Source: a virus
Taxonomy: Duplodnaviria > Caudoviricetes
IMG/VR virus record: IMGVR_UViG_3300023055_000010
Location: 1-44,696 of that record
Length of the DNA stretch: 44,696 nucleotides
Strand: one strand, 5' to 3'
The notes below the pieces were generated by a model, which ran no database searches, was not told where the DNA came from, and saw only the letters and a program-made list of their open reading frames with translations. Below are positions 1 through 44,696 of the stretch, in pieces (within the stretch, counting starts at the first letter, position 1; every line of letters begins with the position of its first letter). Position numbers and translations under genes: made by a program.

Positions 1-109
1 GCCTGTCGGTTGGCTAAGTCCAAAGTTAAAACCAAATAAATCGACTACGCATGTAGAACTGGTTGCGGAGGGCTTGCGGACGGGGGTTCAATTCCCCCCG
101 GCTCCACCA
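1..109 (+). ncRNA. ssrA: tmRNA, 3' portion (truncated by the window edge)
   Basis: Ends in a tRNA-like T-arm and acceptor, GACGGGGGTTCAATTCCCCCCGGCTCCACCA. The upstream sequence (…GCATGTAGAAC…) resembles proteobacterial tmRNA rather than a tRNA. Confidence 0.9.
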
Positions 110-112
110 AAT
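81..112 (+). repeat. att core, left copy: CGGGGGTTCAATTCCCCCCGGCTCCACCAAAT
   Basis: Identical to 44028-44059 and overlaps the tmRNA 3' end. Confidence 0.95.
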
Positions 113-122
113 ACTCTAGCAA

Positions 123-135
123 TATCAAGCACTTA
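123..135 (+). promoter_or_regulatory. IHF-binding site in the att arm
   Basis: TATCAAGCACTTA matches WATCAANNNNTTR, 10 bp from the att core. Confidence 0.6.
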
Positions 136-136
136 G

Positions 137-169
137 AAAAGGCCAACCCTAAAAGTTGGCCTTTTTTTT
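137..169 (+). terminator. Intrinsic terminator supplied by the phage downstream of ssrA
   Basis: AAAAGGCCAAC-loop-GTTGGCCTTTT, with a T8 tract in total. Confidence 0.85.
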
Positions 170-180
170 GGGCTGTTTTG

Positions 181-207
181 GGTCAAACGGTCAGCATTTT
201 GGTCAGC
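181..207. repeat. Putative integrase arm-type sites (GGTCA repeats)
   Basis: GGTCAAAC-GGTCAGCATTTT-GGTCAGC. A near copy, GGTCAGCATTTGGTCAAC, lies at 43975-43992 on the other arm. Confidence 0.6.
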
Positions 208-332
208 TTTTATCGTGAACTTGCCCCGCCCACCGCTAGGAATGCAGCCACCTTGGCTAGGGAGGGCAGAACACACCATCAAATGTTACATTGCCGATAC
301 ACCTACAATTTCCGGCGTTGTAACCACGCACT

Positions 333-1400
333 ATGAAAAAGACAACTTTGAGACGACGGCGGCACCTTCGCGCGCAATGTAGGCGCGCTCAAAAGAAGCG
401 CTACCTCCTGAGCCTTCGGCGCAGCCAAGCTGTGGCTCGTTTCAAAAGGAAGCGCCGTGCGACGGCGCGCAGCCTTCGCATCAGCATCCTGGCTCCAGAT
501 CCAATCTTCGCGCGAACTGATGTGGACCGCGCCAAATTGATGCGCTTTCTCAGCAAAGTGGACGCTCATTTAAGCGCTGGGAAGGCCGTCCACTTGAACC
601 TCAGCAAAGTGGAGAATTTCCACGCATGCGGCACCCTGATGTTCCTGTCGCGGATGGACATCTGGCTGGCGAAGTACCCCGGCAAGCTTACGGGAACGTA
701 TCCGGCAAATCAGCGTTCGGAGGAACTGCTTCAGCACGTGGGCCTTCTAAGGGCACTTGGACTTACAGAACGTTGCGCCGTCACACACGAGAACGTTCGA
801 TACTGGCACTACTTCTCCGGCAAGATGGGGGATGCTGCCGTATACAAGCCCCTTACAGAAGCGATCCGCGACAGCATAGTTCATCCTCATAGCCAACTTT
901 TTGGGGATTGCCTGAACGAGGCGGTATCCAATACAGTTAACCACGCGTACGGTTTTGAGACAGAGGACCTCCCGCCCCATGACCAGCGGAAGTGGTGGAT
1001 GCTTTCAGAGGTGAAGGATGAACAGGTTTTCGTCGCAATTTACGATTGGGGAGTATCAATTCCTGCATCGTTGCGCCGTAAACCTGAGTGGAAAGATCGG
1101 TTCAAGCCACGCCACTGGAAAGACTCGAAGCTCATTGAATCGGCGGCAACTAGCCTTTGGACGAGCACGAAGCTGCCATACAGAGGGAAAGGACTGCCTG
1201 AAATGGTAGAATTTTCTAAGAACTTAGCGTCTGGCGGGCTGTCGATATCAAGCGGCATGGGTTCATACGTCTACCACGCCGACGGCAACAGGTTTCATCG
1301 GCACTCATTCAAGTGCCGGATGCCAGGTACATTGGTTCTCTGGCAAATTCCGTTCCGAAAGGAGCGACAGCATGCAAACGAAAATGATCTCCATAGCTAA
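333..1400 (+). CDS. STAS-like + GHKL (HATPase_c) ATP-binding/kinase-like protein (cargo)
   Basis: GHKL boxes: N (NEAVSNTVNHAY), G1 (YDWGVSI), G2 (RGKGL) and G3 (PGT). N-terminal STAS-like segment LNLSKVENFHACG. Very basic N-terminus. Confidence 0.8.
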   Translation: MKKTTLRRRRHLRAQCRRAQKKRYLLSLRRSQAVARFKRKRRATARSLRISILAPDPIFARTDVDRAKLMRFLSKVDAHLSAGKAVHLNLSKVENFHACGTLMFLSRMDIWLAKYPGKLTGTYPANQRSEELLQHVGLLRALGLTERCAVTHENVRYWHYFSGKMGDAAVYKPLTEAIRDSIVHPHSQLFGDCLNEAVSNTVNHAYGFETEDLPPHDQRKWWMLSEVKDEQVFVAIYDWGVSIPASLRRKPEWKDRFKPRHWKDSKLIESAATSLWTSTKLPYRGKGLPEMVEFSKNLASGGLSISSGMGSYVYHADGNRFHRHSFKCRMPGTLVLWQIPFRKERQHANENDLHS

Positions 1401-1695
1401 GGATTTCTCCACGACCCCCGCTGGTCGTCACGCGAAATTTCATCCCGCATCGGGTGAGGCTTTCCGGGATTCCATTTTGCTGCCCGCTCTACGCCAGGGC
1501 GTCGTTACCGTAGACCTGGACGGGACGGCTGGATATGGATCGTCTTTCCTAGAAGAAGCTTTTGGCGGCCTCATCCGTAATGGCCTTGCCGCCGAGACCG
1601 TGCGCCAACGATTGAAGCTCAAGTCTTCCATGACCGTCTACTCTGACCGTATCTGGCGCTATATCGAAGATGAGGCCGAGCGAGTCGCCGCCTAG
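1372..1695 (+). CDS. STAS-like protein (DUF4325 family)
   Basis: VTVDLDGTAGYGSSFLEEAFGGL motif. GGAG RBS at 1361. Overlaps the upstream gene. Confidence 0.85.
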   Translation: MQTKMISIAKDFSTTPAGRHAKFHPASGEAFRDSILLPALRQGVVTVDLDGTAGYGSSFLEEAFGGLIRNGLAAETVRQRLKLKSSMTVYSDRIWRYIEDEAERVAA

Positions 1696-1697
1696 CG

Positions 1698-2183
1698 ATG
1701 GCGGCGTTCCTCGCCCAATACGGCGTCCTAATCGCCGCGGCGGTAGCAATCGCCGGCTGGCAAGTTTCGAACTGGCAGGCAAATCGTAGGGAACTGCGCA
1801 AAGAAGTTCGGCAGGACATTTCGGATCTGCGGAGCGCGGTGGAAAGAGTCTGCGCGGGGGTTCGTGAACACCAGAAGCACGAACGATCTTCACGCGAGGC
1901 AGCCCTTGCCAGTGTTGCGGTCCAACAGGACTTTGTTCTGTTGGAATTGCGCTTAGCCAGAATTCGCGAGCGTCCACGCAAATCGAAAAGCGACGTGTTC
2001 GTCCAAGAGATCCGCAACAATCAAGAACGGTTCTTCGACCTCTCAACCGGCGATCTGATCGATGGAAGCGTCATGTTGACCCCTGACCAGGTGCAGAACT
2101 TGGTGACTGAACAGCACGTCACTGCTGCTCAGCTTGAGCACGGTCTCATGAAATTTTTCTTTTCCGAGTTCGACGCTCACTGA
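1698..2183 (+). CDS. Membrane-anchored hypothetical protein (single N-terminal TM plus helical domain)
   Basis: Hydrophobic GVLIAAAVAIAGW then a charged helix. Starts 2 bp after the STAS gene stop. Confidence 0.75.
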   Translation: MAAFLAQYGVLIAAAVAIAGWQVSNWQANRRELRKEVRQDISDLRSAVERVCAGVREHQKHERSSREAALASVAVQQDFVLLELRLARIRERPRKSKSDVFVQEIRNNQERFFDLSTGDLIDGSVMLTPDQVQNLVTEQHVTAAQLEHGLMKFFFSEFDAH

Positions 2184-2274
2184 CGTTCCCTCATGTAAGT
2201 TTGGGGGGACGCTAGGCTGCTCGTGTAAAGCCCGTCAACACTTCCAGCGCGGCCAACAAAGCATTGGGGGGTCC

Positions 2275-2937
2275 ATGTGTAGCCACTACCAAACCCTGAA
2301 AGACGCCGAACTGCTGCTGAAGAAGTTCGGTGTGACCCGGCCGGGCGTGCTCGGCAAGTACGACATGTGGCCGCGCTACCAGGGCATCTTCGTCCGTCGG
2401 CCGCCAGAGCATGACGCCGGCGACGAGGCCGTACCCGGCATCGAAGCCGTGACGGGCCGTTGGGGCCTGATATCTGGTTCCACCCGGCCGGACGCGCTAC
2501 CCGGCGCGGAGAAGCTGTCCACCTTCAACGCCCGCGACGACCGCGTTGCCAACGCCTTCACCTTCCGAAACGCCTGGCGCCGGGCGCAGCACTGCATCAT
2601 CCCTGCCGATGCAATCTTCGAACCCGACTGGCGATCCGGCAAGGCGGTAGCCACGCGTTTCACCCGGGCCGACGGCGCGCCGCTGGGCATAGCCGGGCTG
2701 TGGGATCGCTATCGCGATGCGGGCGGCCAGTGGCAGGATAGCTACACGATGCTCACCATCAACGCCGATCAGGATCCCCTCTTCCGCGACTACCACCAGC
2801 CCAACAAAGAAAAACGCATGGTGGTGATCCTTCTCGAGGGCGCGTATGGAGACTGGCTGACCGCCAGCGCCGATCAAAGCCGCGATTTCCTCGTACCCTT
2901 CCCCTCCGACAAGCTGGTCGCCACACCGATGACCTGA
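2275..2937 (+). CDS. SOS response-associated peptidase (SRAP/YedK/HMCES family)
   Basis: N-terminal MCSHY (catalytic Cys2), plus RWGL, FNAR, CIIPADAIFE, IAGLW and H…KRMVVIL. Confidence 0.92.
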   Translation: MCSHYQTLKDAELLLKKFGVTRPGVLGKYDMWPRYQGIFVRRPPEHDAGDEAVPGIEAVTGRWGLISGSTRPDALPGAEKLSTFNARDDRVANAFTFRNAWRRAQHCIIPADAIFEPDWRSGKAVATRFTRADGAPLGIAGLWDRYRDAGGQWQDSYTMLTINADQDPLFRDYHQPNKEKRMVVILLEGAYGDWLTASADQSRDFLVPFPSDKLVATPMT

Positions 2938-2958
2938 CCCCGATTCTGCTGCAATATA

Positions 2959-2974
2959 CTGTATATCCATACAG
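2959..2974. promoter_or_regulatory. LexA (SOS) box
   Basis: CTGTATATCCATACAG fits CTGT-N8-ACAG, with TA before it and an AT-rich spacer. Lies 18 bp upstream of the ATG at 2993. Confidence 0.85.
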
Positions 2975-2992
2975 CCATGTCGCAGCAGAATC

Positions 2993-3301
2993 ATGCTTTG
3001 CTCAGTCGTCAGAACCCATTACCTCGGGCAAAAGCGCCGAGACAACGACCCCGCGCCCGCGGTCAGCGGCACCGTGCGGATGTACTCGATCACGCGCCAA
3101 GACATGCGGCGTCAGGTGCGCATCATGACGATGGATGGCCTAGCCAAGTTCGGCGCGACGGCTAAAGGGCCGATCCCTGACCTACTCGAGCCAGAACTGC
3201 TCACTTTCTGTTCTGACAGGGGGATGATGGTCTGCGGCTTCGAAGAAATCGACGGCCGGCGCTACTACCAAGGCTGGTGGATGCAGTGGATCGAAAAGTA
3301 G
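2993..3301 (+). CDS. Hypothetical protein, probably SOS-regulated
   Basis: 102-aa ORF directly downstream of the LexA box. Converges tightly on the spanin gene (3 bp gap). Confidence 0.7.
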   Translation: MLCSVVRTHYLGQKRRDNDPAPAVSGTVRMYSITRQDMRRQVRIMTMDGLAKFGATAKGPIPDLLEPELLTFCSDRGMMVCGFEEIDGRRYYQGWWMQWIEK

Positions 3302-3304
3302 GCG

Positions 3305-3808
3305 TTACCGACTCCGAGACACTGCCCTAGCCCACGCATCCCCCTCCCTCAGTCCGTCGATGATTGCGTCAGCGTCTCCTGCCAGCGCTGCATATTCATC
3401 CGTGCACGCTTTGAGAACATCCCAGGCTCGGGTGGCGGCTTGTTCAGAGAGGCCGGCGCGGGCGGCTTCTTTGGCGGCTCGGGCGCGCTGGACGGCAATG
3501 GCGTCGCGCAAGCTGCCAGCTGCACCAGCAGCAAGGTCACGCTCAGCATTCGAAAGACGGATCGCTTCATTGGCTTCCTCAAGGCGGCGCATGTAGGCGG
3601 CCGCCATTTCATGTTCCTGGCGCCGGTACTGCGCCTCGATCTGACGGGCATTAGCTGCCGCGGCCAACATCGTATATTCCACGCCCGCGCGATATTGCCT
3701 TGCACCGTGCGCGTTCCAGGCCACGACACCCGCCGCAATCAGTGCGGCGCCGGCGAGCCCCGCCGCGCCATAGGCTTTCCAGCCCGTCACTCTTGCAAGC
3801 ACACCCAT
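3305..3808 (-). CDS. Rz-like inner-membrane spanin
   Basis: N-terminal TM followed by coiled coil, downstream of the endolysin. Confidence 0.8.
   Translation of the reverse strand: MGVLARVTGWKAYGAAGLAGAALIAAGVVAWNAHGARQYRAGVEYTMLAAAANARQIEAQYRRQEHEMAAAYMRRLEEANEAIRLSNAERDLAAGAAGSLRDAIAVQRARAAKEAARAGLSEQAATRAWDVLKACTDEYAALAGDADAIIDGLREGDAWARAVSRSR
3349..3570 (-). CDS. Rz1-like outer-membrane lipoprotein spanin embedded in Rz
   Basis: MKRSVFRMLSVTLLLVQLAAC signal peptide and lipobox, Pro-rich mature part, GAGGAAG RBS, alternative frame inside Rz. Confidence 0.8.
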   Translation of the reverse strand: MKRSVFRMLSVTLLLVQLAACATPLPSSAPEPPKKPPAPASLNKPPPEPGMFSKRARMNMQRWQETLTQSSTD

Positions 3809-4281
3809 GTGTTGGCCTCCCTACGCGTCACCAAGCCGGGCAACGTCACCATCACGCCGTTTTGCCGCCCCTTAACCCAGCGGTTCAGTTCCGCGCATCC
3901 GCCGACGTAATCGCGTGCGTTGAACTTGCGCCGCATGGTCGACGAAGCTAAGTTGCCGGCGCCCAGGTTGTACGTGAAGTCGATCAGGGCGGCGCGCTGC
4001 CAGTCGTTCAGCGGCACCGTGATCAGACGGCGCACAGCGGCGTCCGCCTCCGCCAGGTCAGCATCGCGCCAGGCGTCGCACTCGGCATCTGTATAGATCC
4101 GCTTCGGGTCGATGTCGCCCCCCGTATGACCATCGCAGACGGTCAGCACACCGACGGGGTCGATGTAGGGTTTACCGCGTACCTTGCCCGGCTCGAAGTG
4201 CGCGACCAGCACGCCCGCGATGGCGATGGCGCCGGCGCTGCCCGCCGCCAGCAGCTTCCGTTTCAGACTACCCAAAATCAT
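3787..4281 (-). CDS. Endolysin, GH24 lysozyme with a probable SAR domain
   Basis: E…D…T catalytic region (HFEPG…YIDPVGVLTVCDGHT), FTYNLG and GLVTRREA motifs. Gly/Ala-rich N-terminal hydrophobic segment. Alternative start at 4296. Confidence 0.92.
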   Translation of the reverse strand: MILGSLKRKLLAAGSAGAIAIAGVLVAHFEPGKVRGKPYIDPVGVLTVCDGHTGGDIDPKRIYTDAECDAWRDADLAEADAAVRRLITVPLNDWQRAALIDFTYNLGAGNLASSTMRRKFNARDYVGGCAELNRWVKGRQNGVMVTLPGLVTRREANTWVCLQE

Positions 4282-4562
4282 TTGATTCCCCTCCATGCCG
4301 AATAGGCGGTGATGATTGCCGTGCCCAACCCAACGATGTAGGCCAAGGGCTTTGCCACTCTGCCGAGTCCCTGCAGCACCTTGAACCCACCAGACAGCGC
4401 CTGGAACGTGTCAACGATGTCCTGTGTGTTCTGCCGGATCGTCTCGATCGAGGATGTGTTCCGGGCGGTTGCTTCTGCATTGCTTGCCATGTCCTGCTCC
4501 ATCTGCACGACGCGAGCGTGCAGCGACTTTATGAAGGCGTCCGACAGATGCTCGTCAGCCAT
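4278..4562 (-). CDS. Putative holin
   Basis: 94-aa protein with a coiled coil and C-terminal TM, immediately upstream of and overlapping the endolysin. Confidence 0.6.
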   Translation of the reverse strand: MADEHLSDAFIKSLHARVVQMEQDMASNAEATARNTSSIETIRQNTQDIVDTFQALSGGFKVLQGLGRVAKPLAYIVGLGTAIITAYSAWRGIK

Positions 4563-4604
4563 GGGACTTCCTTTGAAGCGACAACATCGCGTCTCCTTGA
4601 GACG

Positions 4605-4629
4605 AAAAAAATGCCCGCACATGGCGGGC
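4605..4629 (-). terminator. Intrinsic terminator between tail and lysis genes
   Basis: On the minus strand: GCCCGC-loop-GCGGGC-A-T7. Confidence 0.65.
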
Positions 4630-4654
4630 TGAATATGAATACGATGGGTAGCGG

Positions 4655-5323
4655 CTATTGCCACCCTGTCACGTCAATTACGGCGATGTCGTTCTCCTCC
4701 GCATCACTCACGAAGCGCGTGTTGAAGAGCGGGGCCCATCCGTAGAATGCGCCCACCTGATCCTGCATCTTGGAATAGACGCCGGTGCTGCGTGCGGCGT
4801 AATTCTCGCCCCACAGCACAGAACTCCAGCCGCCCCCTGGCACGGGATAGCACTGATACCCGCGCCGGTTGAACGACGGGCAGTAGGCCCATTTGCGCGC
4901 TGGTAGGCCGCCCACCTCCATGCCGTCGATGTAGCCGCTCCCCGTGCCGTCCGAGTTCCAATATCGGGGGATGCGCAGGTTGCCGTAAACGTTCATCGGC
5001 CTAGCCGTACTCATGAAGATGTGCCGGCCGTCCTGCGCCCATATGTCCATCGGGCCGCCGGTGACCCACGGCCAATCGAATATGTAGTATTCGACGGCCA
5101 CCCCCACAAACGTCACGGTGAATGTGCCGTTCCCGTTGTTCAGCAGGCTCCGCATTGTTGCGAAGCCGCCCCCGGTGGGCACGAAGAAAACCACAGGCCG
5201 TACAGCAGCGAACGAAAACGCACCGCTGGCAGTGCCCATGTACCGCAGGAACATGTTGACGTTGCGACTATCGCAAAGCAGGTTTCCGGCTTGATCCCAC
5301 AGCTCGAATGCAGCATCCGCCAT
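4655..5323 (-). CDS. Tail-tip accessory protein
   Basis: Start MADAAF is coupled to the upstream stop. Beta-rich. Position downstream of the central fibre J. Confidence 0.6.
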   Translation of the reverse strand: MADAAFELWDQAGNLLCDSRNVNMFLRYMGTASGAFSFAAVRPVVFFVPTGGGFATMRSLLNNGNGTFTVTFVGVAVEYYIFDWPWVTGGPMDIWAQDGRHIFMSTARPMNVYGNLRIPRYWNSDGTGSGYIDGMEVGGLPARKWAYCPSFNRRGYQCYPVPGGGWSSVLWGENYAARSTGVYSKMQDQVGAFYGWAPLFNTRFVSDAEENDIAVIDVTGWQ

Positions 5324-5610
5324 CACTTCACCCCCCACAGCACCAGCATGTTTGCCCGCTGCGTGTTGGGCTCCGTGACAAACGACCAGGAGATAACTGC
5401 GCCGCTTCGCTTGATAGTCGGATAGTTGGTTCCACCGCTTGCCGCGGTGGCCAGAAACCACGAGTTTCCAGTGTCAGCGAGCTGCGGAATGCTAACGCTC
5501 CCGCTACTCGTGCCGGTGTAAAACTCGCCAAGCTGGCGGGCAATCCGCATCCCTGCGCTGAACAGCAGGACTCCAGAGGGGGACCACAATTCAAGGGGCA
5601 TGACTGCCAT
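5323..5610 (-). CDS. Small tail-tip accessory protein
   Basis: 95 aa directly after J. N-terminus (LELWSPSGVLL) resembles that of the next gene (FELWDQAGNLL). Confidence 0.6.
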   Translation of the reverse strand: MAVMPLELWSPSGVLLFSAGMRIARQLGEFYTGTSSGSVSIPQLADTGNSWFLATAASGGTNYPTIKRSGAVISWSFVTEPNTQRANMLVLWGVK

Positions 5611-5612
5611 GT

Positions 5613-8600
5613 CTACGACCCTCCAAAGCGCGCGCCGAGGACGCCATTGGGGTAGTAGTACCGCATGCCCCGGTTGTTGATCTCCGTCCGCGATCCGTCC
5701 GCCTCCGTGCCGTTGAACGACATAAGGCCGGAGCGCATGTTCAGGTTGAACACGGGCACACCGCTGGGATTGAGAGCATCGGAGCTGAGGTTGTCCTTGA
5801 GGTTGAGGGCCCCAATGGTGGCGCGGCCGATGATTGCCTCGTTCATGAACACCTGCCCGCCCTGCACCACAAAAGGCGCCTTCACGGATCCGGTGGATTC
5901 GTCCAGGATGGCCACGCGCGCCGCAGCCAGCAGAATCTGCGACGTGATGACGCCCTGGTTGTTCTCGACGCCCACGCCGATGCCGGCGAGGTACGGCACA
6001 CCGCCCACCGTGAGCTGGGTTTTGATGGTGTACATGGCCGCCAGGGAATTTACGATGGCGTCGATCTGCACCTGAGCATCGCCGGCTTCGTCAATCCGAT
6101 CCAGCAACGCCTGGGCGAGCTGGGTTTCGGTGATCTGGCCGGTGAGATATTCCAGGATCTCGTCCGCGCTGTTGCTGGACGTGCCAATGACGCCCGGATT
6201 GCCCACGGGGAAAAAGTCTCCTGGGATGCCGGTGCGATCCACCAGCCGGGCCCAAAAATAAAGGCGCTTGCCGGCAGACAGCCCCATCAGGTCATGGGTG
6301 TTTTGCGGGAACGCGAACTCGCCCATCTTGATCGCGCTGCCCTGGTTCTGCGATTCCGAATACCAGATTTCCGTCCGCTCGATGATGTAGTTGCCGGCCG
6401 GAAAGCCCCAATTGAGCCGGATGCCGAACACCATCCCTTGGGCGGTCAGGTGCGTCACCTGCGGCGGCGGAAGGACGTTGCCCTCCAAGTCGGTGGACGC
6501 GGACATTCCCCATGCAGAAGGGATGTTCGCTGCGTTGATGGCGCGCACCCGCGCGAGGTATCGGCCGATGCTGATGCCCCGGATCTCGACGGACGCGGAC
6601 GCCGTGCGCCCCGCCTCAATCCAGTCCGAACTGTTACGCCGCCACTGGACTTGATACTCCACCGCGTCCTGCACCTTGTCCCAAGTGATGAGGGCGTTGT
6701 GGGTTGCAATCGTCTGATCGAGCGTCGAATAAGATGACAACGCCACGTTCTGCGGCGCCGGCATGACCATGGGCGGTATGACCGTGATCGGCGGATTCTC
6801 CAGACGCGTGCCATAGTCCACGGCGTCGTACTTGCCCGGGACGTGCTGCACGGCCGTGATCGTGGCATTGAGAACGTTTTCCCGCGTGATGCTCACGACG
6901 CGGAAGAGCTGGGTTGAAAGCTCCTCGGACTCGATAGTCCACACCGCCTCGGGCTCAGGAATCTCGGTAAACGGCTGGGTGACGGTGATTTCCAGGGTTG
7001 CGCCTTGGATACCGATCATGTCAGCTGTGATCTCCGTGCTGTCAGCAGTCCAGATAGTCTGGTCAGCGGTGATCATCGTGCCCACCGCGCCCTGGATGAT
7101 TCGGGTTTGAGTGAGCCCGTTGGGCATATTCAGGATCAGGCGATCTCCGGACCGCACCCCCACGGCCAGATCCACCACGATGGTAGTCGCAGTTGCAGAA
7201 TGGATCCGGCCGCCAATACGACGCCCAGCGCGGTTCTTGTCGGCGATGCGTATGACGGAGCCAGGTTTCACAACAGCCTGCTCCAGCCCCACGCCGAAGG
7301 TCACGCCCTGCGTCTCGCGCTGTGAAGAGACGAGAGCCCACTTTCCGGCGCGCACGGCCTGGCCGCGGGACGTGCAACCGAACGCCGTCATCTGGTACAT
7401 GCGAACGCCATAGCGGGAAATTGCATCCCGGTCTTCTACCGCCTCCATCTTGGCGATGCCCTGATTGCTGCTGTCGTTCCAGGACACCTGCACCACCGTA
7501 TACCGGGTTCGGCGCGGGCTGCCGGCGTAGCCGAACCGACCATCCAGCACATTCGCATTGGTGAAGTTGTAGACAGGGTCCGAAGGAATGTCGGCGGACG
7601 CGGCAATGGAGCCATTCATCTCGTAGACGATTCCGCGGAACACGCTGGCCAGATCCGACATTACGCGGTAGGCGTCCGCCGCCTGCTGGATGTACACGTT
7701 GCAGGTAAACCGAGGCTCCATGCCACCGAAGCCGTCGGGCACCTGCTCATCGCAATACTGGGAGACAGGGTAGAGCTGCCATTTGGCCATGGACAGCCGC
7801 ACTGGATCCAAGAACGCCCCGGCGCCATAGCGCTGATTCGTCACCATGTCATACCAGATCCACACGGGGTTATTGGTCCACGCCTGCTTAAACGTCCCAT
7901 CCCAAACGCCGGTATAGGTCCGCGACTCCGGATCGTAGTTGCTTGGCACTGCGATGATGCGGCCGCGGAATCGGTACGCGCGTGTCGGAATCGCCGAAAA
8001 CTGGCTGGCATCAATTTGGATGCCAACCGCGGCGGACATCGGCATGCGCAGCTTCGCATCCAGCACGTTGGTGATGGATTGGATCCAGGTATCGTTTGTT
8101 AGCGTATCCGTGGCGGAGTCGATGGAGAGCCGGCGCACGCGAACAACCCACCCCGTCTGCGCGCCCTGCGGCAAGTCAATGCGGTGGGTCCGCGCGTAGG
8201 ACTGCGTCGTCTTCCCATCGAATGCCGACACGACAACCTCCTGGAACGGCCCGCCATCGGTCTGCAGGTCAATGGCGTAATCCACGCGCGCTCCCCCGCG
8301 GTCCCCATTGCCGGTATCCACCTGGAGCAGCCCCCTCACCTCCAGCGTGATGCGGATGGCCGACAGCGTGCGATCCGTGACCGTCTGGACCCAGGGGACG
8401 CCATACTTCAGTTCGACGCCCAGGCCGGTAGTGCTCTCTGCGGCCGGGAAACCCTGGATGTAGTCCTGCGCCTGCGTGCCTTTTCGAAAATCCACGCGGA
8501 CGCCCTGGAAGTTGAGCGAACCGTCTTCGTTCTCTATGGGCGTTCCATCGAGGTAGATACTGCGCAGGATGGAGTTCAGACCCGTCACAGGGCCCACGAT

Positions 8601-8804
8601 GGGCCCCTCGCTGATCAGGTCCAGGACCTTGGCGTAAGAGATGCTGTGCAGGCTGTCAGGAGCCTCCACGGGAGAGCGAGCGCCGCCCCCGCCCTTGCCG
8701 CCCTTGCGGCCGACAATCGTGATCCCGCCTTGGCGTGCAATGTGGCGCATGGGCCCATCAATAGAAAACCCGCCGGCTTCGGCGGGTGAAAGTAGACGTT
8801 GCAT
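5613..8804 (-). CDS. Central tail fibre / tip attachment protein (lambda gpJ-like)
   Basis: DLISEGPIVG, VPSNYDP…WDGTFKQAWTNNP, EPRFTCN, GCTSRGQA, FN3 region and DUF1983-like C-terminus. Start may be 8750. Confidence 0.93.
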   Translation of the reverse strand: MQRLLSPAEAGGFSIDGPMRHIARQGGITIVGRKGGKGGGGARSPVEAPDSLHSISYAKVLDLISEGPIVGPVTGLNSILRSIYLDGTPIENEDGSLNFQGVRVDFRKGTQAQDYIQGFPAAESTTGLGVELKYGVPWVQTVTDRTLSAIRITLEVRGLLQVDTGNGDRGGARVDYAIDLQTDGGPFQEVVVSAFDGKTTQSYARTHRIDLPQGAQTGWVVRVRRLSIDSATDTLTNDTWIQSITNVLDAKLRMPMSAAVGIQIDASQFSAIPTRAYRFRGRIIAVPSNYDPESRTYTGVWDGTFKQAWTNNPVWIWYDMVTNQRYGAGAFLDPVRLSMAKWQLYPVSQYCDEQVPDGFGGMEPRFTCNVYIQQAADAYRVMSDLASVFRGIVYEMNGSIAASADIPSDPVYNFTNANVLDGRFGYAGSPRRTRYTVVQVSWNDSSNQGIAKMEAVEDRDAISRYGVRMYQMTAFGCTSRGQAVRAGKWALVSSQRETQGVTFGVGLEQAVVKPGSVIRIADKNRAGRRIGGRIHSATATTIVVDLAVGVRSGDRLILNMPNGLTQTRIIQGAVGTMITADQTIWTADSTEITADMIGIQGATLEITVTQPFTEIPEPEAVWTIESEELSTQLFRVVSITRENVLNATITAVQHVPGKYDAVDYGTRLENPPITVIPPMVMPAPQNVALSSYSTLDQTIATHNALITWDKVQDAVEYQVQWRRNSSDWIEAGRTASASVEIRGISIGRYLARVRAINAANIPSAWGMSASTDLEGNVLPPPQVTHLTAQGMVFGIRLNWGFPAGNYIIERTEIWYSESQNQGSAIKMGEFAFPQNTHDLMGLSAGKRLYFWARLVDRTGIPGDFFPVGNPGVIGTSSNSADEILEYLTGQITETQLAQALLDRIDEAGDAQVQIDAIVNSLAAMYTIKTQLTVGGVPYLAGIGVGVENNQGVITSQILLAAARVAILDESTGSVKAPFVVQGGQVFMNEAIIGRATIGALNLKDNLSSDALNPSGVPVFNLNMRSGLMSFNGTEADGSRTEINNRGMRYYYPNGVLGARFGGS

Positions 8805-8812
8805 TGTTGCCT

Positions 8813-9415
8813 CTACGCTTGGTCTTCGGCATAGATGCCGGCGGAGACTACCGCGCTCCCCGCCCAGCATTCACCGTAATGGAGAGGTACGCAGTTCCCT
8901 TGCGCGGTGGTGTTGACCGCGCCATTGAAGTTGTAGGACGCGCCGTTGTTGGGACTATCCTTGGTCGAAAGCCCGGTCTGCGTGGGACTCAGCATCTGGA
9001 TAGCCCCACCCAACCCGATGACGGCGCCCATTTTCATGAGCGAAGTCCCGAACGCGGCCATCGTGCCCGAGCTGAGTACGTTGATCACTGCGCCCACGGC
9101 CACCATGGCCGCGCCTAGGATGGTCTGAAAAACGCCCCCGCGCTTCGCCCCCTGAATGACAGGCGCGAATCGGATTTCTTCACCGTCAGCGGGCGCGTGC
9201 TGCAGATCCTGCTCCGCGATATTGCGTCGACCGAGAAACACCGCATATCGAACGCCGTGGCTGCCGGAGGAGATCATCTCCTTTTCGAATCCCGGAAGGA
9301 TCGCGCAGAGAGCTTGTACAGCCTCGGCCGCACTTCGCACAGCCAGCCGGTGGACGCGGCCGAATCGCGTGCCCAGCAGGCCGTACAGCCGGATGGTGCG
9401 GAGCTGGTTATTCAT
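8813..9415 (-). CDS. Tail assembly protein (lambda gpI-like)
   Basis: TIRLYGLLGTRFGR, IRFAPVIQGAK and SYNFNGAVNTTAQGNCVPLHYG motifs. Confidence 0.9.
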   Translation of the reverse strand: MNNQLRTIRLYGLLGTRFGRVHRLAVRSAAEAVQALCAILPGFEKEMISSGSHGVRYAVFLGRRNIAEQDLQHAPADGEEIRFAPVIQGAKRGGVFQTILGAAMVAVGAVINVLSSGTMAAFGTSLMKMGAVIGLGGAIQMLSPTQTGLSTKDSPNNGASYNFNGAVNTTAQGNCVPLHYGECWAGSAVVSAGIYAEDQA

Positions 9416-10211
9416 TCGACGCCTCCCGATGTCGCAACACCAGGCGCGTGATCTCCTGCCAGTAGCCGCCATACACCTCGCGAGTGGACAGCCGGCCGTA
9501 GAGGTGATGGAGCATGGTCCCCTGCATAGGGAACAGGTCCGGGCGCTCGGAAAGCCGGCCGTCGCCCAGGTAGACGGCGCCGTGATTGGTGCGCTTGGCA
9601 AGGTGATTCATGAGGATCACGTCCCCACGTTGCACGGTTTCGCCCGCGGCCAACGGCCGGAAGCCTGCGGCGGCGAAGTTGTCCAGGTAGACCTCCTCAT
9701 CGCCCTCCCACCAGCCATCAGCGCGCGGGAAGTCAGGGAGGTGAATCCCCATCTCTCGCGCGTGAAAATCGCGAATCACGCTGTAGCAGTCCAGGACGCC
9801 GTGATGGAATGTGCGTCCCAGCAGCGGCGCCTGATAGCCCGTCGGGGAAAACGCCTCAATGGCAAGCGCTTGGGGCGTGTCCTGACAAATGTCCTTGCGC
9901 ACCTCGACGATGTACCAGGGTATCGCCCCTACCCGCTCGGCCATGGCCTCGCAGGCCACCAGATCCGCCTCCGATGGCGAGGCCGTGTTATCCGGGTGCG
10001 AATGGACAAAGGCCACCACCGCGCCCATATCCTCAGCCGCTGCCCAATCGTCCGGGCGCGTTACGAAGCCGGCATCCGGCGCATCGGCCACGTTCTGGCC
10101 GCGCACATAGATTTCGCGGCCGTCGGAATCGGACACGACGAAGCCAACACATTCCGCGGGATACGCCTCCTCGGCGTGGCAGCGCATGGCTGCGAAAGTT
10201 GCTTTCTTCAT
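9408..10211 (-). CDS. Tail assembly protein (lambda gpK-like; JAB/MPN + NlpC/P60)
   Basis: YPAECVG, VHSHP…PSEAD, GVLDCY, NHGAVYLG and MLHH motifs. Confidence 0.92.
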   Translation of the reverse strand: MKKATFAAMRCHAEEAYPAECVGFVVSDSDGREIYVRGQNVADAPDAGFVTRPDDWAAAEDMGAVVAFVHSHPDNTASPSEADLVACEAMAERVGAIPWYIVEVRKDICQDTPQALAIEAFSPTGYQAPLLGRTFHHGVLDCYSVIRDFHAREMGIHLPDFPRADGWWEGDEEVYLDNFAAAGFRPLAAGETVQRGDVILMNHLAKRTNHGAVYLGDGRLSERPDLFPMQGTMLHHLYGRLSTREVYGGYWQEITRLVLRHREASNE

Positions 10212-10212
10212 G

Positions 10213-10959
10213 CTATCGAACCCGATCAGCAGCGGGGAACCCGCCAAAGTTGATGACAGCCGCCACCGGCTCCACGCCCTGCTCTGCCCCAAAACGAAGC
10301 TGACACGAGCGCACCAGACCGGCGCAGTTGTCCTGGTCAGGGCTGGATACGGGCCGGTCTTGGCCGTCGAAATATGCGGACCCCGTGTACTGGCAGTACG
10401 GGCCGCGATAGCCACCTATCCATTTCCACGGGCAGATGGTCGCCACGATCTGGCGCCCTGGTAGCTGGCGCCCATCGAACGCCAGGCCCGTCGCAAGCTC
10501 GAACTCAACCACCTCGGGCGTTTCGTTCAGCTTCTGTTCGACCAGCCAAACCTCAAGCGGCAACTCCTCGCCGGGGTCATAGTTAGGGTTGCCGTCCGGA
10601 AAGTTCGCGGGGTCAAGATACTTGGCAAGCGTCTCGCGCACGGTCAACACGCAGCCCACAAGATCGTCCATGGCGATGCACAGCGAGGAGATCACGCCGG
10701 CGATCGGCTCGCCGTTCTCATCCTCACCGATGTTGCCGACGGAGAGGGTTGGCGACGGCTGGGACGCTTCGCCCGTACGCTGAAAATCGCGGGCTTCCAA
10801 CGCCCAGGGCGTGTACTCCTGTCCCTTCCAAAAGATCGGGCCGCTTTGGTTGTAGTTGTGAAAGCGAAGGACCGGCCCGCCCTGGTTGCTGGTGTCCAGC
10901 TCAAACAGGCGCACCGCATCCCCCGGCTCCAGTTTCTGGATGTCGGTGATGATGCTCAC
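10213..10959 (-). CDS. Minor tail protein (lambda gpL-like)
   Basis: IQKLEPG, YLDPANF, four conserved Cys (CPW…YRGPYCQY…C…C) and FGGFP. Confidence 0.92.
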   Translation of the reverse strand: MSIITDIQKLEPGDAVRLFELDTSNQGGPVLRFHNYNQSGPIFWKGQEYTPWALEARDFQRTGEASQPSPTLSVGNIGEDENGEPIAGVISSLCIAMDDLVGCVLTVRETLAKYLDPANFPDGNPNYDPGEELPLEVWLVEQKLNETPEVVEFELATGLAFDGRQLPGRQIVATICPWKWIGGYRGPYCQYTGSAYFDGQDRPVSSPDQDNCAGLVRSCQLRFGAEQGVEPVAAVINFGGFPAADRVR

Positions 10960-10988
10960 GAGGGGATTTCCTACAGATGGTTGCCCGG

Positions 10989-11417
10989 TCAGGCCTTGAT
11001 GCTGCCGGCGAGAATGAACAGCGCGTCCAGGTCCGCCGACGTGAGGCGGAGACTGTCCGCCACCGCCTGGAGCATTTCGCTGTCGCGGTGGAACTCTTGA
11101 AGATCGTCCCAGGCGCGCCGGTATATCGCGGGCGTTTCCGGGCTAGAAATCACGCCCTCCGCCGCCTCGAAAAGCGATCCACCTCCGTGGGGCGTCTGCC
11201 ACATGGCCTCCCGGCCTTGAAAGCGGCTGACCACCTGCGGGACGTATGGCGAGGCTGGCTCGGGGGGGGGCAATTCCGACGCAACAAGCGTCACTGGCAC
11301 GTCTAAAGCCTCGCCGTACGCGGTAGTGAAAACCAGCGCGCCGCCGGAGTCGGAAACCAGAACGTCGTCATCAAATTGCCAGTATTGGCCGGTTTCCGTG
11401 TCTTTGAAGGTTTTCAT
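10989..11417 (-). CDS. Tail fibre assembly/chaperone-like protein
   Basis: Follows the fibre gene. VPQVVSRFQGREA and LDALFILA motifs are typical of fibre-associated proteins. Confidence 0.6.
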   Translation of the reverse strand: MKTFKDTETGQYWQFDDDVLVSDSGGALVFTTAYGEALDVPVTLVASELPPPEPASPYVPQVVSRFQGREAMWQTPHGGGSLFEAAEGVISSPETPAIYRRAWDDLQEFHRDSEMLQAVADSLRLTSADLDALFILAGSIKA

Positions 11418-12838
11418 TATCGATACTCCGTCCACGAGGAAATGCTCGCGGAAGACGCCGCGCAAATATACGTTGCCCCCGCTGGGATGATGAGCGTCAG
11501 GCCCACCGCTGCACCTGATGTTGGATGCGTAGACATGCCGCAAAAAGCCCCGTTTACGTTGGCCGAGAGGTTCCCAAATGCCGCCGTCAGGTCGCCTCTG
11601 ATATACGCGATGATGGGGCGCCCCGTGGTGTTCGTGTAATTGACACCTGAAGCGCGCGACGCGAGAACGTTTTGCAAGGTCTGACCCACGCCAAGGGTCT
11701 GCGCCATCTGACCCGTAAGCGTCGAAATCTGACCGGCCATCGTCGTGCTGTCAGCTTGTCGCGCCACCTCTTGCCACGTCCCCCAGGTCGCCGACGTACC
11801 AAAGCGAACGCGAACAAATCGACGGATCACGCCGCCGGTACCGTTGCGCGTCGTGTATGTCTGCGTGATTTGCAGATTTCCGGTGCCGACGGCCTCTACC
11901 TGCAACGTTCCGGCCAGCAACACCGGCCAGTTAAGCGCGGCGGTAGCCTGCGCGTCCGAATTGAGAAAGTAGAAGCCCGGGAAAACTGCCGTGTTTGCGT
12001 CCGTCCCGGCGGCAAGCGGTTCACAAAAGGCATGCTGATGCGCCAGTCGGACATTCCCGTCCAGCGTGGCCAAACCGCCGGCCGCGCCTAGCAACGACGA
12101 GCGCAAAAACTCCTCCCAGGCGGACCAAACGCCACCCACCAGAGAGCGGAAAAATTGCCGGTTCCCGTTGCTGCCGATATACACCTGATTGACGTTCGTA
12201 CCGGCAGCAGCACCGGCGGCCGCTTCGCAGTACACCAGCAGCCAACCGGAGTTTGCAATGGGGAAATTCGTACCGCCGGCGGCCGTGGATGACGCTGAGA
12301 TGGCCCACATCCCCCGGTTGGCGTAGTTGTTCAAGTTCGCGCCGGCTTCTACACGGCCCAGGTAGGGCAGAGAGTTGCCGGCGGTGTGGACCTCTTGCCA
12401 CGGCGACCATGAAGTATTGATTGCCATCCGCCAGTATTGGCGCGCGCCGGCCGTGGGGGAAACTGGGCCCGTAGAGGCGACCGTGTACCGTTGAACGGTC
12501 TGCCCGGACACTCCGGTCCCCTCTACCGAGAGAATCCCGCCAGTTGCCTGCGGATAGTTGGTGCCCGCCTGCGCGCCGGCGGTGGATGCCTGGCGATAGC
12601 TGCCGGGCAGTTGATAGTTGTTCAGATCATGGGCAGTTGCGGGCAGCGTCTGCACCGCCGGAGCCTGACCAGGCAGGAGGCGACCATCAGCGCCCAGCGT
12701 GGCAAAGCCGCTTGCCGCGCCGAGCGCGTTGGCAATGGTGTCCATGTTCTTGTTGTGCTTGGCGAACGCATCGCGGGCCGGATCTCCGGTGCCGTCGTTG
12801 GGCGCTGCGCCAATGTTGATTCTCACAAGCGAATCCAC
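11417..12838 (-). CDS. Side tail fibre / receptor-binding protein with three pyocin-knob-like repeats
   Basis: N-terminal INIGAAPNDGTGDPARDAF. Three units start DLNNY/NLNNY/DANT…G(S/M/F) and end W(S/G)xWxE. Confidence 0.82.
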   Translation of the reverse strand: MDSLVRINIGAAPNDGTGDPARDAFAKHNKNMDTIANALGAASGFATLGADGRLLPGQAPAVQTLPATAHDLNNYQLPGSYRQASTAGAQAGTNYPQATGGILSVEGTGVSGQTVQRYTVASTGPVSPTAGARQYWRMAINTSWSPWQEVHTAGNSLPYLGRVEAGANLNNYANRGMWAISASSTAAGGTNFPIANSGWLLVYCEAAAGAAAGTNVNQVYIGSNGNRQFFRSLVGGVWSAWEEFLRSSLLGAAGGLATLDGNVRLAHQHAFCEPLAAGTDANTAVFPGFYFLNSDAQATAALNWPVLLAGTLQVEAVGTGNLQITQTYTTRNGTGGVIRRFVRVRFGTSATWGTWQEVARQADSTTMAGQISTLTGQMAQTLGVGQTLQNVLASRASGVNYTNTTGRPIIAYIRGDLTAAFGNLSANVNGAFCGMSTHPTSGAAVGLTLIIPAGATYICAASSASISSWTEYR

Positions 12839-12846
12839 GGTTCCCC

Positions 12847-13182
12847 CTACGGTTTAAATACTTGCTGGAAGGTGGCGGACACTCGGTAAACGTCCCCGCC
12901 TATGTGGGCCAGGTTGAAACTCGGCGCCTCATACAGGCCTTCTTCGCCGAGGGGCGGAGTCCAGAAGAACGATCGAACGCCGGCATGCCTGCGCAAAAAT
13001 GTGGCCACGGCTTGCATTTCCTGCCTGCTGCCTGCGAACGTGAGCGGCCAGGACTGGACCTCAGTGTTGATGCCGTCGCCGACCACCTGGCGATAGCCGT
13101 CTCCGAACTGCGCGGTCAGCCGTCTGAATGTGACGCTGCCGGTAGGCTCGCCCGTGGCCCTCCATGAAAATCGTTCAGTCAT
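12847..13182 (-). CDS. Distal tail protein (lambda gpM-like)
   Basis: QFGDGYRQVVGDGIN, FLRRHAGVRSFFWTPP and ATFQQVF motifs. Confidence 0.9.
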   Translation of the reverse strand: MTERFSWRATGEPTGSVTFRRLTAQFGDGYRQVVGDGINTEVQSWPLTFAGSRQEMQAVATFLRRHAGVRSFFWTPPLGEEGLYEAPSFNLAHIGGDVYRVSATFQQVFKP

Positions 13183-15977
13183 CAGGACCTCCCATTCCTG
13201 GCGTTCCAAGCCGCACCACCCTGCCGATGTGAGCGATCCACGACACGTTGCGCGACTACTTCCATCTGTCTGAGCATTTCGCGCCCGAGGGCATCGTCAT
13301 GGCCGGACTCGCGTGACTCGCGCCCGCCGTCGCTAAAAATCACTTGGTTGGTGATCTGGTAACTGGCCCCGGCCCCAGCAGAGCCGCCAGTCGCGCTGTT
13401 CTTCAGAGGCGTGACGTAGCCGCCGTTCTCACCGCTCATCAGGTACGTTTGGCCTCCTTCGGTGTACAACTCGGGACCCAACTCCCTGACGCGGTAGAGC
13501 GAATTTGCTGCCGTTGGACCGCCAGAAGCGCGACCACCAGACAGGTTCCAGCCCGTCATGCCGTCTGTGTTGCCCACAGCCGCCATTCCGGTGCCCTGGT
13601 AGCTTGCCCCGGCCGATATGCCGCTGGTCGCCGCTCCTGCAAGCAATCCAGCGAAATTGCCTACCATCCCGACGATTGCCTGGCGCGCCGCGATCCTGGC
13701 CAAGTCGGCAATTACGGAAGTGGCGAAGTCCTTGAACGAAAGCTTCCCGGTCGTCACGAAACGGACGATTGCGTCCTCCATGCCTTGGAAGGCGTTGGAA
13801 AACAACGCTTTCGTCTGCGCAGCCACGTTGGCCGCCGAGTCTTGGTAGTTCTCGAGAGCGGAAGTGGCGCCGTTCTTCCAATTGCCCTGCGCCTCGCGCA
13901 CCTCGTCGAAATACTGCTGCTGCATCGACAGGCGAAGATTCAGGTGTTCCTGCAGGAGCGCTGTCTGGCTCTGGTAGGTCTCCTGAGAGATCTGACCCGA
14001 CGCCATCGAGCGGTCGAACTGCGCCTGCTGGCGCTGATAGTCCCGCAAGATCACCTGGCGTGCACGAAGCTCCTCCTGCGCGCGGTCACCCAGTCCCACG
14101 CCGGCCACCTGGTCGGCATACTGCTGCTGCTCCAGATCCCGAGTCGCGGCCAAGCTGGCGCGCAGAGCTTCGACCTTGGCAGTTTCCTGCTTGGTGCGTA
14201 GCTCCTTCTCTGCGGCCACATTCAGATCAAGTTGGCGGCGCAGCAGATCCTGCTGAGCGAGCAGACTCTTTTGATCCGCAGTCAGGACCTTCTTGTCCTT
14301 CAGATCTGCGATCTGCTGCTCGAACTCGGCACGCTTCTGGCCCCAGGTGGCAAGTTTCCCCTCGCTGGTGATTTGGGCCTGAAGGGAGGCTTCAGCCTCG
14401 CGGTACTGCTGCAAGAGCTTGGTCGCGGCGTCCTCCGTGTACGCCTTGACCGCCGGGTCCTTGTACTTGTCGTTGATCTGATCAATCAGCTTCTTCTGCG
14501 TTTCAAGGGACGCGCCGGTGATATCGGCGTCCTTCTTGACCTGGGCAATCTCGCGCTCGCGCTTTAGCTGATTGGTCTCGGTCTCCTTTGCTAGGGCAGA
14601 CAGACGGGCCGCGGCGGCGATCTTCTCGGCCTCCTGGCGTTTCTGCCAGCCCACAATTGCAGCTTGGTCGGCCTGATCCTGGAGCGCTGCGGCCTCAGCG
14701 ATCAGGCGGCGGCTTTCCTGCTCAAGCGGCCGGGCGCGCCGGCGCGCACCGCGACCACCGTCTCCGAAGAACGCCTGAGATTCGTCCGTCTGCGAAGTCG
14801 CGTTAGCGCGCATCTGGACCAGCTCGGCGTTGACGGCGCGCAGCTTATCGGTGAGATCGTCAAAGCTCGGAGGGCGCCCCAGGCTCTTCATCGCTTCCCA
14901 GGCGTTGCTGGCGCCCTGCCTGACCGCATTCCAAGCCGTCTCCAGCGTCCCCAGGTTCTCCCGCACTTCCGCAGCCTGCTGCTTCACGGCGTCCGCATAG
15001 ATGCGCTGCGCCAGCGTCGCTGCTTCCTGGCTGCGCCCCTGCCGCTCCAGGCTTGCGATCTGCTGATAGATCTCCAGCGTCAGGAAATGCTGCTGCTCGT
15101 TCAGCGCGGCGATGGCCTCCGCCGGCTTACCGCGCAGCGTTTCGAACTCCTGCACCGTGTCGGAAATGGCTTTCCCGGTGACGCGGTTCATCGCAACAGC
15201 TGCTTCCCCGACCACCGCGAAGTTCTCCCCGGCAATCTTGCCCGAAGCTGCGATCAGATTGAGCGCATCGACGGCCTTCCCGCGAGCCCCCGCCACGTCC
15301 GCGATGCGAGTGGCCAGGTTGGACATACCGGCGGCAGTCTGCCCGGCTGCGTTGCCGCTCAGAATCAGAGTGTCGGTGAATTCTTGCTGCTCGCCCTTGC
15401 CCGAGGCGAGAGCGGTAGAAAAGATGGCAACCGCCGCGGCGGCGACTGTCCACGGGTTCACCAGACCCATGATCGTGGAGCCCAAGGCTCGCGCCGCCGG
15501 CACGATGCCGCCGAACATATCCTTCAACTGGCCGCCCTGCTGCAGCAACACCGTGAGGGGCTGCTGACCACCCTGCAAGGAAACTACGATGTCCGTGAGC
15601 TGCGCGGGCACGCCACGCAGCGCTGCTGCCTGCTGTGCGGCGCTCACCCCATACTGATTCATCTGCTTGGTGGCGCCGGCTGCGGCCGCCCCGGTCGCCG
15701 ACAGCTTGGTTCTAAGCTCGTCCAGAATCGACGTGGGCACACCGCGCAGGGCAGCGTTGTAAAGGATCTGCTCCTTCCGGGTCATGCCGATGGTGTTGGC
15801 CTGGTTCACCAGGGCGTCAACACGGCGGCGCTCAGCGGCTGCCAGCTTCGTATAGTCCGCCTGCGCGGACTGCGACATGTCGCTGGTGCCGCGCTTGGCC
15901 GAAGCGATCGCGGCGTCGAACTGCGAGGTATCGACGACGATATCTAGCCGCGCGGTGCCAATGCTTTCCTGTGCCAT
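13182..15977 (-). CDS. Tail tape measure protein
   Basis: Long Ala/Gln-rich helical protein with PAQLTDIVVSLQGGQ…LLQQGGQLKDMFGG and a lambda-type C-terminal block. Confidence 0.95.
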   Translation of the reverse strand: MAQESIGTARLDIVVDTSQFDAAIASAKRGTSDMSQSAQADYTKLAAAERRRVDALVNQANTIGMTRKEQILYNAALRGVPTSILDELRTKLSATGAAAAGATKQMNQYGVSAAQQAAALRGVPAQLTDIVVSLQGGQQPLTVLLQQGGQLKDMFGGIVPAARALGSTIMGLVNPWTVAAAAVAIFSTALASGKGEQQEFTDTLILSGNAAGQTAAGMSNLATRIADVAGARGKAVDALNLIAASGKIAGENFAVVGEAAVAMNRVTGKAISDTVQEFETLRGKPAEAIAALNEQQHFLTLEIYQQIASLERQGRSQEAATLAQRIYADAVKQQAAEVRENLGTLETAWNAVRQGASNAWEAMKSLGRPPSFDDLTDKLRAVNAELVQMRANATSQTDESQAFFGDGGRGARRRARPLEQESRRLIAEAAALQDQADQAAIVGWQKRQEAEKIAAAARLSALAKETETNQLKREREIAQVKKDADITGASLETQKKLIDQINDKYKDPAVKAYTEDAATKLLQQYREAEASLQAQITSEGKLATWGQKRAEFEQQIADLKDKKVLTADQKSLLAQQDLLRRQLDLNVAAEKELRTKQETAKVEALRASLAATRDLEQQQYADQVAGVGLGDRAQEELRARQVILRDYQRQQAQFDRSMASGQISQETYQSQTALLQEHLNLRLSMQQQYFDEVREAQGNWKNGATSALENYQDSAANVAAQTKALFSNAFQGMEDAIVRFVTTGKLSFKDFATSVIADLARIAARQAIVGMVGNFAGLLAGAATSGISAGASYQGTGMAAVGNTDGMTGWNLSGGRASGGPTAANSLYRVRELGPELYTEGGQTYLMSGENGGYVTPLKNSATGGSAGAGASYQITNQVIFSDGGRESRESGHDDALGREMLRQMEVVAQRVVDRSHRQGGAAWNARNGRS

Positions 15978-15979
15978 GT

Positions 15980-16299
15980 TCAACTCTTATGGAAGATTTC
16001 CAGGGCCGCCCGCTCGATGATCCGAAGGTCGTCCATGATTTCCTGCTGGTCAGTCTTGGGAAGCTCTTGACGGTCCAGATCCTGATACAGAACCCCGTAG
16101 TCCAGCCCTATCGGCCCCCCTGCCCCTACGCGCCACTGCGTATAGTTCCGGGTGAAGAGGTTGAATGCCGGCACGAGCTCCTGCCACAGCTCGACCGTGG
16201 GCCGTTGGAAATAGCGGGGCTTCAAACCAGCTTTTGCTAAGGTCGCGGCTGATGGCGGCTCCCACAGGAACGCCGCCACAGCCTCAGTCAGTTTTTTTT
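15980..16299 (-). CDS. Tail assembly chaperone, frameshifted C-terminal part (gpT/DUF1799-like)
   Basis: TQWRVGAGGPIGLDY and DLRIIERAAL motifs. No own start codon; entered via the A8C slippery run at the end of gpG. Confidence 0.8.
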
Positions 16300-16599
16300 G
16301 CGCTCGACCCGAATCGCATCGTTGAAGGCGGTCGCGATGGCAAGATCGGCGCCGGGCTGATGTTCGCAAAGCAAGTCGAACGCCTCCTTGCTCACGGGCA
16401 TGTCCGCATCCCATTTCTCGATCAGCAGAAGCAGCAGGTCGGCGGTCGAGATCTCGTCGGCCGCCAGCTTCTTCATCAACGCGTCGTATTCTTTGCCCGT
16501 CTTGTGGCGAAAGGTCACGTTCAGTTCTTGCTCGCGCCCCTGGCCCACAATCGTCACCTTCGCGTCGATAGTCGGGTTGGCTTTGATCTGGAACGTCAT
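16288..16599 (-). CDS. Tail assembly chaperone (gpG-like)
   Basis: MTFQIKANPT…RKKN, between the tail tube and tape measure genes. Ends in CGC AAA AAA AAC TGA. Confidence 0.85.
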   Translation of the reverse strand: MTFQIKANPTIDAKVTIVGQGREQELNVTFRHKTGKEYDALMKKLAADEISTADLLLLLIEKWDADMPVSKEAFDLLCEHQPGADLAIATAFNDAIRVERKKN

Positions 16600-17252
16600 T
16601 ACGCGCCCTCGTAGGTGATCGGATCCGCGATGAGCGACAGAGTGAACGTGTTCTGCAGGTTCACGTTCTGCCCGCCGGTCGGGTTCTTGTTGAAGGACGG
16701 ATAGCCGTAGTAATAGGTGATAGCGCCGTCCGGATACTTCGTTTCCAAAACAACCGGGATACGCAGGCGGTCCGCCTTGACCAGTGCCGCGTACCACGCC
16801 TTGTTGAGGTCGTAGTCGAGCGTGTAGGTGAGCACCGTCGGGCTCTTGACGGTCGGCTTCTGCCGTTGCTTGCTGCTCGGGTCTTCGACGTACTGGAACT
16901 GGTGGTATTGCTGCTCGCCACCGGTGATCTGCACGTCCGTGATCTGATCCAGGCTGAACCAATCGGTGACCGGCTGGTAAGCGCCCGCCCCGCTGCCTGC
17001 GGGGTGCAACCGCAGGTCCGTTGTGTCAGCCCCCTCCAGCTTGAAGCCGTCCGCGGTGGCGCCAGTGGCGCGGTAAACAGCCTCGGTCAAGGCGGCCCAG
17101 CCGGAATCGATGACCAGAACGTCGCCGTTCTCCGGCGGGGTGACGGTAGACGCGAGCGGATCCACGCCGTTCGCAATCGAAGAAATTGCCACAGCCAGGG
17201 CAATCGTTTTCGAAACCCGGAATTGCGACCCGTTGATGAAGATGGAAGCCAT
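16599..17252 (-). CDS. Major tail tube protein
   Basis: GDVLVIDSGW, GGEQQY…QKPTVKSP motifs and position in the tail module. Confidence 0.88.
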   Translation of the reverse strand: MASIFINGSQFRVSKTIALAVAISSIANGVDPLASTVTPPENGDVLVIDSGWAALTEAVYRATGATADGFKLEGADTTDLRLHPAGSGAGAYQPVTDWFSLDQITDVQITGGEQQYHQFQYVEDPSSKQRQKPTVKSPTVLTYTLDYDLNKAWYAALVKADRLRIPVVLETKYPDGAITYYYGYPSFNKNPTGGQNVNLQNTFTLSLIADPITYEGA

Positions 17253-17313
17253 TTGTGTTCCTCAATTGAAAAACCCGGCGCGTGGCCGGGTTCGATGTAG
17301 AAGCAGGGAAAAT

Positions 17314-17673
17314 TCAGGAAGGAAGGAACCAGATACCGAAGTCCTGGCGGGCGCCGTACTTCTTGATTGCCTCTTCGTAGAGGCTGGTGGGCGAGCCATA
17401 CGGCTCAACAGCAGGAAAGTCGCTTTCGCACAAGGCGGTGCCGATCTGGTCCGCGATGTCACTTGCCTGCGCCCGAGTGGCGGCCCACACGAACACCTGC
17501 AAACGCTGGTGCCGCTTCTCGCGGCGCTTGCGCTCGACGTACCACTGTTCTTGCCCGCCCGCGCCCTGATAGACGATGAGGGGGAAAACCGGTTTGTCGG
17601 GGGTGACGTCCGGATAGGCGCGCCCTTCGACCAGCGGCCCCAGAAGCGCTTTCAACTTGGCCTCAAGTGTCAT
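17314..17673 (-). CDS. Tail terminator (DUF3168-like)
   Basis: RAYPDVTP…PLIVYQ…RLQVFVWA motifs and position. Confidence 0.8.
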   Translation of the reverse strand: MTLEAKLKALLGPLVEGRAYPDVTPDKPVFPLIVYQGAGGQEQWYVERKRREKRHQRLQVFVWAATRAQASDIADQIGTALCESDFPAVEPYGSPTSLYEEAIKKYGARQDFGIWFLPS

Positions 17674-18190
17674 CGTTCACCCCCCTGCCCGCCAGAAGCT
17701 CTGGCAGGCGCTGCCGGCCGCGCTGGATCATTGCCGCCTGCGCCCGAGGCGAAGCGGCCTCATACGCCGGCCGGAGGAAAGGCGAGGCAGGTACCCATTT
17801 CGGTGTTGCTAGCTTGCGGCGCTTGTCGGTCACATAGGTTCCGTCGGCCTTCTTGATCACCGGATAGATCTGCCAGTGTCCGAACTCCACCAGGTGGCCG
17901 TGCGGTGCCTTACGCTTGTTCCAGGTGACGGCATACTTGACTTCCTTGTCGCCCGAATACCTTTCGCGGAAAGCCAAATAGATCGTCTCCGCCAAAGGGA
18001 TTCTCGGCCCGAACTCCCCGACCGCCCCCTGACCGCTGCGGGGTGCCCGTACCTTGGCTTCATCTCGCAGAACCTCGCCGCCAGCAACGGCCATGGAGCG
18101 CGCCAGGCTGACCCGTGCAGGACCCAACAGCCGATCCAGGCCCGCAGACCAGCCGGACGTATCAAACGCCGCCTGTAGCCCCTTAGCCAT
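17663..18190 (-). CDS. HK97 gp10-family neck protein
   Basis: HLVEFGH and PASPFLRPAYE motifs. Confidence 0.85.
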   Translation of the reverse strand: MAKGLQAAFDTSGWSAGLDRLLGPARVSLARSMAVAGGEVLRDEAKVRAPRSGQGAVGEFGPRIPLAETIYLAFRERYSGDKEVKYAVTWNKRKAPHGHLVEFGHWQIYPVIKKADGTYVTDKRRKLATPKWVPASPFLRPAYEAASPRAQAAMIQRGRQRLPELLAGRGVNDDT

Positions 18191-18533
18191 CGCTGCCTCC
18201 CTGCTGACAGATTACGAACGCCTTCCTGCGGTCTCTGAAGTCGCGTGTGATCCCCTTGACCTCGAAAACATCGCCATCGTGCAGCACCCGCATTCCCTCA
18301 TTGATGCCCAGGGCCCTGGCCGCCTCGAAACTTACCTCTAGGCTGTAGCGCGCAATGGAGGAGGACACATTGCCCTGGAGGCTTGACCGGATCGCACCCA
18401 AGCCCGTCTCGTTCGCAATGCCCGCCCAAAGGGGGCCGACATCGACCCATTCGTCCAGTGGTTGACCTGCATCATCCACTGAGCCAGAGCGTCGCTGAAC
18501 CAGGATGCGGCGATTTCGCGCGCGGGCGGTCAT
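18183..18533 (-). CDS. Head closure / head-tail adaptor
   Basis: RNRRILVQ…DDAGQP…W…WA…GMRV pattern. Confidence 0.82.
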   Translation of the reverse strand: MTARARNRRILVQRRSGSVDDAGQPLDEWVDVGPLWAGIANETGLGAIRSSLQGNVSSSIARYSLEVSFEAARALGINEGMRVLHDGDVFEVKGITRDFRDRRKAFVICQQGGSDG

Positions 18534-18949
18534 GGCAGCACCCGGGTATAGGGGAAGACCAGGCGCGCAAATCCCGGGTTCTCGTGAAGAACCTTTTCGC
18601 CCGCTGCTTCGGGGTGTTCCAGCATGTCTCCCACCAGCATGACAATCGCGAGCTTCAACGGCTCCGGGACAGGACCGGGTTTGGTCGTGAACAGCACCGG
18701 GTACGCGCCCGGCTCACTGGAGGTTTCACCGGGCCAGATGGGCAAGGGCGATTCCCGGCCGCCGACCGGCGTCCACTCGTACGATGCCTCGGCCAGCGCG
18801 AAACTTGTCCGGCGCTCGACCAGCTCGCGCGCCGCCGTAATGACGCCGGGAATGGCCTCGTCCAGCGCGTCGTGGTCAATGTGCAAAAGCCGCTTCGCCT
18901 GCTCCACGCTCACGGGCTCGGCAGTCGCGGCAGTGATCAGGCGCAGCAT
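18530..18949 (-). CDS. Head-tail connector (HK97 gp6-like)
   Basis: EPVSVEQAKRLLHID…ITAARELVE…VPEPLKLAI pattern. Confidence 0.85.
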   Translation of the reverse strand: MLRLITAATAEPVSVEQAKRLLHIDHDALDEAIPGVITAARELVERRTSFALAEASYEWTPVGGRESPLPIWPGETSSEPGAYPVLFTTKPGPVPEPLKLAIVMLVGDMLEHPEAAGEKVLHENPGFARLVFPYTRVLP

Positions 18950-18951
18950 CG

Positions 18952-19419
18952 TCAGCCTCCCGCCGATTCCACCGCTTTCGGGTGGGGGTCGATGTATCCG
19001 GCCCCCTTCAGAGCCGGAACATGTTCAGTGGCGAACTCGCGTACTTCGCCGCACTTGCCATAGATGCTGTCGTGCAGCACCAGAGCCCTCACCCATTGGC
19101 GAGTGCCCTGTTCGTGCGCCAGTGGCGACAAATCGGCCGCGCCCGGCGTTGTCGCCACTGGCGCCGTCGTGCCCACCTCACCAGCCGCCGTGTCCGCTGC
19201 GCCTGCCTGGTTTGGTTGAGACGCAGGGATTTGGGGTTCGCCACTTGGCGCGGCTGATTGAGTGGCCTGCGGATCGGCCGCGCCCAGCGTTGTCGTCGCC
19301 GGGGCGGTCGTGCCGACTTCACCGGTGGCAGCAGCGGGTGCGCCCGCCTGGTCCGGCAGAGCGGGCGTGACTTGGGGGCCCGCACTCCGCGCGGCCTGGG
19401 CTGTCGTTTTTCGTGCCAT
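18952..19419 (-). CDS. Hypothetical head-module protein with an internal duplication
   Basis: MARKTT start with RBS, between capsid and connector genes. Ala/Thr/Pro-rich repeats. Confidence 0.65.
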   Translation of the reverse strand: MARKTTAQAARSAGPQVTPALPDQAGAPAAATGEVGTTAPATTTLGAADPQATQSAAPSGEPQIPASQPNQAGAADTAAGEVGTTAPVATTPGAADLSPLAHEQGTRQWVRALVLHDSIYGKCGEVREFATEHVPALKGAGYIDPHPKAVESAGG

Positions 19420-19484
19420 GATTTTTCCTTGAATGAGAAGGCCAGCGGGCGAATCCCGCTGGCCTGCGATCACCCGGAGGCGGT

Positions 19485-20720
19485 TTAGGCGGCCGCGCCT
19501 TGCTGGAACGCCTTCACGGCGCCCCCGACGTCGACCAAGTTCCCGCCCGACCGCATCCATGCCAGGAAGCCCACTTGGCCCTTCTTGACGTACGCCGAAT
19601 CATTGAAGCGGAACAGCGTGATAGCCATCACGTCGCGAATCTTGTACAGGCTGAAGTCGCCGAACAGGATGGACTTCGCGCCAGCAGCCGGCACCGCCAA
19701 ATGCTGGTTGATCTGGATCGCACGATTCAGTAGCCGGTCCGGGGCGCCCCCGGGGTTGCCCTGGTCGTATCCCGGCACGAAGATCGGACGCCCTTGTTGG
19801 TCTTTCACCTTGCGAACCAGCTTCAGCATGTCATCGTGGAACATCCACTTGGCGCTGAGCCGATATGCGGGGTCCACGCTGTGCTCCAGGTCGACCAGGT
19901 CGTCGTAGGTGATGATGGGGATCGCCGACACAGCGCCGATCTTTCCCACCGCCGCAGCCGTCGCGGCACCCATCGGCTGACCGACGCCACTGCCGACGGT
20001 ATAGTGGCGATTCGTGACCCGGCCCAGGCGGGTGTTCAGCCGCTTGTTGATGAACCCGGCGATGTCGGAGGAGGAGTCTTGCAGCAGTTCCCAGGGAACC
20101 GTCACCACCTTGGAGCTGTATTTGTAAACCGGCAGGCCCTTGGTGCCGAAGGTCACATCCTCGTCGGATGCGGACTGGTTCTCGGCGACGATCTCCCCTT
20201 CCTCGTTGGTGCCGTCGCTGGTGGGGTACTGCATGGGCTCGCCGCCGGACGTGCGAATGATGTCCGCAACTTGGCGCATGCCGCCAAACTCCTTGAGCGC
20301 GTCCAGAATTTGGGTCGCGAGCGTCGTGGGGACGGTGTAGCCGCCCTGCTCCGGATTGACGTCCGGATTGCCCGACATGGCACCGCGCACCTGGCGCCAA
20401 TCTTCGGCGGACAACGCGCTGTCGCCGCGGCGGGCCCAGCGGTCGAACAGATGCAGTTCCGACGACATACCGGCGCCACGGCCGCTGGCTTCGACTTCAC
20501 GCACGCCCGCGTCGCGCAGATCATTGTCTGCGGTCAGGTCCATCATCTTCTGATGGCGCGCGATGGCAGCATCGATGCGCTCGATTTCCGCTGTGTTTTC
20601 GTCGTACTTCTTCTGATGCTCGGCGTTCCAGTTGGCGCCGGGGTTGTTGTCCAGCAGGGCGCGGGTTTCCTTGGCCAGCGCGTTGCGGCGCTCCCGCTCG
20701 GCTTGAAGATTGAAAGCCAT
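19485..20720 (-). CDS. Major capsid protein, HK97 fold
   Basis: N-terminal coiled delta-like region, GGYTVP, KVKDQQGRPI, ILFGDFS and GQVGF motifs. Confidence 0.95.
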   Translation of the reverse strand: MAFNLQAERERRNALAKETRALLDNNPGANWNAEHQKKYDENTAEIERIDAAIARHQKMMDLTADNDLRDAGVREVEASGRGAGMSSELHLFDRWARRGDSALSAEDWRQVRGAMSGNPDVNPEQGGYTVPTTLATQILDALKEFGGMRQVADIIRTSGGEPMQYPTSDGTNEEGEIVAENQSASDEDVTFGTKGLPVYKYSSKVVTVPWELLQDSSSDIAGFINKRLNTRLGRVTNRHYTVGSGVGQPMGAATAAAVGKIGAVSAIPIITYDDLVDLEHSVDPAYRLSAKWMFHDDMLKLVRKVKDQQGRPIFVPGYDQGNPGGAPDRLLNRAIQINQHLAVPAAGAKSILFGDFSLYKIRDVMAITLFRFNDSAYVKKGQVGFLAWMRSGGNLVDVGGAVKAFQQGAAA

Positions 20721-20788
20721 AATCTAGGTTCCTTCAGTCGAAAAAAAACCGCCCGAAGGCGGTGGGTTGTCCTGCGTGCGGGAGCCGC

Positions 20789-21529
20789 TTAGGCAGGGGT
20801 GGCCTCGATCAGCGAAAACCGCCGCTCAAGATCATTTCGCAAGGCTTTTAGCTGAGCATCATCCACAACGGGAGATTTCGGCTCGGTCAGCGCCTTGGGC
20901 GCATTCTGGTACGCCGCCAGATTCCATGCGTTGGAGGTGGTCGGTTTCTTCGCAGCGGCGTCAACAATGCGATCTACGAAGCCATGCTCCAGCGCCTCGT
21001 CAGCGCTGAACCAGGTTTCCGCGTCCATCCAGCTTTTGACCTGATCCACCGACTGGCCGGAGCGGGCCACGTAGTCGGCCGTGATCGAGCCGTCAACCTT
21101 TTCAAGCAGATCCGCCGTTTCCCGCATGTCGGCCTTATTGCCGATGGCAACCGTCCAGGCGTTATGGATCATGAAGAAAGCCCCCTGCGAGATTTCCACC
21201 TCATCGCAGGCCATGCAGACGTCCGTCGCGGCGGATGCCGCCAAGCCGTCCACGTGAGCGACCACCTTCGCCGAATGCTGGCGGATAGCAGTCATCATCG
21301 CGCGGGCGTCGAACACGTCGCCACCCGGCGAGTTGATACGCAGATGGATCGTGTCAGCCGTGATGGTGGATAGGGCTTTGGCGAACTCGGTGGCGTCGAT
21401 ATCGCCCCACCAGCCCCCAATCACCCCGTGCAGGTAGATCGTCTGCTCGCCGTTGTTCGCCTCAGCACGTAGCGGCTTCGATCCAGAGGCGTTATCACGC
21501 GCTAGCTGAAGCAGTTTCGGAATTTTCAT
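20789..21529 (-). CDS. ClpP-like head maturation protease
   Basis: RINSPGGDVF, DGLAASAA, MIHNAW and ETWFSADEALEHGFVD motifs. Confidence 0.93.
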   Translation of the reverse strand: MKIPKLLQLARDNASGSKPLRAEANNGEQTIYLHGVIGGWWGDIDATEFAKALSTITADTIHLRINSPGGDVFDARAMMTAIRQHSAKVVAHVDGLAASAATDVCMACDEVEISQGAFFMIHNAWTVAIGNKADMRETADLLEKVDGSITADYVARSGQSVDQVKSWMDAETWFSADEALEHGFVDRIVDAAAKKPTTSNAWNLAAYQNAPKALTEPKSPVVDDAQLKALRNDLERRFSLIEATPA

Positions 21530-22838
21530 TCTCGGTTTCCCTGTCTTGATCGTTATCGCCCTCGCGCGCGGGTTGCGCTTGCGCGCCCGCCCGCGTCGGA
21601 CGGTCAAAATCGCCGCCCAAGGGCTGGAGATTCTTCACGCGTCGGACCTCATCCACGCTCATCCAGCCCTGTGTACCTGGGCCGCCCAGCGCCTTGGCGA
21701 AGTACTCCGCTTGGGCTTTGGAATCACCCGCCATGAGCCCATCTGTGTTGTGCTCGGTGAAATAACGCGCGGTGCGGAATAGCTTTCGGTTCAACTCGCC
21801 CTTGATCCGCTTCAAGTGGGGGGCCAACGTGTATTTCACAAAGCCGATACCCATCTGCTCGATGCCGCTTCCCCAGCTGCTGGACTTCGTCATTTCGCCG
21901 ATCATGTGCGGCGGGACGCCGAAAGCTCGCGCAATGTCGATCACCTGCCATTGGCGAGATTCCAGCAATTGCTGGTCGACCGCCGACATGGTCAATTCCT
22001 TGACATCCAACCCTTCGGTCAGAATCAGCGGAATGCGGCGGTTACCCTGAATGCCGCCATACTTCGCAATCCAAGCGGCGCGAAAATCCTCTTGCATGTC
22101 CGGAGACATGGCGGCGGGCGCCTTGATCGCCACCTCGGGCTTGCCGCCTTCGCTGAAGAACTTCCCGGCATGTTCGTCGCCCTGGATGGCGATGCCAATG
22201 CCGTTGCGCGCCCCCCACTGAATCACCGACATCGAACTGATGCCGTTGAAACCGAAGCCCGGAATGTGGATCACGTCGTCCTGATCGACAGTGAAAAATC
22301 CCTTGTCGTCATAGAACGTGTATTGCAGCCGCCGAAGCTCTCGCGCACTATCGCGCTCCTGTTCGCGGATATCCACCCGGGAACGCGGCCAGGGGATCAC
22401 GTTGGTCATCATGCCGGCGCGGTTTCGAACGATGTATGCAATTCCATCGCCCCTCAACAGCATCTGCGTAACCAGAAACTCCCATGCTGCAGAAGCCACC
22501 CAAGTGGGGCAAAACTGCTCATTGAGCGCCCACCAATAGGCGTGGTCCACCTGCTGGCGTGCGCCGCCCACGCGCTCGAAGACGGGAAGCGGTAACTGGG
22601 CGATAGACCCAGCGATCAGCGACACGCAGGCGTAGACCGCCGACACCCGCATAGCGGTTTGTTCATTGACCACCGCACCCGCCGCGGTCCGTGGATCACC
22701 GAAGATCTCAAACATGCGGATATCAGACGATGAGACTGTCTCACCGTCCACCAGGTTGCCAATTGCTGGCTCTTGTCGGCTGGCGGCCTGCGCCGGCTGG
22801 ACGTCCGAGCCGAAGAATCTGGAAAGTAGTCCCATCAC
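21495..22838 (-). CDS. Portal protein, HK97 family
   Basis: SAVYACVSLIA and DQQLLESR…IARAFGVPPHMIG…WGSGIEQ motifs. Confidence 0.95.
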   Translation of the reverse strand: MMGLLSRFFGSDVQPAQAASRQEPAIGNLVDGETVSSSDIRMFEIFGDPRTAAGAVVNEQTAMRVSAVYACVSLIAGSIAQLPLPVFERVGGARQQVDHAYWWALNEQFCPTWVASAAWEFLVTQMLLRGDGIAYIVRNRAGMMTNVIPWPRSRVDIREQERDSARELRRLQYTFYDDKGFFTVDQDDVIHIPGFGFNGISSMSVIQWGARNGIGIAIQGDEHAGKFFSEGGKPEVAIKAPAAMSPDMQEDFRAAWIAKYGGIQGNRRIPLILTEGLDVKELTMSAVDQQLLESRQWQVIDIARAFGVPPHMIGEMTKSSSWGSGIEQMGIGFVKYTLAPHLKRIKGELNRKLFRTARYFTEHNTDGLMAGDSKAQAEYFAKALGGPGTQGWMSVDEVRRVKNLQPLGGDFDRPTRAGAQAQPAREGDNDQDRETENENSETASASA

Positions 22839-24538
22839 ATCACCACGAATCCCTGTTGAATTTTTTTAGGCCCGGCCAATGGGTTGAGCGCCATAAGCTG
22901 CGCCGCATCGAGAAGGGCCATCAGCGGGTCAATCTTTGCCGAGCCGCTGGCTTGCTTCGTGATGAGAATGGAGTTCGCGCGCTGCTCGATTCGGGCATTG
23001 CTGACAGACCACGCCATCATCGGTCGCCCTCCATGAAGGAAGGAACCTTCGGCGAGCTTTCTCTCTACAGTCTTTATCGTCCCGCCAAGGCGCCAGCCCT
23101 GCGATACGCCAACAAGCAGCCCCTCGGGAATCTCGGCGTCTGCGAAGGCCTCCGCAAAGGTGATGCCACTAGGATCGGTGCCCACCCCGTCCTTTTCAGG
23201 GAACAGGCCAGCGTCAAAAACTCGCCGGATGATCTGCGCCAGCTCGGCCACGTCTTCGCCGATCTTTCGCACAATGACCAGATCGCCTTGCTGCTCGAAG
23301 TCTCGTAATCGAGGCGCGATTTCCTTGCGCCGATCCAGCACTGACGGGTGCGCCCATGCGCGCCCCCAGTGCAGCCATCGCCCCGTGCCGTGCTCTCGGC
23401 CAACTAAGCCTAGGCCCAGCAAGTCATCCAGGCCGCCGCCGTCAATACCTCCGGTCACCACCTCAACCCGGCGCAGGAAGTCATCCAGCCGGCGCAATGA
23501 CGCGTCGGCCTGCACCTCCCAATGATCCGCGCCCGCCCATCGGTCTGACCGCAGATTCAGTCCGATTTCGACGTTCAGGTGCTTTGCCAAGAACTGCTGA
23601 AATGCGCCGTCAGTCCTGGCGCGCAGTAGCTTTAGCTGATCCTCCAGCCACTCGGCGCTAACAGACCGGCCGATATTGGGATTGGTGATGTAGAAGTTGG
23701 CCGGGTCTAAGTACGCCTTGGCCTCAAGCATGTCCTCCGGGAACTCATACAGAATCCCCAGGGTTTTCGGATCCTCAACCTTGCCGTCACGAACATCTCG
23801 CCAGTAGGAGAGCTTTTCCTTGAACACGCCTGCCGGCGGATCGTCGCTCTGTGTGGTCAGGTAGATCACCCAGCCTTCATCACGCGATATTTGGCCGCCA
23901 AGCGCCTCCAGGAACATTGCCACAGCGTTAGCTCGCTTGCCGAAAAGCCACAATTCATCGACCAAGATGCGACCGGACTTCTTGCCAGACACCGTGTCGG
24001 TGTCAGCGGCCACCACCTTCAGGCTATTGCGCGTCGTCCGGTGCGTGATGGTGCGCACGTGGTCCTGGACGTGAAACATGTCCGACAGTTCTTCGTCGGC
24101 CCGAATCATTGCAGCCGCCGGCTTGAAACTGTTGTCCGCAACCTCCTTGGTGGGCGCCAGAATCAGGTGCTCTTCTTCCTGGCGCCAACAGATGATGACC
24201 GCCGTCAGCATGATGCCCGCGGCAATGGTCGATTTCGTGTTCTTTTTGCTGATCAGCAGGCCGTATTCGCGGATCCGCTGCCTTCCCGTCGCGGCCTCAT
24301 AGCCGCCGAAGATAGCGCGCACAAAGTCAAACACCCATTCCTCGGAGCATTCCCCGAACGTCTGGTGACGATATCCGCCGGTGTCCTCGTCATACACCTG
24401 CGGAAGGTCAACCACTTTCAATTGCCTGAAGATTCCCAGCGCGTACTCGGCCTGGTCGGGGAAGATCGGCGGCGGAATGATCGACTTGCGCGCCCGCAGA
24501 CGGTCCGGCCAGTCTGGGCACGCGGTTGTCCAGGCCAT
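22835..24538 (-). CDS. Terminase large subunit
   Basis: Walker A-like ISKKNTKST, Walker B ILVDELW, nuclease GIDGGGLDD and KIDPLMA. Confidence 0.95.
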   Translation of the reverse strand: MAWTTACPDWPDRLRARKSIIPPPIFPDQAEYALGIFRQLKVVDLPQVYDEDTGGYRHQTFGECSEEWVFDFVRAIFGGYEAATGRQRIREYGLLISKKNTKSTIAAGIMLTAVIICWRQEEEHLILAPTKEVADNSFKPAAAMIRADEELSDMFHVQDHVRTITHRTTRNSLKVVAADTDTVSGKKSGRILVDELWLFGKRANAVAMFLEALGGQISRDEGWVIYLTTQSDDPPAGVFKEKLSYWRDVRDGKVEDPKTLGILYEFPEDMLEAKAYLDPANFYITNPNIGRSVSAEWLEDQLKLLRARTDGAFQQFLAKHLNVEIGLNLRSDRWAGADHWEVQADASLRRLDDFLRRVEVVTGGIDGGGLDDLLGLGLVGREHGTGRWLHWGRAWAHPSVLDRRKEIAPRLRDFEQQGDLVIVRKIGEDVAELAQIIRRVFDAGLFPEKDGVGTDPSGITFAEAFADAEIPEGLLVGVSQGWRLGGTIKTVERKLAEGSFLHGGRPMMAWSVSNARIEQRANSILITKQASGSAKIDPLMALLDAAQLMALNPLAGPKKIQQGFVVM

Positions 24539-24541
24539 GGC

Positions 24542-25003
24542 TTAGCCCTTCCCGACAACACGCAGGTGCGGCGGTGGTGGCGGCGCACCGAATCTGCCGC
24601 CGGCCACAACATCGCCGGCCGCTTTCTTCTTGGCATCCTTCTTGCCCTGGTCCGCGATCTTTCCATGGACGTACGGAATCCACGCTTTCGCCGCATCTAC
24701 GCGCAACTTCATGTCCTGCCCGGGATCGTTTGCGACCGCCTTCAGGAAATCCAATGGATCCGAATAGATCTTGCCAAAGTCCGGTAGCGAAATCGACTTT
24801 CCCGCGGCTGCGGCCTCTTCCTTCAGTTTGTTAACCTGGTTAACACGGCCCAGGGCTTCCTGGACGTCCTTGTCCTTCATGAGTCGGGACGCTGCAACGG
24901 CCGCCCCTTTTTCGCTGTAACCCGCATGGATAGCGGCTTTCGCACCGGACAGGCCCGACTGCAACGCCTGCACAAAGCGGCGCTTTTTGTCGGTTAATGC
25001 CAT
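24542..25003 (-). CDS. Terminase small subunit
   Basis: LTDKKRRFV…AAIHAGYS…ASRLM HTH, directly upstream of the large subunit. Confidence 0.9.
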   Translation of the reverse strand: MALTDKKRRFVQALQSGLSGAKAAIHAGYSEKGAAVAASRLMKDKDVQEALGRVNQVNKLKEEAAAAGKSISLPDFGKIYSDPLDFLKAVANDPGQDMKLRVDAAKAWIPYVHGKIADQGKKDAKKKAAGDVVAGGRFGAPPPPPHLRVVGKG

Positions 25004-25232
25004 TAACAACCTCGGTTAACAAATCCGGTTAAGGGGAAATTTTCTGTGCGTGAGGGAACAGGTGGTTTCCAGGGTCGAGCCGCCCTAGACTTTCGACCCG
25101 CCCCTCCGTGCCTGCCGCCCGACCACCGGCCGCTGCCCCATCTGCCGATGCCCCAGGGAGCCGCGCAGAGGCCCTACAGGACGCGACGATGGACCGGGTG
25201 CGCCTCGGGCCCGTCCTCGATGCAGAGGCGTC

Positions 25233-25400
25233 CTACGCCTTCCTGTTGGCGTGGACGGACAGGCCGCGCCTGATCCACCGCTCCACCTTGGTCATGTCAG
25301 GCGTCGCGCCCGTCAGCCGTGCCGCGATGACGACGCCGACCAAGTACCAGCGCACCCACCACGCGACGCGAAGGGAAAGCTTGACCGTGACCTGTGCCAT
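25233..25400 (-). CDS. Small hypothetical protein (55 aa)
   Basis: ATG overlaps the HNH stop (TAATG coupling). Hydrophobic, Trp-rich. Confidence 0.5.
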   Translation of the reverse strand: MAQVTVKLSLRVAWWVRWYLVGVVIAARLTGATPDMTKVERWIRRGLSVHANRKA

Positions 25401-25732
25401 TACGTGCGGCTCCTGTATCCCATGTCCTGGCGCGTCTTGGCGTCGTGGCATCCGACCTTGCGGCCGTGCGCATCGCGCGAGACGCACAGCACCTGCGAGT
25501 TCTCGTCGGTATCCGCGCCGCCATCGTTCAGGCTGACCTTGTGGTCCAGCTCGAACCCTTCGGGGTACACGGTCAGCGCGCCGCAGTGGGCGCAGTGCGG
25601 ATCGGCAGACCAGACGCGCAACCGGCGGTCTTGCAGCTTGCGTCCCGTCATGCGCTTGGCACTGGGCGTAGGCGCAGCGGCCAGCCTGGAGCCGGCCATT
25701 GCAAGGCGCGGCTTGAGTGTCGTGAGCTTCAT
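25400..25732 (-). CDS. HNH endonuclease (HK97 gp74-like packaging cofactor)
   Basis: CAHC…ELDHKVSLNDGG…N…LC…CHDAKT, upstream of terS. Confidence 0.88.
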   Translation of the reverse strand: MKLTTLKPRLAMAGSRLAAAPTPSAKRMTGRKLQDRRLRVWSADPHCAHCGALTVYPEGFELDHKVSLNDGGADTDENSQVLCVSRDAHGRKVGCHDAKTRQDMGYRSRT

Positions 25733-25868
25733 GGCGATTCCTCTGGGTGTCTGGCTGCATTAGGTTGATGCTCGAAGCAAGCGTGGTGCTCGTCCAGCCG
25801 CTTGAACTCTCAAAGGAACGTCGCTAATCTCCCGCGACGTTTCGCCAATCCACCCTACGTACGAGAAT

Positions 25869-26192
25869 ATGACCGAGACAAACCACGAAGGCGGGCCAGA
25901 ACGTGCCACTACCACTGCGCAATTTGATCCCAAGGGCCAAAACCCGGTGACGGAGCTGGCAGCACAAGGCGGAGGATGCCTGGGCTTCGTTCTTTGTCTG
26001 ACGATTGTGGGGGCAGTCGTCGGCCTTCCGATGATTCTTGCCGATCTTCGGCGCAAAAAAACCGGGTCTTTCACCGGCAAATGTCCCCACTGCGACTCGA
26101 AGCTGGTCATCTACGGTGACCAGGAGGGAGTCGACTGCAGGACCTGCAAAGGTAGAGTGGTCCGCAAAGACGACGTCTTCCATGCCTTTTAA
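25869..26192 (+). CDS. Moron: membrane protein with a C-terminal zinc ribbon
   Basis: One TM segment, then CPHC…CRTC. Opposite strand to the late operon. Confidence 0.65.
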   Translation: MTETNHEGGPERATTTAQFDPKGQNPVTELAAQGGGCLGFVLCLTIVGAVVGLPMILADLRRKKTGSFTGKCPHCDSKLVIYGDQEGVDCRTCKGRVVRKDDVFHAF

Positions 26193-26394
26193 GAGCCTGG
26201 CGACCCTTGATACCCTAAACGCCGGTGCCGGATTGGAATGATCTTGCCGGGTGTATCCACTGCTAGCCCTTCGGCGATGACCGAATCCCCGCACGCCATG
26301 CCCGGCGCGCGGCGCCTTGATAGCGATACCTGGAGCCATAGTTGTACGCATCTGCTATGGTTACAAGTTCCTACACTTGACGATAGAGGCGCAT

Positions 26395-26652
26395 ATGAGT
26401 GACAAATTCGTGAAAGATATGGATAGCTTTGCAGCGGGCGTTTGCACGGCTTTGGCGTGCCTGAAGATTGCAATACAGAATTCCCCAGGCTTCGATCAGA
26501 CAAGACTGGAGGAAGCAATTAAGGGCGTTCTCAGCGCCCCGTCGTCACAAGTGGATCAAGAGTCCTTTGCTGCACCTTTGAATTTCTTGCTGAACCAACA
26601 TAGCTATAACGCTCCGCAGCCTGAAGACACGCCGCCGCAAGCAAAGCATTAG
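26395..26652 (+). CDS. Moron: hypothetical protein (85 aa)
   Basis: GAGG RBS before ATG 26395, AT-richer segment, opposite strand. Confidence 0.55.
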   Translation: MSDKFVKDMDSFAAGVCTALACLKIAIQNSPGFDQTRLEEAIKGVLSAPSSQVDQESFAAPLNFLLNQHSYNAPQPEDTPPQAKH

Positions 26653-26840
26653 GGTTTCGTCCAAAGCGAGAAAGCGCCATTGGGGTCCAGGACCCATGTT
26701 CGAGATTCAGCCGCAATCGCTTTCGGGTTCTCGCAAGCCACGCGGGGCGAATTGACCACCCGTTGCTCATCGGCGCGCAGAGGCTCAAGCACCGGCTCCA
26801 ATGCCCACAGCAGGAACTGCTTGTACAGTCGTTTCAACAT
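26649..26840 (-). CDS. Small hypothetical protein
   Basis: GAGG RBS before MLKRLYK. Same strand as the late genes. Confidence 0.4.
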   Translation of the reverse strand: MLKRLYKQFLLWALEPVLEPLRADEQRVVNSPRVACENPKAIAAESRTWVLDPNGAFSLWTKP

Positions 26841-26856
26841 CACTGACCTCAAGTTA

Positions 26857-26890
26857 AAAGCCCCGACCGGAGTAACCGTGTCGGGGCTTT
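26857..26890. terminator. Bidirectional terminator-like hairpin
   Basis: AAAGCCCCGAC…GTCGGGGCTTT inverted repeat. Confidence 0.6.
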
Positions 26891-27015
26891 CGTTCGTATG
26901 GAAGGGGCAGCAGGATTTGCCCCCTCTCGCCGCGCGGCTTGGATGCCCACAGCTTGACCGCTAAGGCAAACCTAAGTCGGTCCTATCACCAAGGGCCGTC
27001 ACGAGAGACTAACAA

Positions 27016-27513
27016 CTAACGGGGCAGTTTAAAAATATCCGTCGCGCGCAAAAACTTCTCGAAAATCTCCGCGACCTTGGATTCAAGCTCCCCGTCTTTG
27101 ACCTGAACCGTTAACGGCTGGAACAATTCCGACAAGACCCGGTCCGACCCGGTCCGTTCAGCGCGAACCTGCCACTGTCGAGGAGACAACAGCACAAACT
27201 GCAGATCATATTTGGTTGGGAAGACAGCTAATGTCCGACCTAACTGACCAGATTTCGGATCGGTGATGACAACCGAAACCAGCGCAGTGTCTGTGGTGGC
27301 TATTAACGCGGAAGACACTTTAGTCTCACGGCCGTCCTCGCTAAGCAAGTCTGCCTCCGGCTCAAGAGCGTCGTGTATGGCGTCAGATGCGGCAAGCAAC
27401 TGCGCCCTTTGCTCTGCCTTACGCTTCGTCTCTTCGTCCAGAGACGCCCCATTGCTCGCGGCCTCCAGTTTGGCTTGTTCGTATTCCGACTTCAGACGTG
27501 CGTAAACCGACAT
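27016..27513 (-). CDS. Moron-like hypothetical protein (165 aa)
   Basis: Clean ORF with an N-terminal coiled coil, in an AT-richer segment. Confidence 0.65.
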   Translation of the reverse strand: MSVYARLKSEYEQAKLEAASNGASLDEETKRKAEQRAQLLAASDAIHDALEPEADLLSEDGRETKVSSALIATTDTALVSVVITDPKSGQLGRTLAVFPTKYDLQFVLLSPRQWQVRAERTGSDRVLSELFQPLTVQVKDGELESKVAEIFEKFLRATDIFKLPR

Positions 27514-27618
27514 GATCAGCGCGCTCCAATCTTGATTAAGAATTTCCTCGACGACGACCGAGCGAGCGGTGTCAGGTGGAATTCTAAGTCAGGAGGACAA
27601 CGAAGTTTGCTTCGCCTA

Positions 27619-27652
27619 AAGCAAAACCCGCCTGCTTTCGCTTGGCGGGTTT
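27619..27652 (-). terminator. tR'-like terminator downstream of the late promoter
   Basis: On the minus strand: AAACCCGCC…GGCGGGTTTT. Confidence 0.6.
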
Positions 27653-27690
27653 CGTTGGACGCAGTAATACACCGTATCCGTTAGGCGCCC

Positions 27691-27719
27691 ATATTGGGGG
27701 AAAAAAGTCCATCCGTCAA
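27691..27719 (-). promoter_or_regulatory. Putative late promoter (pR'-like)
   Basis: TTGACG-N17-CAATAT on the minus strand, followed by a -10-like TATTAC and a terminator. Lies downstream of the Q-like gene. Confidence 0.5.
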
Positions 27720-27956
27720 CACCCTTCACGCCTGCCATCTTAGTGCGACTCTTGGCTAACGGCGCCCGCGCACGGTTGACCCTCTCGGGGTGCAATTTAC
27801 CCATTCATTCTTTCCGAGCGGGTTGTACCTACTACCGGTTTTCCGGGTTTCCACTCAGAGTTCTTCATGCTGCACCTCCTCAAATTTAGTACCACCAAAT
27901 GGTGTAACGAATCGAGTGTTCTATTACCTCTTGCCAGCCCAACATCGGAGAATAAG

Positions 27957-28328
27957 ATGACTTTCGTCGCGAATTTTAACGATGATTTAGCAACGGCAGT
28001 AATGTCCTATTGCGACTCCATGCGCAAGTCGCCGGAGATGATCAAAGCACTTCAAGACAATCCAACCGCCGTCATCAAAAATGTGCTTCAGAAGAAGAAC
28101 GTGCAAGTCGAGCATCCGGAATTATTCCATGCTCACGTGATCAACGATGGAGAATCCTTACCTCATGAGCCCTTGCGCGCAACAATAGATAGATACATCT
28201 ATGTTTTTCGTCCAAGCGGTCTTTTTGAGTTCAAAGTTGTTCCCGGCTCCCCGGACGGTGATGATTCGATTATGAGAACCCCCGGCGGAGCGTGCAGTTG
28301 CTGCAATTGTTGTGTCCTCGTGATTTAG
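27957..28328 (+). CDS. Moron: NHLP (nitrile hydratase leader peptide)-like protein with a Cys-rich C-terminus
   Basis: GGAG RBS. SPEMIKALQDNPTAVI resembles the NHLP leader. Ends GG-ACSCCNCCVLVI. Confidence 0.6.
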   Translation: MTFVANFNDDLATAVMSYCDSMRKSPEMIKALQDNPTAVIKNVLQKKNVQVEHPELFHAHVINDGESLPHEPLRATIDRYIYVFRPSGLFEFKVVPGSPDGDDSIMRTPGGACSCCNCCVLVI

Positions 28329-28419
28329 CGTAGCTCGGCCAAGTGAATTAATGCTTGTCGCGCCCCCCCGCTTCCGCTTGGCACCCGCCCTGCCGAAGCG
28401 GGGCCGAATGCAGAGTTCT

Positions 28420-29094
28420 CTAGTGCTCTTCTCGACTCAACCCGACACATACTTCAATCCAACCACAAGCTTCAAATCTGCTCGACAATTTGCGCAACGC
28501 CTGCTGGTGAAGTCCCGTAACGCCGTTCGCCCCTCCGAATAACCAGCGCTTCAACTTGGCTTGATGTGCAGACGCGGTTTTGTCATCCACCTCAAACCGC
28601 TCAGCCAGCTCGGCCAGCGTCACCTTCGCCCCAAACAACCGTTGAATGAGCGCCGAGCGCAGACGACCGTTCGACACGCAGCCGGACAGCGCTCCAGAAG
28701 CCGCGGCCGTCGTAAGCGTGCTCATCGCATCCTGCCACTCCGGATTTGTCTTAAAGCCGGAGCAGCACGCAATGCCGCAAGCGCAGGGAATCTGTGATGG
28801 CGCGGCGTGCGCCACCAGTACAGCCTGCTCTATCGGGCTAAGCCGGGCCAGCTCGGCGCGGATCATGCCAGCCTGCCCTGCTCCATCCAGCCCCGACAGC
28901 CCTGTGCCGCCCCCGGGGGACACCCCCGCTGTCAATTCGCCCGATGCAATCCGATTCATGAGCGGCCGGTCGTATTGCTGCATCGAATAGTGCAGCGCGA
29001 AGATCAGCGCCGCATGTGCGCTGGGAAAGAGCGGCACCGCCTTAGCCGCCACGGCCGGCACTGAGGGCAGGCGGGAAATAGTCATCGTCGTCAT
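28420..29094 (-). CDS. Putative late-gene regulator (Q-like antiterminator)
   Basis: Last gene of the early rightward-type operon. Cys cluster (CACGIACC) and C-terminal HTH (TLAELAERFEVD). Upstream of a pR'/tR'-like arrangement. Confidence 0.55.
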   Translation of the reverse strand: MTTMTISRLPSVPAVAAKAVPLFPSAHAALIFALHYSMQQYDRPLMNRIASGELTAGVSPGGGTGLSGLDGAGQAGMIRAELARLSPIEQAVLVAHAAPSQIPCACGIACCSGFKTNPEWQDAMSTLTTAAASGALSGCVSNGRLRSALIQRLFGAKVTLAELAERFEVDDKTASAHQAKLKRWLFGGANGVTGLHQQALRKLSSRFEACGWIEVCVGLSREEH

Positions 29095-29516
29095 CAAATA
29101 ATCCCCGGGGAATAAGTCACTTTCGCGGGCAGCATTTCCCGCATCCATTGCATCGCTGCTTCCCAGCCGAGGGTGACGGTGTGCCGCCCACGGACCGGAA
29201 AAATCTTCGGGTTCACGTCGTGCGCGTCAATCATCACGGCTTCTCCGCGCGCCCCCGTCTGTCTGTAGATCAGCACCGGCACGCCCGCCGCCCCGGCCTG
29301 CTCCATGGCCTGGCGCCACCACGCGGAAAGGCATAGAACGTTCGCGTGCTTGCATTCGATACTGATGCGGGCGAAGGCTGGCTCATCGGCCACCACGTCA
29401 CTATCGCCAGCCTGATTACGCACGCGGCGGCGCCAGGTCGTGCCGGTCGCGTCGGTCAGCAGGTTGGCAACCTTGCGCTCAAAGGCCGCGCCCTTGTTCC
29501 GTTGCATCGCACTCAT
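29094..29516 (-). CDS. PD-(D/E)XK Holliday-junction resolvase-like nuclease
   Basis: RNKGAAFERKVA…SD…IECK…WWRQA motifs. Confidence 0.75.
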   Translation of the reverse strand: MSAMQRNKGAAFERKVANLLTDATGTTWRRRVRNQAGDSDVVADEPAFARISIECKHANVLCLSAWWRQAMEQAGAAGVPVLIYRQTGARGEAVMIDAHDVNPKIFPVRGRHTVTLGWEAAMQWMREMLPAKVTYSPGII

Positions 29517-30271
29517 GCCGCGCCCCCGGCGTCCGTCGGCGCACCCAGTGCGGCCTGGGCCATGCTCAGCACCGCCAGGGATGGCATCCGACCGCCCTTC
29601 CGCTGCGCTTCAGCCAGGATGCGCCTTGCCCAGCGGCGCGGATCGCGACCGGAGTCGTTCAGGATCGCGCCCGCGCCCATCTCCTTCAGCGCCTTCGCGG
29701 CCTCTTCGGGCGTGGCCTGCGTGGCCCCCGGTGCAGGCAGCGCTACGGCCGGCGCGGGGATGGCAGCCCATTCGCTTCGGCTCAGCTCCTCCGAAAGCGC
29801 GCGCTCCCAGCGGGACTGCATGACCGAGTAACCGCAGTTCAGCAGGTCATGCGACCCGACACGGACGGCGGCCCAGTACACCGCCGGATGGGTCCATTGC
29901 CCCATTTCGCCACGCCGGCGAGCGGCCATCCCAGCAACAGCGTCGTGAAACGCGTTCTCCGGGATCAGCCCCGGCCGGCATGCGCGGATGAACTCGCCAA
30001 CAGCGGGCGGCCAGTCGGGGAACATGCGGCGGCACGTGCGCAGCCCTTCGGCTACTTCCTGCGGCGTCACGCGGTCTTCGTCCAGCGCCTCGGCCCACGC
30101 GGTCTTCCAGTTCTCGATGCTCTGCATGTCCGGGAAGTCCTTCACCCAGCGCCCCCCGTACGTGCCCGAGAGCCGGTTCCACAGGTGGTCGATCAGGGAA
30201 ATGCCTTCCAGCTTCGCCAGCGGCACGGCCCAGCCGGAACGCTCATTCGTCGATTGTGCGACCGTCGTCAT
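29513..30271 (-). CDS. Replication protein P-like (helicase loader)
   Basis: W…L…GLRTCR…WPPAVGEFIRAC pattern, directly downstream of the initiator. Confidence 0.7.
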   Translation of the reverse strand: MTTVAQSTNERSGWAVPLAKLEGISLIDHLWNRLSGTYGGRWVKDFPDMQSIENWKTAWAEALDEDRVTPQEVAEGLRTCRRMFPDWPPAVGEFIRACRPGLIPENAFHDAVAGMAARRRGEMGQWTHPAVYWAAVRVGSHDLLNCGYSVMQSRWERALSEELSRSEWAAIPAPAVALPAPGATQATPEEAAKALKEMGAGAILNDSGRDPRRWARRILAEAQRKGGRMPSLAVLSMAQAALGAPTDAGGAA

Positions 30272-31094
30272 AGTCGGAGCCTCCATGGGTGCGATTGCGG
30301 TTTACGTAGTCGGTCGGGTTGAACTTGCCGGGACGCTGCGCGCCCCCAGCTGCGGGGCCTCTCGGGGCGAACAGGCCTTGCCAGCTTTTGCCGATGGCGT
30401 TTTCGATGACAGCCTCCGGCTTGTGGCCCTGCTCGCGGAAGTTCGCCAAGTCCCTGACCTGCTGCCGGGCAGCTTCCTCGGTCAACGGCTTGCGGAGTTG
30501 CGCACGGTGCCGCACCCAGCGCCCCCACAGTTCCGCATCCAGCCAAACCGGAAGTTCCACGGTCAGCGGGTCGAACCCCGGCGAGCGCTTGCGCGCGCCT
30601 TTGGGTTTATTGATGGTTCCTTGATGGTTCAATGACGGTTCGGGTGCAGCAGGTTCACCCCGTGACGTCGTCAGATTCACCCCGTCGTGTCGTGAGCTGC
30701 ACCCCGCTGCGTCGTCAGATTCACCCCGTTCGTTACGGGGTGCAGGAGGTTCGCCCCGTCGTTGATCGGCGGAATGTTCCACGCGGGGTGAAGCAGGTGC
30801 GCCCCGTGACAGATCCATGTCGTAGCAAACCGGCCGCTGATCCGCACGTCGGATGTAGGCTGCCACCAGGTCCTGATTGCCGCGCTGGATGATCTGTAAG
30901 GCCTCCAGCTCGCGCAGCTTGTTCTGCACCGTGCGGCTCGACAGCCCGGTATCCTCGGCCAGCGTAGCCACAGAGGGAAATGCGCCCTCACCCTTCGGCC
31001 CCGCGTAGTTCGCCAGGCACAGCAATACGTGGCGCGCCGTGGGATCTTTCACGATCCTCTGCGCAAGCGCCCATGTCATGCCCTGAACGCTCAT
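30243..31094 (-). CDS. Replication initiator (O-like, N-terminal HTH)
   Basis: VLLCLANYA…FPSVATLAEDTGLSSRTVQNKLRELE, internal iterons, C-terminal KSWQGLF. Confidence 0.85.
   Translation of the reverse strand: MSVQGMTWALAQRIVKDPTARHVLLCLANYAGPKGEGAFPSVATLAEDTGLSSRTVQNKLRELEALQIIQRGNQDLVAAYIRRADQRPVCYDMDLSRGAPASPRVEHSADQRRGEPPAPRNERGESDDAAGCSSRHDGVNLTTSRGEPAAPEPSLNHQGTINKPKGARKRSPGFDPLTVELPVWLDAELWGRWVRHRAQLRKPLTEEAARQQVRDLANFREQGHKPEAVIENAIGKSWQGLFAPRGPAAGGAQRPGKFNPTDYVNRNRTHGGSDYDDGRTIDE
30605..30807. repeat. Replication origin: iteron array plus AT-rich flank
   Basis: T(T/G)C(A/G)CCCCG at 30654, 30676, 30698 and 30720 (22-bp period), then 30750 and 30798. Inverted copies at 30735 and 30783. 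TTGATGGTTC twice in the flank. Confidence 0.8.
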
Positions 31095-31567
31095 GACTGT
31101 TCTCCATACGAAAGTTGATACCCGCGCTCGGCCTCTTCGGGCCACTTGCCCATAGCGATGATTCGCAAGCGCGTAAGGCGCAAGCCGGGGATGAAATAGC
31201 TCAGCTTCATTTCTCGCGAAGCTGTGGACTGATCCAGGAAGAAATGGCAACCACCGCATGCGAAGGCGATCGCCCAGTCATGCGCCTTGATGCCCTTCCC
31301 CTTGCCGTCGCGCGTCTGATTCGAATGCGCTGATACCGTGGTTTCGTTCCCGCCCCAGCAGTAGCTGGGCACGCGGGTAAGGCATTCCTCGCCCTTGGCA
31401 AGCGCCAGCAGCGCCGGGTTGCGGTAAACGGTCTTGGGCGGCTTCTTGCCCTTTTTGCGCGCCTTCATGGCGGCCCGCGGAGGCGGCATCGGCGTTGCGC
31501 GCATCATCGGCACCCCACGCTTCAACGGCGTCTTCTGCTTCAAGGGCGTCTTGCGCGTCAGCGACAT
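31091..31567 (-). CDS. DUF1364/YbcO-like nuclease-fold protein
   Basis: AKGEECLTRVPSYC…TTVSAH…GKGIK…ACGGCH motifs. Confidence 0.75.
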   Translation of the reverse strand: MSLTRKTPLKQKTPLKRGVPMMRATPMPPPRAAMKARKKGKKPPKTVYRNPALLALAKGEECLTRVPSYCWGGNETTVSAHSNQTRDGKGKGIKAHDWAIAFACGGCHFFLDQSTASREMKLSYFIPGLRLTRLRIIAMGKWPEEAERGYQLSYGEQS

Positions 31568-31863
31568 GCCGCCCCCGCCTGATTCTTGACCCGATACCAA
31601 GCCGGGAATCTCCACGCGTTCACGTGGCGCCTGACTAGGCCGGCCCGCGCAGCGTCGAACACGAATGAATCAACCGCGCAGGCTGCTGCCATGTCCCGAG
31701 ACGTGCTGCGCCACGGATCGACGGCCTTCAAGGCGGGCTGCACGATGGCTCGCAACGCCGCCACGTCCACACGGCCTCGCGTTTCGATGATGGCCTGGCG
31801 GACCTGCTCCACCGTCTCAGGCGGCACGCGGTAGCCGCGGAACATATGCAAGCAGTCAGCCAT
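31558..31863 (-). CDS. Hypothetical protein
   Basis: Translationally coupled within the early operon. Confidence 0.6.
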   Translation of the reverse strand: MADCLHMFRGYRVPPETVEQVRQAIIETRGRVDVAALRAIVQPALKAVDPWRSTSRDMAAACAVDSFVFDAARAGLVRRHVNAWRFPAWYRVKNQAGAACR

Positions 31864-32161
31864 AGATGCCGCTCCACTTCACGAATGGCTTACGCACCGC
31901 CTCATGGAACAGGGCTGCAGCCTTGGCGTCGTGGTCCAGCTGCGCCCGGCTTGTGATCCCGCATGCGCCCCGGACGAACTGCGCCGCGTGCTGACTGGCG
32001 CTCACGCCTTCGGGGGCGGCACCCACGCGGGCGACAACCCAACGCTGGAAGTTCGCGCTGTTGCACATCATTGCAGCCGCACGCGACAGCGCCGCCCCCT
32101 TACGCATCGTGGACGCGACACGCGCCCGCACGGGTTCTCCGGACGTTCCGCGCTGAATCAT
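31856..32161 (-). CDS. Hypothetical phage protein
   Basis: Coupled ORF with AAMMC…FQRW…CGITSRAQLDHD. Confidence 0.7.
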   Translation of the reverse strand: MIQRGTSGEPVRARVASTMRKGAALSRAAAMMCNSANFQRWVVARVGAAPEGVSASQHAAQFVRGACGITSRAQLDHDAKAAALFHEAVRKPFVKWSGIYG

Positions 32162-32601
32162 TGCTCGGCCATCCCGCTTAGCCGGCGCGCGACGCCTGCG
32201 ACCGCTTCCATCAGGGCGCGGCCCGCAGCATCTACGCGCTGCATTTCCTGCTGGTCAACACCGCCATCAGCCAGAGCGTCATACACCTCATGACCGAACC
32301 TGCCATGCGCGATCATCAACGCCGCGACCTGCTCCAGCACTGACATGTCGCTCTCGCCGCAAGACTCGGGTGCCTTGACCAGCAGATAGCCGTTGCCGTG
32401 CGCGAACGCGGCCAGGATGCGCACATCGCCCGTCATTCGCACGATGCGATCCGCCTCGGCCAGCGTCAGGTGATGCGTGGAGTTATTGGGATTGACCTTG
32501 TTGCGCAGGACGGCTGGCGACATGCCGATAACCGCCCCCAAAGCCTCGCTGCCGCCCTTGTAGTCATGCACCGTCAAGTCGGCCGCAGTGGTGATGTTCA
32601 T
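32158..32601 (-). CDS. Phage regulatory CII-family protein (CP76-like)
   Basis: YKGGSEALGAVIGMSPAVLRNKVNPNNSTHHLTL…ALADGGVD, downstream of cro. Confidence 0.8.
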   Translation of the reverse strand: MNITTAADLTVHDYKGGSEALGAVIGMSPAVLRNKVNPNNSTHHLTLAEADRIVRMTGDVRILAAFAHGNGYLLVKAPESCGESDMSVLEQVAALMIAHGRFGHEVYDALADGGVDQQEMQRVDAAGRALMEAVAGVARRLSGMAEQ

Positions 32602-32751
32602 ATGTGAATTTCCTGAACGTATCTATTGCTGAGCAGCGGCCTTACGATGCGCTGCATGGAAAACGACACTCAGACGTCAAGCGGTCCGATCTGGACCTTG
32701 TCAGTAGGATTGGCGGCGGCGGGTACTTCAGGCGCTTGGCCCGCGTCATCA

Positions 32752-32988
32752 CTACACATGCGACACCTCCTTGAGTTCGGGCCAAATTCGGTCCCAGCAA
32801 TCCGGCATGAGGTCTTTGCGCCGAACTGCCCCCGACGTCTCACGCTCAATCGCCACGCAGCGCTCTGCGGATATAGGCGACAGGCCGGACGCCATCTGAG
32901 ATAAGTAAGAGGGCGAGACGCCAATCGCCTTGGCCAAACTCGCCGCTGTGCCTCGCGGGCTACTGTTGATGTAGGTCTTCAGGTCCAT
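32752..32988 (-). CDS. Cro-like repressor (YdaS family)
   Basis: LAKAIGVSPSYLSQMASG…IERETSGAVRRKDL…IWPEL, divergent from cI. Confidence 0.88.
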   Translation of the reverse strand: MDLKTYINSSPRGTAASLAKAIGVSPSYLSQMASGLSPISAERCVAIERETSGAVRRKDLMPDCWDRIWPELKEVSHV

Positions 32989-32994
32989 GCGGCG

Positions 32995-33053
32995 AGTTTA
33001 GTGAGAACTAAACCGTAAGGTCAAGTGTTTACTAATTTAGTGTCCTATAAACT
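32995..33053. promoter_or_regulatory. OR-like operator region with divergent promoters
   Basis: Palindrome TTTAGT-N4-ACTAAA at 32997-33012, with variants at 33021-33036 and 33036-33051. Minus-strand TTGACC-N18-TAAACT. Confidence 0.75.
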
Positions 33054-33059
33054 TCCGCC

Positions 33060-34085
33060 ATGACCATCCAAGAAATTCGACGGGCGAATCTCCGTGCCTG
33101 GGTCCAACAGAATGGGACCCCAAGCAAGGAGAAGAGCTATTTCTCGCAAGTCCTGTCCGGCACGGCCCCCATTGGGGAACGCGCCGCGCGCAGGCTCGAG
33201 CGGGATTACCGAATGGGCGAAGGGTTTTTGGATGCCGCGTCAGGTGACGCGCCCCAAACACCGGAGGCAGTACCGCCCTCCCCGTGGCCTTTCCTGACTA
33301 TCAAAGAAGAGGATGTGCGGGCCTTGCCGGCGAGCCAGCTGAGCGCGCTGGAAGGTGCTATCTCTCTCGCTATCGCCCAGATGAAACTGGGGATCACTGT
33401 GGCCCCGCCTCCCGCCTCCACCGGCCGAACTCCCGTGCGAGGCGGTTTGGTCGACATGGACGCCGCTGACGATGCCTTCCCCATGCGCATCGGCGGGCTG
33501 CCGCCTGCACCGTGGGAAGGTGGGAAAACCACGCTTCAGAGCGAGCAAGAGAACAAGATCCGAATCAGCACCCGGACGGGCGTCATCGCAAACGTTGCAC
33601 CGGGAGATCCTCCCGCGGCTAACGATAAGTTCGAGAAGGTCGCGGAGATGGCCGACGTGCGTCTGGCGGCTGGTGAGGGAATTGAGAACCTAGTCGAGGA
33701 AGAAACCGGGACCGTCCAGTTCCGGCGGTCCTTTTTACGGTCAGTGGGCGCAAGCGCTGGAAAGGCCCGCGTCGTGTATGCGAAGGGAGACAGCATGGAG
33801 CCGATCATTCGTGACGGCGCCGCCCTGCTAGTCGTGCCCAACGAAAGCCTCACCTTGCAGGACGTAGCGTCGGGAGGCGTGTACGCCATCAACTACGACG
33901 GCAAGATGATCGTGAAGACCGTGACGAAGGACAAATTAACTAAGCGATGGGTAGCACGCTCGTTCAACCCTGCTTATCCGGACATCCCGCTGGAAAATGG
34001 CGCGCTTGTCCGGGTGCTTGGCCAGATTGTCTGGGCCGGAACCCGCATCGGGGACGGCGAATCGGGGCAATGGACCCGCTCATAG
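33060..34085 (+). CDS. CI-like repressor with an S24 autopeptidase domain
   Basis: N-terminal IRRANLR…SYFSQVL HTH, AAG cleavage site, GDSM (Ser) and IVK (Lys). Confidence 0.9.
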   Translation: MTIQEIRRANLRAWVQQNGTPSKEKSYFSQVLSGTAPIGERAARRLERDYRMGEGFLDAASGDAPQTPEAVPPSPWPFLTIKEEDVRALPASQLSALEGAISLAIAQMKLGITVAPPPASTGRTPVRGGLVDMDAADDAFPMRIGGLPPAPWEGGKTTLQSEQENKIRISTRTGVIANVAPGDPPAANDKFEKVAEMADVRLAAGEGIENLVEEETGTVQFRRSFLRSVGASAGKARVVYAKGDSMEPIIRDGAALLVVPNESLTLQDVASGGVYAINYDGKMIVKTVTKDKLTKRWVARSFNPAYPDIPLENGALVRVLGQIVWAGTRIGDGESGQWTRS

Positions 34086-34106
34086 CAAACAACAGCTCAA
34101 CAGCAC

Positions 34107-34130
34107 AGCCACCTTCGGGTGGCTTTTTTT
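34107..34130 (+). terminator. Terminator after cI
   Basis: AGCCACC-TTCG-GGTGGCT followed by a T tract. Confidence 0.85.
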
Positions 34131-34141
34131 CGCCAGGCGCG

Positions 34142-34182
34142 TTTAGTTTTTACTTGACGTTAAGTTTAGTGTTTACTAATAT
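34142..34182 (+). promoter_or_regulatory. pL-like promoter overlapped by two operators
   Basis: TTGACG-N17-TAATAT (34154-34182). Operators TTTAGTTTTTACTTGA (34142) and TTTAGTGTTTACTAAT (34165) match the OR palindrome. Confidence 0.8.
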
Positions 34183-34300
34183 CTGTCTTAACGCAGCTTC
34201 AGCTGCTCGAAAGACCCCACGGACCCGCAGCCAGCAGTCAGGGCATCGCCTCAAGCGGGAGACGTCACCGCCACAAAGTCTGGATGGGGAAGGCGAGAAA

Positions 34301-34313
34301 CGCTCTTTAACAA
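34301..34313 (+). promoter_or_regulatory. boxA antitermination element
   Basis: CGCTCTTTAACAA, the consensus lambdoid/rrn boxA, followed by a GC hairpin at 34321-34348. Confidence 0.75.
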
Positions 34314-34456
34314 CCGAGGCCGCCCGCCCCCGCGAGGGAGGACGGGCGAAACAGGACAACCAACCAGGCGCCAGCGCGCCCCCGGACCCTGTGTGCTTGG
34401 GCTTCCACAGCCAGGCAACGCCCAGCCGGGCGTGGCGACGATAACCCCGGCAAGCT

Positions 34457-34804
34457 TTACTTCTGCGAGGTCCTTTCCTTGGCCCTTTGGTAGCAGGCTC
34501 TGTACACCTCATTTTCAAAGTCCCTAACCGCTCGCTCTTTTGCCTCTTCAGTGGAATACCTGGGGTCTTCAAAGGCCCATTCCACCAATGATCTGCCGAA
34601 CTCTCCATCGTCCGCCCTGCCGGGCCTGGAAAAGACGTCCATCAGCTCAGACATAGGCATGCCAGCCTGACGAGCCTGCATCACAGTTTTCCCCAGACTG
34701 GACGTGACCGAGCATGCCTTCCGGTCCTCGGCGCTGACCGAAGCGCCAAACACGGTCGAAGTGGCAACCAGCGCCACTGCCGTTGAAATCAGTCTTAAGT
34801 ACAC
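34457..34804 (-). CDS. Moron: secreted/periplasmic protein
   Basis: Signal peptide MYLRLISTAVALVATSTVFGASVSA and two Cys. Antisense to pL. Confidence 0.75.
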   Translation of the reverse strand: MYLRLISTAVALVATSTVFGASVSAEDRKACSVTSSLGKTVMQARQAGMPMSELMDVFSRPGRADDGEFGRSLVEWAFEDPRYSTEEAKERAVRDFENEVYRACYQRAKERTSQK

Positions 34805-34906
34805 ATCCGCTCCACAAAGTTGCTTTCATGCGGGAGTGTAACCAGCCGCTGAAAAGCGGGTTTCGGCCAGCGCTGCGAGTCAGCGTTGGCCGAACTGCAC
34901 TTGAAG

Positions 34907-35614
34907 CTAGGGAACGGTAGCCAGACGGTTCTCCAATTGGGAGATCGATGCCCGGTTGAGTGATGCAAAATCCGACCGTGCGAAGGTAACGCAAAATGCC
35001 TGAGTACCTCGGTGTCCGCCCCCGTCCGAGAATGAAATCCGGACCGTCACGGGATCGAGATTCGCAGCTAGGTCAGAAAAACTGAACGAATGCTCTCCGC
35101 CATGTACGAAGACGCCGACCGTTTTGGGAGGCGGAAGTCCGCCCCTGCCCTCAAGCTCAATTGAGACTTCAGTGACAGTCGCACCGTGGTTTCGAAGCCG
35201 GAAACGGTACGTTTGCACCTCATCACGACCAGTGTGATTGGCTGGTTCGAGGACAAACAATGGCGACACCGCTCTTCTTTGTTCTTCACTCTCGCGTCTA
35301 AATGCTTCCAACTGCGCCTCTGCTTGCTTTTTGGTCACTTCCACCAATGCTTGTTGCTGAGAAACCGAATTGCGCAACTCTTCGGCCTGCAAACGCAAAG
35401 CCTCAGTGCTTTGCTTTAGTTCCTCGCCCTGTTGAAAGTAACCAAGGATCAACCACAGCAGGGCCAGAGGGCCGACGACTCCGGCCAGAAAGTCGCCAAC
35501 CTCATTGGGTTTCATTTCCGAAAACTTGTCCCATTTTCCCCAACCCAACAAAGCCGCAGCAATAAGGTACGCGGCAGTAATTCCAATTCCGACCCACGTC
35601 AGCTTTTTACTCAT
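34907..35614 (-). CDS. Moron: two-TM, coiled-coil membrane protein
   Basis: TM1, PNEVGDFLAGVVGPLALLWLILGYFQQGEEL, coiled coil, then a beta-rich C-domain. GGAGG RBS. Confidence 0.78.
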   Translation of the reverse strand: MSKKLTWVGIGITAAYLIAAALLGWGKWDKFSEMKPNEVGDFLAGVVGPLALLWLILGYFQQGEELKQSTEALRLQAEELRNSVSQQQALVEVTKKQAEAQLEAFRRESEEQRRAVSPLFVLEPANHTGRDEVQTYRFRLRNHGATVTEVSIELEGRGGLPPPKTVGVFVHGGEHSFSFSDLAANLDPVTVRISFSDGGGHRGTQAFCVTFARSDFASLNRASISQLENRLATVP

Positions 35615-35882
35615 CAAGTAATCCTCCAGGTGGCTGGATTCTAGTTACCCGGCGCCACGCTCGCAATTCATGACAGCATGGTCCCTTCTCCGCCCGCCGG
35701 CGCGGGTGGTGAAAATGGCTGAATGACTTCGCCCTTCAAGACGGCCACTAAATGTCCACGAAGGGTCTCTTCTTCCCATGTTCGAGCGGCAACACAGGGG
35801 CTTTGCGACTGAGCCATATCAAAGAGTGCGGTGGACACCGGCCGACTGGTCCTGACACCCCGGAAAGACGGGGACCATCATC

Positions 35883-36001
35883 GGGTCGGTAGCTCAGCGG
35901 TAGAGCGCCCGACGCTCGGGAGGTCGGCAATGCCATGGGGTCGCGCCCCAGACGCATCCGAAGGCAGGCATGCCGCGCTGGTTCGAATCCAGCCCGACCC
36001 G
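35883..36001 (+). ncRNA. tRNA-derived RNA lacking an anticodon loop, with a ~50-nt insertion
   Basis: 7-bp acceptor GGGTCGG/CCGACCC, U8-A9, D-arm GCTC-AGCGGTA-GAGC, stem CCCGA-CGC-TCGGG, AGGTC, T-arm GCTGG-TTCGAAT-CCAGC. No encoded CCA. Confidence 0.75.
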
Positions 36002-36002
36002 A

Positions 36003-36112
36003 TGATGGTGAACGCGCAGGCTGATGCGATAGCGTTCCGAGGGGAATACCCGAAACAAATAGGGGCCAAATACCGACACCCCAGAGCCGGGGATCAGCAC
36101 CGGCCACCATCA
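36003..36112 (+). ncRNA. Cloverleaf-like structured RNA with loop-loop pairing
   Basis: Outer stem TGATGGTG/CACCATCA. Hairpins CGCA-GGCTGA-TGCG and GCCGG-GGATCAGCA-CCGGC have complementary loops (GCTGA/TCAGC). Confidence 0.55.
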
Positions 36113-36221
36113 ACCCATTCGCCCGAAGCTTCGGCATGAGGGGTAGACCGCCGAGAAATCCAGGCGGGCAGTCCGGTGGAAACCCGGCCCAATCCCCCCT
36201 TCCAATCCACGGAGCAATGCC

Positions 36222-36296
36222 ATGCTCGAAGCACTCGTACGCTTCATTGAAGAACTGATCGACGTTTTCAACTTCGGCAGTTCGATCAGCAAGTAA
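36222..36296 (+). CDS. 24-aa amphipathic peptide MLEALVRFIEELIDVFNFGSSISK
   Basis: GGAG RBS at 36211. Below the ORF-track size cutoff. Helical amphipathic pattern. Confidence 0.5.
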   Translation: MLEALVRFIEELIDVFNFGSSISK

Positions 36297-36460
36297 CAGC
36301 ACCGCCTGCCCCGCCCCCCCCCCGGGGCGGCTTCGGAGAGCGGGCCGGCGCCGCATCGTCACCGGCGCGGAAAGTGACTTTCAGGAACAGCACCGGGCTA
36401 CTGGTCCGCTCTCCAAAGCTCCACCACTTCAGCGGCCTACGGCCACCTCTGGACATTCCT

Positions 36461-36991
36461 ATGAACACCGACAAAGCACGCGAGCGCATGCTCAAGCTGC
36501 TGGCGCTCGCTCGCCGCGGCGAAGGCGGCGAACGAGATAACGCCCAGCGATTCCTGGATCACATGCTCCAAAAGCACGGGTTGACCCTGGACGACCTTGA
36601 AGACCAGGAGCAGCCATCGTCCTGGCAAAAATTTTCATACGGCACCAGCATGGACCGCCGCCTTCTGGAGCAGGTCCTGTTCAAAGTCCTGAAGGTGGAT
36701 TCCTTCAAGTTTCGGCAAGGCCGCATGTCCTTCGAAGTCTGCGTAACCAAGGCGCAGCACATCGAGGTCGAACTGTACTACCAGGCCTATCGAGCCGAAC
36801 TCCAGAGTGTTTTGGAGCATACGTACGTCGCATTTGTGCAGCGAAACGAGATCTTCAGTGACTTGGGTTGCGACGACGACAAGCCCAGTCGGTTTACCGA
36901 GGAGGATCTAGAACAAATTATGGCCCTCATGAGCGCCATGCCCCGTACCCAAGTGCATCGGCAAATCGGGCACACCGGCAGCAGCTCATGA
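36461..36991 (+). CDS. DUF2786-like domain protein
   Basis: ERMLKLLALARRGEGGERDNA…MLQKHGLT N-terminus. Confidence 0.7.
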   Translation: MNTDKARERMLKLLALARRGEGGERDNAQRFLDHMLQKHGLTLDDLEDQEQPSSWQKFSYGTSMDRRLLEQVLFKVLKVDSFKFRQGRMSFEVCVTKAQHIEVELYYQAYRAELQSVLEHTYVAFVQRNEIFSDLGCDDDKPSRFTEEDLEQIMALMSAMPRTQVHRQIGHTGSSS

Positions 36992-37095
36992 CCGCCACCG
37001 CCGCGCTCACCATCCTCGCCGCCATTTTCATAGCCGTCTTGGGTGACCACATCGCCCGCCGGCATGCCGCCCGGGCCCCCTGGAGCCCCACATGA
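36988..37095 (+). CDS. Small membrane peptide (35 aa)
   Basis: ATGA coupling at both ends and a single TM. Confidence 0.5.
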   Translation: MTATAALTILAAIFIAVLGDHIARRHAARAPWSPT

Positions 37096-37325
37096 ACACC
37101 ATCACCGCAAGCGCGCCCCAGGTGCGCCCCCGTCTCCGCATCACGTTCAAACAGGCCGTACGGAAGCTCGGCTCCCTGCTTGCTCCCCGCGACCATGCAG
37201 GCAAGGGCAACTGGAGCGACGACGCGGATATCCCGCTGTGGGCCTGGCCCGCCAGCCTGGCGCTGGCCGCGTTCTTCCTATTCGGCCCGTCGGTCCTGGG
37301 ATGGTTGCTGCGGGCGGTCACATGA
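37092..37325 (+). CDS. Small membrane protein
   Basis: ATGA coupling and C-terminal TM. Confidence 0.6.
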   Translation: MNTITASAPQVRPRLRITFKQAVRKLGSLLAPRDHAGKGNWSDDADIPLWAWPASLALAAFFLFGPSVLGWLLRAVT

Positions 37326-37594
37326 ACGGGATCGACTTCATTCTGAGGGATCGAACCGGCTGGACGCCGTCGGTCCCGGCGCCCCGCCGCCGGTTGCGTT
37401 GGGCCACGCCGAAGCGCGAAGCCATGCGCCCCGAGGAAGTCGCGTTCATCAAGGGCGCAAAGGGCCGCCTTACCGCGAAGGAGCTGGGCGATTGCTACGG
37501 CGTTTCTGCGCAGACCATCAGCAACATTTGGAGCGGTCGCTGCCCTGCCGTTCCTGTCCACCGCCCCATCCCCGTCCGGCCGAAGCGCAAGTAG
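37322..37594 (+). CDS. Small HTH DNA-binding protein
   Basis: LTAKELGDCYGVSAQTISNIWSGR HTH and ATGA coupling. Confidence 0.7.
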   Translation: MNGIDFILRDRTGWTPSVPAPRRRLRWATPKREAMRPEEVAFIKGAKGRLTAKELGDCYGVSAQTISNIWSGRCPAVPVHRPIPVRPKRK

Positions 37595-37631
37595 GCGCAG
37601 CCGCACTCAAACTCAATCGAAGGTCGCACCT

Positions 37632-38527
37632 ATGTGGTTCAGAAACCTGAGATTTACCGCCTGTCCGCTCCCATTTCTGACTATGCAGAACAGCTGCAGG
37701 CGGGCCTCAAGCGCAACGCGTTCCAGTCCGGCAACAACCTCGAAATGCAGTCCATCGGCTGGATTTCACCCCGCGAAGGCGGCGAGCTCGCCCACCCCGT
37801 GGCCGGCCGATTCCTGCTCAGCCTGCGCGCCGAGAAGAAGCTATTGCCCGGCAGCGTGATCAACCAAGTCGCCAAGGCCCGCGCCCAGGAAGTCGAAGAG
37901 CAGCAAGGCTGCAAGCCGGGCCGCAAGCAGATGAAGGAAATCAAGGAACGCGCCATGGATGAACTCCTGCCGCGCGCCTTCAGCATCTACCGCGATACCC
38001 GCGTGTGGATCGATCCGGTGGGCCGCTGGCTGGTGATCGACACCGCCTCATCGGCTAAGGCAGACGAGGTCATCGGCCTGCTGGCGAAGACGGTTGACCC
38101 CATGCCGCTGGAAAACCTGTACGTCGCGCAGTCGCCCGCCTCCGCAATGACGGGTTGGCTGGCCGAGGACGAAGCGCCGTTCAACTTCACCATCGACCAG
38201 GACACCGAGCTGCGCTCGTCCGGCACGAGCGGCGCGGCAGTCCGCTACCTCAAGCATTCCATCGACGCGGAGGACGCGCGCCGGCACATCCAGTCCGGCA
38301 AGCAATGCACCCGCCTCGCCATGACCTGGGCCGACCGCATTTCGTTCGTTCTGACCGAAAGCCTCGATATCCGCCGTGTCTCGCCACTGGACGTGCTGAA
38401 GGAAGGCGCGGACTACGCGCAGAACGATGACGAGAAGTTCGATTCGGACATGGTTCTGATGACCGGCGAACTCGCCAAGATGCTTAACGAACTCGTCGTC
38501 GCCCTCGGCGGGGAAAAGCAGGCCTGA
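37632..38527 (+). CDS. rdgC: Recombination-associated protein RdgC with an apparent 1-nt frameshift after codon 6
   Basis: Family N-terminus MWFRNL is in frame 37632. The remainder (IYRL…EKKLLP…LLPRAFS…GKQCTRLAMTW…FDSD) is in frame 37634. Confidence 0.88.
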
Positions 38528-38540
38528 AACTCCTCAGGTG

Positions 38541-38978
38541 CTACGGCCCTGTGAAGCCGCTTGGAGCTATCTCAGCGCTTTCCAGATGACTTTGGGCATT
38601 CATTTCGGCGTCGATGTTGAAAACAGCAACCAGAGCCCCCCCGAGAAAGCAGATCAAGCTGACCACGCAGGCCGCGAAAGCACATTTCAAATGGACCACG
38701 TGGGAGCCCTGCTGCTGCCGGTTCATCGTCTCGTTATAGAGCGTGTTCTGTGTGAGGTAGGAGAACAGGAACGCACCTCCTACGAAGAAGAGCCCCAGCG
38801 AAAAGCATGCAATCGAGATCTGCAGCGCGAAGGGCGGGATGGAGTTCGATAGATGTTGGAACGCTGCAAGCATCCCCGCCGCCGCGCCTCCGTTCAACAA
38901 CGCCAAGAGCTTAAAGCCCTCAGTCGATATCGAAATCATCGACTTGTAGGTCTCTTGCCGGTGCCAGTCTTCACCCAT
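38541..38978 (-). CDS. Moron: three-TM membrane protein
   Basis: Three hydrophobic segments (LLNGGAA…). GGAGG RBS. Antisense within the early operon. Confidence 0.7.
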   Translation of the reverse strand: MGEDWHRQETYKSMISISTEGFKLLALLNGGAAAGMLAAFQHLSNSIPPFALQISIACFSLGLFFVGGAFLFSYLTQNTLYNETMNRQQQGSHVVHLKCAFAACVVSLICFLGGALVAVFNIDAEMNAQSHLESAEIAPSGFTGP

Positions 38979-39033
38979 ATGCGCGCCTCCTCATGTTGGA
39001 GGCATCGTATCCCAACCATTCCTCAGGTGTCAT

Positions 39034-39987
39034 ATGACCCATCCCCCGGCATCGTTTAAGACGATGATCAAGGACGGCACGATCAAACGCGCCGACGCAA
39101 TGAAAGTCCGCTATTCCCAAATCAAGGTTCAGGACGCGTTCAATCTGCGCGAACCAGATTCCGTATCCGAAACCGGTATCGAAGCGCTGACGAACTACAT
39201 CCTGGCCGGCGGGCCTCTGCCACCTCTCGAAGTCGTCGCAATGCCGGACGGGTCGGGCGTCGAAATTGTGGATGGCCACCGGCGGCATGAAGCCTACGGG
39301 CGCGCCATCGCCCGAGGTGCCCCCATTGAGTGGATTGCAGTCATTGGATTCACCGGCAATGAAATCGAACGTCAGGCGCGGATCTACACCAGTAATGAAG
39401 GCGTGAAGCTGCGCCCCATGGAGGCCGCGCGCGGCTTCAAGCGATTTCGGGGCATGGGCCTGGACAGCGAGGAAATTGCCGCCCTTGTCCATTGCAGCCG
39501 GACCCACGTTGAAAACTACCTTATCCTGGCCGATGCCGAACGCGACGTTCAAGACCTTGTTCGGTCCGGCAAGGTGTCCGCCGAAGTTGCAATCGAAGCC
39601 GTGCGCAGGCTAGGTGCCAGCGCGGGCGACTTCCTCAACGGAAAAGTTGACCAGGCCAAAGCCGTCGGTAAAACCAAGGTGACCGCCAGCGCCATCCACG
39701 GCCGCGCCCTGCCCCGCAAAGTCGTCTCCCCGCTCATCAGCGGCGTGGACACGTTCATGCAGGGCCTCGACGCCAACCAGCGCGCAACCCTTCTGGACAT
39801 CCAAGAAGGCCGCGTAGCCGCCGAAACCATCACCATCCCCGCCGCCGCCCTGCTCGACCTGTTCCAGGCGCATGGAGCGGTCGAAACCGTCCGCGCCAAG
39901 CAGGCGGAGAAGCAACGCCGTCAGGCCGAGGCCGCGGCAACCGCCAGCCAGGCCGAAATCCCCACCGCAGAGGATGCCCACGCATGA
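39034..39987 (+). CDS. ParB-like N-terminal domain protein
   Basis: FNLRE…LPPLEV…IVDGHRRHEA…SNEG…L and HTH EEIAALVHCSRTHV. Confidence 0.8.
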   Translation: MTHPPASFKTMIKDGTIKRADAMKVRYSQIKVQDAFNLREPDSVSETGIEALTNYILAGGPLPPLEVVAMPDGSGVEIVDGHRRHEAYGRAIARGAPIEWIAVIGFTGNEIERQARIYTSNEGVKLRPMEAARGFKRFRGMGLDSEEIAALVHCSRTHVENYLILADAERDVQDLVRSGKVSAEVAIEAVRRLGASAGDFLNGKVDQAKAVGKTKVTASAIHGRALPRKVVSPLISGVDTFMQGLDANQRATLLDIQEGRVAAETITIPAAALLDLFQAHGAVETVRAKQAEKQRRQAEAAATASQAEIPTAEDAHA

Positions 39988-40841
39988 ACGCCCCCGACAA
40001 CCTTGACGACCTGGACGACGTCGACCTGGCCGCCCTCTCGACCCGCGTCCTCCATGACATCGTAGCCAAGATGACCCTGGAAGACCGCCAGCGCTATCGC
40101 GACGCCCTCGACGCCGCGGACGCGCCCCTCCGCAATCTCTTGGGCGCCGCCCTGGGCGTACCCGAAACAGCACCGGCCGCCCCCGGCCAAAAGTGCGCAA
40201 TCTGCCGCGGCGCATTCTCCGGCATGTCCTGGGACACGCTCTGCCCCTCCTGCTGGGAAGAAAAGCTCAGGAAGGATCGGGAAGCGAAGACCGCGCCCAA
40301 GTTCCAGTGGCCGACCACGGCTAGCAAGTTGAAGCGCGTTGCCGCGGAGCTAGTTCGTGCTGCGGAAATGATGGGCGGGGCCGATGACGATGGCGAGGAA
40401 GCCGACTTGGTTCTCTCCGTCGCCCCGACAGGCTGGATATCGCTCACCGAGGATCGCACTGGCGGCCGAAACGAACATCCTATTTTGACGGTGCACCTTG
40501 AGGAGTACCCAGAAGAAGGCTCCTACCCGGTGGACCCGCTCGACCCCACGGCAGGCCGGCCCGACGAATCCGCGGCTCCCGCTGCTGGCGATGCGCGGGA
40601 TGCACTGCCAGCGTTGAATGCCGACCTGATCGAGATCCTGGGGCGCCCGAACTTCATGTGCGGAGAGTTGGCAACGCTGCTGCGCGCTGGCGGACACAAC
40701 ATCAAGCGCAAGTCCGAGCACGAGCAGGCGGCAGTGATTCATTTCCTGCTTGGGCATTACCTGCGGCATGGATCGGACTGGCGAGAGACCGTTGGTACCG
40801 CCCTCCAAACGATTGCAGCCTCTCAGCAGCAGGAGGGGTGA
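39984..40841 (+). CDS. Modular hypothetical phage protein
   Basis: Coupled ORF with a CAIC…CPSC zinc motif and a C-terminal EILGRPNF…EQAAVIH block. Confidence 0.7.
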   Translation: MNAPDNLDDLDDVDLAALSTRVLHDIVAKMTLEDRQRYRDALDAADAPLRNLLGAALGVPETAPAAPGQKCAICRGAFSGMSWDTLCPSCWEEKLRKDREAKTAPKFQWPTTASKLKRVAAELVRAAEMMGGADDDGEEADLVLSVAPTGWISLTEDRTGGRNEHPILTVHLEEYPEEGSYPVDPLDPTAGRPDESAAPAAGDARDALPALNADLIEILGRPNFMCGELATLLRAGGHNIKRKSEHEQAAVIHFLLGHYLRHGSDWRETVGTALQTIAASQQQEG

Positions 40842-40842
40842 T

Positions 40843-41964
40843 GTGCCAGGCGCCTACTACAACGAAATCGACCCCTACGCCGCCGACTGGCTCCGCAACC
40901 TGATAGCGGCCGGCCATATCGCCCCGGGCGACGTGGACCAACGCAGCATTGAGGACGTGCACCCAGATGACCTTCGCAGCTTCACACAGTGCCATTTCTT
41001 CGCCGGCATCGGCGTCTGGTCGTATGCCCTTCGGCGCGCCGGATGGCCCGATGATCGACCTGTTTGGACCGGTTCCTGCCCCTGCCAACCTTTCTCCGCG
41101 GCAGGCAAAGGAACTGCGTTTGATGACGAGCGGCACCTTTGGCCAGCCTGGCACTGGCTCATCCAGGAGTGCCGCCCTCCAGTCGTCTTTGGCGAGCAGG
41201 TTGCAAGCAAGGACGCAGAGCCTTGGCTCGACCTTGTTTCGACTGACCTGGAAGCCCTGGCCTTTGCCGTCGCGGCGTGCGCTTTCCCGTCTGCGAGCGT
41301 GGGCGCTCCGCACCAGCGGGACCGAACCTACTTCATGGCCAACGCCGCAGGCCAGGGATCACAAGGGCGCCAACTCGGCCGGCAACGACTTGACGCACAA
41401 CAGCCGGCCGTTGAACGAGGTAGCCGTACTGGCCGGGTGGCCGACACCCACATCATCGCTGGCGGACAAAGGCGTGCGATCAACAGAGGGCGGAATCCGG
41501 GAGGCGATGCGCGGCCACGGGCCGGATCTGGCGGCAATGGCGTGCCTGTCGTCTTGGGCGACGCCTCGGGCGAACGACGCGGAGAAGCGGGGAATTCTTG
41601 CTCCGGACATCCGCAACGGTCTTCCGATGCAGGCGCAGATGGCGGGATGGCCGACGCCCTCCTGCAACAACGACCGAACGGGGAGTCCGCAATCAGCGAT
41701 GAGCATGACGCGGGCGGACGGTACGAAAGTTCAGCAGCGCTTGCAGGACTTTGCGGCGATCTGCGGCCCGGCCCGGTTAACGGCTTCTGGCGAGCTGCTG
41801 ATTGGCTCCTCTGCCGGGATGGAAAGTGGCGGCCAGTTGAACCCGGCACATTCCCGCTGGCTCATGGGGCTCCCGCCCGAGTGGGACGCCTGCGCGCCTA
41901 TGGCAACGCGATCAACGCGCAGCAAGCGCAAATATTCGTCGAAGAATGCATGAGGTGCATATGA
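40843..41964 (+). CDS. C5-cytosine DNA methyltransferase, alpha polypeptide
   Basis: FFAGIG (I), GSCPCQPFS (IV), GEQV (VI), HQRDRTYF (VIII) and RLRAYGNAI (X). GGAGGGG RBS before GTG. Confidence 0.88.
   Translation: MPGAYYNEIDPYAADWLRNLIAAGHIAPGDVDQRSIEDVHPDDLRSFTQCHFFAGIGVWSYALRRAGWPDDRPVWTGSCPCQPFSAAGKGTAFDDERHLWPAWHWLIQECRPPVVFGEQVASKDAEPWLDLVSTDLEALAFAVAACAFPSASVGAPHQRDRTYFMANAAGQGSQGRQLGRQRLDAQQPAVERGSRTGRVADTHIIAGGQRRAINRGRNPGGDARPRAGSGGNGVPVVLGDASGERRGEAGNSCSGHPQRSSDAGADGGMADALLQQRPNGESAISDEHDAGGRYESSAALAGLCGDLRPGPVNGFWRAADWLLCRDGKWRPVEPGTFPLAHGAPARVGRLRAYGNAINAQQAQIFVEECMRCI
41051..41953 (+). CDS. Nested alternative-frame methyltransferase beta polypeptide (WPTP repeats + motif IX)
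   Basis: Open for ~1 kb in the +1 frame. Four W(P/A)TP repeats and LNPAHSRWLMGLP.EW. Start uncertain (40949-41123). Confidence 0.7.
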   Translation: MIDLFGPVPAPANLSPRQAKELRLMTSGTFGQPGTGSSRSAALQSSLASRLQARTQSLGSTLFRLTWKPWPLPSRRALSRLRAWALRTSGTEPTSWPTPQARDHKGANSAGNDLTHNSRPLNEVAVLAGWPTPTSSLADKGVRSTEGGIREAMRGHGPDLAAMACLSSWATPRANDAEKRGILAPDIRNGLPMQAQMAGWPTPSCNNDRTGSPQSAMSMTRADGTKVQQRLQDFAAICGPARLTASGELLIGSSAGMESGGQLNPAHSRWLMGLPPEWDACAPMATRSTRSKRKYSSKNA

Positions 41965-42590
41965 CTGACCAAGACAAATCCGCGCTGCTGTCCAAGCTGC
42001 GCGCCCCTGTAGCCGGGGACGCGCAGCTCCTGGCTATGGTGTGGCGGATCAATGCCGCCGAGGCCCGCGCCTGCGGGAAGGTCGCCTCGGCCGCCACGCT
42101 GGAAGAATGCGCCAGAGAACTGGAATCGCTTGATGCCGCGCCCCAGGCCAGCGAGGCGCAATGCTCCTGCCCCAGCGGCGACGGCTCCCTGCGGTGGCCG
42201 TGCGCTGTGCATCGGGCGGGGCCGGCAGTCGGCCGCCTCAAGAAGCTCGCCGCGGCCCTCGGCAACCGCGACTGGAAATGGTGGGATTCCTGCTCGTTCC
42301 GGCGCCTGACGTTCGAAGACGGACCCAACAGGCGCGATGGCAGCGCCTTGCATGCCACGGTGCAGGCCAGCGACGGACATCCCGACGTGAACATGGCGCA
42401 CGGCGTGCGCGAGTTCATCGAAGCCGCGAGCCCGCAGGCTGTGGGCCAGCTCACCGACCAGGCCGCCCGCCTGGCGGCGCAGCTGCGCGAGTGCGCCGAA
42501 ACCCTCGGGGCCGACCAAATCGACGAGCAGCGCGCCATGCGGGCCTATGCCGACGCACGTGCCCTACTCGATGGCATGCCCATTTTATGA
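41961..42590 (+). CDS. Ead/Ea22-like protein
   Basis: LKKLAAA…W…EFIEAASPQAVGQL motif, ATGA coupling and GAGG RBS. Confidence 0.6.
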   Translation: MTDQDKSALLSKLRAPVAGDAQLLAMVWRINAAEARACGKVASAATLEECARELESLDAAPQASEAQCSCPSGDGSLRWPCAVHRAGPAVGRLKKLAAALGNRDWKWWDSCSFRRLTFEDGPNRRDGSALHATVQASDGHPDVNMAHGVREFIEAASPQAVGQLTDQAARLAAQLRECAETLGADQIDEQRAMRAYADARALLDGMPIL

Positions 42591-42664
42591 GGCATTAAGT
42601 TAACAAGTGCACTATTAATGCAGCATTCCGATGTCCGCCCGCGGCGGATCGGTAGGGAGGAAAC

Positions 42665-42946
42665 ATGCCAATCAGGCATCTGACCATCAAGAAGTTTGCG
42701 GATGAGTCTGGCTATACTGAGGACGCCGTCCGTACCAAGATCCGTGACGGCGTTTGGCCCGAAGGAACTATCTGGGTAAAGGCACCGGACGGGCGAGTCC
42801 TTATCAACACCGAAGGATATGACGCATGGGCAAGCAGTACGATGGCGTTCGGCCAGCTTCCGAGTCGTCCATCGAAATCGACTTCTATTATGCGAACCAG
42901 CGGTGCCGGGAACGCATCAAGCTCCAGCCCACCCCCGCTAATCTAA
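42665..42946 (+). CDS. xis: Excisionase
   Basis: TIKKFADESGYTEDAVRTKIRDGVW…KAPDGRVLI winged-HTH, strong GGAGG RBS, upstream of int. Confidence 0.82.
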   Translation: MPIRHLTIKKFADESGYTEDAVRTKIRDGVWPEGTIWVKAPDGRVLINTEGYDAWASSTMAFGQLPSRPSKSTSIMRTSGAGNASSSSPPPLI

Positions 42947-44025
42947 AGCGGGCGGCCAACCATCGCGCGGCGATTCTCGACGCGATTGCGCGCGGCACCT
43001 TCAGCTACGCCACCACTTTCCCCGAGAGCAAGAACGCAGCCAAGTTCAGCCCGAAGGCCCTGGGTCAAACGGTTCAAGCCTATCTTGAGAGCTGGGTGGA
43101 CGGGAAAGCCAAGACCATAAAGGCCAGTACGGCGGACGGCTATCGAAAGGTGGTCAACGGGCGCCTCGTCCCATCGCTCGGCAAGCACGAGCTTGCAGAT
43201 CTGCGGCGCGTCCACGTGCGCGAAATGTGCGAAGACATGGACGTGACGAACAAGCGCATTGCGAACGTCCTGTCCGTACTGCGCACGGCGCTGGATGAAG
43301 CCGTGACGGATGAATTGATAGAAACCAATCCTATCGCCGGTTGGACCTACGCGAAGAACGAAGCCCCGAAAGAAGAAGATGACGTCGACCCGTTCACGGC
43401 CGCCGAACAGGCGAAGATTCTGGAGGCGCTTGATGGGCAGGGCCGCAACCTGATTCAGTTCGCTCTATGGACGGGCCTCCGAACGTCCGAAATGGTGGGC
43501 CTACGGTGGGAGGATATTGACTTGGCGCGCGGGGAGGTGCGCATTCGACGCGCAACGACTCAGGCAGCCAAGGGAGCCGCCGAAGTCCCGAAGACCAGCA
43601 GCAGTAAGCGCATGGTCAAGCTGCTCGGCCCCGCCCGCGAGGCGCTGGAAGCACAAAAGGCGTTCACGTTGCTGGCGAACGCCCATGTTTTTCAGAACCC
43701 TCGCACCAGCGCGCCCTGGGAAGGCGATCAGCCCATTCGCAAGACCCTTTGGCAGCCCGCGCTGAAACGCGCCAAGGTCCGTTACCGTGTGCCGTACCAG
43801 ACCCGGCACACCTACGCGTCTATGATGCTGTCCGCGGGAGAGCATCCGATGTGGGTTGCCAATCAGATGGGACATGCGGATTGGGGCATGATTCGCCGCG
43901 TCTACGGCCGGTGGATGCCCGATGCCGCCCCCGACGCCGGCGCCAAGGCCGAGGCCTTGTACGGCAGCCCTGATGGTCAGCATTTGGTCAACATCACCCC
44001 CAAGAGCCGCATGAACACTGGATAG
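42826..44025 (+). CDS. int: Tyrosine integrase with an N-terminal arm-binding domain (DUF3596-like)
   Basis: TGLRTSE, PKT, YQTRHTYAS, QMGH and VYGRW motifs. Stop codon 2 bp before the att core. Confidence 0.96.
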   Translation: MGKQYDGVRPASESSIEIDFYYANQRCRERIKLQPTPANLKRAANHRAAILDAIARGTFSYATTFPESKNAAKFSPKALGQTVQAYLESWVDGKAKTIKASTADGYRKVVNGRLVPSLGKHELADLRRVHVREMCEDMDVTNKRIANVLSVLRTALDEAVTDELIETNPIAGWTYAKNEAPKEEDDVDPFTAAEQAKILEALDGQGRNLIQFALWTGLRTSEMVGLRWEDIDLARGEVRIRRATTQAAKGAAEVPKTSSSKRMVKLLGPAREALEAQKAFTLLANAHVFQNPRTSAPWEGDQPIRKTLWQPALKRAKVRYRVPYQTRHTYASMMLSAGEHPMWVANQMGHADWGMIRRVYGRWMPDAAPDAGAKAEALYGSPDGQHLVNITPKSRMNTG

Positions 44026-44027
44026 CC

Positions 44028-44059
44028 CGGGGGTTCAATTCCCCCCGGCTCCACCAAAT
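44028..44059 (+). repeat. att core, right copy (displaced ssrA 3' end)
   Basis: Identical to 81-112. Confidence 0.95.
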
Positions 44060-44084
44060 TAGCAAGCATTAGTCAGTAGCAGAC

Positions 44085-44119
44085 AGGGGCGGACGGGATA
44101 ACCGATCCGCCCTTTTTTT
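44085..44119 (+). terminator. Probable original host ssrA terminator
   Basis: GGGCGGA…TCCGCCC followed by T7, just outside the right att copy. Confidence 0.75.
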
Positions 44120-44696
44120 GTCTCTGGCTGATTACCATTTCACAGTGAAATCACACGGAATTCACTCCAGCATATACCGGGCAGCCACCCAGCATTTGCC
44201 ATGTCCTATTTCATCCCCTTATCCCACCGGCCCGGAGGCTGCTGGACCTGAATCCACTGGCACGGCGAGACGACAGGCCACGAAGGTCGTATTGCCACCG
44301 AGAGCCTGACCAAAAGATCGCCCCACGTTCCCTGCTGAAGGTTGCAGATCGTGGGTGTGGGAAGTTGAGGCGGACGATGAAATCCAGCTGTTCCGACAGC
44401 GATGGCCGGAACAGGGCTAGGGCATGGCTAGGCATTGACCGCCGCCTGTTGCCGGGTAGCGCACCTGGGATACTGGAACCCCAGCGCGGCATGGGCCTGC
44501 GCCAAGTCGTCCCGGGACAGCGAATCAACGCGCGGTACTAGCGGGCACGGCGCGTTGAGATTCACGGGCAGCGTTGACCGCGTCGATAGCCCCTATGCTT
44601 GCGCGCACGCGGACAGCGTCACGCACGAAGCCAGCAGGCAGAGGGCGCTTAAAGACTTCACGGGCGCCCCCCTCGATGACCTTGGATTCGGCCCCA

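Follow-up and report, generated by a model that had tools for sequence, protein, structure and literature searches.

Next to its attachment site, a prophage carries three genes that encode a STAS-GHKL kinase, a stand-alone STAS protein and a predicted membrane-anchored helical protein; together they constitute a fixed, widespread and uncharacterized unit. In our judgment there is an even chance that this trio is a toxin-antitoxin switch that is released by phosphorylation and serves phage defense. Kinase-STAS switches as a type have already been described, and the trio itself has already been catalogued, in both published cases without a mechanism or name being attached to these three genes.

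The analyzed window, a DNA stretch of 44,696 nucleotides, is the whole prophage record IMGVR_UViG_3300023055_000010, integrated in tmRNA; judging from its named close relatives, it probably comes from a host within the Burkholderiales. The relevant features are:

1 to 109, + strand: 3' end of the tmRNA gene, the integration target (Rfam RF00023, 84.6 bits, 5' end truncated)
81 to 112, + strand: left copy of the att core, 32 bp, an exact direct repeat of 44028 to 44059
113 to 332, + strand: leader region, in which no promoter was identified
333 to 1400, + strand: gene 1, basic helix, STAS-like segment and SpoIIAB-type GHKL kinase (355 aa; phrog_3364, E 5e-42)
1372 to 1695, + strand: gene 2, stand-alone DUF4325 STAS protein (107 aa; Pfam E 7e-14)
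1698 to 2183, + strand: gene 3, predicted membrane helix and four-helix bundle (161 aa; from the ORF call, conserved motifs and a structural model)
2275 to 2937, + strand: SRAP family gene, outside the conserved unit (Pfam E 2e-28; GC 0.649)
42826 to 44025, + strand: tyrosine integrase (Pfam Phage_integrase E 5e-15, Arm-DNA-bind_2)
44028 to 44059, + strand: right copy of the att core, the repeat of 81 to 112, beside the integrase

The first-pass annotation had described the three genes as a tightly coupled cargo operon next to att, opposite to the virion genes and poorer in GC, and this description held throughout. Genes 1 and 2 overlap by 29 bp and genes 2 and 3 are separated by 2 bp, while the ORFs at 3305 to 8870, to which lysis and tail roles were assigned by reading, lie on the - strand. 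The GC content of the trio is 0.552 vs 0.619 in the remaining prophage, and 6 of 201 equal-size segments were as low. A promoter scan of positions 1 to 3400 gave no sigma-70 consensus match, and a weak terminator-like site was seen at 157 to 175, inside the leader region. Directly behind the trio (2275 to 3301) lie the SRAP gene and a 102-aa ORF without a Pfam match, neither of which is conserved beside the trio elsewhere. Three further features of the prophage were recorded: a second low-GC stretch at 26001 to 29000 (0.525 to 0.575), a cargo candidate whose ORFs at 27016 to 27513 (- strand) and 27867 to 28328 (+ strand) have no Pfam match; an Rfam tRNA match at 35883 to 36001 (+ strand; 48.4 bits), which at 119 nt is longer than a usual tRNA, drew no call from ARAGORN and could represent a tRNA that is interrupted or degenerate; and three degenerate repeats with 22-nt spacing at 30651 to 30729, possibly replication-origin repeats.

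Linkage of the trio was assessed by entering from each of its genes. Among viral contigs entered through the STAS gene, of which the best 80 of 244 were kept (7 repeat earlier contigs), a gene 3 relative lay directly after the STAS gene in all 79 loci with room for one (68/68 distinct STAS sequences), and a kinase lay upstream in all 70 with room. When 13,633 open frames were searched with the gene 3 profile, each of the 127 matches stood directly behind a STAS gene (126 by script, L018 by inspection). All 24 genome loci found through the kinase contain both other genes, a partly circular count, since 21 of these loci went into the gene 3 profile. Entry through gene 3 gave matches in 5 of 400 sampled genomes, with the STAS gene upstream in 5/5, G379 being without a kinase match. 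As exceptions, L036, L049, L132, and L133 have a divergent gene in third position that scores weakly or not at all with the profile. Swapping of gene 3 for other effectors, which the first-pass annotation had listed as a point to check, was not seen within the trio clade.

A Pfam-driven sample placed the trio among other DUF4325 architectures. DUF4325 was found in 38 of 401 genomes, giving 42 matches, of which 30 loci were fetched and 29 examined (the seed genome was dropped). Among the matches listed (29 loci), at least six are trios, at least four have a PIN-like third gene, recognized by motif reading alone, and at least five comprise kinase and STAS without an evident effector; the remaining loci among these matches are fusions or are cut by contig ends. 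An association of DUF4325 with a PIN family is on record in the part of the literature available (PMC5499597). The effector-less pairs include L138, L139, L157, L158, and L160, and long single chains ending in STAS occur in L140, L142, L148, L159, L161, and L165; phrog_5816 is likewise a long single-chain fusion ending in STAS. In a quick tree, a branch supported at SH-aLRT 100 separates 37 of 91 trio kinases from four putative VapK and five effector-less kinases. Some loci depart from the usual arrangement. IS3-like elements interrupt the kinase end at two loci (L021, 6786 to 7939; L134, 2270 to 3402) and one STAS copy (L047) has an internal stop; in these cases decay of the trio begins at the kinase side. 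One locus (L103) has two trio-family STAS genes on opposite strands within 2.4 kb, with a gene 3 relative after each, and on large Vibrio replicons an orphan STAS gene of the trio clade (L131, 5007 to 5348) lacks an annotated upstream kinase and is followed by another kind of membrane protein.

In the model of gene 1 (pLDDT 87.9), residues 6-48 form one long helix, accompanied by an alpha/beta domain and a GHKL domain, with domain limits of about 49-145 for the STAS-like part and about 155-341 for the kinase. The Pfam matches to STAS_2 (62-105, E 0.012) and HATPase_c_2 (193-253, E 0.005) are both below the Pfam cut-off, and the top solved-structure match in a fold search is SpoIIAB (E 5.9e-6). 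Model and fold search describe a GHKL serine kinase fold without a His-phosphotransfer domain, and without an N-terminal HTH, the single helix occupying that position. E196, N200, H204, D238, G240, G285, and G287 are invariant in 91/91 non-redundant trio kinases, indicating that the ATP site is under selection; three extra aromatics, W221, W222, and W337, are also invariant in this set. The GHKL boxes reported in the first-pass annotation have intact catalytic residues, and the STAS-like N-terminal segment, with FHACG in place of the serine motif, was recovered with FHACG at 96-100. PADLOC profiles for DrmA weakly matched 5 of 46 kinases.

The basic N-terminus had been proposed as a sensor of nucleic acid or of an acidic phage protein. 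Of 86 trio kinases, 72 have a basic extension, defined as at least 12 K/R within the 48 residues preceding the first strand, and it is absent from a subclade of short kinases of about 305 aa (14/86). The helix is a candidate sensor of an infection signal, but since the short clade retains the trio, it is dispensable for keeping the three genes together. The position mapped to VapK F54/CapK W68, by spacing from the N-box Asn and alignment to four putative VapK, is Asn95 in gene 1 and is aromatic in 14 of 91 trio kinases, whereas it is W or F in three of the four putative VapK. The VapK trigger is therefore not to be assumed for the trio, whose own trigger may differ.

Gene 2, the DUF4325 STAS protein that had been noted for keeping its G-S-S-F motif, carries this motif as G56-S57-S58-F59, and both serines are invariant in 27/27 relatives. 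In the four STAS proteins that precede PIN-like genes, the first serine position is S or T and the second P or A, so that S57 is the predicted phosphoacceptor. By homology with SpoIIAB/SpoIIAA and VapK/VapS, the gene 1 kinase very probably phosphorylates gene 2. At 107 aa the protein is too short to accommodate a wHTH.

Three known kinase-STAS arrangements can be compared with the trio. SpoIIAB/SpoIIAA and RsbW/RsbV share the kinase fold and STAS acceptor, but the trio kinase has an extra STAS domain fused to it and the trio itself includes neither a sigma factor nor a phosphatase. CapK and CapS likewise pair a STAS-GHKL kinase with a STAS substrate, with the GHKL Asn and the STAS Ser conserved; they differ in that the trio kinase lacks the HTH, the trio STAS lacks the wHTH and no immune operon follows the trio, the next gene in the window being the SRAP gene. 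As gene 2 has no wHTH and its kinase no HTH, gene 2 is not expected to be a transcriptional repressor. In the available sections of the description of these systems, CapK is activated by ssDNA, and once the STAS serine is phosphorylated, either a repressor or the VapC nuclease is set free; the VapKSC operon gave about 2-log protection against one phage, and an S48E substitution abolished antitoxin action (Chambers 2026, EMBO J; PMC13373217). VapKSC is the closest parallel: the order is a STAS-GHKL kinase without HTH, a stand-alone STAS protein with a conserved Ser/Thr and then a third gene, the STAS proteins of both types match DUF4325 and gene 3 occupies the slot held by VapC. Against this, the third gene of the trio encodes a predicted membrane-anchored helical bundle rather than a PIN nuclease, the trio kinases form a separate clade (SH-aLRT 100 in the quick tree with four putative VapK), the ssDNA aromatic, mapped by spacing and alignment, is mostly absent and most trio kinases have a long basic N-terminal helix. 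On these grounds the trio is not a member of VapKSC. Presence of vapC was a condition for inclusion in the published vapKSC set, and a membrane-protein variant goes unmentioned in the sections seen of that article (PMC13373217). By analogy, the trio nevertheless likely works like VapKSC while standing outside VapKSC and CapKS by their defining features. VapKSC provides a proven precedent for a kinase-STAS pair gating a toxic effector (PMC13373217). The switch model of the first-pass annotation is plausible and partly supported.

The product of gene 3 belongs to a family of its own, with 1,025 clusters (counted at 50% identity) at E 0.001 or better and 546 at 1e-10, for which no match was found in Pfam, NCBIfam or PADLOC. 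It had been described as a single-TM helical protein. The helical part stands: the model (pLDDT 95.4) is all-helical, with a long first helix spanning the hydrophobic stretch and three more helices following. The membrane segment is a prediction, placed at about 8-25. Hydropathy over 19 residues ranges from about 0.9 to 2.05, so that in some relatives the segment is a modest one; an uncharged run of at least 17 residues is found in 121 of 129. A GW plus RExRKExR motif lies at 20-38, and G20, W21, R31, E32, R34, K35, E36, and R38 are each conserved in at least 124 of 129 relatives. The K/R median is 5 after the uncharged run and 1 before it, a charge bias that suggests an N-out topology with the bundle in the cytoplasm. 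No fold match at E 0.001 or better was obtained in PDB or viral libraries, the best neighbors being generic bundles and periplasmic sensor domains; PDB sequence searches gave nothing meaningful, gene 3 resembles no known toxin, and no Pfam PIN match was found in 26 family members. Matches to an Rz-like spanin (E 7e-4, residues 4-48) and to a PADLOC '1TM effector' (E 0.006, in 1 of 26 members) were set aside as hydrophobic or coiled similarity, and KilB (PF27072), with a feature score of 0.90 but just 138 shared features and an unhelpful literature, is kept as a lead. Seven relatives (P0122, P0146, P0155, P0159, P0164, P0166, and P0181) carry Pro/Ala/Ser-rich N-terminal extensions of 70-95 residues without a Pfam domain.

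From its position and strict co-occurrence, gene 3 is somewhat more probably than otherwise gated by the STAS protein; that it is toxic to the membrane and acts in phage defense is a reading drawn from position, for which the chances seem to us evenly divided. In the proposed sequence of events, unphosphorylated STAS in a resting lysogen would hold gene 3 inactive by binding to its conserved juxtamembrane segment on the cytoplasmic side. An infection signal, likely nucleic acid or an acidic phage product, would be read by the N-terminal part of the kinase, and the activated kinase would phosphorylate Ser57 of the STAS protein and so free gene 3, which would then oligomerize and damage the inner membrane, resulting in abortive infection. 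The roles could also be reversed, with gene 3 sensing an envelope breach or phage membrane protein, or tethering the STAS protein, and the kinase with its basic helix acting as an effector that STAS restrains as SpoIIAA restrains SpoIIAB. The likeness of the gene 3 fold to four-helix receptor sensor domains, the lack of evident catalytic residues in gene 3 and the invariant tryptophans and basic helix of the kinase are all in keeping with this arrangement; yet the receptor resemblance is generic (E > 0.01), the charge bias places the bundle in the cytoplasm and the kinase is the sensor in both characterized relatives, as far as the available sections describe them (PMC13373217). We consider the reversal unlikely.

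The released-effector reading can be set against what has been published on the trio. In the supplementary tables available, it appears unnamed as system 61 of the P2 hotspot (68 occurrences, Table S5B) and system 69 of the P4 hotspot (9 occurrences, Table S1B), annotated HATPase_c/DUF4325 with '1 TM in protein 3' (Rousset 2022; PMC9122126); identity of both with the trio of the window was judged from motifs in the table rows. The STAS motif is absent from the tables of cloned systems in that source, in which cells are shown to 400 characters and STAS proteins are shorter (PMC9122126). Identity of the trio with the three-hypothetical-gene system of the same study was ruled out, given no STAS motif among the cloned systems and no PADLOC match, PADLOC being assumed to include that system. 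PADLOC (2023) profiles matched none of the three window proteins and none of 120 diverse trio proteins, with just weak scattered matches elsewhere. A search of the text and supplement of PMC13586616, as far as available, gave nothing on the trio, and no named description was found in a literature search that reached few subscription papers or bioRxiv supplements. The earlier view that the trio was not a recognized named system is thus correct as to the name, whereas its genes were already in supplements and its switch type is known from VapKSC.

One member has been assayed. According to the parts available, DefensePredictor cloned an E. coli unit, VPUS, in MG1655 and found it non-defensive against 24 phages, the authors noting that negatives may stem from panel or host (PMC13092281). 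VPUS (WP_000154254.1, WP_001244589.1, and WP_000060412.1) matches the trio profiles at E 5e-19, 9e-35, and 3e-10, its accessions match an E. coli trio beside an integrase and, like the rest of the short clade, it has no basic helix, its kinase being 21.5% identical to gene 1. The anti-phage function proposed in the first-pass annotation accordingly has the VapKSC precedent and the hotspot location on its side and a negative screen of a distant member against it. That screen, together with plasmid copies of the trio near ordinary toxin-antitoxin pairs and the remark of the VapKSC authors, in the sections available, that the boundary between stress response and defense is blurred (PMC13373217), would suit an addiction or dormancy module that responds to stress and serves prophage or plasmid maintenance, or that arrests growth upon DNA damage, any protection against phages being lacking or a side effect. 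Recurrence of the trio in the P2/P4 hotspots, which are rich in defense systems (PMC9122126, supplementary tables), argues against such a module, which we consider rather improbable.

The surroundings of the trio also bear on a defensive switch. Around 59 viral loci with 110 crudely called nearest neighbors, an integrase flanks 16 loci and a CI-like repressor lies directly upstream at 10 (raw counts, no background control), and the phrog_68 portal, which we take to be of P2 type, flanks 5 of the 59, likewise with no background control. Downstream neighbors vary and are mostly phage core genes, and copies occur in Marinobacter phage AS1 as well as on plasmids. The accessible gene table of Francisella phage KIRK has a run of a 293-aa, a DUF4325 and a TM protein behind the repressor (PMC7924643). 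Neither a sigma factor nor a phosphatase was found among the nearest neighbors with PHROG matches or the nearest genes in annotated loci, in agreement with the first-pass annotation. Small single-membrane superinfection-exclusion proteins are known, and gene 3 is small with a single predicted membrane segment; a CI-like repressor lies directly upstream of the trio in 10 of 53 upstream neighbors (no background control). Gene 3 might on these grounds sit in the inner membrane and keep phage DNA out while the cell survives, toggled by the kinase-STAS pair, for instance at prophage induction. We think this very unlikely, as the conserved surface of gene 3 is on the predicted cytoplasmic side and exclusion genes are usually solitary.

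Transcript data were also considered. Among 20 soil metatranscriptomes listed by a run search, 12 contained at least half of the words, and in 4/4 RNA runs examined all three genes were bridged by one difference-free contig (starts 83, 83, 172, and 499), for which DNA carry-over is possible. Contig depth was 65-102 over the trio, while positions 3,000 to 15,000 were covered by short scattered pieces of depth at most 7, a pattern compatible with expression in a lysogen. As contig depth cannot rank genes and the runs, which may stem from one campaign, were picked for containing the trio, depth is not counted as support.

Taken further, the switch reading leads to a tentative proposal that we consider less likely than not: that the trio represents a third, so far undescribed branch of the CapK/VapK switch, whose frequency in Pseudomonadota would equal or exceed that of VapKSC. 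Here an anti-anti-sigma-like protein, once phosphorylated on serine, would directly unlock a new family of membrane effectors (more than 1,000 clusters, counted at 50% identity), while an Arg/Lys helix of 45 residues would replace the ssDNA-stacking site and sense another infection signal. Being small and easy to clone, the trio lends itself to study with clear point mutants, and its long and short clades offer a natural test of sensing by the basic helix, a difference that may account for the one negative screen. If the proposal is true, a membrane protein would join transcription (CapKS) and RNase release (VapKSC) among the targets of kinase-STAS control, and a function would be provided both for the large unannotated gene 3 family and for cargo that is common in the P2/P4 hotspots and in other prophages.
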